Positions 1 through 64,000 of a stretch of 64,000 bases of DNA are shown here, in pieces. A model generated the notes under the pieces. It was not told the DNA's origin and ran no database searches. It saw nothing but the letters and a program-made list of their open reading frames with translations. The DNA comes from Lentisphaeria bacterium (GTDB lineage Bacteria > Verrucomicrobiota > Lentisphaeria > JABSQK01 > JAWLHB01). The position numbers and the translations under genes were made by a program. Position 1 is the first letter of the stretch, and each line of letters starts with the position of its first letter. The DNA lies in assembly GCA_041690595.1 (NCBI GenBank), contig JAWLHB010000012.1, positions 36,785-100,784 of the forward strand. Direction: 5' to 3'.

Positions 1-1660
1 TGAAGCTTTCCCGGATCAGGAGCTGATGGAAGATCACGTAGAGGGGAGTCAGTGGCCACTCCGACCAATCCCGATTGGCCGTAAGGGAGTGTATCCAGAA
101 CTCACCGCCCCCCATGCCGATACGCAAGGCCAGCGGCGCCTCGCTGGCGAACTGCAGCCAGGTGGAGATGCCGGCACCGACGGCATCGCCGGGGAGCCCG
201 ATCGTGAGGCGCGCCTTGCCGCTGATGTCGGGAAGACGTCGCAGTGCGCCCCGGCTGCGACGCTCGATCGCATGCGGAAGCTCCGATGCGACGGGGCGGA
301 AGGTCTGGGTGGTTGGGAAGCGCTGCACTTCAAAGCGTAACGCCTGCAACGGCTTGAGGACATCCTGGCTCGACTCGATGCCCCCAGCGTCACCGGGATA
401 GAGACTCACGGTGCCCCCATTGCGTACATAGTCCTCGAGCTTGATTGCGAGATTGGCCGTGAAACGGGGCGGATTGGCGATCAGGACTGCCTGGTACTCC
501 GCCAGGTCGAGTGCCGGCAGGTCGTCCCACTCGATCACGTCGCTCCGAATAAGCGGATTTTCAAGATTCTGAGGATTCAGCGCCCGGTTCAGATAGAAGG
601 TGTCCGCCTGGAAGGGAACGGCCGCGCTCGTGCCGTTGACGAGCAGGACACGGACATGCTCCTGACGGGCCAGGGCAAAGTAATGGACATTGTCGACGTC
701 CAGCGGATCGTTGTCGAGCTGCAGACGCCCCGCGGCAAACGCCCCCTCGGCGGCGACAACGGCCTCGATAGCGAAGGGCATCCTGCCGGCCGGGGTCAGG
801 GGCAATCCAACTTGGGCAGCTTCCGCCTCGTCCAGAAAGAGATGCAGAGTGCTGGCGCCGGTGAAGCTGGCATCGGTATGAACCTCGCCTCGTACCAGCA
901 GATCACCGCCGCCGAGGATTGCCTCGGGAGCCAGCCGCACGTCGGTGATCCAGGAATTACCCGTCGTGGACCAGACACGATTGATGAAGAGACGCATGTC
1001 GTTCTCCTGAATCGCCTGGCCGAGAGCGGCGGCATCCTGGCGCTGCCACCCCGTCGCCTGGAAGTCACTGAAGGCATGCAGTTCGACGGTACCGGGGATT
1101 TTCTGCTCGGCCAACTGCGCGACCGTCGCCTGCAGATCGCGCACCAGATCGCCGGCACCGAATCCGCAGACAGCCTCCTGCAGCGCCTTCTGCACCAGGC
1201 CGTGGTTGGTGATGGGGGGAAAGATGACCCGTTCCCGGCCCGGCGCGGCGCCACTGACGATGAGAGCGACCCGATCGTCATCCTTGAGGGTCGCCAGGAC
1301 ATCGAGCGCCCAGTCGCGGGCGCGATCGAAGCGCGTGACATCCATCTCCCGACAGCGCATGCTGGCCGTGCCATCGAGAACGAGGACAACGGTTCTCGCG
1401 CCTTCCGGAAGCCAGCCCGCGGCACGCAGGCGCGGCCGCGCGAAGGCGAGAGCAAGGAGGATGATGATGAGCATGCGCAAGGCGAGGATGAGCACCTGCG
1501 TGAGGTGGCGGGACTTGCGTGTCTTGGCGATGGCCGTCTGAATGAAGCGCAGGGTGCTGAACGAGACGGGCTTCGGATTGCGCCGATTGAGCAGATGCAG
1601 CGCGATGGGGATCGCCGCGGCAGCCAGCGCAAACAGAAACAGGGGGTTTAGAAATGGCAT
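1..1660 (-). CDS. BatA-like protein: N-terminal double-transmembrane (aerotolerance-regulator N-terminal) domain followed by a vWA-like domain. 5'-complete; the 3' end runs off the window start
   Basis: Manual reverse-complement translation from ATG (forward 1658-1660) gives MPFLNPLFLFALAAAAIPIALHLLNRRNPKPVSFSTLRF...VVLVLDGTASM... It stays open to position 1, so it is partial and absent from the ORF track. The LDGTAS stretch is MIDAS-like. The listed + strand ORF 656..1651 is its antisense shadow. Confidence 0.65.
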   Translation of the reverse strand, partial: MPFLNPLFLFALAAAAIPIALHLLNRRNPKPVSFSTLRFIQTAIAKTRKSRHLTQVLILALRMLIIILLALAFARPRLRAAGWLPEGARTVVLVLDGTASMRCREMDVTRFDRARDWALDVLATLKDDDRVALIVSGAAPGRERVIFPPITNHGLVQKALQEAVCGFGAGDLVRDLQATVAQLAEQKIPGTVELHAFSDFQATGWQRQDAAALGQAIQENDMRLFINRVWSTTGNSWITDVRLAPEAILGGGDLLVRGEVHTDASFTGASTLHLFLDEAEAAQVGLPLTPAGRMPFAIEAVVAAEGAFAAGRLQLDNDPLDVDNVHYFALARQEHVRVLLVNGTSAAVPFQADTFYLNRALNPQNLENPLIRSDVIEWDDLPALDLAEYQAVLIANPPRFTANLAIKLEDYVRNGGTVSLYPGDAGGIESSQDVLKPLQALRFEVQRFPTTQTFRPVASELPHAIERRSRGALRRLPDISGKARLTIGLPGDAVGAGISTWLQFASEAPLALRIGMGGGEFWIHSLTANRDWSEWPLTPLYVIFHQLLIRESF

Positions 1661-1800
1661 GAATCCCTCCGGTCGTGCCCTATACTCGGTGACCTCCCTA
1701 ATTTATACCGCTATACGCGGAACGCCACTGATGCCAGTACTGCCCGTTAGAAGTCTTTCCCCGTTTAGCAACTCCGATCTGGGCCCAATGCACGTTTGGC

Positions 1801-2086
1801 CCTCAGCCCAGGGACAGCCCGGGGACAGGTACATTCCCTCAGCCCGGGGAGACAGCCCAGGGACAGGAGACAGCCCGGGGACAGGTACTTCCCTCAGCCC
1901 GGGGACAGGTACTTCCCTCAGCCCGGGGACAGGTGCTTCCCTCAGCCCGGGGACAGGTGCTTCCCTCAGCCCGGGGACAGGTGCTTCCCTCAGCCCGGGG
2001 ACAGGTGCTTCCCTCAGCCCGGGGACAGGTGCTTCCCTCAGCCCGGGGACAGGTACTTCCCTCAGCCCGGGGACAGGTACTTCCCT
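1801..2086. repeat. Tandem 24-bp repeat array (unit cagcccggggacaggt[a/g]cttccct). It has 9 perfect copies at 1871-2086 in the order 2x 'gta', 5x 'gtg', 2x 'gta', plus about 3 degenerate leading copies
   Basis: Read directly from the sequence. Copies abut with no spacers. The array lies in the divergent intergenic region between the BatA-like gene and the IS200-like gene. Confidence 0.9.
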
Positions 2087-2250
2087 TGTTTGCTATATTC
2101 TTTCGGTGGGTATAGATGCGGCTCGCGGCAGCTCCTGCACCACTTCCGGCATGTTTAGTCAACTGCTTGCATATTTCGTCACTCGGCGCTTGACAACGTT
2201 AAATACGGAGTCAAGTTGATGTCCATCACTACAAACAAAGGGGTTTAAAG

Positions 2251-3189
2251 ATGAGAATGGCGCGGATCAAGCATCGAGGCGGCGGCTGCTACTACCATCT
2301 GACAAACCGAACGGCAGGTAGCGAGAAAGACCGGCCCTTTGGTAAGGTTGAGAAGAAGAAGTTCGAGAATCAGGTGCATTCCCTGAGCACGCTGTATTCG
2401 CTGCAGGTGGTAACTCTTTGCGTCATGTGCAATCATTTTCACCTCACACTGTTTGTTCCAGGCGAACCTCCGAGCCGGAAAGAAGCCGCCCGCCGCTACA
2501 ACAAATTCTACAAGGACAGGCACCCCATCACCGCCGACTCGCCCATCGCCGCCGAACTGGCGCCGCGCCTCAATGACATCAGTCACTTCATGCACGATCT
2601 GCAGCAGCGTTTCACGGTCTGGTTCAACAAGAGCCGCCCGATCCGGCGTCGCGGCGCGCTGTGGGCCGGCAGGTTCAAGAGCGTCATCCTCCAACGCGGC
2701 ATGACCCTGTGGAACGCCATCAAGTACATCATCCTTAACCCCGTGCGCGCGAAGATGGTCAACGATCCTGCCGACTATCGCTTCAGCGACTGGGGGCATT
2801 GGCATGAAAGTGGACGACATCCCTTCGAATCCAACTTCGTGACCCACGTCTGTCGCAGCCTTGGCCATCGCGCCGATGGCTGGGATGCCAAGCGGCTTCA
2901 GTCTGAGCTGCGCACCGACCTCGCCCGCACCATGGCTGCCGACGCCGATGCCAACGCGATTCAGGCTGCCTGCGAGAGCGGAAAGAAGCGTCCGGCGCCG
3001 ATCCTGCGCGCCGATCGCCGGAATCGCTGCTGGAGCGATGGCGCGATCATCGGCGATCGGCAATTCGTCCACGAGGTAGCTGGTGCCGTCTACGGCAGCG
3101 ATGCCATCAAGAAGAAACGCCTTGGAAGCGGGCGCCTGCCCGATTCCGGCGAGCTGCTCTACAGCTTCCGCAGGCTGCGCAAGGACTGA
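2251..3189 (+). CDS. IS200/IS605-family (COG1943, RAYT-like) HuH-Y1 transposase, long form (312 aa)
   Basis: HuH motif in CNHFHLTLFVP. GALWAGRFKSVILQ and WNAIKYIILNPVRAKMVND match the Y-I-x-x-N-P-V-x-A-x-hydrophobic catalytic-Tyr helix typical of IS200/RAYT transposases. A GGGG stretch lies 9 nt upstream of the ATG. Confidence 0.75.
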   Translation: MRMARIKHRGGGCYYHLTNRTAGSEKDRPFGKVEKKKFENQVHSLSTLYSLQVVTLCVMCNHFHLTLFVPGEPPSRKEAARRYNKFYKDRHPITADSPIAAELAPRLNDISHFMHDLQQRFTVWFNKSRPIRRRGALWAGRFKSVILQRGMTLWNAIKYIILNPVRAKMVNDPADYRFSDWGHWHESGRHPFESNFVTHVCRSLGHRADGWDAKRLQSELRTDLARTMAADADANAIQAACESGKKRPAPILRADRRNRCWSDGAIIGDRQFVHEVAGAVYGSDAIKKKRLGSGRLPDSGELLYSFRRLRKD

Positions 3190-3299
3190 CGCCCGCCAGC
3201 TGAGCGGGCAGGGAGGCACGGCAGAGCAGACGACTCTCCGGGGTTGGACGGGTCAATGCCTGCTGCGTGCCCGCAGGCCACGTAAGTGCCTGTCGGGGG

Positions 3300-3890
3300 A
3301 GGACGTTCCCGGATGGGGGCACTGCCCATGGTCGGTGCCTGGCCGGGTTCTGCCGGCCACGCCAATTGAGAACGAGGTCGTCATGTGTCCGACTTCTGTT
3401 GTTGAGTGAAGTAGCGTGGTCGGGTTGAGGCGCTCAGACGAGAGGCGAAGAAGTGCCTGTGCCCGTGTTGTGCTCAGACGAGAGGCGAAGAAGCACCTGA
3501 CCCCGTGTTGAGGCGCTCAGGCGAGGGGCGTTCCGGGGGTAGGCGAGGCGAGAAGTACTTGGCGCCGGATTGAGGCGACGGGCCGAGAATTGGTAGTGAC
3601 AAGTACCTGTCCCCGGATTGAGGCGGCGGGCCGAGAATTGGTGGTCACCGCTGCGTTGCCGGGGGCACCGCAGGTGCCACTCAGGCGAGTGGCGTTCCCA
3701 GGAGGAATGGGGCACTGCCGATGATCGATGCCTGGCCCCGTTCTGAAAGCTACGCCAGTTGAGGGGGCGACCGCATCATCTGTGCAACATCCGAGGACGC
3801 AGATTGCTTGATTCGCGTGGAAGCTACCGCTGCATTGCCGAGGCGCCGCAGGTGCCACTCAGGCGAGCGGCGTTCCCAGCATGGGAGCGG
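3300..3890. repeat. Non-coding block of imperfect direct repeats: pairs of ~80-bp (3300-3395 vs 3700-3790), ~50-bp and ~35-bp segments, several carrying the hairpin GGCACCgcaGGTGCC
   Basis: Repeated strings are visible (e.g. gctcagacgagaggcgaagaag... twice; ggattgaggcgRcgggccgagaattggt twice; cgctgcRttgccgRggcRccgcaggtgccactcaggcgagYggcgttccc twice). Only short low-complexity ORFs lie here. Confidence 0.7.
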
Positions 3891-3909
3891 CGATCGAGAC
3901 TGATCCTGA

Positions 3910-4377
3910 TCAATACTGATCCTGATCGAGGAACCTGACGATTTCGCGCTGCAGCTTCGCCTGCCGTTCCGCGATTCTGTCGGCTGGCGTCTCACGGTAG
4001 ATGTCCGTGATGTCACCGGCACCCTCCTGGATGCGCTGGCACAGCTCGCGGGCGGTCAGGACGTCGCCATCGCCGAGGCCGAGGCGTTCCGCCCAACGCT
4101 GATCGAGCAGCAGGTTGTACTCGCGTTTGGAGCCAGGGGCCTGTGGACGAAAGGAGGTGTCGATCGTGTCGTCGCACAGCCCGTCGATGCTGTGGCAGCA
4201 TGGCCGGCAGATGTCATCGGCACCAAACTCCATGCGGAGTTCCACATCGCGTTCGGCGAGCACAGCCTTGGTGACGCTGTGCACTGCGTGGCCGTAGGGA
4301 TGGGGTGGCGGTGCCTCGACACCATCCCCGAAAGCCGTGATGATGTCGACGAAGTGATGTGGCTTAATAGCGATCAT
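3910..4377 (-). CDS. Cys/His-rich small protein, DUF1284-like (putative Fe-S/metal-binding)
   Basis: Translation MIAIKPHHFVDIITAFGDG...ICRPCCHSIDGLCDD. The ATG at 4377 has a GGAGGAG Shine-Dalgarno just upstream. Track ORF 3910..4413 starts further upstream at a weaker start. Confidence 0.55.
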   Translation of the reverse strand: MIAIKPHHFVDIITAFGDGVEAPPPHPYGHAVHSVTKAVLAERDVELRMEFGADDICRPCCHSIDGLCDDTIDTSFRPQAPGSKREYNLLLDQRWAERLGLGDGDVLTARELCQRIQEGAGDITDIYRETPADRIAERQAKLQREIVRFLDQDQY

Positions 4378-4458
4378 CGTCTCCTCCCGTGAATGGGTTG
4401 TCGATAGACCCACTGTTGCAGAAAGACTTCCGCCGCGCAGTACGGGTGGGCCACGGAC

Positions 4459-5457
4459 TCAGCCGATAATCATGGGCTGACGAGCCGGCTGAACGCCATC
4501 CTCGCAGCAAGTCTCGGCGATCTCGATCTGAACCTGCGAGAGGGCATCGATCAGCTCTTCGGGTGACTCGAAGCGGTCGTCAAGATTCTTGGCCATCAAC
4601 AATTCGAAGACTTCGGTGAGCTGGTAAGGAATGTTTGGGGCAATCTCGCTGGCGGGCGTCAGCGGTTCTTCAAGGTGCTTCCAGGCAATTTCCTCTGCGG
4701 TGCGTCCCGTGAAGGGCAGCCTGCCAGTGGTGAGGTGGTAGAAGGTGGCGCCCAGGCTGTACAAGTCGCTGCGCACGTCCATGTCGCTGCCGAGGACATG
4801 TTCCGGGCTCATGTACGGGACCGTGCCGACAATGGTGTCGCTGGACTGGACTTCCGAGAGTTCGCTGCAGCGGCAGGCCATCCGAAAGCCTGTAAGCTTG
4901 GCGTGGCCGGCATCGGCGAGAAAGATATTGGCCGGCTTGATGTCGCGATGCAGGAGATCGTGTTCCTGCCATGCATAATCGATGGCGCGCGCGATCTGCT
5001 GCATGAGCATGATGGCCTGGAAGGGAGGCAACGGACCATCGCTTTCGAGGACGGCTTCGAGATCGCGCCCTTCCAGGTACTCGACGGCGGCAAAGTAGTT
5101 CTCGTCCTCCTGGCCAAGGGCGTAGGCATGCACGATGTGGGGATGAAGTAGCCGCGCCATATAGCGCGCATCCGTAACGAACTGGTTCACCAAGACGGGG
5201 TTGCCCAGCAGCTCGCGCTTCAGGAGTTGCAGGATGACGACACGTTCCAGCGAGAGCTGGTGCGCCAGGTGCAACGTACAGATCCGCGCTTCTCCCAGCC
5301 CTGCCATCACCACGAAGTCGTTGATCACGATTCCCAGAGCAAGGCGCGATGCCGGTATCAGCGTCTCTTTCTGACAGAAGTCGCAGATGATGGTATCATT
5401 GAAGGTGACCGTCTGGCGGTCGAGAATCTTCTCACATTGAGAGCACAAAAAGCGCAT
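4459..5457 (-). CDS. Zinc-ribbon Ser/Thr protein-kinase-like protein, probably a pseudokinase
   Basis: N-terminal CSQCEKIL...CDFC zinc ribbon. Kinase catalytic loop HRDIKPANIF and activation segment GTVPYMSPE are present. DFG is replaced by TGF, and no clear VAIK lysine or GxGxxG loop was seen. Confidence 0.7.
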   Translation of the reverse strand: MRFLCSQCEKILDRQTVTFNDTIICDFCQKETLIPASRLALGIVINDFVVMAGLGEARICTLHLAHQLSLERVVILQLLKRELLGNPVLVNQFVTDARYMARLLHPHIVHAYALGQEDENYFAAVEYLEGRDLEAVLESDGPLPPFQAIMLMQQIARAIDYAWQEHDLLHRDIKPANIFLADAGHAKLTGFRMACRCSELSEVQSSDTIVGTVPYMSPEHVLGSDMDVRSDLYSLGATFYHLTTGRLPFTGRTAEEIAWKHLEEPLTPASEIAPNIPYQLTEVFELLMAKNLDDRFESPEELIDALSQVQIEIAETCCEDGVQPARQPMIIG

Positions 5458-5537
5458 GAGCTACCATGATGGCTGAGCCCGCGGCGCGGTGGTCTGCCTC
5501 TGACCTGACGCCGTAAGCCCGGGGATGTACCCGCGGT

Positions 5538-8500
5538 TCAGTTATCCAGGTTCTTGTAGTAGTCGGAGACGATACCCCTGTAGTCCTCGTCGATGTCCTG
5601 CAAGCCCGTGTCGTCGCCGGCGCTTCCGCCGGATGCCTCGCTGCTGGAGACGCTCATTGGCAGAACAGCTCCCGAAGCAAGCTCTGTCTGCGTTTCCTGC
5701 AACTGCTTCATGACGCGCTGCTGCAGGCTGGCGTATTCCTTCTGATCCTTGTCCATGCGCTCGACGCGCCGCATATCCCGGGCCGCCTCTCCCAGCGGTT
5801 CGGTATTGTTCATGTAGAGGAGTCGTGCGGTGGCGTACATGGCTTCTGTTTCCTGGCGGAGCGCCTGATTTGCGGAGGGGGCCTGCATGTGCATGTCGCG
5901 GCGCGGGGCGTTGCCGAACATCCCGATGGTTTCAGATTCGCCGCCGAGCTTGCCACCGCCGGTGGCCCGCGCATCCAGAGTCGAATCCTCGGCCTCTTCC
6001 ACCTGCCCCTTCTGCAGGGGATCATTGGTCTTGCGCGCATGCGTTTCGCGTCCTTCCAACCCCTTCACGGTGTTTTCGACAAGCTCGCCAGTAGACTGCC
6101 CTTCGCGGCCCGCGCCACTGCGGCCGGTCATCTCGTTGTCATTCGGCTTGGTGTTGCCGGACTTCCCTTTGGCCGAAAAATTGGGCATCGGCCCGTCCAT
6201 CACGCCCCACCCCATTTCGGCATCCGCCATCATCTGGTTGCCGGTACTGTCCTGGGACTGCATATCGATATCGGCCGATTGATCGAGGAGGTCGCCAACG
6301 ATGTCTTCAAGCTCTTCCGGCAGATCGACGAGAGGCATGTCGGGAAATTCGGCGGCATCGAAGCTTTCGAGATCCCACTTGATATTGTCAGGAATGTCCG
6401 GAAGCCACATTTCGACATCCTCGACACGTTCCTTGGTGTTCTTGATCGCTTCGAGCAAGCCATCTTCCTTCTGCACGGCAATCTCGACGCTGGGCGCGTT
6501 CTCGCTGTTGGCTGCCTGCTCCACGTCCTCGTACACTTCGCGCATCTTGCTGTTGAGATCGTTGCTGACCGGGAGTTCCGGGAACTGGTAGAGATCCTGA
6601 GCCATCTTCTCAATCTTCTCCTGCCACTGCTTCTGCTCCTCGTCAAGCTTCGCCAGTTCCGCCCGCACCTTGTCATCGAGATTGCCCCGGCGGGTAAGAT
6701 CCTTAGTCACTTCCACAATCTCGTTCTGGCGCTTCTCCATGTCGGCAAGCTGCTCGGCAATGTCTCGCAACGTCATCGAGGCATCGGCTATGGACTCGCG
6801 GGCCTTCTCGACGCGCCACTTGTTCATGATCTTGAGCGCTTCCGTCAGCAGGCGCAGCGCCTCTTCCTCGGCCTGGATGCCGGCGGCCCAGTTGACCTGA
6901 CTCAGCTCGTCGGCCGCGGTGAGCATCTTCTCGTAGAGTCGGCCGCTGGTGAGCAGCACATGAACGTTGGCCAACTGCCGGGCAAAGCTGTCTTCGCTTT
7001 CCGCGTTGGCCATACGCTTGACGGCTTCGATGAAGAGAATCGCTTCGTCAGCCAGTTGCTCCTGGCGCCGCACCAGGAGAGCGACACCGTCCCCCTGCAG
7101 TTCGGCCTGCATACCGCTCTTCGTATCGGCCAGAAGCTCGCGCTGACGAGCGACCATGCGCTGCAGCTGCCCCAGAAGATCCGTCTTGTCCTTGTAGGAC
7201 TGCTCGTTGGCAAGGGCCGTGGGCAGCCCCGTCAGCACAGCCAGAATGCGCGCCTGGAGGGCGATGGCTTCTGCGAGAGGCGCCATGCGCTCCCGGTCCG
7301 GCGCCCGCGTCAAGGCATCCAAGGCCGCAACCGCCTGCTGCATCTCATTGGTCTCCAGTTCCCTGAGCGTGATCAGGAGATCCCCGAGGACCGCATCGTG
7401 CGTCAGGAGTTCAGCAGCCAGCCGGCGAATCTCAACCTGGGCCACCAGAAGAGGCGCCATGGCGGCAACGTCGACAGTGCTACTGCCGCCGGCAAGCTGA
7501 GTCTGCAGTTTGCGGCTGCCGGACAGATTCTCTTTCTGGAGTTGGATCAGGCGAGCAACGGAGCGTTCGCTTTCTGCCCGTTTGCCCTGGACGGAGCGAC
7601 GCTCTTCGTCCGGCAGCGGGATGACGATATCCATGAGCCGTGAAGCTCCCTGCCGTGCCTCGGCGGCAGGTCCGGCATCACGCGCCAGGAGGCGGAAACG
7701 CAGGCGGGAACCAGCTTTCGCCCCCAGCGCCGCCAGGTCGACTGCGAAATGGCCACGCATCTCCCGGCGAAGCTCGTCATTGCGCTCGACCGCAATCTCC
7801 TGATCGGCCCCATCCTTCTCCACGCGTACACAGAGGACAGACGCAACGCCGTACTCGTCGCGCGCCACGAAAGGCAAGGCGATGCGCTCGCCGGGCGCCG
7901 CGGTGATCTGGCGCAGGTCGGTGGCAAAGTCGACCGTCGGCCCGAGGTCGGGCAGGATGGTCAACGGCAGAGGAATGCGGGCATCGAGTCCCGCCGTCGA
8001 TACCAACCTCAACTGAAGTGGAGCGGTGCCCGGCACCGGGAAGGTGACACGAAAATCGGCGGCATCGGCCACGGCAGCAGCCTGAAGCTCGCGTCCATCC
8101 TGCAGCACGACGACCTGGCGAAGAGGCTGGGAGGACTTGCCGGTGAGCTGTACCTCCGCGCCCACGGGAATCCCCCCCTCCGGCTGCTCCGAGCTGAGCC
8201 TGCGTCGCGGCAGAGAGGTATAGGCAGGCGGTTGCACGTCCGCCGCCCAGTTCACCAGGGAAGGCGGACTCTGCACGCCGATTGTGAAGCGGGGGGAGCG
8301 GGCATCATTGGCAATGAACCAGTAGGTGGTGCTGTCGAAAAGCAGGGGAGTCTCGGCGGTGAAGCTCAGGGGCTCTCCGTCGACGGCAACGAGCATGATC
8401 TGCTTTGCCTCGCCACGCTCCGGTTGCACGACCAGCATCGGCTTGCGCGGCACTTTCCCTTCCAGGCGAACGCGAATGAGAGCCTTTTCTCCACGTGGGA

Positions 8501-9101
8501 CAATGGTATTGCCTGGCAGCACGTCGGCAATGCGGGTGAGGCTGTATGGCTCCAGGCCACGCATCGGCATGAGCAGCCGCTGCACGGATACCTCCATGCC
8601 ACGCGGGTTGAGGGCGAAGACAAGGATACCGGCGCATAACGCCAGGGCGGAAGCGGTTGCCGTCATCTTCAGCCAGTGAAGCGGGAAGAGCTGCCAGGCA
8701 CTGATGTGGTCAAGCTGGACGGGCTGGGTTCCCATCAGGCTCTGCGCAAACCGTCGCTCACGCTCGTCGGCGGAGTTGGAAAACTGGACCACGTTGATCA
8801 GCCGGTTGCCCAACTCGGGGCTGCAGCTCTCGACGCGGCTGCACATGTGTTCGGCGGTCATGCGGCGCGTGGCGCTCCAGACGCACATGCCCAGCAACCC
8901 CAGCACAAAGATCCAGAGCATGGCCCAGCCCGTCCAGCAAAGGGCCGGCGACAGCTGGAAGGCCAGGTCACTGAGCACAAAGAGCAACACCGACCAGAGG
9001 GCGATGGCGACAATCCCCAGTCCGGCGGCAGTCATCAGCCAACCCTTGTAGCCTCGGCGCAAAGCAGTCAGCCTCGCCTGAATCTGGTCGAGCGAACTCA
9101 T
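5538..9101 (-). CDS. Large (~1187 aa) membrane-anchored coiled-coil protein of unknown function. It has 3-4 N-terminal TM helices, a long coiled-coil middle and a highly acidic C-terminus
   Basis: Long ORF with TM segments near the N-terminus (GLGIVAIALWSVLLFVL, LWIFVLGLLGMCVW, ASALALCAGILVFAL). ATG at 9101 chosen over GTG at 9182 because the extra 27 codons are AT-rich (TTA/CTA codons), atypical for this genome. Same strand and adjacent to the ABC/CPBP genes. Confidence 0.7.
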   Translation of the reverse strand: MSSLDQIQARLTALRRGYKGWLMTAAGLGIVAIALWSVLLFVLSDLAFQLSPALCWTGWAMLWIFVLGLLGMCVWSATRRMTAEHMCSRVESCSPELGNRLINVVQFSNSADERERRFAQSLMGTQPVQLDHISAWQLFPLHWLKMTATASALALCAGILVFALNPRGMEVSVQRLLMPMRGLEPYSLTRIADVLPGNTIVPRGEKALIRVRLEGKVPRKPMLVVQPERGEAKQIMLVAVDGEPLSFTAETPLLFDSTTYWFIANDARSPRFTIGVQSPPSLVNWAADVQPPAYTSLPRRRLSSEQPEGGIPVGAEVQLTGKSSQPLRQVVVLQDGRELQAAAVADAADFRVTFPVPGTAPLQLRLVSTAGLDARIPLPLTILPDLGPTVDFATDLRQITAAPGERIALPFVARDEYGVASVLCVRVEKDGADQEIAVERNDELRREMRGHFAVDLAALGAKAGSRLRFRLLARDAGPAAEARQGASRLMDIVIPLPDEERRSVQGKRAESERSVARLIQLQKENLSGSRKLQTQLAGGSSTVDVAAMAPLLVAQVEIRRLAAELLTHDAVLGDLLITLRELETNEMQQAVAALDALTRAPDRERMAPLAEAIALQARILAVLTGLPTALANEQSYKDKTDLLGQLQRMVARQRELLADTKSGMQAELQGDGVALLVRRQEQLADEAILFIEAVKRMANAESEDSFARQLANVHVLLTSGRLYEKMLTAADELSQVNWAAGIQAEEEALRLLTEALKIMNKWRVEKARESIADASMTLRDIAEQLADMEKRQNEIVEVTKDLTRRGNLDDKVRAELAKLDEEQKQWQEKIEKMAQDLYQFPELPVSNDLNSKMREVYEDVEQAANSENAPSVEIAVQKEDGLLEAIKNTKERVEDVEMWLPDIPDNIKWDLESFDAAEFPDMPLVDLPEELEDIVGDLLDQSADIDMQSQDSTGNQMMADAEMGWGVMDGPMPNFSAKGKSGNTKPNDNEMTGRSGAGREGQSTGELVENTVKGLEGRETHARKTNDPLQKGQVEEAEDSTLDARATGGGKLGGESETIGMFGNAPRRDMHMQAPSANQALRQETEAMYATARLLYMNNTEPLGEAARDMRRVERMDKDQKEYASLQQRVMKQLQETQTELASGAVLPMSVSSSEASGGSAGDDTGLQDIDEDYRGIVSDYYKNLDN

Positions 9102-9184
9102 GAAGTACCTCGTGATGCCGCGGAAGCGTATGCCCCTCAGTAGTAATAAACTATACGCTGTCCCAACGAAAGATCCAGCCACGA

Positions 9185-11344
9185 TCAGGTAATGCCGGTA
9201 ATGCCGGGGTCCCCCTCCTGAAGCGAGGCGCAGGGGCTTTCCTCTTCGCGCCCGATCACCAGCAGTCCCGCCACAAAGACAAGGATGGCGACCGCCATCC
9301 AGCGCCAGTCGAGGCCATCTCCCGCGGCACCGGTCAAACCCGGCAGCCAGTTGTACTTCATAGCCATGACACCAATGAAATTATTGATGCCGTGCACGAG
9401 CACGCCGGTCCACAGGGATCCTGTCTGGAAGACAACCCAGGTGATGACCAGTCCGAGCACCGCCGTAGGAAAGATGCGGTAGATGCTGAGGTGGAAGAAG
9501 CCGAACATCAGCGCGGTGAAGACGATGACAGTCCACTTGCCTAGCCTGCCGCGAAGACTCCCGAGAATCAAGCCGCGAAAGAAAAACTCTTCGCAGATGG
9601 CGGGAGAGATGCAGAAGGCGAGGAGCAATTGCCAATCCATCAGCCGCAGATCGTCAAGCCCAAGTGCTTCACGCATGCGCTCCTCGAACTCCAGCGGCAC
9701 CGGAAGCACCATGTTCTGCAACCAGGAGGCGAAGTGGCCAACCACAGCCCAGGCCGTCATCCCAATCAGCACCGCACCCAGAACTCCACGCCACCGGGGC
9801 CGACAGATCGACAGAGCCAGGTGAGGGTCGAGCTTGAGCATTCGCACCAGGAAGGCGACAGGCAGGAAGAGAAGAACCCATTGCGTGCCCAGCATGCCCC
9901 AGAAGATATCGGCCTCCTGCATCGCCGAACCAACATAATAGAGCAGCACCAACAGCACACCGAAGGCGATCAGGGCAAGCATGGGGCGGGGGCGCCGATG
10001 CCGAATCTCGACAAGATCGAGGACCTCCCCCACCGGGGTCTGTCCGCCCAGCAACACCTGCTCGTTCTGAAAGATCTTGACGGCCAGGGCAAGCGCACCC
10101 GCGGCGTAGAGGGTGTTGGCCAGCATGACCATGGCGATCAACCAGGCAGCGGGCGGCTCCTGCAACATCTCGCGCAACAGCAGCATGATGTTCAGACCGG
10201 GCGCCCAGCTCGTCGCCAGATCGAGCCGCACCGAGGGTAACGCCGCGATCGCCGCCGGCACGATGACCAGGATGTAGACCGGCGTCAGGTAATTCTGGGC
10301 CTCCTTGAAGCTGTGCGCGAAGACGGCGATGGCCAGCATCAGGGCCGAGAAGAAGACCGCGATCGGCACCAGCTGCACCAGCACCAGCAGCACGGTGGAA
10401 AAGTCGACATGAAAGATGAATTCCTCACTGCGGGGAGAACTGCGCAGCATCCAGGCAATAGCCATCGCCATACTCACCAGGTTCGCCAGGGCCGAAAGCA
10501 TCGCTACGGTGAAGACCGTGAAGAATTTGCCCATGATGATCTCGGTGGGACGTGCCGGTGCGGTCAGCAATGTCTGCATGGTGCCGCGTTCCTTCTCACC
10601 GGCAGTCAGATCGATGGCTGGATAAAATGCGCCGAGCATCACCATCACCATGAGGACCAGAGGGATGATCCTGCCGGCCAGAAAGCCCCCGCGCTTCTGG
10701 GCGGTGGCGGTATTCTGGGAATCGATGAGCACCGGCAGAAAGAAGCCCTCCGGCAACTCGGGGCGACGCTCGAGACGCTCGTCCCGCAAGGCTTCCCGCC
10801 AGACCAGCAGGGCATCTTCGATCCGGTTCTTGGCCGTCCGCGACTCATGGACGGTCTCGTCGTAGAGGATCGCGATCGGGACGCTGCCCTCCTCAGCCAG
10901 CACCTGCTCGATGTTCAGGGGCACCACCAGAACCGCATCGGTCCGGCTGCGATCGATCATGCGGCGGGCCCAGGTGACCATCTCCTCCGGGGCTTGGGTG
11001 CGCGCAAAGGGAAGAACGGCTTCCCCACCTTCTTCGTCCACCTTCGGCGGCAGGATCGGCATGGATTCGGGCGCTGCCGGCCCAAAGTCCGGCACCAGCG
11101 CCTCAAACGCCTCGGCGTCGGCGAGTTGTCGGCGCAAGCCGTACGGCAGTGGCCCCTTGATCCAGACCCGAACCTTCTGCTCCTGCATCTGCGACATCTG
11201 GTGGGTGACCACCTGCCCAAAGGCAATGATAAGCAACGGATACATGACCATCGGCAGCAGCAACATGACCAGCAGGGTTCGCCGGTCTCGCAACGTCTCC
11301 AGCAGCTCCTTGCGAAAAATGGTGGTGGCAATTCGCCAGCGCAT
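9185..11344 (-). CDS. Fusion protein: ABC-2-type transporter permease (N-terminal) plus CPBP/CAAX-type intramembrane metalloprotease domain (C-terminal)
   Basis: N-terminus MRWRIATTIFRKELLETLRDRRTL is typical of ABC-2 permeases. The C-terminus carries CPBP motifs EEFFFRG (EExxxR), FGFFHLS (FxxxH) and HGINNF (HxxxN). Its ATG overlaps the TGA of the upstream ATPase gene (ATGA). Confidence 0.8.
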   Translation of the reverse strand: MRWRIATTIFRKELLETLRDRRTLLVMLLLPMVMYPLLIIAFGQVVTHQMSQMQEQKVRVWIKGPLPYGLRRQLADAEAFEALVPDFGPAAPESMPILPPKVDEEGGEAVLPFARTQAPEEMVTWARRMIDRSRTDAVLVVPLNIEQVLAEEGSVPIAILYDETVHESRTAKNRIEDALLVWREALRDERLERRPELPEGFFLPVLIDSQNTATAQKRGGFLAGRIIPLVLMVMVMLGAFYPAIDLTAGEKERGTMQTLLTAPARPTEIIMGKFFTVFTVAMLSALANLVSMAMAIAWMLRSSPRSEEFIFHVDFSTVLLVLVQLVPIAVFFSALMLAIAVFAHSFKEAQNYLTPVYILVIVPAAIAALPSVRLDLATSWAPGLNIMLLLREMLQEPPAAWLIAMVMLANTLYAAGALALAVKIFQNEQVLLGGQTPVGEVLDLVEIRHRRPRPMLALIAFGVLLVLLYYVGSAMQEADIFWGMLGTQWVLLFLPVAFLVRMLKLDPHLALSICRPRWRGVLGAVLIGMTAWAVVGHFASWLQNMVLPVPLEFEERMREALGLDDLRLMDWQLLLAFCISPAICEEFFFRGLILGSLRGRLGKWTVIVFTALMFGFFHLSIYRIFPTAVLGLVITWVVFQTGSLWTGVLVHGINNFIGVMAMKYNWLPGLTGAAGDGLDWRWMAVAILVFVAGLLVIGREEESPCASLQEGDPGITGIT

Positions 11345-12075
11345 CAGATATCATCTCCTATCAGGCTGAGGAAGATCTCGGTGAGTGCCTGCCGGCCGGT
11401 CTGCTCCTGCAACTCCATCAGTGATCCTTCCGCCTTGACCACGCCGCGATGAATCAGAATGATCCGGTCGCACAGGTATTCCGCTTCACCCATGACGTGA
11501 GTGGAAAAGAGGACCGCCCTCCCCTCGGCTTTCGCCTGCAGAATGGCATCGAGGATGAACTTGCCGGTGACGATATCCAGCGCGGTGGTCGGCTCGTCCA
11601 GAATCAGGACGGGCGGATCATGCACGAGCGTCCGGGCGATATTGGCCTTCTGCTGCTGACCGGTCGAGAGGGTGCCGCATTGCCGATCGGCAAATCCCTC
11701 CATCTTGAGGTGCGAGAAGAGCCGCTCGGTGCGCTCCGCAATGAGGGAGTCGTCCATCTCGTGCAGGCGCCCGAAAAAGCGCAGCATCTCGCGTGGGGTC
11801 AGCCGTTTGTAAAGCTTGGTATCGCCAGTGAGAAATCCAAGCCGCTGCTTCACGTCGAGAGGCGAACGGAGGGTATCGAAGCCACATACGGCAGCGCGTC
11901 CATGAGTCGGTGCAAGAATGCCAGCCAGCATGCGGAGGCTCGTTGTCTTGCCGGCGCCATTCGGCCCGAGAAGCCCGACGACTTCCCCCCCATGCACATG
12001 GAGGTCGAGCCGCTTGAGCGCTTCCACGCTCCCATACTCCTTTCCCAGGTTGACTGCCTCAAGCAGCGGTTCCAT
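11344..12075 (-). CDS. ABC transporter ATP-binding protein
   Basis: Walker A GPNGAGKTT, ABC signature LSTGQQQK, Walker B LILDEPTTALD. ATG at 12075 (MEPLLEAVNLGKEYG) preferred over the TTG at 12114 used by the track. Confidence 0.85.
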   Translation of the reverse strand: MEPLLEAVNLGKEYGSVEALKRLDLHVHGGEVVGLLGPNGAGKTTSLRMLAGILAPTHGRAAVCGFDTLRSPLDVKQRLGFLTGDTKLYKRLTPREMLRFFGRLHEMDDSLIAERTERLFSHLKMEGFADRQCGTLSTGQQQKANIARTLVHDPPVLILDEPTTALDIVTGKFILDAILQAKAEGRAVLFSTHVMGEAEYLCDRIILIHRGVVKAEGSLMELQEQTGRQALTEIFLSLIGDDI

Positions 12076-12153
12076 GAGGTTATTCCCGCTCGTGCCGCGG
12101 GAGGCGCCACCCAACCGGAAGCGCCGGCGCCAATCGCCCGATCCCGTGCCGCA

Positions 12154-12738
12154 TCAATTATCGTTCTCCAACCCCTTGAGCTCGTCGCGAATCCGCGCCG
12201 CCTCTTCGTACTGCTCGGCCGTCACCGCTTCGCTCAAGCGCTGCTTCAGTTCTTCTCGGCGATCCAGCGGTTTGTCGGGCTCCTCTTCAGCGGCCCCAGC
12301 GGAGCGCGCCTGGCGGCCTTCCTGCGCCTGGCTGAGGCTGACGCTGTTCTCGCGCAGAATGTCTTCGCGGACGAAAATCGGGGCACTGTAACGCAACGCC
12401 ACGGCAATGGCATCGGAGGGACGCGAGTCGATGTCGAAGTCCTTGCCGTTCTTCTTGAGGAAGATGCGGGCATAGAACGTTCCTTCTTTCAGATCGCAGA
12501 CGTGGATCTTCTCGACGGTGCACTCGAGCGTGGAGAGGATGCTCTTGAGCAGATCGTGGGTCAAGGGGCGGGGGAAGGATTGCTTGTTGAAGGCGGCCGC
12601 TATCGAATGGGCTTCGGCCGCCCCGATGCAGATTGGCAAGACATGCTCATCCGAACCGCGGCGCAGCAGAATGATGAAATTGTAGTTGAAGAGCGAAATG
12701 TTCTCGATCTTCACTTCGACGTAGCGTTCGGCAGCCAT
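12154..12738 (-). CDS. Bifunctional nuclease (BFN/DUF151) domain protein with C-terminal UVR motif
   Basis: MAAERYVEVKIENI...SRPSDAIAVALRY (BFN-like) then REELKQRLSEAVTAEQYEEAARIRDELKGLE (UvrB/C-type UVR). The track ORF extends 146 aa further 5' in non-protein-like sequence. ATG at 12738 chosen. Confidence 0.7.
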   Translation of the reverse strand: MAAERYVEVKIENISLFNYNFIILLRRGSDEHVLPICIGAAEAHSIAAAFNKQSFPRPLTHDLLKSILSTLECTVEKIHVCDLKEGTFYARIFLKKNGKDFDIDSRPSDAIAVALRYSAPIFVREDILRENSVSLSQAQEGRQARSAGAAEEEPDKPLDRREELKQRLSEAVTAEQYEEAARIRDELKGLENDN

Positions 12739-12988
12739 AAAAGCAGAGTCCAGTGGGTTGATAAGTGGCACTCGGAAACTGATCGGGCAGCGCCCATGTG
12801 ACGACCTGCCTATATACATGTAAAACAGGCAGCCCGTTAATGCAAGGAAATGCGACATTTCGGCACCGTTGCCCCTGGCGCCGGCGCAGGTCGCGGCATC
12901 TTTTCCAGCAGCGACATTGTCAAGCGCGCAAGCGCTCGTAATGTATGCCGCAAAGCCAAGCGAGAATCTCATAATCAGGAGCAGCGAA

Positions 12989-13831
12989 ATGGAGAACGGC
13001 GTGAAGCGCATCACCGTAGCCAGCGGGCAGATACTCTGCGAAGTCGGCAACGTCGAGCACAACCTGCGGCAGATCGAGACCATGGCGCGGACGGTTGCGG
13101 CCCAGGGCGCAAGACTGATGCTGTGCGCCGAAGGGGCGCTCACCGGATACCTGCTCACAGACGAGGTCTTCGCCACCGCACCCGATGCCGGCGCTGCTCC
13201 CGTTCAACGCCTGCGTGAACTCAGCCGTGAGTTGGATATGGCCATTGTCGTCGGTAGCCTGGCACACAGCCCCGAAGGTCGCCGGGTCAGCGCCTTCATC
13301 GCGCTCCCCGACGGGCAGCTTCTCGTACAACAGAAGCACAAGCTGACGCCGAAGGAACTCGCCGCCAAGGTGGTGCCCGGCCCCGAGGAACGGATCGTTT
13401 TTGAGGTGGATGGGGTGCGTTGCGCCGTCTGCATCTGTGCCGACAGCGGCATCGAGAACATCTACAACAAGTTAGCGGCCAAAGGATGTCAGATCTACCT
13501 GGGACCGACCGCGGGCGGAGCCGGTCGGGACGACATGTGCACCGAGGTGGATCTGGATTCCGTCGAGGGCATGAATGCCTACGTATCCCGAATGGAGAAG
13601 GTCTGCTTTCTCGGCCATGCCATGCGGCAGTGCCGTCAACACCGGATGGCGTTGGTCTGCTGTAATCTTGCCGGAGACGACGGGATGAGCAACTACCATC
13701 CCGGACACAGCAGCATTGTGGATGCACGTGGCCGCTCCGTCGGGCTGATTCCCGGCGAGTACGTTCGCGAGTGGCTTCGCCCGCGGTGGCTCTGCGAGGA
13801 AATCGTGGTCGACCAGCCGCGCCAGGCTTAG
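12989..13831 (+). CDS. Carbon-nitrogen hydrolase (nitrilase/amidase superfamily) protein
   Basis: ITVASGQ...CAEGAL (Glu), QQKHKL (Lys), CAVCICADSG (Cys) match the C-N hydrolase triad context. ATG at 12989 is preceded by AGGAG. The track ORF starts 40 codons earlier. Confidence 0.7.
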   Translation: MENGVKRITVASGQILCEVGNVEHNLRQIETMARTVAAQGARLMLCAEGALTGYLLTDEVFATAPDAGAAPVQRLRELSRELDMAIVVGSLAHSPEGRRVSAFIALPDGQLLVQQKHKLTPKELAAKVVPGPEERIVFEVDGVRCAVCICADSGIENIYNKLAAKGCQIYLGPTAGGAGRDDMCTEVDLDSVEGMNAYVSRMEKVCFLGHAMRQCRQHRMALVCCNLAGDDGMSNYHPGHSSIVDARGRSVGLIPGEYVREWLRPRWLCEEIVVDQPRQA

Positions 13832-15057
13832 GCGGCGCTGTTGCGGGCGTTTCGCCAGTCGAAGGCGATGAGAAGGGTGAGGATCAGGTAGCAGGCCGGG
13901 ACGATGTAGAAGGCAACCCCCAGGCCCCAGTGATTGCCGATGAAGCCCATCAGCCAGGTGAAGACACCGCATCCGGGGACTCCCGCGCAGGAGAGCAGAA
14001 TGAAGAGCATGGTAGTGTCGACGTGCGGGAGGCGATCGACGGAATAGCTCTGCACGCTCGGCCAGAAAGGGGCCGTCGCCAACCCCGCGAGGAAGAGCAG
14101 GCCAAAGAAGCCCCAGAGCGAAGAGGATACCGGTATAGCGAGAGTGACGGCGATACCGAAGATTCCGGAGCCGACGATGAGGACGCGCAACTGATGCTGC
14201 TTGATCAGGTATCCCCAGCCGGTGCGCCCCAGCACCATGCCCGCGGCAAAACAGGCCGTGCCCACACCACCCGCCCAGGCCGCCTGAGCGAAGTGGAGCT
14301 GAATATAACTGGCGCACCAGAAGGTCAGGCAGAACTCGCCACCTCCCGCCACAAACATGGCCGTATAGAAGAGCCAGAAGCGCCGGAGGCGCAGAATGGC
14401 CACGGCCTGCTTCCACACCGTCGTCCAATGCAGCGGCTCCGGATGCTCCGGATAGCGTTGCCAGCGTGGCGAAGGAAAGAGAAGAATGAAGGCCGGGACG
14501 AGCGCCACCGCAGCCACCAGCCCGACAACAATCCGCCAGGAGACTCCCAGCGACAGCACGGCTCCGGCTGCCAGCACCGTGATAAGGACGCCAATCGGCC
14601 AGAAAGCGTGGGCAAAGTTGATGTAGCGCCCCGCTTCTTCCGGATGCAGATCGCGCACGAATGGGGTGGCCAGCCCTTCGATGACGCCCTCGCCGATTCC
14701 GGCCACAGCCAGAGCGACCAGCAGTACGCCGTAAGTGGGCGCCACCGCGCATAGCCCCATCCCAACCCCCATCAGCAGCACGGAGAAGCCGAAGGTGCGC
14801 CGCTTGCCCCAGCGCCCTGCCCAGAAGCCGCACAGGAGCATCGCCGCCACCATCGCCAGCGTCCGCCCCAGATGCAAGGCGCCGCCTGCCGTCATTCCCC
14901 CGCTTTCCAGCGCAAAGCCGAGATCCTCCGCCAGGGTGACCAGCACCACCGGCACGACAACAGTCCCCGACGAATACGCCAGAAAGGTGAGGAAGGTGGC
15001 ATGGTCATACGGACCGAAGCGCATGCGACGCGAGGCTGACATCATGGGCGGCAGCAT
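13828..15057 (-). CDS. MFS-family transporter
   Basis: 12-TM-like hydrophobic profile, MFS-typical loops (GRWGKRRT). Convergent with the C-N hydrolase gene, with a 4-bp overlap. Confidence 0.75.
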   Translation of the reverse strand: MLPPMMSASRRMRFGPYDHATFLTFLAYSSGTVVVPVVLVTLAEDLGFALESGGMTAGGALHLGRTLAMVAAMLLCGFWAGRWGKRRTFGFSVLLMGVGMGLCAVAPTYGVLLVALAVAGIGEGVIEGLATPFVRDLHPEEAGRYINFAHAFWPIGVLITVLAAGAVLSLGVSWRIVVGLVAAVALVPAFILLFPSPRWQRYPEHPEPLHWTTVWKQAVAILRLRRFWLFYTAMFVAGGGEFCLTFWCASYIQLHFAQAAWAGGVGTACFAAGMVLGRTGWGYLIKQHQLRVLIVGSGIFGIAVTLAIPVSSSLWGFFGLLFLAGLATAPFWPSVQSYSVDRLPHVDTTMLFILLSCAGVPGCGVFTWLMGFIGNHWGLGVAFYIVPACYLILTLLIAFDWRNARNSAA

Positions 15058-15090
15058 CCCTTCACCGGCTCGTGCCGCGAGACGGATCGT

Positions 15091-15600
15091 TTACCAGCGG
15101 CCAAGGTGCACCTTCGCTGCATCGAAGCGATCCTCGGGAGGCAGGGATTCGGCCGGATGCCCCAGCGCCACGACCGTCATCGGGACGATCTCCGGGGGCG
15201 CCCCCACAGCCTCACGCACGACCTGCACCAACTCCTCGATGGGGTAGACTCCCACCCACACAGCTCCCAGACCGCCGGCATGGGCCGCCAGCAACAGATT
15301 CTGTGTCGCCGCGCTGCAATCCTGCGGCCAGAAGCCCGGCATCTTCTCGCGTGCAGGTGCACCACAGACCACAATGGCCACTGGCGCTTGCGCGATCATG
15401 GCCGCCCCCGGATGAATGGCCGCAAGCTTGCCCCTGACGATCGAATCCGTAACCGTCACGAATTCCCATGTCTGCGCATTTCCGGCGGACGGCGCCGCCA
15501 TGGCGGCCCGCAACAGCCCCTCGATCGTCTCTTCACTCACCGGCTCCGACGTGTACTGCCGAATGCTGCGGCGGGTGAAGATGGCGTTCGTCAACTCCAT
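15091..15600 (-). CDS. Nitroreductase-family protein
   Basis: MELTNAIFTRRSIRQYTSEPVSEETIEGLLRAAMAAPSAGNAQTWEFVTV is a classic nitroreductase N-terminus. Confidence 0.8.
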   Translation of the reverse strand: MELTNAIFTRRSIRQYTSEPVSEETIEGLLRAAMAAPSAGNAQTWEFVTVTDSIVRGKLAAIHPGAAMIAQAPVAIVVCGAPAREKMPGFWPQDCSAATQNLLLAAHAGGLGAVWVGVYPIEELVQVVREAVGAPPEIVPMTVVALGHPAESLPPEDRFDAAKVHLGRW

Positions 15601-15622
15601 AACCTACCTCCCCAATGAGTTG

Positions 15623-16777
15623 TCACGCTTCCTCGTCGATTCCCGGCCAGCCGGGCGTGACAAACCGGCCGTCCTTCTGAAAGAGTTCGCCATCCGCTTC
15701 GATCGTGCCGCCCGTACGCATGTCGCAGACCATATCCCAATGCAGCCCGGAATCATTGCTGTTACCGGTCTCCGGATAACCCGCGCCCACCGCTAGGTGG
15801 AAGGTGCCACCGATCTTTTCATCGAAGAGGGTATTCTTGGTGAAGCGCTGAATCTGGTAGTTGGTCCCGATGGCGATTTCACCGACGGCGCTGGCGCCAT
15901 CGTCCATCTCGAGCATCTCTTTCAGATATGCCTCGTTCTTGCTGGCTCGGGCCTCCACGACCCGCCCCTTCTCGAAGGCCAACTCGACGCCTTCGACCTC
16001 TCGCCCCTTGTGGACGGCAGGGAAGGAGAAGCGGACATAGCCATTCACGCCACCGTCCTCGGCCCGCAGATTCGGGCCGGTGAAGACCTCACCATCCGGA
16101 AAGTTCTCGCGCCCGGCACAGTTGATCCAGGTCATCCCAGAGACATTCACGGTGAGGTCAGTGCCGTTGTCGGCGCGGAAGCGCACCTGTTGTTTCCCGT
16201 TCAGGTAATCGACGACGCGCTGCTGACGCTTCTCGATCCGCAACCAGGCTGCCGCGGGATCGGCAGCGTCCAGATGCCCTGCCGCAAAAACAAAATCCTC
16301 ATATTCGCGCAGGCTCATTTCCGCGTCCTGAGCATTGGCGGCTGTCGGGAAGAGGGTGCCGCACCAGCGCAGTTCAAGGTTGGCGGCGCGTTCCATGAAG
16401 ATCTTCATGATCGGACGCTGAGCGGCAGAAGCCATGCCTTGACGCCAGGCATCCACGGAGGTGAACGCACGCGTATTGACGTCCGCGCCGATGCTGATGC
16501 GGGCATCCACCCGCTTGATCTCTTCCACTTCCAGGTCGTTCAGGTAGGTGAGTTGCGCTTCGCTCGCCTGCCGGAGAAAGATCTCACGGAAAGATTCCGG
16601 CGTGCAGACGAAACGTACATGCGCTCCCGCCTGAATCAGCCGTTCGTATACGGCCTCCAGTAACGGCATCGCCTGCGGTTCGCCTTTGAGCACCACCAGA
16701 TCGCCGGCCTTTATGCGCGTGGAGTACCCGACCAGAACTTCCGCAAACTTATCAAGACGCTGATCACGCATGGTCAT
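15623..16777 (-). CDS. M29-family aminopeptidase (AmpS/aminopeptidase T-like)
   Basis: Overall similarity to thermophilic metalloprotease M29 (…NGTDLTVNVSG…VGEIAIGTN…GGTFHLAVG…). Confidence 0.7.
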   Translation of the reverse strand: MTMRDQRLDKFAEVLVGYSTRIKAGDLVVLKGEPQAMPLLEAVYERLIQAGAHVRFVCTPESFREIFLRQASEAQLTYLNDLEVEEIKRVDARISIGADVNTRAFTSVDAWRQGMASAAQRPIMKIFMERAANLELRWCGTLFPTAANAQDAEMSLREYEDFVFAAGHLDAADPAAAWLRIEKRQQRVVDYLNGKQQVRFRADNGTDLTVNVSGMTWINCAGRENFPDGEVFTGPNLRAEDGGVNGYVRFSFPAVHKGREVEGVELAFEKGRVVEARASKNEAYLKEMLEMDDGASAVGEIAIGTNYQIQRFTKNTLFDEKIGGTFHLAVGAGYPETGNSNDSGLHWDMVCDMRTGGTIEADGELFQKDGRFVTPGWPGIDEEA

Positions 16778-16837
16778 AATCCTTCAGTACCAGGCATGGA
16801 GAAGGCGGACGAGCCACAATCACCACCCGGCGCTCGT

Positions 16838-19285
16838 TTATTTTTCCTGGCGCAGGGTGTTGACATCCCAGATCACGACCCGCTGCTTGTCCCGCAGTGC
16901 CAGGAATCCTCCTTCACCCGAGAACCCCACCTGTTCCGGCTGGAATGGCGTTTCCAAGGACTGCCAGTCCTCGGTGCCGGGCTCCCAGAGCCATAGCCGG
17001 TTCCCACTCGCCAGTACGGCTACCAGCGGCGCGCGAAACGATACCGCCAGCCCCCGTATCGGACCTTCACCCACTGCCACCGGCGGCTCAAATTCCATGC
17101 TCTCCAGTTCGACCACGAGGAGACGATCGTCATCGGCAATGAATGCTTTTCCCTGTGAAGCAGAGACGGCCAAGGTGCGTCTTTCACTCACGCTGCCAAG
17201 GTCCAGTCGCCTGCTTTCGGCTCCAGTTTCCAGCGAATACTTCACCAGTGCCCCCGGCTCCAGCGCATAAAGGTGTTGCAGGTCCGCGCTCAGGCGCACG
17301 GAAAGCACACGCGCGGCCGATTGAATCAACATGCGCTGCGCTCCACTCGTCAAGTCAAAGACGCGCACCATGTCTCCCAGGCTCACCAGAATGGGCGACT
17401 CGCCATTGGTAACATGCAATTCACGGATGGCACTTTCCGCGGCGAGCGTGTGCAGCTTGCGTCCGGTAGCCATCTCCGTGATCAGAACACTGGCAGTTCC
17501 CTCCAGGTGGGAGGCGAGCACCGAACCGTCGGCACTGAGATCCGCGGTCGTGCCCGGAGTGGTGCGCAAGGTCTGGCCGCGACGGCGCAGATCGAGCACC
17601 CTGACCAAGTCGCGCTCCACGACCAGCAACATGGGCATTCTCGCCGCAAACTGGATATCCGTGAGCGATCGCTTGAAGGCAAGTGGCAGCATCGGCTTGT
17701 TGCGCATGATGAGGGCACCGCTCTCGGTCAGTTCCGCCACCTCTTCCGCCGGCTCAACCAGTTCCACAGCCTCGGGTTCAACGTCAGGCGCGGCCGCTTC
17801 ACCTTCAGCGGGAAGCGGCTCTTCCGGCGGAACCGCAACGTCAGGCGCGGCATCCTCCACCGGCGCTGCTTCCATGAGCGGCGGGGCAGACACGGGACCG
17901 GGTGTTTCATCCGGCGCGACAGCGGCTTCATCGGGTGGTGTCTGAGGCTCAGCCGTCTCTCCATCCTCCACCGCGACGGGCGCCTGCGCAGGTGTTTGCG
18001 CCACGGTCGGCGTTAACGGCTGGCTCGAAACCATGGTACCGGGCTGAACCATCTCGTCAGCTTCAGGAGCGATGACGACGGGATCTTCGACCGCCGGTGG
18101 GCCTTCACCAACCGCCGGACCAGGCTCCCGGTTGAAGAGGGTGATACCCGCCAGTACCGTCCAGACCACGATCAGCAGAATGATCACCGTGTACAACACC
18201 TGGCTGACGCGGTCCGGCCGTTTGCCGGCCAGCTCCTCATTCTCGATCTCGGCGCTGGTCTCGCTGGTAGCGACGTCCTGAGCTCCGGCGTTCTCGAGCA
18301 ACGCTTCCAAGCCGCCAAAGTATTCCATCTGAGCCCCTTGACTCTCTCCCTGCTGCACAGCCCGCTCAGCCTTAAGCCACCAGTTCAGCGGGTTGGACGT
18401 GTCATCAGGGTACTCATCGAGTGGCAGACCGGACTCGATGATATATTCTCTCTCCCGACGGACAAAGCCCAGCAGGTGCTTCCACAGGCGCTCACGAAAA
18501 ACTCTCGATGTCGTCTCCACGTGCAGATAAAACTGTATGCCGCGCTCGGCATCCGCCACGAAATACAATGGCGTCAGCTCGGGTCCCAGCAGGGGCAGCA
18601 CCCAGGGCTCCGTTGGCAGCGTCGCGCGATTGTCGTCCTGGCGATCCGGCGGCAGGAGGTCGAAGGCCCGCAAGACCTTGGCCAGGAAATAAGACTCGAT
18701 GCCGCTGATGGTTTCGCAGAACTGCCCGATGAAGCGATGGGTCTTCGAATTGCAGAAGAGAGACTCGTCATCGGTCGGCCACCACATGGCGTAGGTGCCG
18801 TTGGGGGCCCGCCCATTGTCCACCTCCCGGAAGAGATCGAGGCCGAAGGAGCGCAGGGGGTCGATCGGTTGGGCGGCAGGCAAGGGATGCGGCGCGTAGT
18901 AGACGGGCGGCATGTAGTCGAGGCGCTGCAGGGCATCCTGGACACCGGAGAAGTGAGCCCCCTCCATGGCGCCGGATTGGGCATAGACATACATCGCCAC
19001 GCCAAGATTGCCTTTGCGCAGCAGGAAGGGAACCTCCAGCACACCCTCCTCGAGAAGGATGCTGCGATTGAAGCCGATCGCTTCTACGCCGAGATCCGAG
19101 TCCGAAAAGGTCTTCTTGATGATCTTGTAGACCAGACGCGCATCCAGTTCGATGGGGCCTTGCGCGCTTTCCGGATCAGCCGGTCTCTCCCAGGGGATGG
19201 TGATGGTCGGCCAACCGGGATCGCTGCATTGCAGTATCAGCGAATTTTGCTGTCCAGTTTCTTCCTGCATATCATCGCCTGTCAT
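16838..19285 (-). CDS. Membrane-anchored protein with Pro/Ala/Glu-rich linker and C-terminal beta-propeller-like (WD40/PQQ-type) repeats
   Basis: One TM helix (VLYTVIILLIVVWTVLAGITL), a ~120-aa PAE-rich low-complexity stretch, and repeated VRVFDL/VVIWDV-type blades. Start moved to ATG 19285 (MTGDDMQEE) to avoid a 140-bp overlap with the neighbouring gene. Confidence 0.6.
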   Translation of the reverse strand: MTGDDMQEETGQQNSLILQCSDPGWPTITIPWERPADPESAQGPIELDARLVYKIIKKTFSDSDLGVEAIGFNRSILLEEGVLEVPFLLRKGNLGVAMYVYAQSGAMEGAHFSGVQDALQRLDYMPPVYYAPHPLPAAQPIDPLRSFGLDLFREVDNGRAPNGTYAMWWPTDDESLFCNSKTHRFIGQFCETISGIESYFLAKVLRAFDLLPPDRQDDNRATLPTEPWVLPLLGPELTPLYFVADAERGIQFYLHVETTSRVFRERLWKHLLGFVRREREYIIESGLPLDEYPDDTSNPLNWWLKAERAVQQGESQGAQMEYFGGLEALLENAGAQDVATSETSAEIENEELAGKRPDRVSQVLYTVIILLIVVWTVLAGITLFNREPGPAVGEGPPAVEDPVVIAPEADEMVQPGTMVSSQPLTPTVAQTPAQAPVAVEDGETAEPQTPPDEAAVAPDETPGPVSAPPLMEAAPVEDAAPDVAVPPEEPLPAEGEAAAPDVEPEAVELVEPAEEVAELTESGALIMRNKPMLPLAFKRSLTDIQFAARMPMLLVVERDLVRVLDLRRRGQTLRTTPGTTADLSADGSVLASHLEGTASVLITEMATGRKLHTLAAESAIRELHVTNGESPILVSLGDMVRVFDLTSGAQRMLIQSAARVLSVRLSADLQHLYALEPGALVKYSLETGAESRRLDLGSVSERRTLAVSASQGKAFIADDDRLLVVELESMEFEPPVAVGEGPIRGLAVSFRAPLVAVLASGNRLWLWEPGTEDWQSLETPFQPEQVGFSGEGGFLALRDKQRVVIWDVNTLRQEK

Positions 19286-19296
19286 TCGGGTGAAGG

Positions 19297-20685
19297 TTAT
19301 CCCGGTCCCGCAAAGGTGTAATAGGGTTCGTTGTTCAGGATCCGCTGAAGGTAAAGTGCCACCTCGAGCGCATGATAATCGCCCCACATGCTCGCCTCGC
19401 CACAGGGGATGCTGCTGCCCTCGGGCACATGGTCCCACCCGTTGGGACGGTGATAGATCGAGTGCAGAAGAAGCCCCTGATGGGCCGGATCCTCGCTCAG
19501 ATAGGGCTCATCGAAAAGCGTTTTCAGCACCTGCAGCCCAGCCTGCCAGTAGCGGTCACCCTTGGCGCGATCGCCGTGTTCCTGAAGGAAGCGCCCCAGG
19601 CGCAGGAGCCCCTGGCTGCCGATCGCCGCCGCCGAGCTGTCCACCGGTTCATGATCATTGTAAGGTTCGGCCGGTCGCTCGAGGTAATCGCCCATGGCCG
19701 CCAGCCCCGGCGCACCGGTATCCCAGTAGGGAATGCCGTCGATCGGGGTATGCTCGATGTAGAAGTCGCAGCTTGCCAGCGCGGGACGAAGCAGCATCTC
19801 GTTCACGCGTGCCCGCCCACCGAACGGCGCGAGCTGAGCATCGTCCAGCCTGCCGATGAACTCCAGCTCTTCCGCGAAGCCGCACATGATCCAGGCCAGC
19901 CCACGCGTCCACGTGCTGAACGGCGAATACCCCTGCTGCGAATTGGGACAACGGAAAACGCCGTTGTTGGTGTTGAAGATGCTCTCGTGCGCCACACGTC
20001 CATGCAGATCGTAGCTGTCTCGCCCTTCCCCGTAGAAGACCGCATAATCGGCAGTGACCCCGGCATGATGGAGCAGACGCTCGAGCAGGGAAACGTTGGC
20101 ATCCTGCTCCATCATCAGCGACTGCCCCAGCTCGTGCGCGACGGCCAGAGCGCGCAGGGAGCGAATGGTGTCGGCGAAAAGCGAGTGCGGCCCGTTGAAG
20201 GAGTAGATGTAACCACGCCCATCGGCAATTGGCGTCCAGCGTACGGCCTGAACAACCCCCGAGCACTTGAGCGCCATGCTGTAGAAATCCACATCACCGT
20301 CAGTGGCGGCGATCTTCCCTTCCCGCGCGAGACGCAGCAGGTTGCCATAGGTGCTGACATTATTGAAGCCGTGGTCGTGTACGCCCACATGCGTGACGTG
20401 CCCGGCCATGTTGTGTCGGGTATTCTCACGGCCCAATTGCAGAAATTCTTCATCGCCAGTGGCATCGAAGAGGAGCAGCGCACTGCCATATTGGAAGCCC
20501 TGCGTCCATTCGGTCCAGCCACGGGCCGTATAGCGGCCGGCGACAGTAAAGACCGGTGCGCCCGAGCCCAGCGGATAGTCATGATCGATCGCGCGTATTT
20601 TTCGCGGCGCCGCGGCAAAAACCCGAGCTAGCTGTGGCTGCAGGTCGGCCGCCTTCAAGTTTGGATCAAGCTGAATGATAATCAC
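19297..20685 (-). CDS. GH88/GH105-like unsaturated glucuronyl/rhamnogalacturonyl hydrolase-fold protein
   Basis: HDHGFNNVSTYGNLLRLA and overall alpha/alpha-toroid-like sequence. Family assignment is tentative. Confidence 0.5.
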   Translation of the reverse strand: MIIIQLDPNLKAADLQPQLARVFAAAPRKIRAIDHDYPLGSGAPVFTVAGRYTARGWTEWTQGFQYGSALLLFDATGDEEFLQLGRENTRHNMAGHVTHVGVHDHGFNNVSTYGNLLRLAREGKIAATDGDVDFYSMALKCSGVVQAVRWTPIADGRGYIYSFNGPHSLFADTIRSLRALAVAHELGQSLMMEQDANVSLLERLLHHAGVTADYAVFYGEGRDSYDLHGRVAHESIFNTNNGVFRCPNSQQGYSPFSTWTRGLAWIMCGFAEELEFIGRLDDAQLAPFGGRARVNEMLLRPALASCDFYIEHTPIDGIPYWDTGAPGLAAMGDYLERPAEPYNDHEPVDSSAAAIGSQGLLRLGRFLQEHGDRAKGDRYWQAGLQVLKTLFDEPYLSEDPAHQGLLLHSIYHRPNGWDHVPEGSSIPCGEASMWGDYHALEVALYLQRILNNEPYYTFAGPG

Positions 20686-20915
20686 ACCTGCCAGATAAGA
20701 TTTTCATGACCTCGTCTGCATAAAGAGGCGTGTGCAGCCCTATCCGCCGCCCCGCCTGGATATCCTTAACAAGCATAGCGCATCAACCGCAGAAGTACAA
20801 ATCCCTGCCCCACGATAAGGAAAAAGTTCTTTACCCGCGGCGGTAGCCTCCCGTTGCTCTCGCATCGTCGCCCTTCGGCATGCCGGATTTGTACGAGATT
20901 CTCTCGGGCGCTGGG

Positions 20916-20944
20916 TTGCAATCGTGCAAAGCAGAGGTAAATTA
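20916..20944 (+). promoter_or_regulatory. Sigma70-like promoter candidate for tRNA-Gly (TTGCAA - 17 nt - TAAATT)
   Basis: Hexamers are visible ~20-45 nt upstream of the tRNA 5' end. Weak -10. Confidence 0.3.
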
Positions 20945-20963
20945 GCCTCAGTTTCTCGTCTGA

Positions 20964-21037
20964 GCGGGTATAGCATAGTGGTAATGCTCCAGCCTTCCAA
21001 GCTGATTAGAAGGGTTCGATTCCCTTTACCCGCTCCA
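20964..21037 (+). tRNA. tRNA-Gly (anticodon TCC), 74 nt with encoded CCA
   Basis: Manual cloverleaf: acceptor GCGGGTA/TACCCGC, D-arm GCAT-AGTGGTA-ATGC, anticodon loop CTTCCAA (U33, TCC, A37), T-arm AAGGG-TTCGATT-CCCTT, discriminator U, CCA. One C·A mismatch at the top of the anticodon stem. Confidence 0.85.
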
Positions 21038-21226
21038 CTTCCCCCCTCCGACCTCCGCAACTCCCTGCCTCCCCAGCAGGATACCTTGCCCAGCTCCCCA
21101 CCCTTCCGCCATTGGCGCAGTGGTGTTTGACTTGCCGCTACCGGCGGAATGCTCGATTAGCTAGCTATTGCCAGCCCCATTCCAGGGCGCCGGAAAGCGA
21201 TTTACGCCCGATAGGCGGTTTGCGCA

Positions 21227-21256
21227 GAGCGGGCGGATTCTTATACCCGCTCCACT
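21227..21256 (+). repeat. Relic duplicate of the tRNA-Gly termini. The 13-bp TACCCGCTCCACT is an exact direct repeat of the tRNA 3' end (21027-21039), preceded by GAGCGGG, forming a mini acceptor-stem hairpin
   Basis: Exact 13-bp repeat 210 bp downstream of the tRNA. gagcgggcggattcttatacccgctcca mimics the tRNA 5' and 3' ends with the body deleted. Confidence 0.6.
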
Positions 21257-21286
21257 CTTCTTCACGCGCACTGTCAGCCATCACCC

Positions 21287-22951
21287 TCAGGCTTCGGCCG
21301 TGAGCGAGAACAACTGCTCGGCGCGGACTTTTACCGCTTCCAGATCGTCAAGGAAGTTTTGCCGCGCCTGTTCCAGGAATTGACCGGCAAGCTGCTGGTA
21401 GTAGCTCAACCCAGCCAGGAAGTTGGTGGCGAATGCTTCCTTGAAGCGGACCGTGCCGAACTGCTCCTTGAGCCACAATTCGCTGTCGACCCGGGCAAAG
21501 AGCCCAAGGTACTGCCGCGCTTCCTCGATGAACATGTGGGGACGCTTCTTGTCGTCCATGACCGAGAGACGGCCGTAGATATGATCGACAAGCTCTTCGA
21601 GCGAGAGCTGGCGGCTGAAGTACTTGATGTTTGGCCCCGGGCAGACAGCGGCGGGCGAAGGACTGGGCAGCCCCTTGCTGACATACGCGCTCGTGCCCAG
21701 CTCATGACAGATGCACGAGCGGGCCAGCAGTTCATCGCGAAGCTGAGGATCGACGGAATCGTCTTTCAGCTTCGCCTTGATGAATTGGCGGGATGCGGTG
21801 CACAGGGGCAGGCCCCCGACCTCCGTATTCAGCCGGGCATAGCCTTTTGGACAGGTGGTGCCGGGCTTGCCGGCCTGATTCCGTTTGAGGCGCGCCTGCT
21901 CACTGGTGGAGGTCATCAGCGTCCAGAAGGGAATCCCCAGCGGCGATGCCGCACTCAGCATCGTGTCTCCCTCTTTAGCCTCACACAGGAGCTTCAGATG
22001 ATGCTGGTCGATGTTCACCACTTCCGGCACAAGCAGGAATGGCGTCCCCCAGCCGGTGCGATCGCAGCCATAGTGATCGATCAGGAACTTATGCTCGAGA
22101 TAGGTGCCGACTCCGCCCTGCGCGGTCAGCATCTGCCGCGGACGGCATTCAAGCTTTCTGCCGGTGCGCTTTTCGAGCCCGCGCTGCCAGATGGTATACA
22201 GCGACTCATACAGCGTCTCGCGGTTCTCCTGGAAGTCCGCCAGAGCCGGGCCCAGCAGGATACCGGGGGTCGGATAAGCATGACCGCCGCAGTTCAAACC
22301 GGACTCCACCCGAAACTCGGAAACCCATAGCCCGAGCTTTGCCAGCATCGTTCCCTGGATGCGCGCCGAGCGATAATCGCTCACCTTCAGCGCGAGCTTC
22401 TTGCTGAAGTGGCCGTCCGCATCTGGATGCAGTTGTTCGTGCGCGGCCAGAAAGTCATACAAACCCTTATTGACGCCGGCCGACAAGACGAGCGTTCCGT
22501 GCGCCCGGCTCTCGAGGTAGCCTTGGGCCGCGGAAAGAGCATCGGAGAGGGGCATGCTGCCGCGATCGGGATAGGTGGTCCGATCCGCATCCAGCGCAAC
22601 CATGATGTTGGCGTCGATGCTGCCGCGGGGAAGATCCTCGCCGACGTCCGGCAGCAGGCGCCGATAGCGTGCGACAAGCTCCGGCTTGCTCGCCTTCCAC
22701 GCTTCCTCAATCAGATCTTCCAGCAGATCCAGATACAGCCGAATGCGTTCGGCCCGACAGTCGATACCCGGCAGCGCCTGTGGCTCTCTGCCAAAACGTT
22801 CGCAGTAGTGCTTGTAGTAGTGCTCGATGAGCACATCATCCACCAGTGAGATGGTGGAGTCGATGCCAAGCGGCGCAACTTTGAGTGGGGTATCGAGCGT
22901 AAAGCCAGTTCCCATGACGGGAATATGAAACGTATGGTGCATCGTGGTCAT
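21287..22951 (-). CDS. Hypothetical protein (554 aa), no recognised domain
   Basis: Long ORF with protein-like composition. Preceded by a 630-bp ORF-free leader. Confidence 0.6.
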   Translation of the reverse strand: MTTMHHTFHIPVMGTGFTLDTPLKVAPLGIDSTISLVDDVLIEHYYKHYCERFGREPQALPGIDCRAERIRLYLDLLEDLIEEAWKASKPELVARYRRLLPDVGEDLPRGSIDANIMVALDADRTTYPDRGSMPLSDALSAAQGYLESRAHGTLVLSAGVNKGLYDFLAAHEQLHPDADGHFSKKLALKVSDYRSARIQGTMLAKLGLWVSEFRVESGLNCGGHAYPTPGILLGPALADFQENRETLYESLYTIWQRGLEKRTGRKLECRPRQMLTAQGGVGTYLEHKFLIDHYGCDRTGWGTPFLLVPEVVNIDQHHLKLLCEAKEGDTMLSAASPLGIPFWTLMTSTSEQARLKRNQAGKPGTTCPKGYARLNTEVGGLPLCTASRQFIKAKLKDDSVDPQLRDELLARSCICHELGTSAYVSKGLPSPSPAAVCPGPNIKYFSRQLSLEELVDHIYGRLSVMDDKKRPHMFIEEARQYLGLFARVDSELWLKEQFGTVRFKEAFATNFLAGLSYYQQLAGQFLEQARQNFLDDLEAVKVRAEQLFSLTAEA

Positions 22952-23585
22952 GAATGGATCTGTGATTGGCCTTCCGCTCGGCGGTTGAGTCGCTGCATGG
23001 TAACTCTCTTCCGGATCCAGGCGAAAGCGGCTGTTTTCGCGTCTCGATCCAGGCGGAAACCCCGCCCGGGGTGCTCCCCATGCTCAGGAACGACGGTACA
23101 AGCAGGCGAGTGACCATCATCGTGCAGGTGTTTAACCATCCATGCACCTGATCAGCGTCGCAACAGCACGTCTTCCCCGAGCACCCACAATCACCATCCT
23201 ACGGATTCAACCCTTGCGTTACAAACACTTCGCGACAACTCATACTCCAACCAACATGAGACCACTCTTGTGAGTAACCGCATGAGCCAGGGTGATGATC
23301 TGGAAAATCGCAAATCCCAATATCTTACCTTACACCGGTTTATCAAGTCCGGCTGGAAGAAATAGGCGGATGATCGACGGCAACAGAGGTTGGGCCAGCG
23401 CGTCACTCGCCGGGGATTGGCTCAATTCGAATATTACGAAACCGCACGTGGCCCCCAACCCGGCTCTTGCCGCGATTGTAGAGGTAGAGCTGCATCACGC
23501 CTTGGTCGGTTGTGGCAAACTCCATGCTCACTGGGCTCCAGGTATCGGGGGAAAATCATGATCGCAAGACAACCGTAAAATACGT

Positions 23586-26567
23586 TCAGCGGTAGTAGAT
23601 CTTGAGGTAATCGGTCGACGCCAGCGGCAGGCTGCATTCGATCCGCTCGCCCTCCACGGAGAAGGGCAGCTCTCCCTGGTGTATGCTTTCCACCCGCGCG
23701 ATCGGCTTCGACACCTGTATAGAGAGGGCCAAGGTGTAGATCGGCGAGAGTGTGTAGTTGGCCAGCGGGATGACGATACCCTCCTCGCAGGTCATGTAGA
23801 CCGCGTCGATAAGCGGCACGCTGCACCGCACCGGCGGATCGACCGCGGCATCGCGCACCGGCTGCAGCAACGCCTCACGTAGCGCCGCCGGATACTCCCA
23901 CGGATTCGCCGAACGCTCCAGGATGGCGCGCCTGGCCTGGCCCGCCTCGTCGAGAGTAGCGGGGTCGGCATCCTGCAGGGCCTTCCTGGCCACCAATGCC
24001 TCGCGCATGTAGTCGAGTGCCGGCAGGAAGCCGAGGCAGTGGATTGTGCCCTGGCCGCTCTTGCCGGTTACCCAGGCCGGTGTATCGTCCGCAAAAGTGC
24101 CAAGCACCGTAGCACCCTCCCGCGGCAGCATGGCCTGCCGGACGGAGAGCACGTTGAAGTGGGCCGCTCCAGCGGTCACCGTATCCTGCGCGTTGAGCGT
24201 GGGCAGGTAACGTCCGGAGGAGCGGAAGGACTGCGGCGTTGTTGCCTCGGCGCGCTCGGCGGGAAGAATGGCTGATATATTCCGCAGTGGACGGTCGTAC
24301 TCGTCGCGGCTGGCGGCGTCGGCAGTGGCCATCAGCGTCCCCCCCTGCCCCACCCACTCGACCAGATTCTCGCCGGCAGCGCGGGTCAGATTCGGTCCCG
24401 ACAGATAGCAGACGTCATAGCCGTCGAGCAAACCTTTGACGACCTGCTCTTCAGAGAGGATATCGACCGGTATCTGCCCATGCGCGAGGGCCATCCAGGT
24501 GAACATGCGGTCGAAGCCGTAGGCAAGGTTGCGGTCGATCTGCCAGGCATCCGTTGCGGAAGAATAGAGGATGGCAACCCGCGCCGGCGCCGGCATTGCC
24601 GGCAACAACAGATCTTCGGCGCCGCCGATCTCCCGCACCAGCTCCGCGTGTGGCACCCACATTGCCGGCTTCGCCTGCCAGCAGTGACTGCGCCATGCCG
24701 GCCCCCCTTCATGGCTGCCCCAGTAGACCCCATACGAAAAGCTCTTGAGAATCTTGGTGCCACGCGCGACATTCCCCGCGGCCTTCAGTTTGACGTCGAG
24801 CGGCCGACGGCCCGCGTGCGCGATCAGGTAATGGCCGATCACCTGCCCCCTTTCTCGTGCCGCCGCGCGCATGAGATCCACGTTGTAGGCGCCGCACTGG
24901 TAGCTCGCCGCACCGTTAGCCCAGTCTTCTCCCCAGATCGCATTCTGACCGCCATCGTTGAGCAACTCGAAATAGTCGACGCCCTGGCTGTAGAAGTTCC
25001 CGTGATAGGTAGCTCCATCACTGAAATTGACCAGAACGGGAAAGGAACCGCCGACGGCCGCTTCGAGCGCCCGGCGCTGCACCGCGATGAAATCGCCAAG
25101 CGCCTGCGTCCGGAAACGCTGACTGAAGTAATAGAGGGCCGGGAAGGCTTCGCGTTGAGCCAGCGTCACCGGACGAACCGCCTCCCAATCCGCCACCAGC
25201 AGCTCCTCCGGCGTCAGCGAAAGCCCCTCCAGCCAGGACCGGAAAGCCACGATATAGGCTTCATCCTCGGCGATGAAGTCGAGCGGTTGCCCGGTTGGCT
25301 CGTCCATGACCATCGAGTAGACGACGTCGCTGGGAGGCTTGCCGGTTGCCGCCCATTCGGCGGCCCGCTCCGCGGCGCGTGCCGCTATCTTCTCGTGGTC
25401 CGGCCGGCAATAAGAGCCATCCTGCATCTGCCAGGTGCCTCCCGCCAGGCGCGACTTCGTCCAATTGGAGAAGCCGAAGTAGCCCAGAGTCTTCATTTCG
25501 CGGTCATGAACCGCCTGATCGACCGGGGTGCCGTACCCGCCGATGCCCACGGCCACGAAGAAGGGGAAATGCTCCGGATGCTTGCCGATGGTCGGCCAGG
25601 GCGTCTCGTCGGCAAGCTTGCCCGTCTTCTCCGCAAACTCCTGATCGCGAAGCAGCCGGGAGCGGTGAAGCTCGGTTGTCAGGTCTGGTGGACAGACGAC
25701 GACCAGGCCGTTCGGCTGGGCCGCGACCTGCATCGTGCGAACGATCGCGTCGTCGCTCGGGGCGGTGGCGAATTCAAAGGTGGCGTGCAGCATCTCCTCG
25801 CGCTCATGGTACGAATGCCGCATGGTGAAATTGAGGATGGCCCCGCTGTCCTGGTAGAGCATCGGGGTGATATTGCACCAGGGCGTCTTCTCACCTGCCT
25901 TGAGGCGTGCCGCCGGCGGCGGCCGCAGACCATCGAGGAAGCCTGCCTTCGAGAGAGTATGGTGCCCGTACCATGGCGCCCGATAATGATCGGCAAAGAT
26001 ATGCACATAAACCGGTCGCGAATACGCGTCGCCAAGCGTCACCCGCAGATACGTCTGTATGCCATGATTCAGATGATCCGGCGTCAACTCCAGATCCGTT
26101 GTCAGCAGGACGCAATCGACGTGGCGGGTGTACCCGCTGAGGCTTTCGCTGGGGGCCTTGGAGAGGCTCAACTCCACCGGCCCGGCAGGCAGCTCACATT
26201 CGAAAGAGTCCCAGATGAACTCCTGCCGCTTGCCGTCCTCGCGCTCCTCTCCGTCGAAGATCTTGCTGCCCAGCAATTTATCATCCTGCAGCACCTCCAC
26301 CTGGAAGGTCCCGCGCCAGCGATGCCAGTAGCTGTGTCGCACCCAGACTCGCCACGTGCCGCCTTCCGGAAGGTCGACCTGCCGACGCGCCGTTGCATCC
26401 TTGTCGCCAGTCGCTCCGTGCAACGTCCACAGTTTCGAGGCCAGACGATTCTCCGCCGGCGTCCAACCTGACGATTCAACGGTGAAGTCCTCCGCCTCCA
26501 GAAAGATCGTCTCGGCGCTCACCTGCAACGTCATACACACGAACATGGCCAACAAGAGTCGGGGCAT
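23586..26567 (-). CDS. Secreted 993-aa protein, probably a glycoside-hydrolase-like enzyme (family not assigned)
   Basis: Signal peptide MPRLLLAMFVCMTLQVSAET. Large multidomain composition typical of CAZymes. CAZyme neighbourhood. Confidence 0.65.
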   Translation of the reverse strand: MPRLLLAMFVCMTLQVSAETIFLEAEDFTVESSGWTPAENRLASKLWTLHGATGDKDATARRQVDLPEGGTWRVWVRHSYWHRWRGTFQVEVLQDDKLLGSKIFDGEEREDGKRQEFIWDSFECELPAGPVELSLSKAPSESLSGYTRHVDCVLLTTDLELTPDHLNHGIQTYLRVTLGDAYSRPVYVHIFADHYRAPWYGHHTLSKAGFLDGLRPPPAARLKAGEKTPWCNITPMLYQDSGAILNFTMRHSYHEREEMLHATFEFATAPSDDAIVRTMQVAAQPNGLVVVCPPDLTTELHRSRLLRDQEFAEKTGKLADETPWPTIGKHPEHFPFFVAVGIGGYGTPVDQAVHDREMKTLGYFGFSNWTKSRLAGGTWQMQDGSYCRPDHEKIAARAAERAAEWAATGKPPSDVVYSMVMDEPTGQPLDFIAEDEAYIVAFRSWLEGLSLTPEELLVADWEAVRPVTLAQREAFPALYYFSQRFRTQALGDFIAVQRRALEAAVGGSFPVLVNFSDGATYHGNFYSQGVDYFELLNDGGQNAIWGEDWANGAASYQCGAYNVDLMRAAARERGQVIGHYLIAHAGRRPLDVKLKAAGNVARGTKILKSFSYGVYWGSHEGGPAWRSHCWQAKPAMWVPHAELVREIGGAEDLLLPAMPAPARVAILYSSATDAWQIDRNLAYGFDRMFTWMALAHGQIPVDILSEEQVVKGLLDGYDVCYLSGPNLTRAAGENLVEWVGQGGTLMATADAASRDEYDRPLRNISAILPAERAEATTPQSFRSSGRYLPTLNAQDTVTAGAAHFNVLSVRQAMLPREGATVLGTFADDTPAWVTGKSGQGTIHCLGFLPALDYMREALVARKALQDADPATLDEAGQARRAILERSANPWEYPAALREALLQPVRDAAVDPPVRCSVPLIDAVYMTCEEGIVIPLANYTLSPIYTLALSIQVSKPIARVESIHQGELPFSVEGERIECSLPLASTDYLKIYYR

Positions 26568-26678
26568 AGGTCAATACTCCAGCCGATTAGAGATGATCAG
26601 GTCATTGACGGGTAGTATACCCGCGACATCCCTGCCAGGTCAACTGCATCAGGAGGATCGATGAATCAATCCGAAAGA

Positions 26679-28655
26679 TCACCCGCGAATGACGAGAATC
26701 TCGTGCACATGGACCCTTTCCAGCTGCGTCGAGAGCCAGCCGTCCGCATATCGCCAGTCAACCCGCCGCGCTCCGGGCTCAAGCGTCACCTGACGAGGTC
26801 GATCCTCGACGCGCACACGCACGGCCACCCCTTTGGCCGGCGGCACCTCTTCCACCAGGTGCAGACGATCCGTAAGTGTCGGATTCACGGCGCGATTCAC
26901 CACGTGCACGGCCAGGAAGCCATCGCCCCGGCGCAGAGTGACTTCAATGCTCGGTGACGAGCTGACCTCCACCCGCCGCTGTACGCTGTTTGCCTTCAGC
27001 AGCTCCGCGGCAAAGCGCCGCAGTCGCGGTTGATGGGAAAGATAGTAGGCGCGCATGATGCGGCCATGCACCGCCAGGATGCGCCCTTTTCCGATCTCGC
27101 GCATGGTTACCGCCGGATAAGCTGTCTCGTCCTTTCCCGGCTGCTGATTGGTCATGATGGAAACGCCTGCCACGGAATCCGTCATCCGCACTGGTTGCCA
27201 CGGACCGGCCAGTGCCGCGCATTCGCCATCGACCGGCAGATACCAGTTCCCGGCGACCAGCTCTCCGGCCGCCTCCACACCGACGAGGCGCGGACACATC
27301 GTCGCCAGATGCTCCCCGCTCATCAGGACAATTCCACCCGCCGCCGCATACCCTTCGAGCGCCGCCAGCATCTCGTCGGTCAGCTTCTCCTGCTCTCCCA
27401 CCACGATCAGCGCGTACCGGTCCATGCGCGCCAGCAGCCGGCTGTCGTCGAGCACATCCACATGATACTGATTCTCGACAAGAAGGTGCAGCGCTCCCTC
27501 GGCGCCGAAGTGGCTCTCACCAAGACAGAACGGCATGGGATTGTGAGCCCAGACGTGGCCGTCGCTCAGGAGTACCGCCGCTTCCGGCACGGATTCTGTC
27601 CGCAGGGAGAACGCTTCGCGAGCGCGACAGAAGCGGGCAACCTCCGCGAGAATGTCCTGATGCCAGGCGGTAAGCCAGCCGCTGCGCTGCGGCTGGTTGT
27701 AGATGAAGACCGCGCCACCACACGAGAGAACCTCGGCGCTCTCCTGGCAGAGATGGGTCACCGACTTGATCTGCCACGGCAACTCCTGGCTGGGGCGGCA
27801 GAAGGCCCATGCCATGAGATTCCAGGGCATGCCATGCCCGTCGATGTAGCGCCCTTCCATCTCCGCCCGTTCACATCCGAAGGAGGGCGTGAAATCGCCG
27901 GAGAGATAATCCACCGATACCGTCACCTCGCCAGGTTGGCGCATCGAGTACATCCAGTTGCTGCAGACCGCGCAGGAGGGTTTGTGCGCGTGGACAGCGT
28001 CGACATACTGCCGCACGTACTCCACAAAGGTGTCGCGTTGAAAGGCGCGCCATGTCGGCCACGCTTCATGCTCCTGAGTCTCGGGTGGCGTGTCGAGACC
28101 AGTGCGGCGCAGGAACTCGGCGCGGCAGCGCTCGCAGTAGCAGTCACGCACGGCCCAGTTGTCGCCATCTACCCAGAATCCATCGACATCGTAGCGATCG
28201 ATGAGCTCGATCATCTGGGGAATCATCAACTCGTGGAGGTAGGGGCCGCGGGGACAGACGATGCCGCTGTCATTCGCTCTGGGCTGGATCGGCTCTCCGT
28301 GGCAATCGAGTGCCGCCCATTCGGGATGCAGCTCGACGGCACGGCTGTCCCAGATCCCCGAATAGTGTACAGAGAGGGGGATTCCGAGATCTCGCGTCAC
28401 GTCGCGATGGATGCGCAATGCGTCCCTGACAATGCCCGGCGAAGGCGAACCGACGCGGGTCGGCCAGCTGGCATAGCCCGGATGCCCCTTGCAGTCGCAC
28501 TGCACGAAATCAGGGGCCACCTTCTGGAGCTGCTCACGCAGATGCTCGTGCGTCAACTCTGCACCAAGCTGCGTATCGGCAGCGCCTGCATGCAGATCGT
28601 AATGCAGCCCGAAGGCCACCCTTTTCCACCAGCCATCGCGTCCGGGTGTCGTCAT
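26679..28655 (-). CDS. GH29-like alpha-L-fucosidase
   Basis: FVQCDCKGHPGYASWPT...RDALRIHRDVTRDLGIPLSVHYSGIWD parallels the GH29 Y-V-V-L-T-x-K-H-H-D-G-F/W-P-S...R-D-L-V...Y-Y-S-x-x-D-W pattern. ATG at 28655 preferred over GTG 28769, whose extra codons are AT-rich. Confidence 0.55.
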   Translation of the reverse strand: MTTPGRDGWWKRVAFGLHYDLHAGAADTQLGAELTHEHLREQLQKVAPDFVQCDCKGHPGYASWPTRVGSPSPGIVRDALRIHRDVTRDLGIPLSVHYSGIWDSRAVELHPEWAALDCHGEPIQPRANDSGIVCPRGPYLHELMIPQMIELIDRYDVDGFWVDGDNWAVRDCYCERCRAEFLRRTGLDTPPETQEHEAWPTWRAFQRDTFVEYVRQYVDAVHAHKPSCAVCSNWMYSMRQPGEVTVSVDYLSGDFTPSFGCERAEMEGRYIDGHGMPWNLMAWAFCRPSQELPWQIKSVTHLCQESAEVLSCGGAVFIYNQPQRSGWLTAWHQDILAEVARFCRAREAFSLRTESVPEAAVLLSDGHVWAHNPMPFCLGESHFGAEGALHLLVENQYHVDVLDDSRLLARMDRYALIVVGEQEKLTDEMLAALEGYAAAGGIVLMSGEHLATMCPRLVGVEAAGELVAGNWYLPVDGECAALAGPWQPVRMTDSVAGVSIMTNQQPGKDETAYPAVTMREIGKGRILAVHGRIMRAYYLSHQPRLRRFAAELLKANSVQRRVEVSSSPSIEVTLRRGDGFLAVHVVNRAVNPTLTDRLHLVEEVPPAKGVAVRVRVEDRPRQVTLEPGARRVDWRYADGWLSTQLERVHVHEILVIRG

Positions 28656-28844
28656 TCTTGCTTTCCATGTCAACAGGTTGGGTCGTTCAAACAACGCTTC
28701 CACCCGGTACAATAACGTCTCCCCCCCTGCCCACAATGAAGGAATCGAAAATCCCGAAAATCCATCCACTCATTGAATTGCGGGGCTCACCGCGGCTAAA
28801 CTATTCCGCCGATCTGGAACCAGCACCTGAACAGGGAGATACGG

Positions 28845-29684
28845 ATGAGAGGAATGCAGGATCGTCTCGATGAATACCGGGAGCAAGGGTACACCATCTT
28901 CAGCCAGCTCTTCGATGCGGCAACGCTCCACCGCTGGCGCGACGCGTTCCCTGACCTTGCCGCCCGGTCGACCCCACCCGGCGGCAGCCCGCCAATCTGG
29001 TTGCGCAACTGCATCGAACTCTCCCCGAACCTCTTTCTCCACGCCGTCGCGCATCCGGAACTGCTGGACTTTGCGGAGGCGGTCATGGGCCCTTTCGTGC
29101 AGTTGGACAACCTGACCTTTGTCGCCTTCCCCTCAGTAAGTCACGATGAGGCCAGGGGCAAAGTCAGCGGGTGGCACCGGGATATCTGGGCCGAAGTGCC
29201 GCGGACGACGGACTACACGCGTCCCCTCGCCTGCAACGCCATCTGCTATCTGCAGGATATGACGCCGGAATACGGCCCCCTCCGCGTCATCCCCGGTTCG
29301 CATCGGCGCCCCACTCTCATTGCCGGAGACGCAAGACAACGTCCACACCCAGACGAAATCTGCGTGCCCGTCAAAGCTGGCGATGTCGTCTTCACCCATA
29401 ACGGGCTGCTGCACAGCGGCACCCCCAACACCACCGGGAAGCCGCGCTTCTTCTTCAGCATCTACTACAACCTGGTCTGGCTCAAACACCGCGACAACCA
29501 CAGCGGCTTCTGCACCCAGCAGATTGTCGAAAGCGCCCGAAAACGCAACGACCGTCGCCTCATGCGGCTCTTTGGCGTCGACGATTGCTTCATCCACCGA
29601 GCCAATAGCGGCTTCTGCGTGCCCGACGAAGAGCAGTGGCAGAAATGGAGCGACGAGGACCGCGCCGTCCTGCGCCAGGAGTGA
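28845..29684 (+). CDS. Phytanoyl-CoA dioxygenase (PhyH)-family Fe(II)/2-oxoglutarate oxygenase
   Basis: GWHRDIW (HxD), RVIPGSHR, HNGLLHSGTPN motifs. GGGAG lies 8 nt upstream of the ATG. Confidence 0.7.
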   Translation: MRGMQDRLDEYREQGYTIFSQLFDAATLHRWRDAFPDLAARSTPPGGSPPIWLRNCIELSPNLFLHAVAHPELLDFAEAVMGPFVQLDNLTFVAFPSVSHDEARGKVSGWHRDIWAEVPRTTDYTRPLACNAICYLQDMTPEYGPLRVIPGSHRRPTLIAGDARQRPHPDEICVPVKAGDVVFTHNGLLHSGTPNTTGKPRFFFSIYYNLVWLKHRDNHSGFCTQQIVESARKRNDRRLMRLFGVDDCFIHRANSGFCVPDEEQWQKWSDEDRAVLRQE

Positions 29685-29700
29685 TTCGCACTCTCGCCAG

Positions 29701-30984
29701 TCAGGATGTCTGCAATTGCCACCAGCTCCAGAGCCAATGGGTGACGGCATCGCCGCTGTAGACGTGGCGCATCCAGGCCAGCTCGTCCGGAAACTGTCGC
29801 CCATCCATATCCACAAACCAGAAGAGCCGATCGCCGGAGAGCTTTTCCAGAATATGCCGCGCCATCTCCCTGCCGCCGCACTCTGGCAGCCACGCCTCGA
29901 TGCCGACCGCGGCTCGCGCGAACATGGCCGCATGCATGGCTGAGCGGATCCAACCGACGAAGCCAAAGTAGCGCCAGTGGTCGTGCGTGGGAAGGTGCAG
30001 GAGCTGGCGGACCTCCTCGATCCTTCCCGTGGCGGGTTCATAAAGGGCAGCGCCCATGGCATTGCCGTCGTCGGCTATCCAGCGGCGATCCCGTTCGTAC
30101 ATGGCCTCCACCTTCCGCAACCAAAGCTGACGATGCGGGGCATCATGCTTGAGCAGCGGCAGGAGGCTGACAAAGCCCGACTCGGTAGTCTCTGGGTTGA
30201 GGCGGATCAGGCGAGGAGCGCCAGCGACCTCGAAGGGGAAAGCGGGCGGGCGCGACTGGGCATCCGCCAGCACCTCATCCCAGGTGAGTTCGCCATACGG
30301 CAGACGCTCCGTCACGGCCGGCAGGCGGCACAGGCGTTCGAACTCATCGCGAAATTCCACCTCGCCGCTGTGCACCCAGGCGAGCCAGGCAAATCCGGGA
30401 AAGCGCGCCAACGGCCATTGCAGAGGCTGACCGAAATAGGGGTAAGCGTAATTCTTACGCATCCAGAAGCGCACCATCTGCGTGATCATCGCGCGGCACT
30501 GATCGGCCTCCTCGGGGATCGCATGGGGAAGGAAGTCGTCCAGGGCATTGAGGGTGTAGATGTACTGGTCGCTGGAAATTTCGTGGCTGAGCCTGCCTCC
30601 GTAGCACTTGCAGTAGAAGCCTTCCTCGACCGCCTGCGACAAATTGTACAGCCAGCAGATGCCGCGAAAGGTCCGTCGCGCCCGCGCCAGAGCCTGCTCT
30701 TCGCCGGTGGCATCGTACTTGCAGAGCATCGCCGACAGGTAGGCGCCCGAGCACATGCCCACGTTTTCGTAGCCAATGTAGTCAGCAAAGTCGTCCCAGC
30801 TACGGCCTGGATACTCGTGAATATTGCATCCGTCGAAGTCTCCAGGCTGGAAGGGCGCCCTGCTCCGCATATCCATGGCGGAGCGGACCAGGCCGCGAGC
30901 ATCGACGAGGCAATTCTCGACTTCCGCTTCGAATTCAGCGGCACGCTGAGGCAGGACGGCACGCTGAGGCAAGACGATACTCAT
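29701..30984 (-). CDS. Hypothetical protein (427 aa). Its N-terminus carries a tandem in-frame 6-aa duplication (VLPQRA x2)
   Basis: ORF with protein-like composition. 4-bp overlap (ATGA) with the upstream DUF4838-like gene suggests co-transcription. Confidence 0.6.
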   Translation of the reverse strand: MSIVLPQRAVLPQRAAEFEAEVENCLVDARGLVRSAMDMRSRAPFQPGDFDGCNIHEYPGRSWDDFADYIGYENVGMCSGAYLSAMLCKYDATGEEQALARARRTFRGICWLYNLSQAVEEGFYCKCYGGRLSHEISSDQYIYTLNALDDFLPHAIPEEADQCRAMITQMVRFWMRKNYAYPYFGQPLQWPLARFPGFAWLAWVHSGEVEFRDEFERLCRLPAVTERLPYGELTWDEVLADAQSRPPAFPFEVAGAPRLIRLNPETTESGFVSLLPLLKHDAPHRQLWLRKVEAMYERDRRWIADDGNAMGAALYEPATGRIEEVRQLLHLPTHDHWRYFGFVGWIRSAMHAAMFARAAVGIEAWLPECGGREMARHILEKLSGDRLFWFVDMDGRQFPDELAWMRHVYSGDAVTHWLWSWWQLQTS

Positions 30985-33587
30985 TCGGCAGCCACCAGCT
31001 TGCGAAATGAGACATCGTCCACATGAATCGTCTCGTCATCGTGGAGGGAGCTGACGAGGATGAAGAGGACGGCCGTGGCGGCGCCGTCGGGAATTCTGGC
31101 GAGGCATTGCAGGGGAACCCAGCGGTTCAGCTCGTTGCATTCGTCAGCGAAACGGATGCCTTGCTGAGTCCACCGTCCGTTCGCGTCGAGCCAGCGCACT
31201 TCGAGCTTCACCTTCGGCTTGTCTTCGCGCGTAACCTCGGCGCTGTTCATCACCTGAGCTTCTACGAGATAGGTTTCACCCGGCTGCACGCCGGGAACCG
31301 TGGTGATATAGCAGCCGTCGCCGATGCCGCGGATGCGGCCGGCGCGCTCACCGCCGTGGGTCATGTCCGTGGCAACGTCGAATGCGCCCGTGTCGAAGAC
31401 CCGCTGCCAGTAGGTCCAGCCGTGGGCCGGAGAGGGGCGCCAATCGAGGTTCGGCGGGAAGTCGAACTCTTGCGCCAGCTCTTCGAAACCGGGATTGACG
31501 ACCAGATTGTCGCCGGTAGCCAGTCTTCCGGCAAGGTAGCTGAAGGTCATCTCGCGAAGGTCGTCCGCGGCGAAGGCGACGACCTGGCGCGCGATCTTCT
31601 CCCGCACGCGTGGATCGAAGCTCGCCTCACGGGCATGCAGATCGGCCAGCGCTGGAGCAATGGCGCTGCCGACCTTCTGCTTCCACGCCTCGCGCACGGC
31701 GACGCAGGTGTCACTGAGGTAGCGTCGCGAATGGGACGGATCGCTGGCAATCGTCTCCCGGTAGAGCTGCTCATGTCGCCGCAGGATAACGTCGATCTTC
31801 TCCAAACATTGGAGCTGCTGCAGCGCGGCGACGTCGTCTGTGGGCGCCTCGCCAAGGCGATCAGCCAGGCAAAGTGCGTCGAGCATGTCAAGAAAGAGCA
31901 TGAGTCCGCGACTGACATAGGCAACCCGCTGCGCCTCCTTCCCCTTCTGCCCATTATAGCCGATGCTGACGCCCTCGACAGCGGCGTGGGCAGCCTCCAG
32001 CAACTGTCGCATCTTCGCCAGATCGGTGGCGGTGTAGGGTCGGAACTGATCCAGCTTGTAGTGTTCGTAGAGAAAACCACCGGAGCGCGGCCGCAAGTGA
32101 ATCTCCTCGAAAAGGGCGTAGAGACTTGCCATCGGCGCCGCGGCCGGACCGAAGAGAGTGGTGAAATACTCATCGAGCAGGGCATCCACATCCAGAGTCA
32201 CATCCCAGAGCAGGCGCATCTCGACATACCCCATGGGGCCGCGCCAGGGCCAGCCGGGCGCCGATTCGCTGTGGATGTTGGTGAAGCCACGCTCGTGCTT
32301 GTCCTTCAATTGCCGATCGAGCAGGTGCGGAAAATAGGCCGGCACCAGCTTGGCAAGGCCGGTGTAGTAGTACAGGCCCATCGTGATCCCCTTCTCCTGC
32401 CATCCCTCGACCAACTCGGCATCGCGGGCGCGAAGCTCCGCATCGAAATACTCGGAGATATCGTTCACCAGCACGACATGCACATTCTTCTCCATCGGTC
32501 CGACGGGCGGCGGCGTCACGTCGTTGTAAGCGATCAGGCCGATGTAGCGATCGGGAAACTCCGCATGCACGCGCCGAGCAACTTCGTTGACGAAGTGGTA
32601 GTACATGTCCGACGCCACCCGAGCCTTGCGAAAGGTGCGCTCCGGCTGAAGGTTGGCGCATGACTCGCAGTCGCAGATGGCCGCCGAATCATTAATCCCC
32701 AGAGAGAAGGAATGATGATACGGTCTGGAGCGGAAGTAAGCGCGTGCCGCCTCGGCGGCAATCTCGATGACCTCCTCGTTCGACCAACAGATAGCGAAAT
32801 GGTGGGATTGCCGATCCGCGCGCGTACGCTTGCCGTTACGCATCGCATAATACTCCGGATGCTCTTCATAGTAGCGGCTCGGCGGAAAGAGTCGCCACAC
32901 GTTGTGGCTGGAGTTGCCAAAGGGCTCGCCCGTATCCTGAAACTCCTTCCCCCGCATCCGGCGAGCCCAACGATAGGCCGGATGCTCGATCCGCGAGTCG
33001 AAGCTCACGGTGCGGCCGGCGAAGGAAGGCTCCACCCGTTTGTCCAGCGCGCCGATCGCAAGGGAAGCCTGCCTCGGCACGACGGTGAAGAGGCTCTGTG
33101 GGCCAAACCAGCGCACTCCCAACTCATCCTGCAGAAATCCATAGACGCCGTTGGCCGTACCTTTGCTCGACGAGCCGAAGATCAGCAGGTCGCTGCCGAC
33201 CGTTCGGTAAACGTAGGCGGGATACGGGAGCCCGGCAGCTTCCTCCTGCAGCCCGTACTCCTCGACTGCCGCCGTTCCCAGCAGAATCCGGACAGGGGCT
33301 TTGGCCGCGGCGATCTCCGGCACCACCTTTACCTGGAACTTGGGGTTCCAGATTGCCGCCATCTCGTCCAGGTGCGCGGCCAGCTCCGCGGCGGCATCTC
33401 CCACCACCTTTGCCGGCAAGGAATAGTGGATCTCGGAGAAGGCCATGGTGGCGATCAGGCTGATGCCGTCCTCCTTGCCGGTTACGATCACGCATTGTGC
33501 CTTTCCCTCGGATGCGAGGAGCAGCTCTTCGGCACCGGCAACCGTATGCAGGGCCAGGGTCAGAAGCAGTATCATCCATCGATTCAT
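30981..33587 (-). CDS. DUF4838-like putative glycoside hydrolase with C-terminal CBM-like beta-sandwich domain. Secreted
   Basis: Signal peptide MNRWMILLLTLALHTVAGAEE from ATG 33587. The C-terminal NPGFEE...W...sandwich resembles CBM4/9-type modules. The track ORF starts 67 codons upstream in non-protein-like sequence. Confidence 0.55.
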   Translation of the reverse strand: MNRWMILLLTLALHTVAGAEELLLASEGKAQCVIVTGKEDGISLIATMAFSEIHYSLPAKVVGDAAAELAAHLDEMAAIWNPKFQVKVVPEIAAAKAPVRILLGTAAVEEYGLQEEAAGLPYPAYVYRTVGSDLLIFGSSSKGTANGVYGFLQDELGVRWFGPQSLFTVVPRQASLAIGALDKRVEPSFAGRTVSFDSRIEHPAYRWARRMRGKEFQDTGEPFGNSSHNVWRLFPPSRYYEEHPEYYAMRNGKRTRADRQSHHFAICWSNEEVIEIAAEAARAYFRSRPYHHSFSLGINDSAAICDCESCANLQPERTFRKARVASDMYYHFVNEVARRVHAEFPDRYIGLIAYNDVTPPPVGPMEKNVHVVLVNDISEYFDAELRARDAELVEGWQEKGITMGLYYYTGLAKLVPAYFPHLLDRQLKDKHERGFTNIHSESAPGWPWRGPMGYVEMRLLWDVTLDVDALLDEYFTTLFGPAAAPMASLYALFEEIHLRPRSGGFLYEHYKLDQFRPYTATDLAKMRQLLEAAHAAVEGVSIGYNGQKGKEAQRVAYVSRGLMLFLDMLDALCLADRLGEAPTDDVAALQQLQCLEKIDVILRRHEQLYRETIASDPSHSRRYLSDTCVAVREAWKQKVGSAIAPALADLHAREASFDPRVREKIARQVVAFAADDLREMTFSYLAGRLATGDNLVVNPGFEELAQEFDFPPNLDWRPSPAHGWTYWQRVFDTGAFDVATDMTHGGERAGRIRGIGDGCYITTVPGVQPGETYLVEAQVMNSAEVTREDKPKVKLEVRWLDANGRWTQQGIRFADECNELNRWVPLQCLARIPDGAATAVLFILVSSLHDDETIHVDDVSFRKLVAAE

Positions 33588-33612
33588 CACAGATTTCTCT
33601 CCACGTTGAGCT

Positions 33613-34320
33613 TCAGTCCAGTTCCAAGGTAAAATCCGCGGCAGCGACGTCAGTGGAGCGCACCGCGCCCACATGCCCCCCCACCCGCAGCAGGACGACA
33701 CGATTGCTATGGCGCGCGCCGTAAGTCTGCAGGGCGATCTGCAGAGTGGCGGAGGCGGGAATGCCGCTGTAGCCGAGGAGATAACCACGATAGTCCATCA
33801 TCCAGATAGTGTCGGTATCGGCAATGTGGGAATCCTTGGCAATGTCATTCGGATAGGGAGCGATGGGATTGAGATAGTTGCAGGGAGGGGTCTCTTTGTC
33901 GCCGGGCTGGCGATGGTAATCGACATTATTCAAGGCATAGGACATGGCGGGCATCGTGCTCCAGCGTTCCCACACCTGATACGGCCCAAAGCTGTCGGTC
34001 AGGGTGTAGGAGACCACCTCCTTGACCTCAGGGCAGCGACGGATGTCATCGCTTGCCCCTTCGCTCTTGAGCTTCTCCGTATACCGCTCCTGAGGCTCGA
34101 AAGTTGGCCAGATCGAGAGGTTGGTGCTGACAAAGTAGCCGTCACTTCCGCCCATGTAGGATAGATGAGCCAGGCCCCACTGCCGAAGGTTGTTGATGCA
34201 GGAGGTGGTTCGTGCGGCTGTTCGTGCCTTGGTCAACGCGGGAAGCAGCAGAGAAGCCAGTATGGCAATAATAGCGACCACCACAAGTAATTCGATCAAG
34301 GTGAAGTGAAACTTACGCAT
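33613..34320 (-). CDS. Prepilin-type N-terminal cleavage/methylation-domain protein, DUF1559-like (PVC-group pseudopilin-like)
   Basis: [33 protein letters not shown]..., C-terminal H-x9-GG-H (variant of H-X9-DG). AGGAGG lies 9 nt upstream of ATG 34320. The track ORF is extended 26 codons. Confidence 0.8.
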
Positions 34321-35431
34321 GGGAGGGTTCCTCCTGCTGGGCAGTGGGTTCGACGATGTGAGGTGGCAGGTACTCTTCGGTGGCCGCCGATCTGTCACCC
34401 TCGATCAGGGCCACAACTTTTCGTGCTGCGCGACGACCGATCTCGACCATCGGCCGCATCACATAGGGAAACGGACGCACGTCGCCGACCATGGCACGCG
34501 GCCCGAGGTCGTAACCGATCCACTCCAGCGACGTGCCACGCTCGCGCGCGAATCGGTCCAGGTAGAAGGGAAAACGCCCCGACGTGACAATCGCAGTCTG
34601 ATTCCGCAGGGAGTCGAGCATCTGATGGGTCGCCGCCAACGCCAGTTCATCGTTGACACCGGCGAGACTGTGGACTGGCAATTGCAGCGGAGAATGTGAA
34701 GGTTCGGCTCCATGATCGGCCATGGCGCGGCAGTACCCACGATACCGCAATCGGCCGATGCGATCGCCAGTGCTGGAGAAGTAATGAATGCGCCGGTGGC
34801 CGCGTTGGAGCAGGTAACGGGTCGCCATGTAGCCCCCCGCTTCGTCGTCATTGCAGACACAGGGAATGCCGCCATCGGCGAAACAGCGATCCATCAGAAC
34901 CACTGGAAGGCCACCTTCATACAGCGCCAGAAGGTGGCGACGATTTCCGACCTCTCCGGTCTCCGCGCAATCGGGGGCCCGCCGAAAGCAGGGCTGCACC
35001 ACCAGGCCGTCCAGTGGTTTGGCCACAAGCTCTCGCAACTTGACGACTTCGCGCGTCACCAGGTCGCCGGAGACCGAGTAGACCAGGTGAAAGCCCGCCT
35101 CCTCCATCGCCTCTGCCGCCGCATCGGTGAGCGGCCCAGTGCTATAGGCATCCGTCACCGAGGCCAGCAGACCGCCGATCAGGTGCGATTTAACCCGGGA
35201 ATGCTGCCGGTCGGGGTCGAGCACACGATATCCCTTTCCTGGCACAGCCGCGATCAGGTCACGCTGCTTCAGCAGATCCAGCCCCAGCCGAATCGTCTCA
35301 CGGCTCACCGACAGCTTTCCCCCAAGCACCCGCTCGCCAGGCAGAAAACTCCCGGCTGCGTACGTCCCCCTCCGGATGCGATCCGCGAGTACTTCCGCCA
35401 CCTGTTCATACTTGGTTCTCAGTATCTGCAC
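34313..35431 (-). CDS. Transcriptional regulator: GntR-type N-terminal HTH plus LacI/periplasmic-binding-protein-like sugar-binding domain
   Basis: N-terminus [41 protein letters not shown] is GntR-like. The remainder resembles LacI-family ligand domains. Overlaps the start of the prepilin-like gene by 8 bp. Confidence 0.7.
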
Positions 35432-35575
35432 CGCAAACCCCCTTCTTGCCAGACCGGTCTGGTTTTGCTTCCGGTAGTATAGTCAGTGCAGATCGCAATG
35501 TCAACCGCAAGAATAAAATCGCCCGCACGCGTTTGATAACGTGCGGGCGTGACTGATGCAGAGGAAGTGGATGGA

Positions 35576-36817
35576 TCAACGGGCGACGTTGTCGGGGACG
35601 CTGTCTCTGGATCTCAACTCGTCGACCGGATGCTCACCTTCGGTCTCCAGCCGGTAATCCTCTCCGCCATTGTTTTCGATATGCTCGGAGATCACCTGCT
35701 GACTGGCAACGCTGCCATCGGCGTTGACCTTCTTCTGATACTTGAAGAAGCGATGGCTCTTGGGCAAATCCTCGACGGGAACATAGTCAGCCCCGTCCCC
35801 CGTCCAGTTCGTCTGCGCCGCTATGATCTCGCGCACATACTCCTTATTGGACTGGAAGCGGACCAGCTCCGGGAGCTCTGCCGGAAGCAGGTCTTCAGCC
35901 GAGCGCTTTTCGTGTTTTTCGAGCAGCTCGATATCGGCGTGCAAATGCCCGATCTCCATATCGAGCAGATGCTCCCACAGCTTCTTGATGCGGGAATCCG
36001 TCTCCGTCTCCATGCATGAGTAATAGAGGTAGGCCTCGTTGTAATCGTGCATGAGCCAGCGCTCCAGCCAGGAGGCGCTTGGATCGGCCAGAGACTCGTA
36101 GTGGGTGACATGCTGCTCCTCGATCTGCGCGATCTCCAGATACAGTCCGCGGCCAAGCTCCGATGGGTAGCGGTTGCCTACATTCATGTAGTAGTTCATC
36201 GTCTGCTGCTCTGCCGCCACAATCGTCATGACATGCATCTTGGTCAGGATATCGGCCTTGTCATTATCAATTGGCAGGCGCACATCATCGAAGGGGTGGC
36301 GATGCTCCGCGATGGTGGGGCGCCCCGGCATGATCTCCGTCAGCTCGCCGACCAGATCTTCCGCCAGGATGCCATCGTCCATCGCCAGCAGATTCGCGTA
36401 CCGGTAGAGATGGTCGAAGTCCTCCAGCAAGGCAAAATCGAGCGCCTGCTTGACCTTCTTGTCCGGCTCGGTACGGGCCAGCCATGCGGTAAGATCGACG
36501 GCCACCTGCTCATAGCCGATCGTTGCCTCGAGAATCGACTCGGCGGGCGGCAAAAGCCAGTTGACCATCTTCTGCTGTTGCTGCTCGAGGCGACGCGCCA
36601 TCGCCAGCTTTCGCTTGATGTCGCCATCGGTCTCGTGCCGCGCGAACTGGTGGAGGAAGAAAGCCGCCTCCACTTCGGCGCCATTCATCATGATGATGCG
36701 GGTGCGTGTATACGGATGAACGTCCGCGGGGTCGTACGGCTTGCTGTTCAGCTCGGCCCAGCTGTGGCCCTGTTTCTCCAGGGGTATGCCCTTCTCGTCA
36801 AGTGGATTGAAACCCAT
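35576..36817 (-). CDS. Ferritin-like superfamily (diiron-carboxylate-type) protein
   Basis: ExxH-type motifs (IEEQHVTHYE, MEIGHLHADIE) plus additional conserved Glu. ATG 36817 (MGFNPLDEKG) has GAGGAG 8 nt upstream. The track ORF is extended 31 codons. Confidence 0.5.
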   Translation of the reverse strand: MGFNPLDEKGIPLEKQGHSWAELNSKPYDPADVHPYTRTRIIMMNGAEVEAAFFLHQFARHETDGDIKRKLAMARRLEQQQQKMVNWLLPPAESILEATIGYEQVAVDLTAWLARTEPDKKVKQALDFALLEDFDHLYRYANLLAMDDGILAEDLVGELTEIMPGRPTIAEHRHPFDDVRLPIDNDKADILTKMHVMTIVAAEQQTMNYYMNVGNRYPSELGRGLYLEIAQIEEQHVTHYESLADPSASWLERWLMHDYNEAYLYYSCMETETDSRIKKLWEHLLDMEIGHLHADIELLEKHEKRSAEDLLPAELPELVRFQSNKEYVREIIAAQTNWTGDGADYVPVEDLPKSHRFFKYQKKVNADGSVASQQVISEHIENNGGEDYRLETEGEHPVDELRSRDSVPDNVAR

Positions 36818-37134
36818 GGCTCTGCTCCTCATAGGTAGATTTGCAACACTTGTGGCGATTGCCACTACTTCAATGTAGAAATGGTCACGACACGAAACCA
36901 AAGAAGGCAACCACCTGCCATACCCGAGGACGTTTTCTTCGCCTCAACTGGAGAGCTGGCGACCACGATCCCGACGATCCGGAAAATGTGAACGTTGCCA
37001 CGAAAGCAGTTCGCCCCCCAGCCATCCTGGCAGCTGATGAAGCCTCGCACGCGGGCGCTTGATAATGAGGCCCGCTCTGGCATATTGACTGCCTGCAATC
37101 AGCCAGTTACACACCTTCAGCATAAGGATCGACC

Positions 37135-38973
37135 ATGAGCAACAACCTCCGCAGCGCGGCCACCACCCAGGGACGGCGCATGGCCGGCGCCCGCAGTCTG
37201 TGGCGTGCCAACGGCATGAAGGAAGAGCACTTCGGACAGCCTGTCATCGCCATCGTCAACAGCTTCACCCAGTTCGTGCCCGGCCACGTCCACCTCCACC
37301 ACATCGGCCAGCACCTGAAGACGATCATCGAGAGCAAGGGTTGCTTCGCGGCTGAGTTCAACACGATCGCCATTGACGACGGCATCGCCATGGGGCATGA
37401 CGGCATGCTCTACTCACTGCCCTCCCGCGACCTCATTGCCGACAGTGTCGAGTACATGGTCAACGCCCACAAGGTGGACGCCATGATCTGCATCAGCAAC
37501 TGCGACAAGATCACCCCCGGCATGCTCATGGCCGCCATGCGGCTCAACATCCCCGCCATCTTCGTCTCCGGCGGCCCCATGGAAGCCGGCGATGTCGGCG
37601 ACGATCGCAAGTACGACCTCGTGGATGCCATGGTCATGGCGGCGGACGAATCCGTAAGCGACGAAAAGATGGCGCAGATCGAACAGGCTGCCTGCCCGAC
37701 CTGCGGCTCCTGCTCCGGCATGTTCACCGCCAACTCCATGAACTGCCTCAATGAAGCACTGGGTCTCGCCCTGCCCGGCAACGGCACCATCGTCGCTACC
37801 CACAAGAACCGGATGCGCCTCTTCGAGCGCGCCGCCGAACGTATCGTCGACATGGCCTATGCCGTCTATCGCGACGGCGATACCTCTCTGCTGCCCCGCT
37901 CCATCGCCACCCGCGAAGCCTTCCTCAACGCCATGTCCCTGGACATCGCCATGGGCGGCTCGACCAATACCGTCCTGCATCTCCTCGCCATCGCGCATGA
38001 AGCCGAGGTCGACTTCTCGGTGCAGGATATCGATCGCCTGTCGCGCCGGATTCCGGTCCTCTGCAAGGTGGCCCCCAGCTCCGCCTATCACGTCGAAGAC
38101 GTCGGCCGTGCCGGCGGCATCATGGCCATCCTCGCCCGGCTCAACGACGCCGGCCTCATCGACGGCAGCGTCAAGCGCGTCGAAGGGCAGACCCTGGCCG
38201 ACGTACTCGCCGAGTACGATGTCGATGGCAACCCGTCCGCAGCCGCCCTTCAAGTCTATCGGTCGGCTCCCGGCTACATCGGCCGCAATCTGGTCATGGG
38301 CTCACAGGAAGCCACGTACAAGGCGCTGGATCTCGATCGCGTCAACGGCTGCATCCGTTCAGCCGAGCACCCTTACAGCCCCGATGGCGGCCTGGCGATC
38401 CTCTTTGGCAACATCGCCCGCAACGGTTGCATCGTCAAGACTGCCGGTGTCGACGCCTCCATTCTGAACTTCACCGGCACGGCCGTGGTCTGCGAGTCGC
38501 AGGAAGATGCCTGCAACGCGATCCTCCACGGCAAGGTCAAGGAAGGTGACGTGCTGATCATCCGCTATGAAGGGCCACGCGGCGGCCCCGGCATGCAGGA
38601 AATGCTCTACCCGACCTCGTACCTCAAGTCGCGCAAGATCGACAAGCATTGCGCACTGGTTACCGACGGACGCTTTTCCGGGGGCACCTCAGGTCTTTCC
38701 ATTGGTCATGTCTCTCCCGAAGCGGCTGCCGGCGGCGAGATCGGCCTGGTGGAGAATGGCGATAAGATCGTCATCAGCATTCCGGAGCGCCGTATCGACG
38801 TGCAGGTCACCGAAGCCGAACTGGAGGCTCGCCGCCAGAAGCAGCAGGCTCGCGGTGTCAATGCCTATACGCCAATGGAACGGCGGCGCAAGATCTCACG
38901 CGCGCTGCAGACCTACGCACTGCTGGCCACCTCCGCCGACAAGGGCGCAGTCCGCGCACTTCCCACGTCCTGA
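37135..38973 (+). CDS. ilvD: Dihydroxy-acid dehydratase
   Basis: Near-canonical IlvD sequence throughout (…IAIVNSF…[12 protein letters not shown]…SGGPMEAG…TDGRFSGG…). Confidence 0.95.
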
Positions 38974-39060
38974 ACCCAAGTGATCTTTGTGAAGTACTGC
39001 GTGTTGTCGTTGACGTAAGGTGCACGCCACTATACGTTAGCCGCCAACTGTTCTGGATCT

Positions 39061-39108
39061 GGCCTCCCGGCCACACCATCGCCCATGATGCGTGGCGACC
39101 GGGAGGCC
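39061..39108 (+). promoter_or_regulatory. Perfect 10-bp inverted repeat GGCCTCCCGG...CCGGGAGGCC enclosing the first ATG of the sensor-kinase ORF in its loop, followed by a T-rich run. Possible ilvD terminator and/or translational control element
   Basis: Read directly from the sequence. An inner imperfect pairing TCGCC/GGCGA extends the stem. Confidence 0.4.
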
Positions 39109-42100
39109 AGGGTTCTGGTTTACCCGAAGGCAGCAATTCCCGGCATGATTCCCAAGACGGCCCATCCACGCGCGCAGGATACCACCCTCAAGCTGGCCTT
39201 CATTGTCTTGGGATTGTCACTGTTGCCCAGCCTCTTTCTCAGCATGGGGCTGCTGGAGTTCAACCTCAAGCTGCCCGTGATCAGCGAAGTCTTCCGCGTC
39301 ACCGGCAGCGACTTCGCCCGCATGGAGATCGTCTATGAAGCGATGGCGACCAGCTTCGTCAGCACCCTGCTGACGTGGTCCACCTTCTGCATCGCCATCA
39401 TTACTGCCGCGCTGGCCATTCTCCACTTCTACATCGAACGGGATGCCGCCACCCCGATCATTGGCATTGCCTTCTTCTGCGTCGCCATCCTCGAGGCGAT
39501 CTTCACCATCTTCTCCGCTCAGCTCTTTCAGTACCAGGTCGGTCTTGAGCGGATGTTGCCGGCGTTGTGGACGAGCGGGCGGCTGCTGCATGCCGCCATC
39601 ATGATCGGCGGTGCCAGCTATGTACTCTGGCGCGGCACCAAACGCTTCGAAGGGCAAATCAGCGTGGTGCTGGTCGGCTGCGTCGTCTTTGCCTGCATCG
39701 CCGGTCTCGTCACGCAGACCGTCCTTCCCCATGCCGAATGGCTGCCCCAGATGATCTATCCCGATGAGGTGGTCAGCCGCCCCTTCGACCTCATCCCACT
39801 GGGCCTGTATGCCATGGCCGGTCTCCTTATCTATCCCCGCTTTCACCGCAAGGTCGGCAGCACCTTCTCCCTCGCCCTCATCCTCAGCGTCATTCCCGAC
39901 ATCGTCACCCAAATCCACATGGCCTTCGGCTCGCGAGTCCTCTTCGACGACCATTACATTGTGGCCGGCCTCCTCAAGAATTTCGCCTACATGATCCCCC
40001 TCGTGGGACTCATGTGGAACTACATGCACACCCATCGCAAGGTCCAGGACAACGTCGCCAAGCTGGAACGGGAGATGGAAGAGCGCTCCCGTGCCGAGGC
40101 CAACTGGGCCGAAAGCGAACGGCGCCTCCGCAACTTCCTCGACAACGCCAGAGATCTCATCCAGATCACCAGCGACGCCGGCGAATTTCGCTTCGTCAAT
40201 CGCGCCTGGCAGAAAGCCCTCGGCTATGACGATGATGCCCTGCGGAAGCTCCGTCTGGAGAGCATCGTCGTGCCTGGCGAACGCGACCTGATCCGCGACT
40301 ACTTCCACAAGGTCCTCCATTCCCGCGAGGACGAAGACGCCGGCGAGATCGTCGTCCACCTCCTCGCTCAGGATGGCACCGAGATTCTCGCCGAAGGGAC
40401 AGCCAATCCCCTTTATGATGAAGACCGCACCCCGGCCATCTATGCCAGCTTCCGGGATATCACCGAGCGCCACCGCGCCCTCGAAAGCCTGCGCACCACT
40501 CAGGGAGAACTCGACCGCTTCTTCTCGCTCTCCGTCGACATGCTTTGCATCGTCGACTGCGACGGCGTCCTCAAGCGCGTCAGCCCCGCCTGGACCGAAG
40601 TTCTGGGCTACCAGCAGCGCGAACTCGAGGAACGCCGATGCGTCGAACTCATTCATCCCGATGAACGGGCCGCCACCCTGCGGGCCTTCAGTCAGCTTCA
40701 GGAGGGCACCACCCGCGTCTCCTTCGAATGCCGCCTCATCGGCGCCGACGGCAAGGAGAAATGGTTCAATTGGGCGGCCTGCATGTACCCGGAGCGCAAG
40801 CTCATCTATGCCGCCGTCCGCGACGAAACAGAACGCAAGCGTTTCGAGGCGGAGCTGATCAACGCCAAGCTCGAGGCCGACGGCGCCAACCAGTCCAAGA
40901 GCGCCTTCCTCGCCAGCATGAGCCACGAAATCCGCACGCCACTCAATGCCATCCTCGGCATGGCCGACCTGCTCGGCGAAGCGGATCTCCCCGCCGACCA
41001 GCGCAAGTACGTCGACGTCCTCAAAGGCTCCGGCTCTTCGCTCCTCAACCTGATCAACGACATCCTCGACCTCTCCAAGGTCGAGGCAGGACAGCTCGAG
41101 ATCGAAGCCATCGAGTTCGAGCTGCACGAGCTCGTAGAAAATGTCGCCCAGTTGCTCAGCACACGCGCCGACGAGAAGGGCGTGCAGTTGCTGGTGCATA
41201 TCGAGCGCGAGCTGCCGCAGCGGGTGGTCGGCGATCCCGGTCGCCTCCGCCAGATCCTCATCAACCTCATCGGCAATGCCATCAAGTTCACCGAACGCGG
41301 CGAAGTCTGTATCAAGGCGGAACGGGGCAAGCGAGAGGGGGATACCATGCAACTGCTCTTCAGCGTCGCCGACACTGGCATCGGCATTCCCGCCGACCGC
41401 ATCGACCGCGTCTTCGAGAGCTTTACCCAGGCAGACAGTTCTGTCGCCCGCAAGTATGGCGGCACCGGGCTTGGCCTCGCCATCAGCAAGCGCCTGGTTG
41501 CCATGATGGGGGGCACCATCAACGCGGAAAGCACGGTCGGCGAGGGCACCACCTTCCACTTCTCCGTCCAGATTGGTCTACCCGACTTGGAGAGTCATCC
41601 CTCCACCATCAAGATGATCATGCCCCCACCCGTCATTCGCGGCACCCGCGCCATGATCATCGACGACAACCTGACCAGCCTGAAGATCCTGGAGAGCCTC
41701 CTCTCTGAACTCAAGCTCGACGTCTCGCTGGCGGAAGACGTGGAATCGGCCATGCAGACAATGGAGGCAGCGCAACAGGCGCAAAAACCCTACAAGTACG
41801 TCCTGATCGACTCGGGCGGTGTCAACCTTCATGGCCTGGGCGCGGTCGGCCGCGTGCGCAATGCTCAGCTGGCCGAGATCGTTATGGTGATGGTATCGTC
41901 TCATCGGGCGCATGAGGTCAAGGCTGCCCTGCGGCGTCATCCGGGCATCATCTACCTCATCAAACCGATACACCGCGGCGAGTTGTATCGCGCCTTCGCC
42001 ACTCGCATGGAGCGCCCAAAACGCCTCACCTCACCTTCGAGCATCCCTCACGCGCAGCCCCCTCCCCCGCCCGCCGCGAAGGAGACCAAACCCTCCATGC

Positions 42101-42498
42101 GCATCATGCTTGCCGAAGACACCGAAGACAACCGCGTCCTCTTCACCATCTACCTCAAGTCCACGCCACACACCGTCGACATCGCCAGAAACGGCTGTGA
42201 AGCAGTCGACCTCTTCCGTCAGAATCACTATGACCTGATTCTGATGGACATCGAGATGCCCGAGATGAACGGCTATGATGCCACCGCCGAGATCCGCCGC
42301 ATCGAAGAGGAGCGCCTGGCCGGGGAACCGGACCGCGAGCCTGTGCCCATCATCGCCTTGACTGCCCATGCGATGAATGCCGACAAAGAGAAATGTCTCG
42401 CCTCCGGCTTCGACCTCTTCCTTACCAAGCCCATCCGCAAGAGCGCCCTGCTCGAGACGATCAACGACTATCAGCCGGATGCCGCCCCACCCTCGTGA
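39085..42498 (+). CDS. Hybrid sensor histidine kinase/response regulator: multi-TM N-terminal sensor, two PAS-like regions, HisKA, HATPase_c, a degenerate receiver and a canonical C-terminal receiver
   Basis: ASMSHEIRTPLNAILGMADLL (H-box), GTGLGLAISKRLV (G2), C-terminal MRIMLAEDTEDNRVL...DLILMDIEMPEMNGY receiver. Start uncertain: 39085 lies inside a hairpin and 39145 is an alternative. Confidence 0.85.
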   Translation: MMRGDREARVLVYPKAAIPGMIPKTAHPRAQDTTLKLAFIVLGLSLLPSLFLSMGLLEFNLKLPVISEVFRVTGSDFARMEIVYEAMATSFVSTLLTWSTFCIAIITAALAILHFYIERDAATPIIGIAFFCVAILEAIFTIFSAQLFQYQVGLERMLPALWTSGRLLHAAIMIGGASYVLWRGTKRFEGQISVVLVGCVVFACIAGLVTQTVLPHAEWLPQMIYPDEVVSRPFDLIPLGLYAMAGLLIYPRFHRKVGSTFSLALILSVIPDIVTQIHMAFGSRVLFDDHYIVAGLLKNFAYMIPLVGLMWNYMHTHRKVQDNVAKLEREMEERSRAEANWAESERRLRNFLDNARDLIQITSDAGEFRFVNRAWQKALGYDDDALRKLRLESIVVPGERDLIRDYFHKVLHSREDEDAGEIVVHLLAQDGTEILAEGTANPLYDEDRTPAIYASFRDITERHRALESLRTTQGELDRFFSLSVDMLCIVDCDGVLKRVSPAWTEVLGYQQRELEERRCVELIHPDERAATLRAFSQLQEGTTRVSFECRLIGADGKEKWFNWAACMYPERKLIYAAVRDETERKRFEAELINAKLEADGANQSKSAFLASMSHEIRTPLNAILGMADLLGEADLPADQRKYVDVLKGSGSSLLNLINDILDLSKVEAGQLEIEAIEFELHELVENVAQLLSTRADEKGVQLLVHIERELPQRVVGDPGRLRQILINLIGNAIKFTERGEVCIKAERGKREGDTMQLLFSVADTGIGIPADRIDRVFESFTQADSSVARKYGGTGLGLAISKRLVAMMGGTINAESTVGEGTTFHFSVQIGLPDLESHPSTIKMIMPPPVIRGTRAMIIDDNLTSLKILESLLSELKLDVSLAEDVESAMQTMEAAQQAQKPYKYVLIDSGGVNLHGLGAVGRVRNAQLAEIVMVMVSSHRAHEVKAALRRHPGIIYLIKPIHRGELYRAFATRMERPKRLTSPSSIPHAQPPPPPAAKETKPSMRIMLAEDTEDNRVLFTIYLKSTPHTVDIARNGCEAVDLFRQNHYDLILMDIEMPEMNGYDATAEIRRIEEERLAGEPDREPVPIIALTAHAMNADKEKCLASGFDLFLTKPIRKSALLETINDYQPDAAPPS

Positions 42499-42511
42499 TC
42501 CGTCAGCCCCG

Positions 42512-43213
42512 TTACAGGCGCGGCTTGTCCTGCGTATTCAGCCGCTTCATGCCCCCCACCCGCTCTGCCTCTTCGATCATCTCGCCCGCCTCCAGCGTCA
42601 AATCATGCCGCGGCCAGCGCTTGATAAACTCATCCAGATACTTGATCGTCAGTTCCACATCCTTGGTATCGAAGTAGACTTTGCCAAGGTAGAAGTAGGA
42701 TAACGCCTGTTCCTCCTCCGGAAGCTGATCGAGAGAGTTCTCCAGCAGTGAAATAGCCTCCTCGGGCCGCCGATAGACGATATGGATGCGCGCCGCCAGG
42801 ATCACCATTTTCGGCGCATACTTCTGATCCAGCAAGATGCCGGTGTAGGTGTTCTCAACCGCCATGATCATCAACTGCGGCAGATACGCAGCGGCGACAC
42901 CCGCCAAAAGAATGCCGAAGAGCAGGAGTCGCTTGATCAAGCGCTTGACCCGCAGCTGCATGTCATAGCGGCTGCGTTCACGCTTGCGCCGCCCCCGCGC
43001 CGTGGCGATACCCTCGTCCTCCACCATCGTCATTTCGGCCAAGTCGGGCTCCGCCGTCATCGGCATCGGCGCCGTGCGGGAGGCGCAGCTTTTGCACATG
43101 TACTTGCTGCCGCGATAGGTCATGCACCTCTCGCAGTAAGCCGCTCCGCACTTCGGGCACACCCCCACCGCCGGATACTGCTTGTGATTCAGACAACTGG
43201 TTAACGACGGCAT
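42512..43213 (-). CDS. Zinc-ribbon membrane protein with TPR-like C-terminal region (hypothetical)
   Basis: CPKCGAAYCERC...CKSC zinc ribbon, one TM helix (LLLFGILLAGVAAAYL). Confidence 0.6.
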   Translation of the reverse strand: MPSLTSCLNHKQYPAVGVCPKCGAAYCERCMTYRGSKYMCKSCASRTAPMPMTAEPDLAEMTMVEDEGIATARGRRKRERSRYDMQLRVKRLIKRLLLFGILLAGVAAAYLPQLMIMAVENTYTGILLDQKYAPKMVILAARIHIVYRRPEEAISLLENSLDQLPEEEQALSYFYLGKVYFDTKDVELTIKYLDEFIKRWPRHDLTLEAGEMIEEAERVGGMKRLNTQDKPRL

Positions 43214-43459
43214 ACGCGATCACACTTCCCTGCAGGACGACTGCACCTGTTGGGCCGGCGCCTCCGGCTGATACCTCGACGACGCCTAACCATAGCCGCT
43301 GCCATCCCGCTCTGCAAGAAGAGACCAAGCATTCGAATCTTTCGCCAGCGCCCACCACCGGTCACCTCTTTTTCGGCCGCAGGCTGACAAGGCGACCCGC
43401 CGCGGTTACTGTTATTCCCTCCTCCACTTTCTTATCGCTATTCAGCTACAGGAACCGCC

Positions 43460-45445
43460 ATGACAGCATCCGATCTCTCGACAAAGAAGTTAGCCATGTA
43501 TGAGGCCTCCGCCCGCCTCGACCTCCTCACCCCGCCCCGACCCGCCACCGATGACGAGCTTGCCCAGGCCGCCGAGATCCGCGATGGCAGCATCCGCTTC
43601 AATGCCAATCAACCCGCCGATGTTCCCAAGACCCTCCTCCTCGTCGGCAGGAAAATGATCGATTGGAGCGGCGGCCATCTCCATCACCAGGAATGGCCAA
43701 CCCAGTTGAGTCGCTTCTTCATGCTCGGCCCCCTCATGAAAGCCTACCGGGCAACCGGCGACGCCGCCTTCGCCGAAGCCGCCCACGATTACATCGATGA
43801 CTGGATCGACAGCTTCGACGCAGAAGACATCGGCCTCCGGGGCAACACCTGCATGGATATCGGCATCCGTCTCGGTACCCACGGCGGTGGCGGCTGGGCG
43901 CCGGCCCTTGCCCTCTTCATGGATATTTGGAGCGATGCCTTCATTGACAAGGTTCTCCGCTCCATCGAGCAACAGGCACAAATCCTCTGGAAGCGCGGCA
44001 TTCCCTCCAGACCATGGGGAAACCATCGCATCTTCGGTTTGGACGGCCTCCTTCACGTCTGCCTCCGCCTGCCTTTCCTGCCTGACGCCGACCAGATGCT
44101 GGAGTGCGCCCGAAACGGACTCCAGCACGCCGCCAAAAGCCAGTTCCTCGAAGATGGCGCGCACATCGAAGCCACTCTCGGCTATCATCAGCACATGGCG
44201 CAGACCTTCATCTACATGCACCGGCTCGGCCAGGCCTTTCCTGAGCTGGGCATCAACCTGCCGACCGACCGCCTCCTCAAAGCCGCCGAGTATTACCTGC
44301 ATACCCAGCCCACCGGTATCAACGATACCTCTGCCTCCTGGCAGGATCGCGCCTGCCCCGACGCCTGGGCAACCGCGCGCGCCTGGCGGGAAGCGCTCAC
44401 CGGGGTGGCCGATCCCACGTGGCAGCCTGCCCGCGATGCCCACTTCGCCAGCGTCGGCCAGTGCTTTGCCCGCTCCTCATGGGAGCCCGGTGCCGACTTC
44501 CTCGCCTTCGATGCCGGCCCCTATTCCGGTGCACACGCGCATCTTGCCAGGCTGGGCCTGGTCTTCCGTTCCGGCGGCCGCCTCTGGATTGCCGATCCCG
44601 GCACCTTCGACTACGAAATGTCCAATCCATATGCCATCTACGGCCGCTCCACCCCCGCCCACTCCACCCTCAACCTCAATGGATTGAATCAGGGGCTCGG
44701 CGATGCGCGGATGCCCCAGGCCGTCATCCGTGACGACCTCGTCTTCCTGCACGGGATCTATCCCGGCGGCTACTGGAGCGGCGAGTATTCCTGGGGCTTC
44801 CAGCAGGGGCTGGGCACCGGCATCCATGGGCGCCATGAGCGTCTGGTCCTCTGGATCCGCGACGACTATCTGCTTGTCTTCGATGCCCTCATGGGCGATC
44901 GCGGCAGTACCGTCGAGAATGTCTGGCAGATGGCGCCAGTCAAGGGCTGGACGCACGATCCCGAGACCCTCTCCTGGCAATCGCGCGGCGAACCCGTCAA
45001 TTTCCACCTGCAGATGCTTCTTCCTCCCGGCGATGTACGGATGCAGATTCACCAAGGCGAGCAGGATCCCCTGCGCGGCTGGTTCTGCGAAGCCTACTCC
45101 AAGGGCTTTATCCCCGCGCCTCAGATCGTCTTCCGCTACGACACCGACTCCACCTTCCATGCCACCTTGGCCATGCCCCTCAGCGAAGGACGCCAACCGC
45201 CAGTCGTGCGAAGCTCCGCCGCCGCCGGCGACCGCGAGTTGGAGCTTGCCTGGCCGGATGGCAGCGTCGACTGGATCGGCATCTCCCAGAGCCTCTGCGT
45301 ACCTCTGGGCGAAGATGGACCCGCCGTCACCGACAGCCCCCTCGTCTGGATCCGCCTCGATCCCGAAGGCACCCCCCGCCGCCACTTCATGATGAATGGC
45401 ACCTACCTGCGTTTCCGCGGCCAGACCCTCGTCAGCGCCACCTGA
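43460..45445 (+). CDS. Heparinase II/III-like polysaccharide lyase family protein
   Basis: FDAGPYSGAHAHLARLGLVFRSGGRLWIADPGTFDY matches the Hepar_II_III GHAHxD...DPGTxxY core. AGGAA lies 8 nt upstream of the ATG. Confidence 0.65.
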   Translation: MTASDLSTKKLAMYEASARLDLLTPPRPATDDELAQAAEIRDGSIRFNANQPADVPKTLLLVGRKMIDWSGGHLHHQEWPTQLSRFFMLGPLMKAYRATGDAAFAEAAHDYIDDWIDSFDAEDIGLRGNTCMDIGIRLGTHGGGGWAPALALFMDIWSDAFIDKVLRSIEQQAQILWKRGIPSRPWGNHRIFGLDGLLHVCLRLPFLPDADQMLECARNGLQHAAKSQFLEDGAHIEATLGYHQHMAQTFIYMHRLGQAFPELGINLPTDRLLKAAEYYLHTQPTGINDTSASWQDRACPDAWATARAWREALTGVADPTWQPARDAHFASVGQCFARSSWEPGADFLAFDAGPYSGAHAHLARLGLVFRSGGRLWIADPGTFDYEMSNPYAIYGRSTPAHSTLNLNGLNQGLGDARMPQAVIRDDLVFLHGIYPGGYWSGEYSWGFQQGLGTGIHGRHERLVLWIRDDYLLVFDALMGDRGSTVENVWQMAPVKGWTHDPETLSWQSRGEPVNFHLQMLLPPGDVRMQIHQGEQDPLRGWFCEAYSKGFIPAPQIVFRYDTDSTFHATLAMPLSEGRQPPVVRSSAAAGDRELELAWPDGSVDWIGISQSLCVPLGEDGPAVTDSPLVWIRLDPEGTPRRHFMMNGTYLRFRGQTLVSAT

Positions 45446-45510
45446 AAGCGAAAGGCCCCCGCCGCTTCATTGATGCGACGGGGGCCGATCGGCCAGATTA
45501 AGAGCCTCGA

Positions 45511-46779
45511 TCAGAACTTGTAGATCGCGTCCATCTGGTAGAGGTTCGCCTCATTCTCCCCCTCGATTTGCTCGAGAAGCATGGCCGTGGCACCTAGTGA
45601 GAAGTTCTTGGTGAGCTTGTAGCTGGCGCTCAACTTGTGGCCTTCCACATTCGTGTTGTAGAGCCCGGCGGTATCGCCGAAGTCGGAATCCTTGAGGAAA
45701 GGCGGCGCCGAATCGGCCTCCACATAGCCGTAGGCATAGCCCAGGCTCCAACTGCCGACCTTTGCGCCGATGCCGGCCGTCCAACCCAGATCCTCATCTT
45801 CAGGCGTCAACCCTGACACATTGCTGGCAGTGCCGTCCGCGCCAAAGTTGCTCCAGACGTCGCCGAAGAGCGACAGGGTCGCCTTGTCCAGCTTCAGCGA
45901 AAGCTCCCCGTACAGGTCGCCGATATGGTAGTCATACTCCGAACTGAACGGCGTGAGCAGCTCGCTGGTCTGCGCATCATAGTAGTAGTATGCCGCCGCA
46001 ACCTTCGCCTTCATACCCTTGCCAAGATCGCCACCCCAGCCGAGCTGCGCTGCCACCAGCGATGCATTGTCGCCGTTGCTGTCGCCGTTATCGCTGGCAT
46101 AGAGCACCTTGTATGCGCCCATCGTGGCAAAGAACCCGGCCATGTCACCAGTCACCGTTGCGCCAGCGGGCCGGACATCGCCGTCCCAAAGCAGAAATGA
46201 CGAGACAAAGGGGTTCGACTGCTGGCCCAGGATCACCGCCACCTTGCCGTCATCACCCTTCCACGTGTGCTTCGCATAGGCATAGTCGATCCGCAGGTCG
46301 CCGGTATCGAAGGGGCCACTGTCCGACCAAGTGTCGTTTGTACTCGTCGCGTCCGATCCGCCCGACGCCACCCCGACCCCGATCTCCCAGCCTTCCTCGG
46401 CGGCCCAAACGCCCCCAAGCCGGAGCCGGGTACGGAAGCGATCGCGAGTCGTCTCCGTGCTCTTGTCCACATCCCGTGCCTCATACCGCAGGCGAAGATC
46501 GCCCTTGATCTTCAGATTCGAGATGTGATCGCTCAGCTTGATGCCCCCGCCACTGCTACGCTGCGAAGGATCCACCGCCCGATCCACTTCCTCGCGGATC
46601 TGTCGCGAAAGCTGACCCTGATTCTCATTGAGCTGTCGACGCATGCTCTGGATCTCCGACTGCTGCTGCCGGATCTCCTGTTGCATCTGCTCGATCTTCT
46701 TCAGGATCTCATCATTCTCAATCGCCCACAACGAGGCGCTCAGCGCCAAGGTCACAGTCAGTACAAAAAATCTCTTCAT
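45511..46779 (-). CDS. Outer-membrane beta-barrel porin-like protein with N-terminal Gln-rich coiled coil
   Basis: Signal peptide MKRFFVLTVTLALSASLWA, alternating amphipathic beta-strand pattern, C-terminal aromatic residue (…IYKF). Confidence 0.6.
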   Translation of the reverse strand: MKRFFVLTVTLALSASLWAIENDEILKKIEQMQQEIRQQQSEIQSMRRQLNENQGQLSRQIREEVDRAVDPSQRSSGGGIKLSDHISNLKIKGDLRLRYEARDVDKSTETTRDRFRTRLRLGGVWAAEEGWEIGVGVASGGSDATSTNDTWSDSGPFDTGDLRIDYAYAKHTWKGDDGKVAVILGQQSNPFVSSFLLWDGDVRPAGATVTGDMAGFFATMGAYKVLYASDNGDSNGDNASLVAAQLGWGGDLGKGMKAKVAAAYYYYDAQTSELLTPFSSEYDYHIGDLYGELSLKLDKATLSLFGDVWSNFGADGTASNVSGLTPEDEDLGWTAGIGAKVGSWSLGYAYGYVEADSAPPFLKDSDFGDTAGLYNTNVEGHKLSASYKLTKNFSLGATAMLLEQIEGENEANLYQMDAIYKF

Positions 46780-47214
46780 GATTTTCCCTCACTCCTTAAG
46801 GTATTACCGAGATGATCTTCACAACACCCTCGCCTCTCAACTGGGGTTTGACGAGCCCCCGCACGTTCCACACCAGCCTCCCTTGGTTTCGCGTTCCACT
46901 GCATCTGGTTCAGCAAACGAGTATACCCTAAGGCTCTCTCAGCACTCCCGCTCGGCGCTACGGTTAAGACCCCGTAAAGATCCCGCTAATCCCCCATTTG
47001 CCCCTCACCCAGCATTGCTCCAACGGAAGGAGGAGGACACTCGACAACCGCAACAGGCACTCAAACATCCTGTACATTTCGATGTTCTTCAAGCGTCAAC
47101 GGACAGGACACCCACTTTGATCCCCTGAGCGTGAGAAATTGGGTGCTCTGCTGGTTTCTTCTGGAACGCAACCTATACTAAACGTCGTTGAAGCATCCAC
47201 ACTATAACGAGAGC

Positions 47215-48270
47215 ATGAACATGGCAATTGGTCATCTGGAGGCCAGACTATTCACCGTTTTCTCGAAGATCGACTTGGACTTCTCTCCCGGTATCAACGT
47301 CATCATCGGAGAGAATAGCACGGGCAAATCACACCTGATGAAATTGCTTTACGCCGTGAGCCAAGTGCTCTTCACCTCCGAGAAAGAAGGTGAGCGCAAG
47401 CTGCTTGAAGCCGAACTCCACAAGAAACTGGTGAACACGTTTAAGCCGGATGAGGGAAAGCTGGGGCGGCTTGTGCAACGTAGCCGTGGTCGAGCCACAG
47501 CGAGAATGAATATCAGGTTCGGCACTGGTGGTTTCAGCTTTCGATACACCACGCTCTCCAATCTTGCCATTGAGCAGGTCGGTGCAAGACAAGAGGATAA
47601 TCCTATCTTCATACCCTCTCGGGAGGTCCTTGCCATCTACCCCGGCTTTGTGCAAGCCTACGAGAATCGGGAACTGGCATTCGATGAAACGTACCGGGAC
47701 ATATGCGTCGCGTTGAGCGGCTCCCTTACGCGAGGCCCACGGCAAGAGAAGATCCAGGACCTCGTATCGCCACTTGAAAAGCGTCTCGGTGGTAAGGTCG
47801 TACTGGACAACGATCGCTTCTTCGTCAAGGCCAGAGATGGTAATATCGAGGCACACTTGCTCGCGGAAGGTCTTCGCAAGCTCGCCAGTATAGTCTTCCT
47901 CATCAACAATGGCTCGCTCACCGAGCGCAGTATTCTTTTCTGGGACGAACCGGAAGCCAATTTGAATCCCACCCTCGTCAAGCTGCTCTGCGATGTCCTG
48001 CGCCAGCTTGCCAATAGCGGCATGCAAATTTTCCTCGCTAGCCACGATTACCTGCTCACTCAGGAGCTGGCCTTGGCATCCGAGTACAAGACAGAGCCCC
48101 ATGTGCCAATCCGCTTCTTTGCCCATAGCCGCAACGCAGAGGGCCACGTTGACATAGAACAAGCCGATGATCTCGCCGAGTTACGTAACAACGCCATTCT
48201 GGAGGAGTTCGCCGCACACTACGACCGGGAAGCCATGCTCTTTGCAGAACGTGCGGAGGTCCAGAGATGA
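47215..48270 (+). CDS. AAA_21/ABC-type (SMC/RecF-like) ATPase of the kind found in abortive-infection/defence modules
   Basis: Walker A GENSTGKS, signature-like LAEGLRKL, Walker B SILFWDEPEANLNP, H-loop IFLASHD. The track ORF starts at TTG 47188. ATG 47215 or 47221 is more likely. Visibly lower G+C than the flanks. Confidence 0.7.
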   Translation: MNMAIGHLEARLFTVFSKIDLDFSPGINVIIGENSTGKSHLMKLLYAVSQVLFTSEKEGERKLLEAELHKKLVNTFKPDEGKLGRLVQRSRGRATARMNIRFGTGGFSFRYTTLSNLAIEQVGARQEDNPIFIPSREVLAIYPGFVQAYENRELAFDETYRDICVALSGSLTRGPRQEKIQDLVSPLEKRLGGKVVLDNDRFFVKARDGNIEAHLLAEGLRKLASIVFLINNGSLTERSILFWDEPEANLNPTLVKLLCDVLRQLANSGMQIFLASHDYLLTQELALASEYKTEPHVPIRFFAHSRNAEGHVDIEQADDLAELRNNAILEEFAAHYDREAMLFAERAEVQR

Positions 48271-48842
48271 GCCAGGAAATAGTCGAAAAGCAGATAAAGT
48301 ACGTCTTTGGGGATTCCTGGCGAATTTTTAAGTACGACGAGCATCCTTTTTATACCGGCCGGCTGGTTCCACTAGCGGGAAAGGTCAAGAAGAAGACCGT
48401 CTCCACCACCGGCATCGATCTTGCTGGAAGCTGCGGCAATCGTCTATTCCTAGTCGAAATCAAGGATTTCGCAGGATTTCCACGTGAGCGAGCACGCATC
48501 ACCAGCGGCGAACTGGCACTGGAAATCGCCATCAAGGTGCGTGACTCCATCGCCGGCCTGATCGCCGGGGCTCACCACCCCAACTGCAAGCCTCACAAGA
48601 CATGGGAGGCCGTCGCTGATCACCTCTGCAACGCTCCCCACGCCATTCAAATTATTCTTTGGCTCGAGGTCGACATGCTGCCACCAGCCCTCAAGCATAA
48701 GCAGATGATGAGCACCTTTGGCAACCAGCTCAAGCAAAACATTCGCAATTGGTTACCAGCTAGCGTCTTCGTGCTCAATTTGCAGACGTACGAATCCATA
48801 ATACCAGACATGGAAGCTTTCCGCTTGAGCATGCCGGGATGA
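48267..48842 (+). CDS. Small (191 aa) protein of unknown family with a PD-(D/E)xK-like motif (putative nuclease partner of the ATPase)
   Basis: Start overlaps the ATPase stop (ATGA). TGIDLAGSCGNRLFLVEIKDF gives D-x12-E-x-K spacing typical of restriction-endonuclease-fold nucleases, with an upstream acidic YDEH. I recognised no other family. Confidence 0.5.
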   Translation: MSQEIVEKQIKYVFGDSWRIFKYDEHPFYTGRLVPLAGKVKKKTVSTTGIDLAGSCGNRLFLVEIKDFAGFPRERARITSGELALEIAIKVRDSIAGLIAGAHHPNCKPHKTWEAVADHLCNAPHAIQIILWLEVDMLPPALKHKQMMSTFGNQLKQNIRNWLPASVFVLNLQTYESIIPDMEAFRLSMPG

Positions 48843-48944
48843 ACTGGCCACTTTCGAATCGGCCAATACCAGCATCGCGAAACTGTCGGCAAAACTTCAT
48901 CGTAGTGTTTGACCTGCAACTCGCAGAAGATGCGATCTTTCGGC

Positions 48945-50312
48945 TCAGGAGCCTGTGCGCTTTGCGAGGCGGAGGGTGAAGGTGGAACCCTTTTCGAGCT
49001 GGCTTTCGACGGTGACGGTGCCACCGTGGACGCGCATGATGTGTTTCACGATCGACAAGCCAAGGCCGGTGCCGCCGCTCTGCCGGTCGCGGGATCGGTC
49101 CACGCGGTGAAAGCGCTCGAAGATGCGCTCCAAGTGTTCGCGGGGAATGCCGATGCCTTCGTCGCGCACCGTCAGGACGGCATGCTGCTGCTCCTCGCGC
49201 AGGCGAATCGTCACGGTCGCGCCATCCGGGCTGTACTTCACCGCATTGTCGATCAGATTGGCGATGGCCTGCTCGAGGAGGCGATGATTTGCGTAGACCT
49301 GGCATGGATCCAGCTCGACGATGGCGGCGATATTGCGCTCGCGCATCTTCGCTTCGTAAGGGCGCAGGGCATTGGCTGTCGTCACGGCCAGATCCTTCCG
49401 CTCGAACTCCTGGGCCACCCATCGGTCGGCTTGCTCCAGGCGCGAGAGGGTCAGCAGGTCATCGACGATGGCGTTGAGGCGCTCCGCCTGCTGCGCGATA
49501 ATGGTGACGAAGCGCATGGCCTGCTCGGGCGCCCCCTCCAGGCAGCCGCCCAGAGTTTCGATGAAGCCCTTGATGGAGGTGATCGGCGTTTTCAGCTCGT
49601 GGGAGACATTCGCCACGAACTCTTTGCGCATCTCTTCGAGGCGGCGCACCCGGGTGACGTCGTGCATCACCACCAGCGCTCCGGGGGCGGCCCCCTGCTC
49701 ATGGACGAATCGTACACCCGATAGCCGATAGACCGTGACAACGTCCGCCGTACCGCGAACCTCCATCTCCTGCTGCAGGTGATCGGCACCCTCCGTAAGC
49801 AGCTCATCGACGAAGTGGGTAAAGGTGGCATTGCGCACCACGGAAAAGAGGGGTCGTCCGGCAATGGATTCCTCATCGGACAAGCCGAAATAGAGATGGG
49901 CCGCCTGGTTCATCGCCAGGAGGTTCACCTCGTTATCGACCGCCAGAATGCCTTCTCGCATACCGGTGAAGAGGGCGATCCACTGCTGCTTCTCCAGTTG
50001 GAGATCGCTCACCTGGGTCTCCAGCGCTTCCGCCATCTCGTCGAAGGCAGCGGTCAAGGGAGCCAGCTCCAGCCACGGATTGGCCGGACTTCGCGCGCGC
50101 CAATCCCCCTTTCCCAGGCGCAGCAGCCGATCCTCGAGTTGCGCCTGCCAGTAGGTCAGGAGCCGGATCAGGAGGAGACTGACGAGCAAAATGCCGATAA
50201 TCGCCGTCACCGCCCCGATGAAGGGGCTCCAGAACAAGGCGCAGCCGCCCGCCAGCAGCAGAACCAGCAGGAGTCGATTCGCCAACCACCAGTATAGGGA
50301 TTGCCTGCGCAT
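48945..50312 (-). CDS. phoR: Phosphate-regulon sensor histidine kinase
   Basis: TM-PAS-HisKA (VANVSHELKTPITSIKGF)-HATPase. Immediately downstream of phoB/phoU/pst genes. Confidence 0.8.
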   Translation of the reverse strand: MRRQSLYWWLANRLLLVLLLAGGCALFWSPFIGAVTAIIGILLVSLLLIRLLTYWQAQLEDRLLRLGKGDWRARSPANPWLELAPLTAAFDEMAEALETQVSDLQLEKQQWIALFTGMREGILAVDNEVNLLAMNQAAHLYFGLSDEESIAGRPLFSVVRNATFTHFVDELLTEGADHLQQEMEVRGTADVVTVYRLSGVRFVHEQGAAPGALVVMHDVTRVRRLEEMRKEFVANVSHELKTPITSIKGFIETLGGCLEGAPEQAMRFVTIIAQQAERLNAIVDDLLTLSRLEQADRWVAQEFERKDLAVTTANALRPYEAKMRERNIAAIVELDPCQVYANHRLLEQAIANLIDNAVKYSPDGATVTIRLREEQQHAVLTVRDEGIGIPREHLERIFERFHRVDRSRDRQSGGTGLGLSIVKHIMRVHGGTVTVESQLEKGSTFTLRLAKRTGS

Positions 50313-50315
50313 GAA

Positions 50316-51011
50316 TCAATCCTTGAACCTGTAGCCGACTCCCCGGACCGTTTCGATCACCACTGCGTGATCGCCCAGTTTACGCCTCAGGGAGACGATG
50401 TGGACATCCACCGTTCGCTCGGTGATCAGGACGTCCTCGCCCTGCGCCTCGTCGATGATGCGCTGCCGTGTGTAGACACGCCCTGGGTTGGACGCCAGGA
50501 AGCGCAGGATCTTGAACTCGATCGGCGTCAAACAGGCTTCCTGTCCATGTACCAGCACTTCGTGCCGATTGGGGTTGATGGTGATGCTGCCGCGCGTCAG
50601 CACCGGCTGATCCTCGGTCGACGCGGGCTCACTCTCGGCCCGACGCCGCAGGACCGCCTTGAGGCGCGCCAGGAGCACCCTAGGGCTAAATGGCTTGGTG
50701 ACATAGTCATCGGCCCCGACTCCCAGCCCGATCACCTCATCCGTCTCCTCGCTTTTCGCGGTCAGCATGACTACCGGAACTCGCTTCAGGCGGTCGTCGC
50801 TGCGCAGCTTGTAGCATACCTGATAGCCATCGATGCCGGGCAGCATGAGGTCGAGGATGATCAGATCGGGTGGGTGGGCCTGGGCCAGGCGCAGGCCAAG
50901 CTCGCCATCGCCAGCCAGCTCCACGTCATAGCCGTCATTCTCCAGATTGAATTTGAGCAGCTCGCGGATCGACTCTTCGTCTTCAACGACCAGCACTCTG
51001 GTTTTTGCCAT
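50316..51011 (-). CDS. phoB: Phosphate-regulon response regulator (OmpR/PhoB winged-helix)
   Basis: Receiver (VLVVEDEESIRELL...DLIILDLMLPGIDG) plus OmpR-type C-terminal domain (…VSLRRKLGDHAVVIETVRGVGYRF). Confidence 0.8.
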   Translation of the reverse strand: MAKTRVLVVEDEESIRELLKFNLENDGYDVELAGDGELGLRLAQAHPPDLIILDLMLPGIDGYQVCYKLRSDDRLKRVPVVMLTAKSEETDEVIGLGVGADDYVTKPFSPRVLLARLKAVLRRRAESEPASTEDQPVLTRGSITINPNRHEVLVHGQEACLTPIEFKILRFLASNPGRVYTRQRIIDEAQGEDVLITERTVDVHIVSLRRKLGDHAVVIETVRGVGYRFKD

Positions 51012-51716
51012 CTATCCCTCCCTTGCCTGCCGTCTGGGCAGGTCATTCCTGTTGTTCTCGTCTTCCAGATGGTGACGAATGATGCGTCCTTCCACCATGT
51101 AGAAGACATCCTCCGCGATATTGGTGGCATAGTCGGCGATACGCTCAACGCTGCGGGAGACAGAGATCAGGAAAAGATAAGCCGGCGCGTTCTCCGGCTC
51201 CGCGATCACCTGCCGCCGAAGCCCGTGGATCAACTCCACATTCAATTCATCAATAGCGTCATCCTGCCGGCAGACCTGCCGCGCCAGGGTTGAATCCGCA
51301 TTGACCATCGCATTCAGGCTGAGCCGCACCTGGTTGAGTGCCTTGGTGAAAATGGTGCGAAAACGATCGGGCACCGTGACTGGATCGAGCTTGGCGATCT
51401 CGATCACGTACTCGGCGATGTTGACCGACAGATCCCCCATCCGCTCCAGGTCGTTGTTCATCTTGAGGACCCCGACCACCATGCGCAGATCGGCGGCCAC
51501 CGGCTGATAGAGCGCCATGATCTTCAGGCAGTCCTCCTCGATGTCCACCTCCAACTCGTCAATCACGGTATCGTTGGCGACGACCGCCCGGGCCTTGGCG
51601 GTATCGAGATCGGCCAGGGCCTCGTAACTCAGTTCGATGCTCTGCTCCACCTCGGCGCTAAGCTCGACGATGCGCTTCTTGAGCTTAGTGGTTTCGCGCT
51701 GCAAATGTGTTATCAT
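51012..51716 (-). CDS. phoU: Phosphate-transport system regulatory protein PhoU
   Basis: Two PhoU repeats (…DDAIDELNVEL…, …DLERMGDLSVNIAEYV…). Confidence 0.85.
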   Translation of the reverse strand: MITHLQRETTKLKKRIVELSAEVEQSIELSYEALADLDTAKARAVVANDTVIDELEVDIEEDCLKIMALYQPVAADLRMVVGVLKMNNDLERMGDLSVNIAEYVIEIAKLDPVTVPDRFRTIFTKALNQVRLSLNAMVNADSTLARQVCRQDDAIDELNVELIHGLRRQVIAEPENAPAYLFLISVSRSVERIADYATNIAEDVFYMVEGRIIRHHLEDENNRNDLPRRQAREG

Positions 51717-51737
51717 GCCATATCTACCTTGTGAGGG

Positions 51738-52523
51738 TTATCCAAAGCGTCCAGAGATGTAGTCTTCCGTCTGTCTCTCGCCGGGATTGCGGAAGATCTT
51801 CTCGGTGAAATCGTACTCGATGAGCTTGCCCAAGTAAAAGAATGCGGTACGATCGGAAACGCGTGATGCCTGCTGCATGTTGTGCGTCACAATAACGATG
51901 GTAAAGTCTTGCTTCAACTCCAGGATGAGTTCCTCGATGCGACTGGTGGCGATGGGATCGAGGGCGCTGCATGGTTCGTCCATGAGAACGATCTCGGGCT
52001 CGTTGGCAATCGCTCTTGCGATGCAGAGGCGCTGCATCTGCCCGCCCGACATGCTCAGCGCGCTCTCGTCCAGCCGGTCTTTGACCTCGTCCCAGAGAGC
52101 TGCCGAACGCAGGCTGCGCTCGACGACCTCGTCCAGATCGCGCTTCTGTTTGCGACCGGCCACCCGCAGCCCGAAGACCACATTTTCATAGATCGACTTG
52201 GGAAAGGGATTCGACTTCTGGAAGACCATCCCCACCCGTCGGCGCAGCCCGATGACATCACGCAGTGGATCGTAGACGCTGTGCCCGTTGATCAGAATAT
52301 CCCCGTGATGATGAACCCCGTCGATCAGGTCGTTCATGCGGTTAATGCTCCGCAGCAGGGTAGATTTACCGCACCCGGACGGGCCGATGAAGGCGACGAT
52401 TTCGCGCTCCGGAATCTTCAGATTGTTCCCGAAGAGAACCTGATTATCGCCGTACCAGAAGTCGTAGTTCTGGATATCGATGATCGGGTTCTCGATGGTG
52501 GTTGCCGCACTCTTGTTGATCAT
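51738..52523 (-). CDS. pstB: Phosphate ABC transporter ATP-binding protein
   Basis: [25 protein letters not shown]-type signature, Walker B. ATG 52523 with upstream GGAG preferred over 52556. Confidence 0.9.
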
Positions 52524-52536
52524 GCTTGTAACTCCG

Positions 52537-54246
52537 TCAAAAAGCGCTGGTTGCATACTTGCGCCGCAAGTGTTCTCGAATGATGATGGCGGTCAGGTTG
52601 AGCACCACCACCAGCGCGATAAGCAGAAGCGCCGTCGCGAAAACCATGGGTTTGGCCGCCTCGGCGTCAGGTGATTGAAAACCGAGATCGTAGATGTGAA
52701 AGCCCAGGTGCATGAACTTCTGGTCGAGGTGGATAAACGGATAGTTGCTGTTGACGGGCAGTTCCGGGGCAATCTTCACCACGCCTACCAGCATCAGCGG
52801 CGCCACCTCGCCCGCGCCGCGGGCCATGGCCAGAATGACGCCGGTCAGGACGCCGGGCGCCGCCGCCGGCAGAACGACCCGCTGAATGGTCTGCCAACGC
52901 GAAGCGCCGCAGGCCAGGGCGCCTTCCCGCGTTCCCCGCGGCACCGCCGCCAGCGCTTCCTCCGAGGCGACGATGACCACTGGCACCGTCAGCAGCGCCA
53001 GCGTCAGCGAGGCCCAAAGAATGCCTCCCGTGCCGAAGGTGGCGGTCGGCAGCCGGTCCGCATAGAACAGCTCGTCGATCGTACCACCCATCCCCCAGAC
53101 AAAGAAGCCGAGTCCGAAGACACCGAAGACGATCGAGGGCACGCCAGCCAGATTGTTGATGGCGATGCGTACCATGGCGACCATCGTCCCCTGTTTGGCA
53201 TACTCCCGCAGGTAGATCGCGGCCACCACCCCGAAAGGGGTCACCAGCATGCTCATCAGTACCGTCATCACGAAGGTACCGAAGATAGCCGGCCAGATGC
53301 CCCCTTCGGTATTCGCCTCCCGCGGCTCCTCCGAGACGAAGCGCCATATCTGCCAGAGGAAGTGGCCCAGCCGCTGCAGCAGGTTCATCTCGTTCGGGTA
53401 GGTGTAGTCGATCACCTCCCCCATGCTGATCTCGTGTTCGCCACCGCTGACCAGCCGATAAACCAGCCGCTGCCGGTTCAGCTTTTCGCGTAATTCTTTC
53501 AATTGCGCTTCGAGGACCTCGAACTCCACCTGCAACGCGGCCAGGCGGGCTGTCAGCGCCTCCCGTTTCGGCGTGTCGGTCGCACCGCCCGATGCCTCGG
53601 CACGATTCATGGAGCGCAGCTCCAGGTTGATCGCGGTCATCGCCGTATTGATGCGGCCGATCTCCTTTCGATCCAGCTGGTGAATCTGCCGCCGCCCATC
53701 GCTCACCTCATCCAGTGCCGCCGCCAGCGCCTCGCGAAAGCCGTCCGACGCGGCTTTTATCTCGGTGCCGTCAGCCGAACGCAGGGCCACGGGCAACGCG
53801 AGCACATCGCCATACTCAGCCCGTTCGATGGCGATGGCATCCGGCAGCAGTTCCATCTCCGCGATGAAGCTGGTGTCAATCCAGATAAAGGAGCCGTCAT
53901 AGAGCTCGCGGCTGCCAATGAAGAACTGCGTCTCTTTCTGAGCGGGAGCGAGATCTCCTTGCGCATCCATCTCCCGGCTCATCTTCCGGCGGCTCTCCAC
54001 GAGCACTCCCGCGAAGCGCGGCTCCTCGCCGAATCGTCGCTGCAGCGCCGTCAGCACCGGCTCTGGAAGATCCTTCGCCAGTTCCACGGCCATGATCGGC
54101 TTCGGCCAGAAGACGTTGAGCCCCTTGACGACGATCAGCCCCAGCATCAGGACAATCATGAGCAGCCCGATCGTGATGCCCATCGACGTCAGCCATACCC
54201 AGGCTTCCCCCTTCGGCTGAACCAACTGTTTGCCTTTCTCAGTCAT
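52537..54246 (-). CDS. pstA: Phosphate ABC transporter permease PstA, long form with N-terminal coiled-coil/periplasmic insertion
   Basis: C-terminal region matches PstA (…[17 protein letters not shown]…). ATG 54246 with GGGAG 7 nt upstream chosen. Confidence 0.8.
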
Positions 54247-54265
54247 ACAATCTCCCGCCCCGAAG

Positions 54266-56542
54266 CTAGATAGTCTTGTACTTGCCACGCAGGTGCTGAC
54301 GCAGCAGCTCTGCCATGGTATTGACGATGAAGGTCATGAGGAAGAGCAGAAATCCACCCAGAAAGAGTGTGCGGTAGAGGGTTCCTTCTTTCGGCGCTTC
54401 CGGCAGCTCGACGGCGATATTGGCGGAGAGCGTGCGCATGCCCGAGAAGATGTTGAGGTCGAGGAGCGGGGTATTGCCCGTCGCCATCAGGACAATCATG
54501 GTCTCGCCAACCGCCCGCCCCAGGCCGATCATAATCGCGGAGAAGATGCCCGCCGACGCGGTGGGCAGCACCACCCTTAACGCCGTCTGCCAGCGACTAG
54601 CGCCCAATGCCAGCGAGGCGCTGCTCAGGCTCCGCGGCACGTTCGACAGCGCATCCTCCGCGATGGTGAAGATGATCGGGATGACGGCGAAACCCATGAT
54701 AAAGCCGACCACCAGCGCATTGCGCTGCTCGAAGCGGTTCCCCGTCACCGCCGGCCACCAGAGTCGGAAATCAGCCACCTTCCGCCCGGCGTCCGTCTCG
54801 ATGACGAAAAAGATGCGCTCGATGACGGGTCCCAGATACCAGGCCGCGATCCAGGTCAGCACCAGGATCGGCAGAAAGCCGATGAACTCGAATCCATCGG
54901 GACAAAGCAGGCGTGTCCGCTTTGGCAGCCTTGACCAGAGCGCGCCAGAGAACATCGCTACCACGGGTATCGCGATCACGAAGAGCAGAAAGCTCGGCAC
55001 CCGCGTCTCGACGATCGGCGCCAGCCACAGCGCCGCCAGAAAACCCAGGACTACCGACGGCAGCGACGCCATGATCTCCATCGTCGGCTTCACGTAGCTC
55101 TTGAATTTGGGATGTTGAAACTGGGAGACGTATATCGCCCCCAGCAGCGCTATCGGCACCGCGAAGAGCAGCGCGTAGATCGTCCCCTTGAAGGTCCCGA
55201 CGATCAGCGGTATCATCGACAACTTCGGCTCGAAATCGTCGCTCGCGCCCGTTGACTGCCATTTGTACTCGGGCTCGGGATTTCCTTCGTACCAGATGCG
55301 GCTGAAGTAGGCGGCGAAGCCGGCTTCCGGATGGGGATCGTTCAGCGAGAAGAGGTGCAAGTTGGACTGATTATCGAGCAGCAGGATCCTGTCGTACTTG
55401 CCGGAGACTGCCGCCAGCCGCGGCTCATAGTCGAGCCGCTTCTTCCAGCGAACGGATGCCGTCGTCGCATAACGCAGGCTCACCTGGTTGCCATGGCCGA
55501 TAAGGAAGCCCTTGTTCCGCAAGCTTTTGGCGTAGACACTGGGCGCCCCTTCCAGCGGCGGAAACTCCTTCGTCTTTCCCCAGAGCATCTTGCCGACATC
55601 GTCGTGCATATAGAGGCTGAAGCCATAGCTCACCCCGTCGCTGTTGGTGAAGAGCACCGTCGTGTCGCCGAAGAGAAAGTTCATTTTTGCCAGCGGGGCA
55701 GCGTCGCTGCCCTCGAAGGGGCGAATCAGTTGCCGCAGCTCCACTTCGCCCGCCACAAACTGGAAGTAAGCCACCTCGTCGCGATCGTTCCGCACAAGGA
55801 TGCTGCGCCCATTCTGGCTGACCAGCACCTCTTGCGGCACACCGGGCAGCTCCGCCGTCAGATCCATCATCAGGCCGACTTCGATCTCCCCCGGCCCCAT
55901 CAGCGACATCGTCTGCGTCAGGGTGGCCATACGCAAGTGCCTCTCTCCGTCCGCGCCTTCCGTGATGCCGACGATCACCTTGCTCCGATCGGCCCCCGCA
56001 TAGGCGATCGCCAAAATCGCCTCGCCCCGCTCCCCCAGCGGATACATGTTGCCGGGCCGAAGCTCGACATCCACAACCCGGCTGCCTGTCGAGAAGTTGG
56101 CCGAGTAGACGATGTCCACGATGACGAACTCACCCAGCGCCGTTCCGTAGATCAACTGCTGCGTCTCCTGCCCATACGTCACCGAGGTCACCTGGTGATC
56201 GCGGAGGAAGTCAAGCTCTGGAACCAGCGTTTCCGTCCCTTCGTCGAGTCCCGGAAAGAGCAGCCGACCATCCCGGCGAAGAACGAAGGGCCGCTCGGTC
56301 CATTCATCCACGCCCAGCGCCAGGTAATCACCCGGGGGGATGGCCGCGGTGCGCAGTTCCTTGATCTGCGCACCGCGGAAGAGCGGCAGAATTTCAAGCA
56401 GGATGAAGACGAAGATGAGCATCACGGTGAGGATAACCAGAAGACCGCCCGCGCGGATGAACTGGTTCATGAACTTGTCCGCCATCAGCGTCACCTTCGA
56501 CGCCGCGAAGCGGTTCTCCCATTGCTTGTCTCGCTTCATCAT
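54266..56542 (-). CDS. pstC: Phosphate ABC transporter permease PstC, long form (~758 aa) with large extracytoplasmic insertion
   Basis: C-terminal permease core (…GLGRAVGETMIVLMATGN…) is typical of PstC. The N-terminal half is an extra beta-rich domain. Confidence 0.8.
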   Translation of the reverse strand: MMKRDKQWENRFAASKVTLMADKFMNQFIRAGGLLVILTVMLIFVFILLEILPLFRGAQIKELRTAAIPPGDYLALGVDEWTERPFVLRRDGRLLFPGLDEGTETLVPELDFLRDHQVTSVTYGQETQQLIYGTALGEFVIVDIVYSANFSTGSRVVDVELRPGNMYPLGERGEAILAIAYAGADRSKVIVGITEGADGERHLRMATLTQTMSLMGPGEIEVGLMMDLTAELPGVPQEVLVSQNGRSILVRNDRDEVAYFQFVAGEVELRQLIRPFEGSDAAPLAKMNFLFGDTTVLFTNSDGVSYGFSLYMHDDVGKMLWGKTKEFPPLEGAPSVYAKSLRNKGFLIGHGNQVSLRYATTASVRWKKRLDYEPRLAAVSGKYDRILLLDNQSNLHLFSLNDPHPEAGFAAYFSRIWYEGNPEPEYKWQSTGASDDFEPKLSMIPLIVGTFKGTIYALLFAVPIALLGAIYVSQFQHPKFKSYVKPTMEIMASLPSVVLGFLAALWLAPIVETRVPSFLLFVIAIPVVAMFSGALWSRLPKRTRLLCPDGFEFIGFLPILVLTWIAAWYLGPVIERIFFVIETDAGRKVADFRLWWPAVTGNRFEQRNALVVGFIMGFAVIPIIFTIAEDALSNVPRSLSSASLALGASRWQTALRVVLPTASAGIFSAIMIGLGRAVGETMIVLMATGNTPLLDLNIFSGMRTLSANIAVELPEAPKEGTLYRTLFLGGFLLFLMTFIVNTMAELLRQHLRGKYKTI

Positions 56543-56560
56543 CCGATATCGACCCCGCGG

Positions 56561-57517
56561 TTACTGGAGTTGGTCGAGTGTCTGTTTGGCAATGGAAGCC
56601 GGGATGGGGAAATAGCCATCCTTGACGACGATTTCCTGCCCTTCCTTGCTCAGGACGAAGGTGAAGAACTCCTTCACCAGCAGATCGATCTTTTCGTTCG
56701 GCGAATCATTGACATAGACATAGAGGAAACGCGCCAGCGGATACTTGCCGTTCAGCGCATTCTCGGATGTGGGCTCAGCCCCCTCGCCGCCTTCCTTGGA
56801 CAGCTTTACCGCCCGCACACCGGAGGTCATGTAGCCGATTCCCGAGTAACCGATGCCACCCAGATCGCTCGCGATCCCCTGCACCACGGCGGAAGATCCG
56901 GGCTGCTCCTTGACCGTCCCGCGGAAGTCCCCCTTGGCGAGCGCGTTCTCCTTGAAGAAGCCGTAGGTTCCCGAGGCGCTGTTGCGGCCATAGAGGGAGA
57001 TCGGCAGGGCTGCCCACTGTCCCGTCAGCCCCAGATCGCCCCAGTTCGTTATCTCCTTGCCCCCGAGCTTGCGGGTGCTCGAGAACATGCCGTCGATCTC
57101 CTTCATGCTCAACGATTCAATCGGGTTGTCCTTGTGCACGAAAACGGCCAGCGCGTCAATGGCCACCTTGATCTCCGTCGGTTTGTAGCCGTGCTGCGCC
57201 TCGAACTTGTCCAGCTCGGTCGATTTCATGGCGCGGCTCATGGGCCCCAGTTGCGCGGTACCCTCGATCAATGCCGGTGGGGCGGTGGACGATCCCTTGC
57301 CTTCGATCCCGATGCGGACATTGGGGTAGATCTTGCGGAACCCCTCCGCCCAGAGCGCCATCAGGTTGTTCAGCGTATCCGAGCCCACGCTGTTGAGATT
57401 GCCAGACACGCCACTGACCGGCTTGTACGACGGAAGATCCGGATCGACCTTCACTTGCGCGCTCGCCAGCCCCAGCGTCAACACCATGACATAAAGAGAA
57501 ACTATCACTTTCTTCAT
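56561..57517 (-). CDS. pstS: Phosphate-binding protein PstS (periplasmic)
   Basis: Signal peptide MKKVIVSLYVMVLTLGLASA from ATG 57517 (AGGAG 8 nt upstream). …SGTYGFF… PBP motif. Confidence 0.85.
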   Translation of the reverse strand: MKKVIVSLYVMVLTLGLASAQVKVDPDLPSYKPVSGVSGNLNSVGSDTLNNLMALWAEGFRKIYPNVRIGIEGKGSSTAPPALIEGTAQLGPMSRAMKSTELDKFEAQHGYKPTEIKVAIDALAVFVHKDNPIESLSMKEIDGMFSSTRKLGGKEITNWGDLGLTGQWAALPISLYGRNSASGTYGFFKENALAKGDFRGTVKEQPGSSAVVQGIASDLGGIGYSGIGYMTSGVRAVKLSKEGGEGAEPTSENALNGKYPLARFLYVYVNDSPNEKIDLLVKEFFTFVLSKEGQEIVVKDGYFPIPASIAKQTLDQLQ

Positions 57518-57642
57518 TTGCAGGACTCCTCTACCAAATGTAGGTTTCGCAGGATTCGAGAAGGGGATAGATGATATCATCCCTTCCAGAAGTAGTATGC
57601 CCCCACTCTGCCTGGCTACCATGGCTTCAGCGCAAGGGATGA

Positions 57643-57672
57643 GTTAAGGAACCGTTAAGGAATTATTAAGAC
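57643..57672. promoter_or_regulatory. Pho-box-like element: GTTAAGGAA repeated at 11-bp phase (GTTAAGGAAcc GTTAAGGAAtt aTTAAGacg) in the divergent pstS/nagA-like promoter region
   Basis: Two exact 9-mers and a third partial copy at exact 11-bp spacing (57643, 57654, 57665), ~125-150 bp upstream of the pstS start. Confidence 0.45.
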
Positions 57673-57673
57673 G

Positions 57674-58885
57674 ATGGATTCGAGTACGTATCGCGGCAGA
57701 CTTGCCAATGGGGAAGCGGTGGAACTGCACGTGCGGGATGAGCGCATCACCTCCCTCACCTCCCTGCCGCCCGATTCCTCGCTGCCATGGCTCTTCACCC
57801 CACTCGTCGACTTGCAGCACAATGGCGCCCTCGGCATGTATTACCACAACCTGCCGACGGTCGACGCCCCCGCGGCCCTGAACGCCATCGCCCGCCATCT
57901 GCGCCGGCACGGCGTCGGTCGCTGCATGCTCACTTTCGCCACAGCCCCTTTCGACCAACTCATCGAGGCGGCCCGTCAAGTGGGGCTCGCCCTCGATGCC
58001 GACCCTGACCTGGCGCGCCTCTTCCCCGGCATCTTCCATGAAGGACTCTACATGTCCCGGCTCGAAGGGTGGCGCGGCGCTCATCCCCTACCCTACCTGC
58101 GGCCGCCCGATTATGCCGAACTGCGACAGGTCGATGCTGCTTCCGGTGGCCGTATCCGCATGGTCAACATCGCGCCCGAGCTGGAGGGGGGCATGGATTT
58201 CATCCACGATGCCATCGCCGATGGCAAAGCCGTCACCCTCGGGCACTGCCGGCCCGATCGCGACATCGTGGATCGTGCCATCGCGGCTGGAGCCCGCTGG
58301 GTGACGCACTTCGGCAATGGCGCCGCCACCACCATCCATCGCTTCGACAATCCCTTCTGGATCTTTCTGGATCGTCCGGAACTGACGATGGGGATCATCT
58401 GCGATGGCTTCCACCTGCCGCGTGAAATCGTGAGCGTCGCGATGCGCTGCAAAGGCAGGGCCAACTGCATCCCTGTCTCCGATGCCAGCGGCTATGCCGG
58501 CTGCCCGCCCGGCATCTATACCGACTCCACCTATCGGGATTTCGTCATCGAACCCAATGGACACCTGCACCTGGCCGACAGTGAAATTCTGATGGGCGCC
58601 TGGTTTCAGCTCGATCGGGCGGTCGAGTTCCTCGTTCAGCAGCTCGACTTCTCCCTGCCCGAAGCGTGGGATCAATGCAGCCGCGTTCCGGCCGAAGCCG
58701 CCGGCCTTTCGCTGCCTGAGCTTGCTCCCGGTGGCGAGGCCAGCTTCGTCATCGCCAGATGGGAGAGCGACCGCCTTCTCATCGAACAATCGATCGATCG
58801 CGGCCGCCCCCTGCTCGAGGCGCCCATCCGTACCAACGAGTCAAGCCCCTCCATCCGCGCTTTGCCCCATCGCGAACTCGCCTGA
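57674..58885 (+). CDS. NagA-like amidohydrolase (N-acetylglucosamine-6-phosphate deacetylase family, single-metal Q-x-N subtype)
   Basis: LVDLQHNGALG (as in E. coli NagA DVQLNG), GHCRPDRDIVDRAIAAGARWVTHFGNGA, ICDGFHL. Confidence 0.6.
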   Translation: MDSSTYRGRLANGEAVELHVRDERITSLTSLPPDSSLPWLFTPLVDLQHNGALGMYYHNLPTVDAPAALNAIARHLRRHGVGRCMLTFATAPFDQLIEAARQVGLALDADPDLARLFPGIFHEGLYMSRLEGWRGAHPLPYLRPPDYAELRQVDAASGGRIRMVNIAPELEGGMDFIHDAIADGKAVTLGHCRPDRDIVDRAIAAGARWVTHFGNGAATTIHRFDNPFWIFLDRPELTMGIICDGFHLPREIVSVAMRCKGRANCIPVSDASGYAGCPPGIYTDSTYRDFVIEPNGHLHLADSEILMGAWFQLDRAVEFLVQQLDFSLPEAWDQCSRVPAEAAGLSLPELAPGGEASFVIARWESDRLLIEQSIDRGRPLLEAPIRTNESSPSIRALPHRELA

Positions 58886-59018
58886 CCCGGCGAGCCCCCC
58901 TCTGCCAGCGTCCGTTACACGGCACTGAAATTTGCCGCGCGCGTTCACCTGCTGCCGTTGCAAAGCCGCGCAAGAACGCTACAGTGGAGCCTTCGCCCAC
59001 CAACCACGCAAGACTACC

Positions 59019-60137
59019 ATGAGCGCCACGCGTCGATTTCTCCGAGCCGTTGTCGATTCGCCTGGAATCGTATTTTGCGTATTGCTGGCGCTTACCGGCT
59101 GCCTGGCCATCTTCAACGCCACCTTCCATACGCCTCATCCCTACTACTTTGTCTATCGCCAGCTGGTCTGGCTGGGGTTGGGAACGGTCGCCATGCTCGG
59201 GCTCAGCATGCTGCGCCCCGCGATGCTGCGGGCCGCGACGCTGCCGCTGACCATCGGCACACTGGTGCTGCTCTATGCCTTGCTTCCGCTTGGTGAAACA
59301 ATCAACGGCATGCGGGGATGGTACAAGCTCGACCTGCCGAGCTTGGAGCCTGTCTTCTCGCCCATCCTCATTCAGCCGGGTGAGCTTGCCAAACCAGTCT
59401 TCATCCTCTCCCTCGCCTATCTGCTCCCCCTCTCCGGCGCGGCATTGGGGCCGACATGGCGCCAGTATCTCTGCTACATGGCGCTGGGCTGCATCTGGCT
59501 TCTTCCCATCTTCATGCAGCCCGACTTCGGCACCCTCACCGTCTACGTCATGGCCTTCTTCATCGTCTACTGGGTGCAGGGTGGACGCTTGCAGCATCTG
59601 GCGGTGAGCGCGCTGGCCGCCATTGTCGTGGCCGTCGTCGCCATCCGGTTGCACCCGTACGTGCTCACCCGCTTCCAGGGGTTCGCCAACCCCGCGGCTG
59701 ACCCGCGCGGTGCGGGCTGGCACATTCTCCAGTTCCAGGCCACCCTCGCCAATGGCGGCCTCACTGGCAGCGGCCAACCCGTTTGGGCACAGAACTACCT
59801 GCCCCTCGGCTACAGCGATTCCATCTTCGCCACCCTCGCCGAAAGTGTCGGCTTTCTCGGGCTGACCCCAGTCCTCCTGCTGCTGGCCGGCTGGCTCCTG
59901 TACACCATGCGCCTTTCACACCGCCAGGACGATCGCCGACAGGCGGCCGTCGTTCTGGGACTCGGTACCATGATAGCCGCACAAGCACTGCTCCACATCA
60001 GCGTCACCCTCGGTATTCTGCCGCCGACGGGCATCACGTTCCCGCTTCTCAGCTACGGCGGCAGTTCCCTGCTGGCCACCATGATGAGTGTCGGCATCAT
60101 CCTCGCTCATGCCAAGAAAGCTGTACCTCCAATTTGA
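59019..60137 (+). CDS. SEDS-family peptidoglycan glycosyltransferase (FtsW/RodA-like)
   Basis: ~10-TM profile with conserved SEDS segments (…PSLEPVFSPILIQPGELAKP…, …GYSDSIFATLAE…). ATG 59019 chosen; the track ORF starts 29 codons earlier. Confidence 0.75.
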   Translation: MSATRRFLRAVVDSPGIVFCVLLALTGCLAIFNATFHTPHPYYFVYRQLVWLGLGTVAMLGLSMLRPAMLRAATLPLTIGTLVLLYALLPLGETINGMRGWYKLDLPSLEPVFSPILIQPGELAKPVFILSLAYLLPLSGAALGPTWRQYLCYMALGCIWLLPIFMQPDFGTLTVYVMAFFIVYWVQGGRLQHLAVSALAAIVVAVVAIRLHPYVLTRFQGFANPAADPRGAGWHILQFQATLANGGLTGSGQPVWAQNYLPLGYSDSIFATLAESVGFLGLTPVLLLLAGWLLYTMRLSHRQDDRRQAAVVLGLGTMIAAQALLHISVTLGILPPTGITFPLLSYGGSSLLATMMSVGIILAHAKKAVPPI

Positions 60138-60254
60138 ATTTCACCGTCGCGGCACTACATTCACCTCTTCATCAAAATCGTCCCAATAGGGTTCTTTTTC
60201 GGGCTGCATGCGACCCGCAGCCATAACCTCTGGTTGAAACGAGAGTTTTACGAT

Positions 60255-60593
60255 ATGCCGACTTACGAATACCGCTGTCAGGACTGCAGCCATGAGTTTG
60301 AGCTCGTTCAGCGCATGTCTGACGATCCCCTGAGCCTGTGCCCCGAATGCGGCGGCAACGTCAAACGGCTGATCGGCAAAGGCGCCGGCATTATTTTCAA
60401 GGGCAGCGGCTTCTACCAAACGGATTATCGCAGCGACAGCTACCACAAGGAAGCTGCAAAGGAGAAGCCGGACAGCAGCAGCGGTGGCAGTGACAAGAAG
60501 ACCACCCCAGCGGCCCCCGCGACCTCCACTTCGACATCCACATCCACGTCCACCACCACCAGCAGTTCCACCACTCCCAAAAGCGCCGATTAG
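60255..60593 (+). CDS. FmdB-family zinc-ribbon protein with Ser/Thr-rich C-terminal tail
   Basis: MPTYEYRCQDCSHEFELVQRMSDDPLSLCPECGG is the canonical FmdB motif. Tail TSTSTSTSTSTTTSSSTT. Confidence 0.8.
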   Translation: MPTYEYRCQDCSHEFELVQRMSDDPLSLCPECGGNVKRLIGKGAGIIFKGSGFYQTDYRSDSYHKEAAKEKPDSSSGGSDKKTTPAAPATSTSTSTSTSTTTSSSTTPKSAD

Positions 60594-60644
60594 GCACTGC
60601 TGACGGGGGACGGGGGACAGACCTTACTTCCTGGATTTCTTAAA

Positions 60645-61388
60645 ATGATCAAATGCCCCAATTGCGAAGCCGACAATCTCCTAGGCGCCATCTTCTGCCG
60701 TGGCTGCGGCAAGAAACTGGACATCGACAACCTCAAGCCGGATCAGTTGGAAAGCAAGCCGAAGAAGGTGGCGAAGAGCGCCGCGCACATTGTGCGCAAC
60801 ATCATCATGCTGGTCGTGCTGGTCGTCGTCATTGGCGGCATCGCGCTCGCGCTGCTTCCGCCGAAGATTTCGGCCACGGGTGAACTGGCCGACGCCGCAA
60901 GCGCCACTGCCATGACCAAGATGGGGAATCTGCAGGAAGGCAGGGCTCGCGAGGCCGAAGTGACCGAAGACGAGATTACCTATGCTGCCCGGCGCATCCT
61001 CAAGTTGACCGAAGACGACAAGAGCGCCCTGGCCAAGAAAAATGCTGAAGAAGGCATAACTCAAAATGTGCTGGCGGATGACGTCTTCGTCTCTCTTCCC
61101 CAGCCCGGAGAGGTTCATGTCATCCTCAAGGAACGACTGTTTGACGCCGTGACGATCTTCTATACCATGATCGTATCCGTCAGCGAAGGCGAAGAGGGCA
61201 TCGTCCTTACCCCCACAGGCTACAAAGTAGGCCGGCTACCCATGGCTGGGCCAATGAACGACATCGTGCGCGATCGTTTTGTTGCCGCCGCCCATGCCGA
61301 GACCAACTACAGCAAGTGGGAAGAGGGAATCTTCAAGACCGCGAAGAAGGCGGAGATTGAGCCTGGCAAGGTGAAGATCTCCCGCTGA
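60645..61388 (+). CDS. Zinc-ribbon membrane protein (hypothetical)
   Basis: MIKCPNCEADNLLGAIFCRGCG zinc ribbon, then TM helix IIMLVVLVVVIGGIALALL. Confidence 0.6.
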   Translation: MIKCPNCEADNLLGAIFCRGCGKKLDIDNLKPDQLESKPKKVAKSAAHIVRNIIMLVVLVVVIGGIALALLPPKISATGELADAASATAMTKMGNLQEGRAREAEVTEDEITYAARRILKLTEDDKSALAKKNAEEGITQNVLADDVFVSLPQPGEVHVILKERLFDAVTIFYTMIVSVSEGEEGIVLTPTGYKVGRLPMAGPMNDIVRDRFVAAAHAETNYSKWEEGIFKTAKKAEIEPGKVKISR

Positions 61389-61394
61389 GTCCGG

Positions 61395-62099
61395 TCAGAA
61401 GTCGCGGACTGAGCCGTTGGTGCGCCAAGTATTGAACTCTCCTTCCGTCATCGGCCGGATCGTCCAACTGGCGAAGAGAAAGTTGAGCTTGCCGCCGTGC
61501 CGCATCCATTGTGCGGGAGCGAGTGCGTTGGTCGCCCACGAATAGTCGAAGTCGGACTTGTGATAGTAGACGGTCTCGCTGCGGTGCGTCTCACCGTCGC
61601 CGCAGATCATGTCATTCTCCGGCCGCATGAGCCGTGTCACCTTCTGGGGCGGATTACCCCAGCTCGATGTGGCCGCATTCCACCAACCGGTCTTGCTGTG
61701 CCAGATATAGCTTGGTATGCCTCCTTTCATCCAGGCGTACGGGTAGTACTCGCCACGCTTGCTGCCGCTCCACAGATAGTCGGCTCCCGCGCGTCCGATC
61801 GAGGTCGTGGGATCGCTGGGGCATTTCCACAGCTCCGGATCCATGTAGCCGAAGGAGATCAGATCCCTGAAGCCGCCCGCCTGATTGCGCCCGCTCAGCG
61901 GCAGACTGCTGTCGTTGTCGTCGGCATAGAGAATGACCCCCAGCCCGATCTGCTTCAGGTTGTTGATGCAGACCGTTTCGCGGGCCTTCTCGCGCGCCCG
62001 AGTCAGCGCCGGCAACAGCAGCGACGCGAGAATCGCAATAATCGCCACCACGACCAGAAGTTCAATCAAGGTAAAACGATGCGTTGCCGAATACTTCAT
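61395..62099 (-). CDS. Prepilin-type N-terminal cleavage/methylation-domain protein, DUF1559-like (second paralog)
   Basis: [48 protein letters not shown] lies 8 nt upstream of ATG 62099. Confidence 0.8.
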
Positions 62100-62170
62100 C
62101 GTATTCTCCTCCTGCTGTTGTTAGTATAACGAAATCACGCCATCAGTTCAAGATGATCAAACCAGCCGCG

Positions 62171-64000
62171 TCAGGGGAAGAGCTCCTCCAGGCTGGCCAG
62201 ATCCAGCTCGGCGATGGCCTCGGGTGAAAGAAAGCACACGTCGGCGAGCGCTCGTGGCGCGGCCGGGTCGCTCCGCGTACTGAAGCTCCATTGCGTGAAT
62301 GGCCCGTGAAGCTTCGGCAACTGACCGGTCAGCGCCTCGCTCACGTCCGCTCCGGCCGCGGGTGGATAGGTGGCGGGCATCAGGCTCAGCCGGCGGTAGG
62401 CAACCGCCCCTTCCTTATCCAAGCGGTACAGGCGAATCCGCAGGCTGGCACTTCCAGCCGCATACTCCGGCACCACGATCTCCACCTCCCGCCGGTTCCA
62501 ATCCGCCGAGCGTCCGCTGAAGATCGACCAGGAATCACTCCGCTCTTCCTCCCGCGCCAGCCCCTGCACAAAGACCAGCGCCAGCGCATTTCCTTTGGTC
62601 TCGACACTGAATCGGTAGCGCCCCCCGGAAGCGACCGGCAACAGCGGCGTGCTGGCCACCCCGTATCCGTCGGTGAATTCCCGCCCTTCCGGCCACTGCT
62701 GCTCGTCGCCGATCAGGTTCAGAGGAAAGAGCCGGGCTCTGCCCCCGGGGCCAATCACCAGTCGCTGCTCGCGCAGCAGGGTATCCGCCCACGTCACCGT
62801 CTCGTTTCCCTGCGTGAAGGATGGATGCTCTACCGCACGCTCCAGGGGCCGCAGCTCGAGCGCGCCATCCATGGGGGTCTCCTCGAAGTACCTCGGCTCG
62901 ATCCAGCCATCCCCGCCGCGCGTGAGGCGATGGCGTGCGAATGGCTCGACCGGCGCGTCAATGGGCATGGTAAAAACCTGTCCGCCGGCGGTTGTCGCCT
63001 GAAGGAGCAGCGCTTCAGGTTGATCCGTCTTCACCTCAGCCGACCATACCTCTCCGGCGGCCAGGCGATCACGCTTGAGGCCCGCCGGCATGATGGCAAG
63101 GTCACGCAGCAGTGCCGGGCCCGGCTCGCCGCCGAACCAGCGCGGATCCCGCGTGTTGTTAATCTGCACGACCAGGCGATCTTCATTCCGCGCCACTCCC
63201 GCCGAGGGCAGAAGGTACCGATCGATCAGGTCACGACCGATGCCGTAGTCCCAGGCGACACGGCGCATCCGATCGTCGGCAGTCCAGTAGCTCTTGCCAT
63301 CGAGATAGGGCAGTCGATTCCAGACGAAGCCCTCCTCTTTCCCTGCCCCCGCATAAACAAAGAGTCCAAGGTTCTTCGGGTGTTCGACCCGGGCCATCGT
63401 TACCATCTCATCAAAGGAGCACATCCGCATTTTCCCAATGGTCGATACCTGGCTGAAGAAGTAGCAGGCGTAACGTTCGACCATGTCCAGAGTCTGTTTC
63501 CGCCAAATCTCTTCCTTGTTCGGATAGCCGAAGATACCATCACAGACGCCGGGCAGGAGGATCTGCTCATAGGTGACGGGCACGATCCGCTTCGGGACCG
63601 GCTGGCCCGGTTGCCAGTCGGTATGACTGAGATTATTGAAGCCTGTCGCCTGCCAGTAGAGGACCAGGCGCCCCTCGCCGGCGCTCTTCATCGCGCCGTG
63701 GATCTCGGCCAGCGCCGCGGCGTAGCGTTCGCCCCACCAGAGCCGGAAGCGATCGCTCTCCCATGTCATCGGCTCGCCGATCGCCTGCTCGATCGATTCC
63801 CGCCATGCCTCCAGTTCCTCCGGCGGCGCCTCCCCCTCAACCCAGTGACGCATGAAGCATTCCGTGAAGTGGCCCGGCAGCTCTTCGAGGAAGGTGAGCC
63901 CGACGACATTTTCCGGCTTGTCTATCCCGTCCAGAATCAGCCGTATCTGCCGCCTGGCCTCGCCGAGCAACCGCTCGCGCGCTTCCGCCTCGAAGCTGTA
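62171..64000 (-). CDS. Hypothetical protein, 3'-complete, 5' end beyond the window
   Basis: The frame stays open from 63970 to position 64000 (…YSFEAEARERLLGEARRQ…). The track start at 63970 is a TTG. Confidence 0.55.
   Translation of the reverse strand, partial: YSFEAEARERLLGEARRQIRLILDGIDKPENVVGLTFLEELPGHFTECFMRHWVEGEAPPEELEAWRESIEQAIGEPMTWESDRFRLWWGERYAAALAEIHGAMKSAGEGRLVLYWQATGFNNLSHTDWQPGQPVPKRIVPVTYEQILLPGVCDGIFGYPNKEEIWRKQTLDMVERYACYFFSQVSTIGKMRMCSFDEMVTMARVEHPKNLGLFVYAGAGKEEGFVWNRLPYLDGKSYWTADDRMRRVAWDYGIGRDLIDRYLLPSAGVARNEDRLVVQINNTRDPRWFGGEPGPALLRDLAIMPAGLKRDRLAAGEVWSAEVKTDQPEALLLQATTAGGQVFTMPIDAPVEPFARHRLTRGGDGWIEPRYFEETPMDGALELRPLERAVEHPSFTQGNETVTWADTLLREQRLVIGPGGRARLFPLNLIGDEQQWPEGREFTDGYGVASTPLLPVASGGRYRFSVETKGNALALVFVQGLAREEERSDSWSIFSGRSADWNRREVEIVVPEYAAGSASLRIRLYRLDKEGAVAYRRLSLMPATYPPAAGADVSEALTGQLPKLHGPFTQWSFSTRSDPAAPRALADVCFLSPEAIAELDLASLEELFP

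Follow-up and report, generated by a model that had tools for sequence, protein, structure and literature searches.

The first 12,114 nucleotides (1-12114) of the window, a stretch of 64,000 nucleotides from a Lentisphaeria contig, carry six genes on the minus strand and raise the question of whether these genes form a single envelope-associated system that was interrupted by a transposase block. A sequence-only reading had proposed that they do. Gene calling recovered all six genes, and the predicted products of five of the genes in Table 1 are exact NCBI sequences on record. The domain labels given earlier, including those of the ABC ATPase, the ABC-2 permease fused to CPBP and the BatA-like protein, were also found to be correct with Pfam and NCBIfam. 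What stands of the proposal is that the products are envelope-associated and that the giant and BatA genes come from a common, ancient gene set. However, our synteny comparison of about 60 related loci shows no conservation of the six genes as a unit, and this absence of a shared gene order refutes the idea of a six-gene system. We consider the region to be a series of separate units lying side by side, namely an ABC pair, a giant gene with its pseudokinase, a DUF1284-like gene, a Y1 gene and a BatA gene, and assign a probability of about 0.68 to this reading. The features are collected in Table 1.

Table 1. Features of region 1-12114, in window coordinates.
Feature	Coordinates	Strand	Remarks
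BatA-N (double-TM) + vWA membrane protein	1..1660	-	5' 553 codons; full product 720 aa (P0006); runs off the window start
Tandem array, 24-nt unit GGGGACAGGTRCTTCCCTCAGCCC	1823..2086	.	9 near-perfect copies + degenerate leading copies; repeat family D1
Y1 (HUH) transposase-like gene, RAYT-like	2251..3189	+	312 aa; Pfam Y1_Tnp PF01797
Repeat-rich spacer	3190..3909	.	inverted 24-nt copies at 3490-3513, 3601-3623
Small Cys-rich protein, weakly DUF1284-like	3910..4377	-	155 aa
Cytoplasmic zinc-ribbon (CxxC...CxxC) pseudokinase	4459..5457	-	332 aa; Pfam Pkinase E 2.4e-36, 126 bits
Giant inner-membrane protein	5538..9101	-	1187 aa; divergent DUF4175-superfamily member (by profile-profile comparison)
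ABC-2 permease fused to CPBP (Rce1-like) intramembrane glutamic protease	9185..11344	-	719 aa
ABC transporter ATPase	11344..12075	-	243 aa from ATG at 12075; ORF extends to TTG at 12114

The tight junctions that had been described were observed only between the ABC ATPase and permease genes, where stop and start codons share one base (TGATG) rather than forming an ATGA overlap at 11344. The next gap measures 83 nt (9102-9184), not 84 bp over 9101-9185, and is followed by gaps of 80 nt between the giant and kinase genes (5458-5537), 81 nt between the kinase and DUF1284-like genes (4378-4458) and 2249 nt between the DUF1284-like and BatA genes. Since the gaps from the permease to the DUF1284-like gene are near 80 nt and no convincing intergenic terminators were found between the genes of the cluster, co-transcription of the ABC, CPBP, giant, kinase and DUF1284-like genes is possible. 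Runs of genes on the same strand are nothing unusual per se.

The ABC ATPase and the ABC-2::CPBP protein would most likely make up a self-contained exporter/processing module. The ATPase matches Pfam ABC_tran (E 2.4e-29) with intact motifs (Walker A GPNGAGKT, signature LSTGQQQ and Walker B LILDEP), and its best NCBIfam matches, which fall below cutoff, are of the drrA/GldA type. Residues 2-664 of the permease cover positions 1-636 of the 636 in the NCBIfam profile NF041647 (ABC_perm_CPBP; 677.7 bits, cutoff 435), and Pfam detects ABC2_membrane_2/3 together with an Rce1-like domain (E 3.7e-20). The CPBP catalytic motifs EExxxR, FxxxH and HxxxN are present in the translation as EEFFFR, FGFFH and HGINN. 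The window protein is thus an ordinary full-length member of this family ('ABC transporter permease subunit/CPBP intramembrane protease'), with its cognate ATPase adjoining and no notable difference; no published function for NF041647 was found in the literature searched. Orthologues in the nearest relative (locus L001) are 73% identical for the ATPase and 57% identical for the permease, which occupies the equivalent position.

The giant gene had been read as coding for a membrane coiled-coil protein of about 1190 residues. The membrane assignment and the length are borne out, but only about 40% of the protein is helical in the AF2 model. This model (pLDDT 77) contains three TM helices (4-48, 52-78 and 141-164), three Ig-like beta-sandwiches at 189-493, a helical region of about 460 aa at 497-960 and, at 953-1075, a Gly-rich stretch which is disordered yet highly conserved (AKGKSGNTKPNDNEMTGRSGAGREGQSTGE ... 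ATGGGK). The C-terminus consists of helices ending in SDYYKNL. Foldseek searches with the model returned tandem-Ig and long-helix matches only. By the positive-inside rule, the protein would have its N-terminus inside the cell, where two TM helices lead to a cytoplasmic loop of about 65 residues with a conserved NRLINxVQF motif, followed by the third TM helix and about 1000 periplasmic residues.

No Pfam or NCBIfam match was found for the giant protein, and the DUF4175 model (PF13779, gathering threshold 27.3 bits) failed to match it (P0001) and five relatives even at E<=10. The family was found at 51 genome loci across Lentisphaerae, Kiritimatiellota and Verrucomicrobiota, and three of 40 members pass Pfam DUF4175. 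A search with the family profile retrieved 11,291 representatives at E<=1e-3 and 833 at E<=1e-30, and recovered P0281, which NCBI names 'DUF4175 family protein' (Pfam 70.8 bits), at E 5.5e-91. Alignment of the family with Pfam-positive or NCBI-named DUF4175 proteins in hhalign gave a probability of 100 and an E-value of 2.3e-51 over 665 columns. On these profile comparisons, the giant family is homologous to DUF4175.

Both forms start with N-terminal TM helices and continue into a very long extracytoplasmic region, with sidedness taken from the positive-inside rule only, and both carry the motifs PPAYTGL, PDxPPxV and AxDDYGL. The gene neighbourhood of DUF4175, comprising MoxR, DUF58, BatA-vWA, DUF4159, GATase1-like and TPR genes, is also common to relatives of the giant family. 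The differences are that the Pfam model misses the window protein and most PVC relatives, and that the PVC form, at about 1190 aa, ends in a strongly conserved C-terminal Gly-rich module which hhalign leaves unaligned to the DUF4175 set. Furthermore, in the window's subclade the giant gene lies outside the cluster, with a pseudokinase as its partner. The alphaproteobacterial form of DUF4175 is TIGR02302 ('aProt_lowcomp'). The giant family is a regular component of the widespread MoxR AAA+/DUF58/BatA-vWA/GATase1-like/DUF4159 gene set. Because no DUF4175 member is known to have an experimentally defined function (a literature search for 'DUF4175' gave passing mentions only), it is a guess that the giant protein would most likely be a membrane-anchored periplasmic scaffold of a MoxR/DUF58/BatA-vWA complex.

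Directly downstream of the giant gene lies the gene of the kinase-fold protein, and the earlier pseudokinase call is upheld by our alignment of PknB, the window protein and four orthologues. In the window protein Gln replaces the beta3 Lys (VILQ), DFG reads GFR (TGFRMA) and the G-loop has degenerated; HRD and the Asn of the catalytic loop are retained (HRDIKPAN for HRDxKxxN). The full kinase fold, the HRDxKxxN loop and the APE motif are shared with Hanks-type Ser/Thr kinases of the PknB type. In contrast to those kinases, the orthologues have Gly in place of the DFG Asp (GFR in 5/5), have lost the beta3 Lys in 3/5 (Q, H or A) and have a degenerate G-loop, and the window protein has an N-terminal zinc ribbon and no TM or sensor domain. 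It is probably a non-catalytic regulator or adaptor. The giant-then-pseudokinase order was observed on four other contigs (L001, L057, L058 and L059).

The neighbourhoods of the giant gene in relatives bear on how these units came together. The order in Verrucomicrobiota/Kiritimatiellia-type loci is DUF4159-x-x-DUF58-BatA/vWA-GATase1-like-x-giant-(TPR-x-FHA-MoxR), and in Zixibacteria a Pfam-positive DUF4175 gene is surrounded by the same set of genes. Since the giant gene lies in the DUF4159-DUF58-BatA cluster, with BatA upstream of it, in 13/13 informative Verrucomicrobiota/Kiritimatiellia loci, the link between giant and BatA is real but ancient. The Lentisphaerae-type set consists of 35 genome loci, in none of which the giant gene adjoins ABC2::CPBP, the kinase or BatA (counts of 0/14 for BatA and 0/25 for the kinase). 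In the Lentisphaerae subclade of the window, the giant gene appears to have left the ancestral cluster and to have gained a new downstream neighbour that is conserved, the cytoplasmic zinc-ribbon pseudokinase. In the window, 3.9 kb separate the giant gene from BatA on the same strand, a proximity that is peculiar to this genome. Such a spacing is unlikely to arise by chance in a multi-megabase genome, and selection for proximity or remnant linkage is therefore possible.

The ABC pair could also be joined to the giant gene and the pseudokinase in a four-gene module where, for example, the exporter/protease processes or inserts a partner of the giant scaffold under pseudokinase control, but we find this doubtful. 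The window and L001 have kept the gene order and close spacing although their proteins are only 52-73% identical, which argues against mere recent common descent. However, L001 is the only locus outside the window where the order ABC-ABC2::CPBP-giant-kinase was found. Locus L059 has the giant and the pseudokinase without the ABC pair, in place of which Rex, a putatively active kinase and a gene of unassigned family are present, and L003, with a giant protein 50% identical to that of the window, has neither the ABC pair nor the pseudokinase. ABC2::CPBP was observed near the giant gene in 0/18 Lentisphaerae-type and 0/15 Verrucomicrobiota-type loci. Moreover, NF041647 was defined independently as a family, and the giant protein sequence lacks a C-terminal sorting signal of the kind that a CPBP/sortase-like protease would use. 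A functional tie between the ABC pair and the giant is possible because, of the three informative subclade members, two (the window and L001, not L059) have the pair 5' of the giant gene.

At the other end of the region, the BatA-type protein matches the BatA domain in Pfam (PF07584, E 6.6e-20, 71.8 bits, cutoff 25.9) and in TIGR02226 (74.1 bits, cutoff 23.05), as well as VWA_2 (E 2.6e-9, 38.1 bits, cutoff 27). Its MIDAS motif is DGTAS (DxTxS) in place of DxSxS. Bat (Bacteroides aerotolerance)/MoxR-DUF58-vWA operons include BatA-E of B. fragilis, BB0170-BB0176 of Borrelia (PMC5700661) and MoxR of Riemerella (PMC11834572). The 720-aa window protein shares the N-terminal double-TM and vWA domains with BatA of this system, and the copies in relatives sit with DUF58 and a MoxR AAA+ ATPase. 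Unlike BatA/BatB of about 330 aa, it belongs to a 'BatA domain-containing' type of about 700 aa with a C-terminal TM helix, seen in full-length P0006, and a GATase1-like partner. The window also differs from Bat operons in that its 64 kb hold no MoxR or DUF58; a tblastn search with all cluster families found BatA as the only member of the gene set, the downstream side of BatA lying beyond the window. In L054 and L055 the gene next downstream of the BatA orthologue is a GATase1_like gene of about 737 aa, and the BatA-vWA gene of the window would start an independent BatA-GATase1-like unit, a predicted pair, of the ancestral MoxR/Bat-like system.

The small gene between the kinase and the Y1 block is less readily classified. 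Its match to DUF1284 (PF06935) reaches 20.9 bits (E 4.8e-4), below the gathering threshold of 25, and the label is a lead only; no NCBIfam, PDB or PADLOC match was found. A GGAGG site lies 5' of its ATG at 4377 and its product is an exact sequence on record. In L001 no counterpart follows the kinase and, as the gene shows no sign of belonging with the adjoining genes, we regard it as an unrelated neighbour.

The Y1 gene does lie between the DUF1284-like and BatA-like genes as described. Its product matches Y1_Tnp at 26.8 bits (cutoff 23), with NHFHL as the HUH motif and KYIILNP in the Tyr helix of the translation, and matches NCBIfam REP_Tyr_transpos partially at 52.7 bits, below the cutoff of 80. 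Two more copies, 92-93% identical, occur on two other NCBI contigs, while the proteins that neighbour the gene in the window are all singletons; no second copy was found within the window. Being multi-copy, the gene is plausibly mobile. The tandem array upstream of it (TRF: period 24, 9.0 copies, 98% matches) has the opposite orientation to the 24-nt copies at 3490-3623, and all eight matches to the unit in the 64-kb window fall inside the array (0 expected). The repeat-rich spacer additionally holds 40-nt and 48-nt tandem pairs, 38-nt and 60-nt dispersed repeats and a TRF repeat at 3432-3510, and our repeat search assigned families D3-D6 and inverted pairs I1-I13 to it. Repeat units were observed to fold no better than shuffled sequence (z-scores +0.2 to -1.9). 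The Y1/HUH fold with HUH and Tyr and the short repeat flanks in opposite orientation are shared with RAYT and IS200/IS605 TnpA. In contrast to these elements, the window gene scores below the RAYT cutoff, codes for 312 aa with a long C-terminal extension and is multi-copy, and its left flank is a 9-copy tandem array instead of dispersed palindromes, with units that form no significant hairpins. A multi-copy Y1/RAYT-like gene with its own flanking repeat arrays fills the intergenic space between the DUF1284-like gene and the BatA unit.

That all six genes were one envelope operon or system, split by the IS200-like/repeat block between the DUF1284-like and BatA-like genes, is highly improbable. 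In its favour, all six share a strand, members of the giant and BatA families share operons in distant PVC relatives and the Y1 gene may well be mobile. However, the DUF1284-like gene adjoins neither BatA nor the kinase in any relative examined, the ancestral order is BatA-GATase1-like-x-giant and not giant-...-BatA, and BatA has its own GGAGG site 5' of the ATG together with an AT-rich upstream region. The nearest relative carries the two flanks on separate contigs in unlike surroundings: downstream of the kinase come Band_7 and a P-type ATPase (L001), while the BatA orthologue has EamA upstream and GATase1-like downstream (L054), these contigs coming from one sequencing run and not necessarily one genome. 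There is therefore no DUF1284-BatA operon there to split. The flanks are not adjacent in relatives without the Y1 element, which leaves the proposed disruption unsupported, and we infer that the Y1 gene sits between separate transcription units. That the kinase-fold gene, or the cluster as a whole, is an anti-phage defence system with a PD-T4-6- or MADS-type kinase is scarcely credible. The kinase reaches 221 bits on PADLOC models of PD-T4-6 and 150 bits on that of mad6, and matches NCBIfam MADS6 and PglW below their cutoffs, but these matches span a generic Ser/Thr kinase domain only, on which PknB-type models score equally. The protein has also lost the Mg-binding Asp, most orthologues lack the ATP-binding Lys, PADLOC found no other defence component, and the giant protein as conserved partner is of a housekeeping envelope type.

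A link of the separate units to phospho-signalling was also considered. Unlike the Bat operons, both Verrucomicrobiota/Kiritimatiellia-type loci that were checked (L039 and L062) have a MoxR with an N-terminal FHA (phospho-Thr-binding) domain; MoxR of Zixibacteria has no FHA domain. In the Lentisphaerae subclade the zinc-ribbon pseudokinase always comes next after the giant gene, and in L059 the giant gene is also preceded by a zinc-ribbon kinase paralogue that is predicted from its sequence to be active. The pseudokinase might dock on the conserved cytoplasmic loop of the giant protein and couple an active kinase to FHA-MoxR recruitment, through which the assembly of the periplasmic scaffold would be controlled. 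It is quite unlikely, but conceivable, that the PVC MoxR/DUF58/BatA/DUF4175 envelope system is in this way wired to Hanks-type Ser/Thr phospho-signalling with the pseudokinase as an allosteric adaptor.

The negative outcome is that no six-gene system exists in the region and that the Y1 element broke no operon; what is found is instead a variant of a known, functionally obscure system. A large unannotated PVC family of about 1190 aa, with thousands of representatives by profile search, is now placed in the DUF4175 superfamily on profile comparison. The family is thereby tied to the MoxR-DUF58-BatA/vWA set, which is among the most widespread bacterial clusters still without a mechanism. Two handles on the regulation of this system are offered by the lineage-specific pairing of the giant gene with a conserved pseudokinase and, in neighbouring phyla, by the fusion of FHA to MoxR.

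All six minus-strand genes listed by the sequence-only reading were found to exist with the identities it had given them, as judged by ORF calls and Pfam/NCBIfam matches, and five predicted products (the ABC-2::CPBP permease, the 1187-aa membrane protein, here called the giant, the kinase-fold protein, the DUF1284-like protein and the Y1 protein) are identical to sequences in a public collection. That reading had taken the six genes as one system with tight junctions. Only the junction between the ABC ATPase and the permease is tight, and it is formed by a single shared base (TGATG) and not by the claimed ATGA overlap at 11344. The remaining intergenic gaps are 83, 80 and 81 nt, and the DUF1284-like gene lies 2249 nt from BatA. 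Scanning the region for promoter and terminator consensus sequences gave nothing informative for this phylum. We noticed a further same-strand gene with a bifunctional-nuclease (BFN) domain and a UVR motif 78 nt upstream of the ABC ATPase, a position that is not kept in L001, the locus of the nearest relative.

Features of window positions 1-12114 and adjoining sequence.
Feature	Position	Strand	Basis or remark
BFN + UVR-motif gene	12154-12690	-	
ABC ATPase	11344-12075	-	ABC_tran E 2e-29
ABC-2 permease fused to Rce1/CPBP protease	9185-11344	-	Pfam + NCBIfam
Giant, 1187 aa	5538-9101	-	without Pfam or NCBIfam match
Long ORF antisense to giant	5889-7643	+	
Kinase-fold protein	4459-5457	-	Pkinase E 2e-36
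155-aa Cys-rich protein	3910-4377	-	DUF1284 20.9 bits, cutoff of 25 not reached
Y1 block	1823-3909		
Inverted copies of 24-nt unit	3490-3513, 3601-3623		in repeat-rich spacer 3' of Y1 gene
Y1 (HUH) transposase-like gene	2251-3189	+	inside DUF1284-like/BatA gap
24-nt tandem array, 9 copies	1871-2086		5' of Y1 gene
BatA-N + VWA_2 gene	start 1660, exits window	-	full length 720 aa (P0006)

The region is probably made up of separate units side by side and not of one system. These units are an ABC/CPBP exporter module, the DUF4175-like giant with a lineage-specific pseudokinase partner, a small DUF1284-like gene unlinked to the rest, a Y1 element in intergenic space and, where the window begins, the first gene of a predicted BatA–GATase1-like unit. 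The envelope theme of the genes was nevertheless borne out.

The giant belongs to a family that is large yet unnamed. A word-indexed protein search, whose list of candidates was taken up by low-complexity words, gave only 5 relatives among the matches listed; low-complexity and coiled-coil queries swamp such lists, and few matches therefore do not mean rarity. A genome scan found 51 giant loci spread over Lentisphaerae, Kiritimatiellota and Verrucomicrobiota; a giant orthologue is present in Oligosphaera ethanolica DSM 24202 (L026). In an exhaustive profile (HMM) search, 11,291 cluster representatives reached E<=1e-3 and 833 reached E<=1e-30, which rules out that the giant is a rare orphan. 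The Pfam DUF4175 threshold was passed by 3 of 40 diverse family members. Furthermore, the family profile retrieved sequences named 'DUF4175 family protein' by NCBI (E 5e-91), two of which score 60-71 bits on PF13779, and hhalign matched the PVC core alignment to the DUF4175-positive set with a probability of 100 (E 2.3e-51, 665 columns). Together, these profile comparisons indicate that the giant is a divergent member of the DUF4175 superfamily which the Pfam model itself misses. Pfam, NCBIfam and PDB-sequence searches returned no specific functional relative, and none of solved structure was found in the last of these. In the literature searched, DUF4175 is mentioned only incidentally.

An AlphaFold2 model of the giant (31-sequence alignment, mean pLDDT 77) shows, from N to C terminus, three TM helices, three Ig-like beta-sandwiches (189-493), a helical region (497-960), a stretch predicted to be disordered (953-1075, pLDDT<50) and C-terminal helices. 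Foldseek searches of the PDB with this model gave generic tandem-Ig and long-helix matches only. The Gly-rich stretch 953-1075 is the most strongly conserved part and holds most of the invariant residues of the family, with G979, N983, P986, G993, G998, R999, G1001, G1005, R1023 and T1047-G1050 invariant in 40 diverse members. Being conserved but without predicted structure, this stretch may be a binding or assembly motif.

In 43 of 54 loci, very long antisense ORFs were observed on the strand opposite the giant. They reach 1640 aa, as at L010:95-5017, and group together by BLAST. Instead of marking a second gene, these ORFs most likely result from the GC-rich, Ala/Glu/Leu-rich codon usage, with which stops are absent from the reverse frame. 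L010 itself (JAVEYE010000266.1) is binned as Rhodospirillales and carries a full-length, Lentisphaerae-type giant gene at 42% identity; this 5.6-kb contig is probably mis-binned.

The ORFs of all loci were clustered and the recurrent clusters annotated in order to compare gene orders. In Verrucomicrobiota and Kiritimatiellia, where the giant orthologues share 26-31% identity with that of the window, the genes recur in the order DUF4159 – x – x – DUF58 – BatA/vWA (~740 aa) – TM+GATase1-like (~735 aa) – x (~225 aa) – giant. The BatA/vWA gene of this order is the orthologue of the BatA gene in the window and lies upstream of the giant on the same strand in all 13 loci with enough flank. Downstream of the giant, some loci have TPR-like – x – FHA-MoxR and others an unrelated set. 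In Zixibacteria, a Pfam-positive DUF4175 gene is likewise accompanied by TPR, MoxR, DUF58, BatA/vWA (703 aa), DUF4159 and GATase1-like (744 aa) genes. The giant and BatA families are therefore parts of one ancient system, so that the proposed functional relation between the two was right for a reason that had not been foreseen.

The six-gene system is unsupported, as relatives do not keep its gene order. The giant genes of Lentisphaerae-type loci, at 38-50% identity, are dispersed and were adjoined by BatA in 0/14, by ABC2::CPBP in 0/18 and by the kinase in 0/25. L003, with a giant 50% identical, has neither the pseudokinase nor the ABC pair beside it. L001 (54% identical) has ABC – ABC2::CPBP – giant – kinase as in the window, after which come Band_7 and a P-type ATPase. 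A metagenome scan with the pseudokinase found it directly after the giant gene on three more contigs (L057, L058 and L059). In L059 the upstream place of the ABC pair is taken by Rex, a zinc-ribbon kinase that is apparently active and an unknown gene. The ABC pair precedes giant and pseudokinase in two of three informative loci and may for this reason be functionally tied to them. A BatA orthologue that shares its sequencing run with L001 was found on a separate contig, with EamA before it and a 737-aa GATase1-like gene after it (4-nt overlap), and the same BatA–GATase1-like pair occurs in L055. No other members of the MoxR/Bat gene set were found in the 64-kb window, and the 3.9-kb proximity of giant and BatA might reflect remnant linkage, or the two may have clustered secondarily in this genome.

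The kinase-fold protein was aligned with four orthologues and with PknB, which served only to place the motifs. The DFG aspartate is glycine in 5/5 orthologues, the beta3 lysine is Q, H or A in 3/5 and the Gly-rich loop is degenerate, while HRDxKxxN (HND in L001), the APE motif and an N-terminal CxxC...CxxC zinc ribbon are retained. This conserved degeneracy supports a selected pseudokinase, for which atypical activity is possible. PADLOC matches to PD-T4-6 and mad6 rest on the generic kinase domain, and a defence-system reading of the cluster was rejected as its PADLOC matches involve generic kinase and ABC domains only. The apparently active kinase of L059 (L059:4360-5385) lies two genes upstream of the giant, on the same contig as the downstream pseudokinase; it shares the zinc ribbon and has an intact G-loop, VAIK lysine and DFG.

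The permease scores 677.7 bits (cutoff 435) over the full length of NCBIfam NF041647, 'ABC transporter permease subunit/CPBP intramembrane protease', and its CPBP motifs are intact. It is an ordinary representative of this named family. A literature search for the ABC-2::CPBP fusion gave no paper.

The 312-aa Y1 protein has HUH and Tyr motifs and passes Pfam Y1_Tnp (26.8 bits, cutoff 23) but falls under the RAYT equivalog cutoff (52.7 vs 80). Two more copies, 92-93% identical, occur on other NCBI contigs of 31,478 and 75,408 bp, and the proteins neighbouring Y1 are all singletons at 90% clustering. We infer that the extra copies are paralogues in the same genome, and this suggests a mobile or recently mobile element. 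No second copy of the block was found in the window, where the 24-nt unit is confined to the Y1 flanks; the downstream spacer has further 38-60-nt repeats. The flanking units are inverted in orientation as around RAYTs, but they fold no better than shuffled sequence, which leaves classical REP hairpins unsupported, and the architecture of the block fits neither classical IS200 nor classical REP/RAYT. The proposal that this insertion split an operon is not supported: no relative compared keeps the two flanks in synteny, and therefore no empty site and no sign of an interrupted operon were found.

The giant-linked MoxR AAA+ ATPases of two loci, L039 (16063-17685) and L062 (16332-17708), which were those covered by the Pfam scan, have at their N terminus a phospho-Thr-binding domain of the FHA/YscD type. 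Proteins of this kind also group into one cluster in L007, L037-L042, L051 and L052, and the Zixibacteria MoxR (L061) is without this domain. Because of these FHA-MoxR fusions and the kinase or pseudokinase neighbours, we infer that the MoxR/DUF58/BatA/DUF4175 system might possibly be linked to Ser/Thr phospho-signalling, and this possible link is the most interesting lead from the region.

Follow-up and report, generated by a model that had tools for sequence, protein, structure and literature searches.

A Tandem Array beside a RAYT-like Y1 Gene of a Lentisphaeria Bacterium as a Candidate Amplified Cognate Site of a TIRtron-Type Element

Introduction

In a 64-kb stretch of DNA from a Lentisphaeria bacterium (the window, meaning the whole stretch that was analysed), a RAYT-like Y1 gene is preceded by a spacer-free array of nearly identical short repeats, which raises the question of whether the repeat belongs to the enzyme as its cognate site or came to lie beside the gene for other reasons. 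Few domesticated transposases of bacteria are as common as the RAYT-like Y1 proteins; the characterised Y1 enzymes recognise hairpins, and TnpA_REP acts on GTAG-tagged REPs, which it recognises, nicks and rejoins as single-stranded DNA. We know of no DNA substrate or function for the REP-less branch of the RAYTs. A preliminary description of the locus had offered three options for the array, namely an expanded minisatellite, a phase-variable promoter spacer or a binding-site array, and had set an association with IS200-like genes elsewhere as the test.

RAYT-like genes with terminal inverted repeats (TIRs) in place of REPs have been named TIRtrons and their products TIRYTs (Di Nocera, De Gregorio and Rocco 2013, PMC3733652). 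According to that study, GGGGWSAS is present in many TIRs, about equally far from the gene; TIRs may be single, dimeric or clustered, and TIR copies elsewhere in the genome are found for some TIRtron members only. TIRYTs correspond to TnpA_Y1 subclass 2.1 and to RAYT group 1 of Bertels, with a TIR consensus quoted as GGGG[AT][CG]A[CG], a C-terminal extension similar to Bac_DnaA_C, HTH_23 or HTH_28, and no REP-like structures found near the subclass 2.1 genes (Quentin et al. 2018, PMC6006769). RAYT group 1 is the largest RAYT group and is without REP-level repeat abundance (Bertels et al. 2017, PMC5581495). When the literature was searched for the tag sequence and for Y1-associated tandem repeats, only the studies of 2013 and 2018 emerged, and no paper describing tandem arrays of the tag reported here came to light.

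Architecture of the Array and Its Flanking Genes

A BatA/VWA gene, starting at 1660 on the minus strand, and the divergent Y1_Tnp gene, starting at 2251 on the plus strand, leave a gap of 590 nt that contains the array (Table 1). The array consists of nine perfect 24-nt units, CAGCCCGGGGACAGGT[A/G]CTTCCCT, which follow one another head-to-tail without spacers and differ solely at unit position 17, where the order is A,A,G,G,G,G,G,A,A. Tandem Repeats Finder (TRF) returned a period of 24, 9.0 copies and 98% matches, and the shuffled window gave an expectation of zero matches to the unit; the feature is real and non-random. The number, order and divergent setting of the copies given in the preliminary description were confirmed by these results, while its extent of 1801-2086 needs qualification, as the nine units occupy only the part from 1871 and the earlier start also includes four units that are truncated or rearranged. 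There are 13 consecutive occurrences of the unit head, CAGCCCRGGGA, where 0.17 would be expected, and they start at 1804, 1815, 1840 and 1853 and then every 24 nt from 1871; the decayed unit at 1815-1839 is almost full length, with one inserted base. As the perfect units are proximal and the decayed units distal to the Y1 gene, the array is polar.

Table 1. Positions of the features at the array and Y1 locus of the window.
Feature	Position	Strand	Remark
Decayed or truncated array units (four)	1804-1870	+	Array end farthest from the Y1 gene
Perfect 24-nt units (nine)	1871-2086	+	Core GGGGACAGGT in each
Promoter-like site GGGACA-18 nt-TATATT, TG extended -10	2070-2099	+	Consensus match only
RAYT-like HUH/Y1 gene, 312 aa	2251-3189	+	Pfam Y1_Tnp match
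Mosaic of further local direct repeats	3270-3890		Surrounds the inverted units
Two 40-nt tandem units, 90% alike	3432-3511	-	Contain the reverse complement of the array unit
Two 48-nt tandem units, 88% alike	3550-3645	-	Contain the reverse complement of the array unit

Every perfect unit contains the 10-nt core tag GGGGACAGGT and, within the unit, the stretch GGGGACAG, which fits GGGGWSAS. Exact GGGGACAGG sites number 11 in the window, every one of them at the array and Y1 locus, and no dispersed copy of the unit was found elsewhere in the 64 kb. The exact 23-mer of the unit had no match in two large collections, of genome contigs and of metagenome contigs; Rfam contained no family matching the locus or 18 related loci, and a search of plasmid DNA found nothing similar to the locus. 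Two classifications had already been set aside in the preliminary description, and rightly so. The array is not a CRISPR array, since the units abut without spacers, and it is not a classic REP, since both a GT[AG]G tag (GTAG and GTGG are absent from the unit) and a significant hairpin are missing. Single-strand folding of the window units was no better than that of shuffles (z from -0.24 to +0.70), and the unit portion outside the core has a folding energy of 0.0 kcal/mol. The statement that the unit is not self-complementary is essentially right, with a 6-bp palindrome (CCCGGG) and a weak GGGGA/TTCCC stem present.

The IS200/RAYT-like gene that the array was said to adjoin encodes a 312-aa protein with the HUH motif NHFH (H62/H64) and a tyrosine in the context KYIILNPVRA, which provides the catalytic Y159...N163-P motif; the HUH motif and the Y...NP are invariant across 40 homologs. 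Among PDB entries, E. coli TnpA_REP (4ER8) is closest to it in sequence, and it scores 52.7 bits against the NCBIfam RAYT equivalog REP_Tyr_transpos (NF047646), under the cut-off of 80. A conserved C-terminal extension of ~130 aa had neither a Pfam nor an HTH match, Bac_DnaA_C being undetected. Homologs numbered 932 at E <= 1e-3, and those in reference genomes come nearly all from Victivallales, Kiritimatiellia and Verrucomicrobiota. Two cluster mates of the window protein (P0001) were noted, P0121 and P0122, as well as a DUF1284 protein nearby.

The sole sigma-70-like site found in the region 1600-4000 is the promoter-like site of Table 1, and the core of the last array unit supplies its -35 hexamer. 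An alternative -35 element, TTGACA, is located at 2190-2195.

Inverted Copies Downstream of the Y1 Gene

Just 3' of the Y1 gene there are four reverse-complement copies of the unit, within 3432-3645, which had escaped the preliminary description. They are carried by two pairs of tandem units (Table 1). Read on the minus strand, the cores of the 40-nt pair are GGGCACAGGCACTTC and GGGGTCAGGTGCTTC, and the second 48-nt unit carries CCTCAATCCGGGGACAGGTACTT, which matches the left-hand unit at 16/16 nt and at 21/23 nt. With up to two mismatches allowed, the 15-nt core GGGGACAGGTRCTTC has 13 matches in the 64 kb against 0.24 expected, of which ten are on the plus strand in or beside the array and three on the minus strand just 3' of the gene. 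A repeat finder paired 1892-1914 with 3601-3623 (23 nt, 91%) and 1916-1939 with 3490-3513 (24 nt, 88%) as inverted matches, giving arms of 23-24 nt that are 88-91% complementary, with 16 nt perfect. Taken together with the upstream array, these copies place inverted clusters of one repeat on either side of the Y1 gene.

The downstream copies include the A as well as the G variant of the unit, an observation that bears on the palindromic order of variants stressed at the outset. No meaning of this order could be demonstrated, and it is probably incidental: a single block of five G units among nine is symmetric in 1/5 of its placements, and both variants pre-exist on the downstream arm, so that no special explanation is needed.

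The inverted units are embedded in the mosaic of local direct repeats. It includes a module of ~60 nt present at 3311-3370 and 3704-3763 (80% identical), three occurrences of CTCAGGCGAGnGGCGTTCC (3516, 3680 and 3858) and a direct repeat formed by the modules 3646-3701 and 3825-3879, both of which contain CCGGGGGCACCGCAGGTGCCACTCAG. None of these mosaic repeats was found elsewhere in the 64-kb window. By eye, CCGGGGGCACCGCAGGTGCCACTCAG resembles a diverged sense-strand copy of the array unit.

Conservation of the Core Upstream of Homologous Y1 Genes

Homologs of the Y1 gene at 85 loci formed the comparison set, and 8-mers were counted without bias in the 350 nt upstream of each gene. The top sense-strand words were AGGGACAG (23 of 85 loci) and GGGACAGG (19 loci); both seldom occur on the other strand, and their background frequency, 0.017 per kb, is what chance would give. 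The most enriched upstream 8-mer sits in the window unit in the same orientation, a coincidence with a chance of ~4e-4 for a 24-nt unit. A 21-nt position weight matrix built from the upstream sites found 59 sense sites upstream of the gene in 41/85 loci against ~0.9 expected and nine antisense sites downstream in 7 loci against ~1.4 expected; 3 loci have sense sites on the downstream side. Most of the 41 loci (28) have a single site, whereas two sites are present in nine loci, three in three and four in one. The site nearest to the gene lies 8-20 nt 5' of TTGAC in 16/41 loci, compared with 0-2/41 at control offsets. The perfect units of the window score below 8 on this matrix, which was trained on A/T-rich genomes; the window unit resembles the family motif only in the 10-nt core and lacks the A/T-rich 3' flank of the relatives. 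The core is, in sum, an orientation-specific, promoter-proximal and family-wide conserved cis element of this Y1 gene family. On the same matrix, a stretch at 60602-60629 of the window, GACGGGGGACAGACCTTACTT, scored 10.1, below the threshold, and may be a chance match; it is preceded by a short GACGGGG tandem (TRF 60602-60618).

The association with IS200-like genes elsewhere was thereby found, and it extends to the tandem arrangement itself. Arrays lie directly upstream of the Y1 genes at loci L053, L027, L058 and L120, the last with five tandem TAACCGGGGACAGGTCAAT units followed, after 17 nt, by TTGACA and the Y1 gene, and tandem copies of the core also occur at the Y1 locus L011, as they do at L053, L027 and L058. 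The layout of the window is mirrored at L082, where two sense copies precede the gene and three antisense copies follow it in tandem, and cognate copies were also seen kilobases from the Y1 gene at L082, L030, L003 and L040. The window array is the extreme of a recurrent theme, in which the cis element just 5' of the promoter of these Y1 genes tends to tandem duplication.

Some further features of L082, a Verrucomicrobiales MAG contig (JAEUHI010000064.1), are worth recording. A second Y1-like ORF (3091-4026) with the motif in front of it (region 3028-4026) lies immediately 5' of the main Y1 gene and matches Pfam Y1_Tnp (E 3e-10) in its N-terminal part only. A module of >140 nt that has the motif at its start recurs at 6150 and 7550 (6150-6300 and 7550-7700), and the region forms a local cluster of left-end-like modules.

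A different motif takes the upstream position in part of the family. In Haloferula sargassicola NBRC 104335 (NZ_BAABRI010000004.1, 2948-3068), eight tandem copies of the 15-nt unit CCACATCACAATATG stand directly 5' of the promoter (TTGACG) of the Y1 homolog, and Victivallales paralogs have the related AAAYCACATAATA at the equivalent position, which indicates that a CACA-type motif class replaces GGGACAGG in these members. One long-read Victivallales MAG contains at least 12 Y1 paralogs with 70-92% nucleotide identity; the Victivallales loci of the set (L009-L024 and L029) come from the MAGs CAXXKX01 and CAXXVV01. Homology among the paralogs runs from ~100-130 nt 5' of the start, including the promoter TTGACA-17-TATATT, to the stop codon, and their comparison revealed no conserved downstream end. 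The multi-copy gene of Victivallales does not behave as near-identical IS copies. A downstream inverted partner was present in only ~8% of the homologous loci and, since the Victivallales paralogs also have no conserved downstream end, a terminal inverted repeat is not general to the Y1 subfamily of the window.

A conserved hairpin with the family motif as its loop was also considered. Five loci (L043, L063, L054, L047 and L035) have a hairpin-like look around the motif, and the comparison of cognate with permuted flanks gave p ~0.06; the hairpin is treated as unproven. At the closest homolog (L007, Logan SRR17546866_5470, 54% identity), the contig starts 17 nt 5' of the TTGACA box of the Y1 gene, just where relatives have the motif or array, which fits a break of the assembly within such an array.

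Arrays Sharing the Tag in Metagenomes

A scan of metagenomes for three GGGGACAGGT tags spaced 6-30 nt apart matched at least 120 stretches, of which 80 were analysed in detail. TRF found arrays of 2 to 38 copies at these loci and, after removal of near-duplicates, 54 unit families whose periods span 16-49 nt (mode 32-36) and are mostly not divisible by 3. The 10-nt tag is all that these families have in common, positions past it being unconserved. A significant hairpin 3' of the tag was found in 10/41 families with long enough units against ~2 expected, and these unit families resemble REPs in their combination of tag and palindrome. The G+C content of the 80 loci ranges from 26% to above 58%, and the arrays adjoin unrelated housekeeping genes: an all-against-all BLASTP revealed no recurrent neighbour protein family at the array loci, and no orientation preference relative to the flanking genes was seen, the 3' side facing a gene end in eight cases and a gene start in five. 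A Y1-family HMM detected a homolog at 2/80 loci, many of the contigs being short and ending in the array; the proposed link between the metagenome arrays and Y1 enzymes is drawn from the shared tag sequence.

In the metagenome ODAI01, at least 11 contigs (L115, L119, L122, L134, L141, L142, L145, L146, L152, L154 and L168) carry one and the same 33-nt unit, ACCCACCGGGGACAGGTTCCTTGGGGCAAAAGT, several of them as adjacent inverted array pairs. The neighbours of these arrays include TetR, LacI, histidine kinase and D-Ala-D-Ala carboxypeptidase genes, and the arrays look like a dispersed BIME-like family of a single organism. The longest array among those examined (L104, contig Ga0114957_1085198, 53-1198) has ~38 copies of a 30-nt GGGGACAGGT-tagged unit, covering nearly the whole 1.2-kb contig.

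Comparison with Known Repeat Systems

The locus is closest to the TIRtrons, with a RAYT-like Y1 gene between inverted repeats unlike GTAG REPs, a similarly short distance between repeat and gene, and a protein far longer than E. coli TnpA_REP; it is best filed as TIRtron-type because its core GGGGACAG fits the published consensus exactly. The class 2 Y---NP motif of the protein is a further likeness to subclass 2.1 and RAYT group 1. However, the window has a strict head-to-tail array of 24-nt units, with nine perfect and four decayed copies upstream and four copies downstream, and no dispersed copies within the 64 kb, and most relatives of the gene conserve only the upstream, sense, promoter-proximal copy. 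The protein also differs from TIRYTs in belonging to a mainly PVC-superphylum subfamily with no detectable Bac_DnaA_C or HTH domain at its C-terminus. Since this HTH is missing, the locus is described here as TIRtron-like in architecture and variant in composition, and not as a proven member of subclass 2.1.

Similarities were also found with the REP/BIME-RAYT systems of E. coli and Pseudomonas (REPtrons, REPIN-RAYT), in which respect the window gene is likewise bracketed by inverted, tagged short repeats, and the metagenome units with GGGGACAGGT form dispersed clusters beside unrelated genes, about a quarter of them combining tag and hairpin. In contrast to a REP, which is an imperfect palindrome of 20-40 nt occurring in tens to hundreds of copies per genome, the window unit has the 10-mer GGGGACAGGT instead of GT[AG]G as its tag, forms no hairpin and shows no high-copy dispersal within the 64 kb; its copies are strictly tandem, whereas REPINs and BIMEs are inverted pairs, and the protein falls short of the RAYT equivalog cut-off (52.7 vs 80).

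With the IS200/IS605 elements (IS608, ISDra2), the locus shares a left side composed of a recognition element, a promoter and a transposase gene, and the gene is multi-copy in some genomes, as in the Victivallales MAG. It differs from them in its tyrosine motif (Y...NP, not Y...Q), in a protein of 312 aa, twice the length of TnpA (about 130-150 aa), and in having no subterminal hairpins, while the Victivallales paralogs are 70-92% and not ~100% identical and have no conserved right end. Plasmid iterons offer another parallel, that is, direct repeats of ~20 nt beside the gene of the presumed binder, overlapping or abutting its promoter, a layout that would permit autoregulation by occupancy. 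However, the window locus is without a replication function or Rep protein and has inverted copies beyond the gene, and its protein belongs with the HUH nuclease-type enzymes rather than with the winged-helix initiators.

Interpretation of the Array

The explanation that best accommodates the locus anatomy, the inverted downstream copies, the protein's fold and catalytic motifs, the conservation of the core and the tag arrays elsewhere is tandem amplification of the cognate site of a TIRtron-type, RAYT-like element, with the array as the upstream half of an inverted cluster pair; we assign this explanation a probability of roughly 0.6. Such an arrangement is known but little studied, and here it is unusually expanded. 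Of the three options of the preliminary description, the binding-site array tied to the transposase-like protein fits the evidence best. By analogy with TnpA_REP and GTAG REPs, the adjacent Y1 protein may recognise the GGGGACAGGT tag and possibly nicks and rejoins single-stranded DNA there. The array could have grown by unit-length duplication through replication slippage or unequal exchange or, alternatively, through Y1-catalysed cleavage and joining between neighbouring identical sites; the combination of decayed distal and perfect proximal units points to recent amplification or homogenisation. Occupancy of the sites probably also tunes expression of the Y1 gene as a form of autoregulation, a suggestion based on the position of the tag just 5' of the -35 box in relatives and on the overlap of the last window unit with the promoter-like site.

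A wider proposal, which we put forward only tentatively, is that tandem GGGGACAGGT arrays are the missing REP-equivalent of the TIRYT or RAYT-group-1-like branch. The enzymes would read a linear 10-nt tag rather than a GTAG-footed hairpin and would create, spread and resize head-to-tail arrays across many bacterial phyla, with the promoter copy serving as an autoregulatory occupancy sensor. If this were true of so large an enzyme branch, the significance would be greater than that of the locus alone. The locus and the comparative data yield a concrete 10-nt candidate substrate for the REP-less RAYT branch, and the relation of enzyme to repeat thereby becomes directly testable with oligonucleotides. 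The tag is kept in fixed orientation just 5' of the Y1 promoters of many PVC members (Verrucomicrobiota, Lentisphaerota, Kiritimatiellia), arrays built on it are widespread in metagenomes beside unrelated genes, and such arrays would account for a class of intergenic tandem repeats that break the assembly of MAGs.

Among the alternatives, the one that survives best takes the array as purely cis-regulatory, a set of operator or activator sites in which GGGGACAGGT is a duplex binding site upstream of the Y1 promoter. The binder would be the C-terminal region of the Y1 protein or a host factor, and it would control the Y1 gene and perhaps the divergent BatA gene without cleavage or mobility. The spacing of the motif from TTGAC in the 16 relatives, its almost constant sense-strand orientation and the promoter overlap of the last unit are all to be expected of operators, and a motif with no significant hairpin suits recognition of duplex DNA. 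Nevertheless, this reading appears rather unlikely, as the four inverted copies 3' of the gene would be unable to act on its promoter, arrays with the same tag occur in any type of intergenic region beside unrelated neighbours and in no preferred orientation (8 vs 5), the invariant HUH and tyrosine residues argue for retained nuclease chemistry, and an HTH domain was undetected in the Y1 protein.

A neutral slippage minisatellite, whose adjacency to the Y1 gene would be coincidental, is improbable. Perfect head-to-tail units without spacers, with one variant block inside the other, are typical of slippage or unequal exchange, and neither a further copy in the 64 kb nor the exact 23-mer in the two collections was found. 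However, the plain minisatellite of the preliminary description takes no account of the reverse-complement copies across the gene or of the conservation of the core throughout the family; the top 8-mer upstream of the 85 homologs would have to lie in the unit, in the same orientation, by chance, and same-tag tandem arrays would have to have arisen independently upstream of the Y1 genes of L120, L053, L027 and L058. This reading is strongly disfavoured, and the background of the core, being at chance level, argues against a compositional artefact.

Still less probable is the phase-variable spacer, in which the number of units would shift the distance or phasing of promoter elements and thereby switch BatA and Y1. 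The position of the array in a divergent intergenic region and the tendency of perfect repeats to change in copy number would suit such a switch, but no supporting evidence was obtained for it: a 24-nt period is not that of the usual helical-phase switch, the candidate -35 and -10 elements do not enclose the array, which is upstream of both, and the downstream inverted copies are left unexplained. Finally, a protein with an 8-residue repeat, such as the SPGTG[TA]SL repeats of ORF 1542-2219, can be dismissed almost entirely, given that the frames open across the array (all three plus frames and one minus frame) are open automatically because the 24-nt unit contains no stop codon, that this ORF runs antisense over the 5' end of the BatA gene, that the homologous motif elsewhere is intergenic, beside promoter boxes, and that the periods of the 54 unit families from metagenomes are mostly not divisible by 3.

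What the first reader, a model, noticed from the sequence alone, without database searches (positions are those of the whole stretch)
4459..5457. Zinc-ribbon-fused Ser/Thr pseudokinase
The kinase fold is recognisable (HRDIKPANIF, GTVPYMSPE), but the DFG aspartate is replaced (TGF) and the beta3 lysine and Gly-rich loop are not evident. These are hallmarks of a catalytically impaired pseudokinase. A CxxC...CxxC ribbon is fused N-terminally. It is embedded in the envelope-system gene string.
Basis: partly seen in the sequence, partly recalled or inferred. Interest (0 to 1): 0.5.

Follow-up and report, generated by a model that had tools for sequence, protein, structure and literature searches.

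The report
Zinc-ribbon pseudokinase paired with envelope protein
The gene encodes a well-folded bacterial protein kinase look-alike that has lost the residues needed to transfer phosphate, belongs to a tiny conserved clade, and always sits just after a large uncharacterised membrane protein, so it is most likely a non-catalytic regulatory partner of that protein; this is a new member of a known kind rather than a surprise.

Summary
ORF 4459-5457 (-) encodes 332 aa: an N-terminal Cys4 zinc ribbon (C5, C8, C25, C28) plus a complete Hanks-type kinase fold (Pfam Pkinase 2.4e-36; AF2 pLDDT 95; PknB TM 0.92). Four independent alignments agree. The Gly loop is LGEARIC, beta3 Lys is Q77 and alphaC Glu is D96. 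The DFG motif is G190-F191-R192. H170-R171-D172, K174, N177 and SPE are kept.

It is not a one-off. An exhaustive search of 1.84 billion representatives found seven GFR proteins. They form an exclusive clade inside about 83 canonical zinc-ribbon kinases. The beta3 and alphaC positions drift within the clade, but GFR and several new charged residues are invariant. The gene is under purifying selection (dN/dS 0.19).

In 6 of 6 loci with readable upstream DNA, it lies 10-108 nt after a 1,190-aa, three-TM, distant DUF4175-like protein. Two loci also carry an ABC ATPase and an ABC-2/CPBP permease.

Best reading: a phosphotransfer-dead cytoplasmic adaptor of that membrane module. Non-canonical nucleotide binding is not excluded. 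This is a new member of a known kind and of modest interest.

The parts
4459..5457 (-). Pseudokinase gene (332 aa; identical to P0001)
   Evidence: ORF listed. Pfam Pkinase 2.4e-36. AF2 pLDDT 95.1 and pTM 0.91. Foldseek top hit is PknB 5u94, E 1.7e-25, TM 0.92.
5353..5457 (-). N-terminal Cys4 zinc ribbon, residues 1-35 (C5, C8, C25, C28; MRFLCSQC...CDFC...IPASR)
   Evidence: The four Cys are invariant in all 7 clade members and in 83 canonical relatives. Modelled as four beta strands with pLDDT 96-98. Pfam matches are sub-threshold only: Zn_ribbon_6 E 0.028 for this protein, and Zn_ribbon_4/5 E 0.002 to 7e-5 for canonical relatives.
4528..5325 (-). Kinase-fold domain, residues 45-310
   Evidence: phmmer against StkP covers residues 48-307. 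NCBIfam PknB_PASTA_kin covers 59-310 at 231 bits, below its equivalog cut-off of 450. The secondary structure is that of a complete bilobal kinase.
5275..5298 (-). Degenerate Gly-rich loop, residues 54-61 (LGEARICT); E56 and R58 are clade-specific invariants
   Evidence: It aligns to GRGGMG of relatives and GFGGMS of PknB. E56 is invariant and position 58 is R or K in 7 of 7 clade members, against 2% and 0% of 83 canonical relatives.
5227..5229 (-). Q77 at the beta3 (VAIK) lysine position
   Evidence: Aligned to PknB K40. This position is Q, A, K, R, H, K and K across the seven clade members.
5170..5172 (-). D96 at the alphaC glutamate position
   Evidence: Aligned to PknB E59. The clade shows D, D, E, E, N, E and E.
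4924..4950 (-). Catalytic loop H170-R171-D172-I-K174-P-A-N177-I, retained
   Evidence: D172, K174 and N177 are invariant in all 7 clade members. One member has HND in place of HRD.
4882..4890 (-). G190-F191-R192 in place of DFG
   Evidence: Codons ggc ttt cgg. GFR occurs in 7 of 7 clade members, while D and G are present in 83 of 83 canonical ribbon kinases.
4801..4809 (-). S217-P-E219 (APE motif), retained
5538..9101 (-). Conserved partner gene: 1,187-aa membrane protein ('BIG', P0121), a distant DUF4175 relative
   Evidence: A homolog at 49-75% identity lies immediately upstream of the pseudokinase in L001, L002, L003, L008 and L074. It has three hydrophobic segments. AF2 gives a TM hairpin, a helical loop, TM3, a beta-sandwich region, long helices and a disordered conserved stretch. 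It has no Pfam or NCBIfam hit itself, but 5 of 23 distant relatives hit PF13779.
9185..11344 (-). ABC-2 permease fused to a CPBP/Rce1-like intramembrane protease (719 aa)
   Evidence: Pfam hits. The same gene, at 57% identity and in the same order, is present in L008.
11344..12114 (-). ABC transporter ATPase (256 aa)
   Evidence: Pfam ABC_tran 2.4e-29. It is 73% identical and in the same position in L008.

Best explanation
The gene encodes a soluble cytoplasmic protein with a Cys4 zinc ribbon packed against a complete Hanks-type kinase fold. The fold has lost canonical ATP/Mg2+-dependent phosphotransfer: the Gly-rich loop is degenerate, the beta3 Lys is Gln, the alphaC Glu is Asp, and DFG is GFR.

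It belongs to a small monophyletic clade that arose from catalytically canonical zinc-ribbon kinases of PVC-group bacteria. The change to GFR and the loss of the Gly loop came first. The beta3 Lys and alphaC Glu were then freed to drift.

The protein is kept by selection. It is co-transcribed with, and most likely acts on or through, the adjacent 1,190-aa DUF4175-like membrane protein, and in some genomes an ABC-2/CPBP transporter as well. It would serve as a non-catalytic adaptor or switch on the cytoplasmic face, either binding the partner's cytoplasmic loop or serving as a docking or phospho-acceptor platform for an active kinase. The MviN pseudokinase/FhaA and EssB/YukC cases are the models for this.

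Shown: the fold, the motif losses, the clade, purifying selection and gene adjacency. Inferred: catalytic inactivity, the physical partnership and the adaptor mechanism.
For: Clade: an exhaustive HMMER search over 1.84e9 representatives returned seven GFR proteins. In an NJ tree of 90 ribbon-kinase domains they form an exclusive clade.

Relaxed constraint falls exactly at the catalytic positions. Beta3 is Q, A, K, R, H, K, K and alphaC is D, D, E, E, N, E, E, while GFR is 7 of 7.

New clade-specific invariants cluster around the nucleotide site: E56, R/K58, K80, E82, G/A176, G190 and R192.

Selection: all seven ORFs are intact, and dN/dS is 0.19 at dS 0.53 for L001 against L002.

Partnership: a BIG homolog lies 10-108 nt upstream on the same strand in 6 of 6 loci with readable upstream DNA. 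No terminator-like site was found between the two genes on the coding strand. BIG and the pseudokinase have diverged in parallel, at 49-75% and 49-55% identity. Canonical relatives (P0005, P0009, P0011) have unrelated neighbours.

There is no TM segment or signal peptide in the pseudokinase.

Phospho-signalling is linked to this membrane-protein family elsewhere. Verrucomicrobial BIG loci carry an FHA-fused MoxR ATPase, and one carries a Pkinase-TPR gene. L074 has an apparently active ribbon kinase two genes upstream.

Precedents for non-catalytic bacterial pseudokinases attached to envelope machines are reviewed in PMC12599244.
Against: No biochemical evidence exists, so inactivity is inferred from motifs only.

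D172, K174 and N177 are invariant in all seven proteins, and the P+1/APE region is intact. That is more retention than a pure scaffold needs.

R/K58, K80 and R192 are conserved basic residues that could rebuild a phosphate-binding site.

BIG homologs of similar divergence lack the pseudokinase (L010, L011, L012, L013). The most divergent GFR member (L075) has no BIG C-terminus in its 268 upstream bases. The pairing is therefore not obligatory.

BIG's bulk is predicted to be periplasmic. Only residues 1-21 and about 76-145 would be reachable, and that loop shows no pseudokinase-specific signature.

The clade is tiny, with seven sequences that are mostly from short metagenomic contigs.
Confidence: 0.6

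Rival explanations
1. It is a non-canonical enzyme or nucleotide sensor. The clade rebuilt the active site with E56, R/K58, K80, E82 and R192, so that it still binds ATP or another phosphorylated ligand without Mg2+ coordination by a DFG Asp. It might catalyse phosphotransfer or another reaction using the retained D172/K174/N177. WNK (relocated Lys), CASK (GFG, Mg-independent), POMK (G-loop Lys) and the arginine-lined DLHK bacterial family would be the analogues.
For: D172, K174 and N177 are invariant in 7 of 7 proteins, although K77 and E96 drift. Five charged residues around the pocket are newly fixed. Purifying selection is evident. Precedents are summarised in PMC12599244 and bioRxiv 10.1101/2025.01.12.632604.
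Against: Gly2 and Gly3 of the loop, the beta3 Lys, the alphaC Glu and the DFG Asp are all compromised together. None of the named precedents loses all of these while staying active. K80 lies three residues after the beta3 position, so it would point away from the pocket on a regular strand. A basic residue at that position is also present in PknB and StkP (KVLR), so it is not a new compensation. No model coordinates were available to inspect the pocket.
Confidence: 0.17
2. It acts as a decoy or allosteric partner of active zinc-ribbon kinase paralogues, through heterodimerisation or competition for their substrates. Its position next to BIG would then reflect only co-regulation.
For: It descends from canonical ribbon kinases and keeps the ribbon, the P+1 loop and the APE motif. 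L074 encodes an apparently active ribbon kinase two genes upstream of BIG. Eukaryotic and bacterial pseudokinases often regulate active relatives (PMC12599244).
Against: No other kinase is encoded in the 64-kb window. The nearby kinase in L008 has no ribbon. Adjacency to BIG is much more consistent than adjacency to any kinase.
Confidence: 0.18
3. It is a decaying pseudogene, or the motif losses are an alignment artefact, and the protein is either non-functional or an ordinary active kinase.
For: The Pfam Pkinase match starts only at profile position 43, so the N-lobe is divergent.
Against: Seven intact orthologues exist with dN/dS of 0.19-0.39. AF2 pLDDT is 95. Four independent alignments give the same residue assignments. 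GFR is invariant across proteins that are only 41-55% identical, apart from one 84% pair.
Confidence: 0.03

Closest known systems
PknB/StkP-type Hanks Ser/Thr kinases, and specifically the canonical zinc-ribbon-fused kinases of Lentisphaerota/Planctomycetota (e.g. P0005-P0011, P0158)
   Same: They share the same fold (TM 0.92 to PknB; 29-30% identity) and the same N-terminal MRFxCxxC...CxxC...VPxSR ribbon. The catalytic loop HRDIKPxNI and the GTxxYxSPE motif are also the same. They are 37-42% identical to the nearest canonical ribbon kinases.
   Different: The Gly-rich loop, beta3 Lys, alphaC Glu and DFG Asp are lost or drifting. The protein is short (332 aa), without the 400-600-aa C-terminal extensions of most canonical ribbon kinases. 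Its gene neighbourhood is different.
The seven bacterial Hanks-type pseudokinase families of the bSTK atlas (ActPs1-3, GLW, CP1, DYD, DLHK; bioRxiv 10.1101/2025.01.12.632604; PMC12599244)
   Same: These are conserved bacterial lineages of the Pkinase fold with degraded catalytic motifs. DLHK (P. aeruginosa Q9I0B5: AVLT, HRD, GFG) is the nearest in motif pattern, and is proposed to line the pocket with arginines.
   Different: As those papers describe them, none combines a retained HRD-Asp/Lys/Asn with GFR and a zinc ribbon. They come from Actinobacteria, Proteobacteria, Cyanobacteria and Firmicutes, not the PVC group. DLHK is fused to helicase or nuclease domains.
MviN (MurJ) pseudokinase domain with FhaA in Mycobacterium tuberculosis, and EssB/YukC of the type VIIb secretion system
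   Same: Each is a non-catalytic kinase-fold module attached to an envelope membrane machine, acting as a scaffold or phospho-dependent docking site (PMC12599244). An FHA-fused MoxR ATPase occurs in related BIG loci.
   Different: Those pseudokinase domains are fused to, or anchored in, the membrane protein, and have all three motifs degraded. Here the pseudokinase is a separate soluble protein that keeps the catalytic loop. The partnership here is inferred from gene order only.
PknG (rubredoxin-like Cys4 domain next to the kinase core)
   Same: A small Cys4 metal-binding domain lies immediately N-terminal to, and packs against, a bacterial Hanks kinase core (PMC8546545).
   Different: PknG is an active kinase with TPR repeats. 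Its metal domain is a rubredoxin (CxxCG pairs), not an MJ0042-like zinc ribbon. PknG was not among the top 50 Foldseek hits.
DUF4175 (PF13779) membrane proteins; Bat/MoxR-DUF58-BatA clusters (for the partner gene)
   Same: Distant BIG relatives hit PF13779. Verrucomicrobial BIG loci carry DUF58, BatA+VWA, TPR and MoxR genes.
   Different: BIG itself has no Pfam or NCBIfam hit. The window has no MoxR, DUF58 or BatA genes. No function is known for DUF4175.

Membership tests
Protein kinase superfamily, Hanks type (Pfam PF00069) | Significant match to the Pkinase profile and a bilobal kinase fold | tested here: met
   126 bits against a cut-off of 31.7, E 2.4e-36. AF2 pLDDT 95. Foldseek match to PknB, TM 0.92, rmsd 2.0.
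Catalytically canonical Hanks kinase | Gly-rich loop GxGxxG | tested here: not met
   G55-E-A57-R-I-C60; only the first Gly is kept.
Catalytically canonical Hanks kinase | Beta3 (VAIK) lysine | tested here: not met
   Q77 aligns to PknB K40 and to the StkP Lys in four alignments.
Catalytically canonical Hanks kinase | AlphaC glutamate | tested here: not met
   D96 aligns to PknB E59. This is a conservative change, but the position is N in one orthologue.
Catalytically canonical Hanks kinase | HRD aspartate plus catalytic-loop Lys and Asn | tested here: met
   H170-R171-D172, K174 and N177.
Catalytically canonical Hanks kinase | DFG aspartate (Mg2+ ligand) | tested here: not met
   G190-F191-R192. 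It is D in 83 of 83 canonical ribbon relatives.
Catalytically canonical Hanks kinase | Phosphotransfer activity and ATP binding | not testable with these tools
   This needs an autophosphorylation assay and a thermal-shift assay.
Pseudokinase (kinase fold lacking at least one of VAIK-Lys, HRD-Asp, DFG-Asp) | Loss of at least one catalytic-triad residue, conserved among orthologues | tested here: met
   The Lys and the DFG-Asp are lost. GFR is present in 7 of 7 clade members.
Zinc ribbon (MJ0042-like, Pfam Zn_ribbon_4/5) | Two CxxC knuckles on beta hairpins | tested here: met
   C5xxC8 and C25xxC28 are invariant. Four strands are modelled at pLDDT 96-98.
Zinc ribbon (MJ0042-like, Pfam Zn_ribbon_4/5) | Profile match above the family threshold | tested here: inconclusive
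   The window protein's best match is Zn_ribbon_6, E 0.028. Canonical relatives match Zn_ribbon_5 at 22.9 bits against a cut-off of 29.3.
Zinc ribbon (MJ0042-like, Pfam Zn_ribbon_4/5) | Stoichiometric zinc binding | not testable with these tools
   This needs metal analysis of purified protein.
Named bacterial pseudokinase families (ActPs1-3, GLW, CP1, DYD, DLHK) | Family-specific motif pattern and domain architecture as published | tested here: not met
   By their published descriptions, the families lacking the DFG-Asp (ActPs1-3, GLW) also lack the HRD-Asp. DYD keeps a D in its motif. DLHK and CP1 have other fusions and taxa. Direct sequence comparison was not done.
DUF4175 (PF13779), for the partner protein | Profile match | tested here: not met
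   BIG itself has no hit. It is linked only through distant relatives, 5 of 23 of which hit PF13779 with a best E of 8e-20.
PD-T4-6 single-gene kinase defence system (PADLOC) | Specific match beyond a generic kinase domain, and defence context | tested here: inconclusive
   Seventeen of the 25 listed PD-T4-6 models hit at 133-221 bits, and more weakly for the rest. They cover only the generic kinase core. The catalytic residues are missing here, and the neighbours have no PADLOC hits.

The most novel reading that the evidence does not exclude
The GFR clade may not be a dead kinase. It may be a re-engineered ligand-binding or catalytic module. In this reading the newly fixed charged residues (E56, R/K58, K80, E82, R192), together with the fully retained D172/K174/N177, form a metal-independent site for ATP or another phosphorylated molecule. 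The protein would then couple a cytoplasmic metabolic or phospho-signal to the DUF4175-like envelope protein and its ABC-2/CPBP transporter. That would give the first functional handle on the DUF4175/Bat-type systems of PVC bacteria.
Probability: 0.15. Interest if true: 0.6.

Novelty: new member of a known kind. Interest (0 to 1): 0.35.

Why it matters
Bacterial pseudokinases are recognised but almost unstudied, and none has been described from the PVC group. This clade is a clean natural experiment. Canonical sister proteins with the same zinc ribbon exist, so revertant and swap experiments are straightforward. The order of motif loss can also be read from the seven sequences. Its strict adjacency to a large DUF4175-like membrane protein offers an entry point to a widespread envelope protein family of unknown function. 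The practical impact is limited, because the clade is very rare and comes from uncultured organisms.

Tried and rejected
- An exact look-up of the window protein's contig found nothing, and cluster look-ups gave no names or accessions. The organism is therefore only inferred as PVC-group, probably Lentisphaerota, from the nearest BIG homologs.
- A metagenome-wide DNA pattern scan for HxDIKPxNI-11aa-GFR returned 41 loci. Only the two already known belong to the clade, and the rest are unrelated kinases.
- The 912-aa neighbour of the canonical relative P0009 is unrelated to BIG.
- BIG has no match in NCBIfam, the PDB by sequence, or PADLOC.
- A literature search on DUF4175 gave no functional information.
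- The Planctomycetota STK survey (PMC11032199) does not mention zinc ribbons or pseudokinases.
- The PD-T4-6 and MADS6 defence-kinase hits are generic kinase-core matches and were rejected as an identification.
- The downstream DUF1284-like ORF 3910-4413 is not conserved next to the pseudokinase in other loci, so it was excluded from the module.
- A comparison of the BIG cytoplasmic loop between pseudokinase-linked and pseudokinase-less loci showed no distinguishing signature.
- Model coordinates are not exposed, so the predicted geometry of E56, R58 and R192 could not be inspected.
Full report
**1. The observation.**
The minus-strand ORF 4459-5457 encodes 332 aa starting MRFLCSQCEK. It matches Pfam Pkinase at E 2.4e-36 (126 bits, cut-off 31.7) and PK_Tyr_Ser-Thr at 8e-24. 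It also matches the NCBIfam PknB_PASTA kinase model at 231 bits, far below that model's equivalog cut-off of 450. Among solved structures the best sequence matches are StkP (1.6e-43) and M. tuberculosis PknB and PknA.

An AlphaFold2 model built on 98 homologues has mean pLDDT 95.1 and pTM 0.91. It shows the full set of kinase secondary-structure elements, preceded by four short strands at residues 2-33. Foldseek places it on PknB (5u94, E 1.7e-25, target TM 0.92, rmsd 2.0). The kinase fold is therefore real and complete.

**2. Catalytic residues.**
Four independent alignments give the same register:
- phmmer against StkP
- MAFFT with close and distant relatives
- L-INS-i including PknB, whose sequence I supplied from memory as a numbering reference
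- an hmmsearch-derived alignment of 407 kinase domains

| PknB residue | Window protein |
|---|---|
| G18, G20, G21, S23 | G55, A57, R58, C60 (loop LGEARIC) |
| K40 | Q77 |
| E59 | D96 |
| H136-R137-D138 | H170-R171-D172 |
| K140 | K174 |
| N143 | N177 |
| D156-F157-G158 | G190-F191-R192 (codons ggc ttt cgg, nt 4890-4882) |
| APE | S217-P-E219 |

No conserved acidic residue replaces it nearby.

**3. The zinc ribbon.**
C5xxC8 and C25xxC28 are invariant in every close relative. The segment is modelled as two beta hairpins at pLDDT 96-98. Pfam gives only sub-threshold zinc-ribbon hits: Zn_ribbon_6 at E 0.028 for this protein, and Zn_ribbon_4/5 at E 0.002 to 7e-5 (22.9 bits against a cut-off of 29.3) for canonical relatives.

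The ribbon is ancestral, not a novelty of this gene. Of 407 kinase domains collected, 90 carry the aligned four Cys.

**4. It is a clade, not an accident.**
A word-indexed search of 5.8 billion proteins found three relatives at 51-55% identity (P0002-P0004). All three have GFR and a GE-x-[RK]-x-C loop. The next relatives, at 37-42% identity and annotated Lentisphaeria, have the same ribbon but canonical GxGxxG, K, E, HRD and DLG.

An exhaustive HMMER search of 1.84 billion 50%-identity representatives, using a profile of the four, added three more members:
- P0130, the kinase of locus L008
- P0134, 889 aa
- P0156, 317 aa

Among the 90 ribbon-kinase domains, 82 are canonical (66 DLG, 11 DFG, 5 DMG). 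One more keeps the Lys and a DLG motif but has Thr for the alphaC Glu and Asn for the HRD-Asp. The other seven have GFR. In a neighbour-joining tree, the smallest clade containing the seven contains nothing else.

Within the clade the catalytic positions vary as follows:

| Position | State across the seven members |
|---|---|
| beta3 Lys | Q, A, K, R, H, K, K |
| alphaC Glu | D, D, E, E, N, E, E |
| HRD | HND in one member, HRD in the rest |
| DFG | GFR in all seven |
| D172, K174, N177 | invariant |

The three members that keep both K and E (P0003, P0134, P0156) still have GFR and a degenerate loop. The DFG and Gly-loop changes therefore probably came first, and the Lys-Glu pair was then released from constraint.

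The following residues are fixed in all seven but present in under 15% of the 83 other ribbon kinases: L4, F/Y19, L41, E56, R/K58, K80, E82, H110, G/A176, G190, F191, R192, P214 and I/L247. Five of these are charged residues around the nucleotide site.

**5. Selection.**
All seven ORFs are intact. For the only pair with unsaturated synonymous divergence (L001 against L002, dS 0.53), dN/dS is 0.19. Other pairs give 0.27-0.65 with saturated dS. The partner gene gives 0.094 for the same genome pair. The pseudokinase is thus maintained by selection, roughly twice as relaxed as its neighbour. A decaying pseudogene is excluded.

**6. Genomic context.**
In the window, four genes are packed on the minus strand:
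- ABC ATPase (12114-11344)
- ABC-2 permease fused to a CPBP/Rce1-like protease (11344-9185)
- a 1,187-aa protein with no Pfam or NCBIfam hit ('BIG', 9101-5538)
- the pseudokinase (5457-4459)

No terminator-like site lies between BIG and the pseudokinase on the coding strand.

A BIG homolog lies immediately upstream on the same strand in every other clade locus with readable upstream DNA:

| Locus | BIG identity to window |
|---|---|
| L001 | 59% |
| L002 | 68% |
| L003 | 75% |
| L008 | 54% |
| L074 | 49% |

The gaps, including the window, are 80, 31, 31, 26, 10 and 108 nt. L008 also repeats the ABC ATPase and ABC-2/CPBP genes in the same order. L074 instead has an apparently active ribbon kinase (GGGGGG, AVK, YRD, DFG) two genes upstream of BIG.

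The 1.3-kb contig of the most divergent member (L075) has no BIG C-terminus in its 268 upstream bases. Canonical ribbon relatives sit in unrelated neighbourhoods.

Conversely, BIG is much more widespread than the pseudokinase. Twenty-three species-representative genomes of Lentisphaerota, Verrucomicrobiota and Planctomycetota encode it. None of those loci encodes the pseudokinase, including four with BIG at 42-54% identity (L010-L013). A metagenome-wide DNA pattern scan for the HxDIKPxNI-11aa-GFR signature recovered only two already known loci of the clade.

The pseudokinase is therefore a rare accessory. When present, it is tightly tied to BIG.

**7. What the partner is.**
BIG has three hydrophobic segments (about 22-43, 54-76 and 146-164) that are conserved in homologues. 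Positive charges precede the first and follow the second. This predicts an N-in topology, a cytoplasmic loop of about 70 residues, and about 1,000 periplasmic residues. The loop carries the family-wide NRLINxxQF motif.

The AF2 model (pLDDT 74.8, pTM 0.41) agrees:
- a TM hairpin, a helical loop and TM3
- a well-predicted beta-sandwich region at 190-493
- a long helical region at 497-960
- a stretch at 960-1076 modelled as disordered, although it is the most sequence-conserved part of the family

A profile search links BIG to proteins carrying PF13779 (DUF4175). Five of 23 relatives hit it, with a best E of 8e-20. No functional literature exists for DUF4175.

In Verrucomicrobiota, BIG lies in Bat/MoxR-type clusters with DUF58, BatA+VWA, a GATase1-like gene, a TPR gene and an FHA-fused MoxR AAA+ ATPase. 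One locus also has a Pkinase-TPR gene. So the 'envelope system' label has some basis, and phospho-Thr signalling is linked to this family elsewhere. The window itself has none of those Bat/MoxR genes.

**8. Mechanism.**
*Best supported (about 0.6).* A phosphotransfer-dead, soluble adaptor or switch for the BIG module, which in some genomes includes the ABC-2/CPBP transporter. The pseudokinase has no TM segment or signal peptide. Any direct contact must therefore be with BIG's N-terminus, its cytoplasmic loop, or the ABC ATPase.

The published parallels are the MviN pseudokinase domain and EssB/YukC. The MviN domain is phosphorylated by PknB and then recruits the FHA protein FhaA. EssB/YukC is a structural pseudokinase of the type VIIb secretion system (PMC12599244).

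The fold, motif loss, clade, selection and adjacency are shown. Inactivity, the physical partnership and the mode of action are inferred.

*Main rival (about 0.17).* The pocket has been rebuilt for metal-independent nucleotide or phospho-ligand binding, or for non-canonical catalysis. This is suggested by the invariant D172/K174/N177 and the newly fixed E56, R/K58, K80, E82 and R192. Precedents are WNK, CASK, POMK and the arginine-lined DLHK family.

Against it, the Gly loop, Lys, Glu and DFG-Asp are all compromised together. In addition, a basic residue at the K80 position also occurs in PknB and StkP.

*A further non-exclusive rival (about 0.18).* The protein may be a decoy or allosteric partner for active ribbon-kinase paralogues.

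**9. Comparison with what is known, and novelty.**
Bacterial Hanks-type pseudokinases are an established kind. A recent atlas defines seven families: ActPs1-3, GLW, CP1, DYD and DLHK (bioRxiv 10.1101/2025.01.12.632604; PMC12599244). As described there, the families lacking the DFG-Asp also lack the HRD-Asp. None is reported with a zinc ribbon or from PVC bacteria.

This clade is therefore an independent, previously undescribed origin of a pseudokinase. It has a distinct signature (HRD kept, GFR) and a distinct partner. Nothing shown here departs from the known concept, so I classify it as a new member of a known kind.

Interest is modest (0.35). A specialist would not be surprised, but the system is well suited to experiment. 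Canonical sisters with the same ribbon are available. The order of motif decay is readable. The partner is a widespread envelope protein of unknown function.

**10. Limits.**

Noticed in passing
window 5538-9101 (-), BIG residues about 960-1076: The most sequence-conserved stretch of the 1,187-aa membrane protein is KSGNxKPNDNEMTGRSGAGREGQSTGELVEN...ARATGGGKLGGESE. It has many columns invariant even in relatives of 27% identity. AlphaFold nevertheless models it as disordered, at pLDDT about 30. A Gly/Ser/Thr-rich segment that is this conserved yet apparently unstructured is unusual and unexplained.
   Followed up: partly
L019 16198-17631 and L014 16205-17611 (Verrucomicrobiota loci holding BIG homologs): A MoxR-type AAA_3 ATPase with an N-terminal FHA domain sits three genes downstream of BIG. 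The clusters also carry DUF58, BatA+VWA, GATase1-like and TPR genes. L019 additionally has a Pkinase-TPR gene on the opposite strand. This suggests phospho-Thr control of a Bat/MoxR-type envelope system.
   Followed up: partly
window 1871-2086: There is a 24-bp unit repeated 9.0 times at 98% match (consensus CAGCCCGGGGACAGGTGCTTCCCT), with an overlapping 18-bp repeat at 1848-1885. It reads as SPGTG-type peptide repeats in several frames of non-credible ORFs.
   Followed up: no
window 2251-3189 (+): A 312-aa ORF has a weak IS200-like Y1 transposase match (PF01797, E 6e-6, no stretch passing on its own). It lies just after the tandem repeat, and a 40-bp x2 repeat follows at 3432-3510. It may be a REP-associated tyrosine transposase-like element.
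   Followed up: no
window 9185-11344 (-): This is a single 719-aa protein fusing an ABC-2 permease (residues 8-426) to a CPBP/Rce1-like intramembrane protease domain (residues 571-657). The same fusion is conserved at 57% identity in L008.
   Followed up: partly
C-termini of P0002, P0003, P0004 and P0130 (loci L003, L002, L001, L008): Four of the seven pseudokinases end in acidic, low-complexity tails that finish with [YH]-D-L-[GA] (MYDLG, AYDLG, VYDLG, HDLA). P0134 has a Pro/Gln-rich tail of about 550 aa. The window protein has only a short tail ending MIIG. This may be a C-terminal docking motif that is absent or reduced in the window's copy.
   Followed up: no
L074 4360-5385: A 341-aa protein with its own CxxC...CxxC ribbon and canonical motifs (GGGGGG loop, AVK, YRD, DFG) is encoded two genes upstream of the BIG-pseudokinase pair. 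It is a candidate active partner kinase in that genome.
   Followed up: partly
window 33613-34398 (-) and 19297-33788: A DUF1559/SBP_bac_10 prepilin-like protein lies here with several glycoside-hydrolase-like genes (GHL6/GHL10, DUF4838, Glyco_hydro_42M) and a GntR/LacI-type regulator. This gene content is typical of PVC-group polysaccharide degraders and is consistent with the inferred taxonomy.
   Followed up: no

Follow-up and report, generated by a model that had tools for sequence, protein, structure and literature searches.

The locus

The window analysed here, i.e. the whole 64-kb stretch of Lentisphaeria DNA, contains a single tRNA gene, a tRNA-Gly(TCC) identified by ARAGORN that scores 66 bits with the Rfam tRNA model against a gathering score of 29. 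The tRNA-Gly(TCC) of the original prediction was thus confirmed. This gene lies between a divergent upstream gene and a convergent downstream gene (Table 1), in a stretch where base composition is flat. The product of the convergent gene, a protein of 554 aa, has no match in Pfam, NCBIfam, PDB or PADLOC and is not an integrase. It has >8000 homologues, of which the best non-self ones are no more than 45% identical and are mostly from Syntrophobacteria and other Desulfobacterota, and the neighbourhoods of these homologues vary (two contexts, P0023 and P0102, are unrelated and carry no tRNA). The gene may have been acquired horizontally. Elsewhere in the window, the families recognized by Pfam in some 30 large ORFs include glycoside hydrolases, transporters, kinases and IlvD.

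Table 1. Features in and around the tRNA-Gly(TCC) gene, with positions numbered from the first nucleotide of the window.
Feature	Position	Strand	Evidence
Divergent upstream gene, GH88-like glycoside hydrolase	19297..20685	-	~70% identity to Chthoniobacterales and Terrimicrobiaceae proteins
tRNA-Gly(TCC), intact, with encoded CCA and discriminator U73	20964..21037	+	ARAGORN; Rfam RF00005, 66 bits
First copy of the 13-mer, TACCCGCTCCACT (tRNA positions 66-76 and 2 trailer nt)	21027..21039	+	Sequence, repeat family D12
tRNA trailer, 56% C and 12% G, putative Rho-loading site	21038..21105	+	Composition scan
Weak terminator-like hairpin followed by TTTGACTT, within the spacer	21107..21125	+	Consensus scan only
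50-nt imperfect palindrome, proposed 3′ stem-loop/terminator of the convergent gene	21221..21270	-	Folding, shuffles, 28-gene comparison
'Mini acceptor stem' GAGCGGG/CCCGCTC, 7 bp, 12-nt loop, -12.3 kcal/mol on either strand, non-MFE register	21227..21252	.	Sequence, folding
tRNA gene fragment: degenerate T-loop remnant (GGATTC.TTA), then exact second copy of the 13-mer (21244-21256)	21235..21256	+	5 mismatches in 22 nt ungapped; gapped alignment
Convergent 554-aa gene, function unassigned by family searches	21287..22951	-	Pfam, NCBIfam, PDB, PADLOC

The trailer that follows the tRNA gene is unusual in composition. It is essentially the plus-strand maximum of C-over-G skew in the window, ranking in the top 0.02% of all 68-nt stretches (the maximum itself starts at 21035), and this composition would be that expected of a Rho-loading site.

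Three further features of the window deserve mention in their own right. An ATPase encoded at 47188-48270 (plus strand; Pfam AAA_21/AAA_15) matches the PADLOC candidate defence family HEC-02A (E 1e-98) and lies in a patch at 47-49 kb that is the only low-G+C stretch of the window (0.53-0.54 vs about 0.61). A tandem array at 1804-2086, within the intergenic region 1652-2244, consists of nine copies of the 24-nt unit CAGCCCGGGGACAGGTGCTTCCCT (98% identity) preceded by 11- and 18-nt variants; its six reading frames are all open, and no overlapping ORF has a family match. Finally, a 40-nt unit found twice at 3432-3510 (minus strand) has CAGGTGCTTC in common with this array, and its minus-strand end, TCTCGTCTGAGCG, is identical to 20954-20966, 13 nt that span the leader of the tRNA-Gly gene and its first three bases. 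This last identity may be due to chance or may be a common leader or promoter-proximal motif.

A fragment of the tRNA 3′ end downstream of the gene

The central claim of the original prediction, that a 13-bp exact repeat of the 3′ end of tRNA-Gly(TCC) occurs 217 bp downstream, was borne out. TACCCGCTCCACT, which is composed of the last 11 nt of the tRNA (3′ acceptor strand, discriminator and CCA) and 2 nt of the trailer, is found exactly twice when both strands of the 64 kb are searched (21027-21039 and 21244-21256). The two copies are on the same strand, 217 nt apart from start to start, with 204 bp between them. The 13-mer is hence not a common chance repeat within the window. No further copy with at most one mismatch is present on either strand of the 64 kb, for an expectation of 0.06 by chance, nor is there a third, decayed copy in the window, as allowing up to three mismatches yields 20 matches vs 15.7 ± 3.9 expected.

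Local alignment of the tRNA with the 255 nt downstream extends the match to the left into a remnant of the T-loop (GATT--CTT-ATACCCGCTCCACT), and the score of this alignment was reached by only 2 of 2000 shuffled sequences. Identity has a sharp edge at the second copy, 13 of 13 positions being identical before mismatches rise to ~40% leftwards, which would fit the boundary of a block of identity better than a longer copy that has decayed evenly. An origin by chance is unlikely for a repeat that is exact, starts from the very end of the tRNA, keeps its strand and lies so near to the gene. What is found downstream is thus a genuine, non-random piece of the tRNA 3′ end in the orientation of the gene, with faint traces of the T-loop on its left.

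The fragment forms one arm of a palindrome

The original prediction also noted that GAGCGGG precedes the second copy, and proposed that the resulting hairpin mimics the termini of the tRNA with the body deleted. The heptamer is indeed present at 21227-21233 and is complementary to CCCGCTC at 21246-21252, and GA is also the dinucleotide found at tRNA positions -2/-1, as it is before GCGGG in GAGCGGG. While these two arms can pair, a different register is favoured on both strands, one that draws the two C's of the 'CCA' (C52 and C53) into the stem; this fold is stronger on the strand opposite to the tRNA, just behind the stop codon of the convergent gene. The palindrome folds into a stem of 13 bp that has a single bulge and a loop of 6 nt, with a further outer helix of 5 bp, and has an energy of -26.1 kcal/mol on the minus strand vs -19.6 kcal/mol on the plus strand, because two positions that are G.U pairs on the former are A.C mismatches on the latter. 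The minus-strand fold is more stable than expected (z -3.2) and none of 200 shuffled sequences folds as stably.

The mimicry proposal may be put in functional terms. The hairpin would be a co-transcribed minihelix read by RNase P, RNase Z, the CCA-adding enzyme or glycyl-tRNA synthetase, and would act as a processing or regulatory signal. In its favour, the pairs formed by GAGCGGG/CCCGCTC, together with the CA that comes next, match the tRNA gene in its first five acceptor pairs, U73, the CCA and a pairing at leader positions -2/-1, while GATTC in the loop recalls the T-loop. An acceptor-like stem is followed by an encoded CCA as in tRNA minihelices and tRNA-like processing signals. The latter include the t-elements of plant mitochondria and signals of the mascRNA type. 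However, minihelix substrates have a coaxial acceptor/T helix of roughly 12 bp, whereas the stem here is too short, with 7 bp and a 12-nt loop, and has no T-stem. The corresponding register loses on both strands to the one that buries the CCA, so no stable acceptor-type helix with a free 3′ CCA is predicted. In addition, Rfam has no match at this position, and a transcript coming from the tRNA gene must first cross the rut-like tract and the terminator-like site in the spacer. A functional mimic is therefore very improbable.

The position of the palindrome suggests a different role. It starts 16 nt past the stop codon of the 554-aa gene, with the main stem 28 nt past it, and ranks third in strength when the 3′ hairpins of 28 genes in the window are compared; other convergent genes of the window likewise end in strong hairpins. 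Such is the case of convergent genes 43460-45445 (plus strand) and 45511-46779 (minus strand), which have in common a G+C-rich hairpin (45446-45510; -29 and -33 kcal/mol on the two strands) that is likely a bidirectional terminator. As in intrinsic terminators, the palindrome is a G+C-rich hairpin just past the end of a gene, but a U-tract is absent after it on either strand (the minus strand continues with GCGCAAACCGCC, the plus strand with CTTCTTCACGCG). It does not, therefore, qualify as a canonical intrinsic terminator, and a scan for the Rho-independent terminator consensus did not call it. It rather resembles the U-tract-less or bidirectional hairpin terminators found between convergent genes, with a G+C-rich palindrome 16-28 nt past the stop codon at a convergent junction and comparable hairpins elsewhere in the window (e.g. 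45446-45510). It differs from these in that one of its arms is identical to the end of a tRNA, and a terminator role is here predicted only. On the basis of this anatomy and folding, the palindrome would provide the convergent gene with a 3′ stem-loop and form a barrier in both directions.

Could the palindrome be nothing else than an ordinary 3′ stem-loop or bidirectional terminator of a convergent gene pair, the 13 nt of identity with the tRNA being a coincidence between G+C-rich sequences? This would be in accord with its extent, since it reaches beyond the tRNA-like part on both sides, with its greater stability on the minus strand, and with a position and strength like those at other gene ends in the window. 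Moreover, exact 13- to 14-mers do recur by chance within a few kb in this DNA, as exemplified by CCCAGCAGGATACC at 21072 and 22251 (family D11). Nevertheless, the chance of finding an exact, same-strand 13-mer of the tRNA 3′ end within 220 nt is estimated at roughly 1e-4, the rarity of the alignment score among shuffles and the low expectation for the whole window point the same way, and same-strand downstream fragments are strongly enriched at tRNA-Gly loci relative to controls (see below). Coincidence is thus improbable.

Search for a mobile element

An intact tRNA gene followed by a same-orientation copy of its 3′ end is an arrangement of the kind left by integrative elements that target tRNA genes, whose islands have their ends marked by a regenerated target and a displaced fragment (PMC4383910). 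Integration is, furthermore, the widespread source of tRNA gene fragments (PMC9897764). The locus shares several features with tRNA-integrated islands and prophages as defined by Islander: an intact, possibly regenerated tRNA at one end, a 3′ fragment in the same orientation at the other that would correspond to attR, and a sharp-edged block of identity that runs through the CCA into the trailer. It departs from them in that only 204 bp separate the two copies, instead of kilobase-scale foreign DNA, with no cargo and no integrase between or adjacent to them. Also comparable are CIME-like elements, which are integrase-less decayed derivatives flanked by att sites.

The search for integrase remnants that the original prediction had called for found none. 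No integrase, recombinase, phage gene or remnant of these was recognized by Pfam among the ~30 large ORFs across the window, six-frame translation revealed no coding remnant in the 204-bp spacer and no integrase remnant in the intergenic region 22952-23586, and the spacer has no similarity to phage records by blastn. A third att copy that would bound a larger island to the right was likewise not found, as matches with up to three mismatches are at background counts. Among viral contigs none carries either junction as an att site; attP-type junctions gave 0, 0 and 1 matches, the single match (L132) being rejected as a coincidence within coding sequence.

Viral sequences did, however, provide evidence for an integrase that uses this tRNA end. 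IMG/VR contig L131 (IMGVR_UViG_3300046313_000479) carries at 3082-4528 an int-att pair, in which a tyrosine integrase gene with Arm-DNA-bind_2 and Phage_integrase domains is followed, about 250 bp past its end, by a tRNA-Gly fragment of 25 nt. This fragment, GGTTCGATTCCCTTTACCCGCTCCA, has the exact sequence of the final 25 nt of the tRNA of the window, and there is no full tRNA on the contig. Temperate elements that recombine in this tRNA end therefore exist, although the identity block of this phage is 25 bp long vs 13 bp at the locus. The proposal that the repeat is the footprint of an att pair left by a lost tRNA-targeting element thus stands in part: the same-strand fragment is non-random and a matching integrase is found in L131, whereas the window itself has no integrase and no third copy, and the spacer no similarity to phage records.

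The comparison with orthologous loci that the original prediction had called for met with no close relative in the collections searched. No syntenic relative was found via the 554-aa gene, be it by a scan of genome contigs, by exact look-up or by homology search (best match 45%), nor via the GH88-like gene, for which three contexts of ~70% matches are non-syntenic and lack the tRNA. The taxonomy of these matches agrees, loosely, with an organism of the Verrucomicrobiota. The exact tRNA sequence is absent from metagenome contigs. With a relaxed pattern, the only near-identical tRNA locus (L126) is unrelated, having neither a second copy nor synteny, and a similar-looking hairpin at a Verrucomicrobiales locus (L054) is unrelated as well.

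Possible duplication without a mobile element

A footprint resembling an att scar can also arise with no integrase involved, as judged by analogy with the tyrT/tyrV loci of E. coli. In strain K-12 (NC_000913), the last 19 nt of tRNA-Tyr occur three times at a spacing of 178 nt downstream of tyrV, with no integrase. The fragment could be the product of a local duplication, either by slippage or unequal crossing-over as at tyrT/tyrV, or by deletion within a tandem copy of tRNA-Gly. The likeness to the distal repeats of the tpr/rttR region lies in the presence of a tRNA 3′ end ~200 nt downstream, on the same strand, and in a Rho-type termination region after the tRNA, to which the C-rich, G-poor trailer would correspond. 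Termination in the distal-repeat region of E. coli is Rho-dependent. In E. coli, however, a whole 178-bp unit is present in 3.14 copies, whereas at the present locus the repeat is limited to 13 nt and a single extra copy, with unrelated sequence after each of the two (TCCCCCCTCC... vs CTTCTTCACG...). A tyrT-type repeat was rejected at the locus, given that only the 13-mer recurs and TRF finds no array.

The deleted-copy route has more to say about the hairpin. Deletion of positions 6 to about 53 from a second, tandem tRNA-Gly gene, between the two GGG runs, would bring GA and GCGGG next to what remains of the T-loop, followed by the 3′ acceptor strand, the CCA and CT. Such an origin accounts for both arms of the hairpin, and also for the GA/TC pair outside the acceptor stem. 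When the sequence is aligned by hand to a model tRNA that lacks positions 6-53, about 27 of 33 positions match, while computed alignments cover the 3′ part only. Tandem tRNA-Gly genes are, moreover, known from two of the background loci described below (L069 and L099). A possible additional trace of duplication is the 10-mer CTTTACCCGC, which combines the 3′ strands of the T-stem and acceptor stem and lies 135 nt upstream of the tRNA (20829-20838, plus strand), albeit with marginal significance (82 of 2000 shuffles score equally, p about 0.04).

Against this, no pseudo-tRNA was detected at the second copy, whether with Rfam at E<=10 or with ARAGORN relaxed to -ps60 (21170-21260), and a tandem tRNA or pseudogene was rejected there in the absence of a cloverleaf or a match to tRNA models. 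Moreover, a pseudogene that decays neutrally would not be expected to keep perfect arms while its middle changes heavily; selection on a hairpin stem would give such a pattern. Duplication without a mobile element is a possible origin, somewhat less likely than integration. It should be kept in mind that integration has a difficulty of its own at this very point, as it leaves the paired left arm (GAGCGGG, or AGAGCGGGCGGAT in the favoured register) unexplained and needs either later selection or a different origin for it. The mobile-element origin put forward by the original prediction is one of two comparably likely origins.

Fragments at other tRNA-Gly(TCC) loci

An idea of how such fragments occur more widely came from a background set of 100 other tRNA-Gly(TCC) loci, taken among the matches listed for a degenerate tRNA pattern in genome contigs. 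They are mostly from Sphingomonadales and are not relatives of the locus. Any stretch of 10 nt or more from the tRNA 3′ end that recurs on the same strand in the 500 nt after the gene was counted as a fragment. Nine of the 100 loci listed have one, or eight without the one that is a tandem tRNA. The control positions gave no match on the opposite strand downstream or upstream, and one, a tandem tRNA, on the same strand upstream. Because the loci are phylogenetically clustered, this survey shows recurrence, not a rate. L069, from Akkermansiaceae, and L099 are loci with tandem tRNA-Gly genes.

Six of these loci, from Sphingomonadales (L009, L017, L058, L061, L081 and L096), have a split, partial copy of the 3′ half of the tRNA in which GGGGTTCGATT and CCCCCTTACCCGCTCCA are separated by 29-70 nt that include a conserved GCGCTC(C)GTTCG. 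It starts at a near-constant 26-36 nt past the tRNA gene, spanning 26-130 nt downstream. At the four loci scanned, the genes after it are housekeeping genes that differ between loci, and no integrase is among them. No conserved RNA fold was found in these Sphingomonadales fragments (RNAalifold -1.5 kcal/mol, no covariation). That short-range, integrase-less fragments of the tRNA-Gly(TCC) 3′ end form a recurrent, maintained class instead of debris is very doubtful. Were it true, they might act as secondary landing or recombination sites for tRNA-targeting integrases, or as signals for processing or termination of the tRNA-Gly transcript.

A model for the origin and fate of the fragment

Taken together, the preferred reading is that the fragment is an att scar of an integrative element that is now reused as a 3′ hairpin, to which we assign a probability of roughly 0.4. 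In this scenario, an integrative element would have recombined into the 3′ end of the tRNA-Gly(TCC) gene, the integration regenerating the gene (attL) and displacing its original end (attR). Later deletions would have stripped the element except for about 204 bp, which is far below the size of any element. The fragment now provides the right arm of the 50-nt palindrome, which folds best on the minus strand. Judging from its anatomy, the palindrome may form the 3′ stem-loop of the 554-aa gene and may also keep transcription, in either direction, from passing between this gene and the tRNA. Transcripts coming from the tRNA would meet the C-rich, G-poor, Rho-loading-like trailer first. If the element was indeed inserted there, an empty site would read as the tRNA followed directly by CTCTTCTTCACGCG.

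Conclusions

On the best reading, the feature is an orphan tRNA gene fragment of an ordinary, known kind, which arose as an att scar or else by local duplication and is now part of a predicted 3′ stem-loop. That integration and local duplication leave fragments beside tRNA genes is textbook knowledge, and here no element is attached to the fragment. In island finding and tRNA annotation, orphan fragments as near as about 200 bp to the parent gene are to be expected. Beyond annotation, the locus suggests that a tRNA fragment can be reused as an arm of the 3′ hairpin of a neighbouring gene, and the survey hints that tRNA-Gly(TCC) loci gather such fragments more often than chance.
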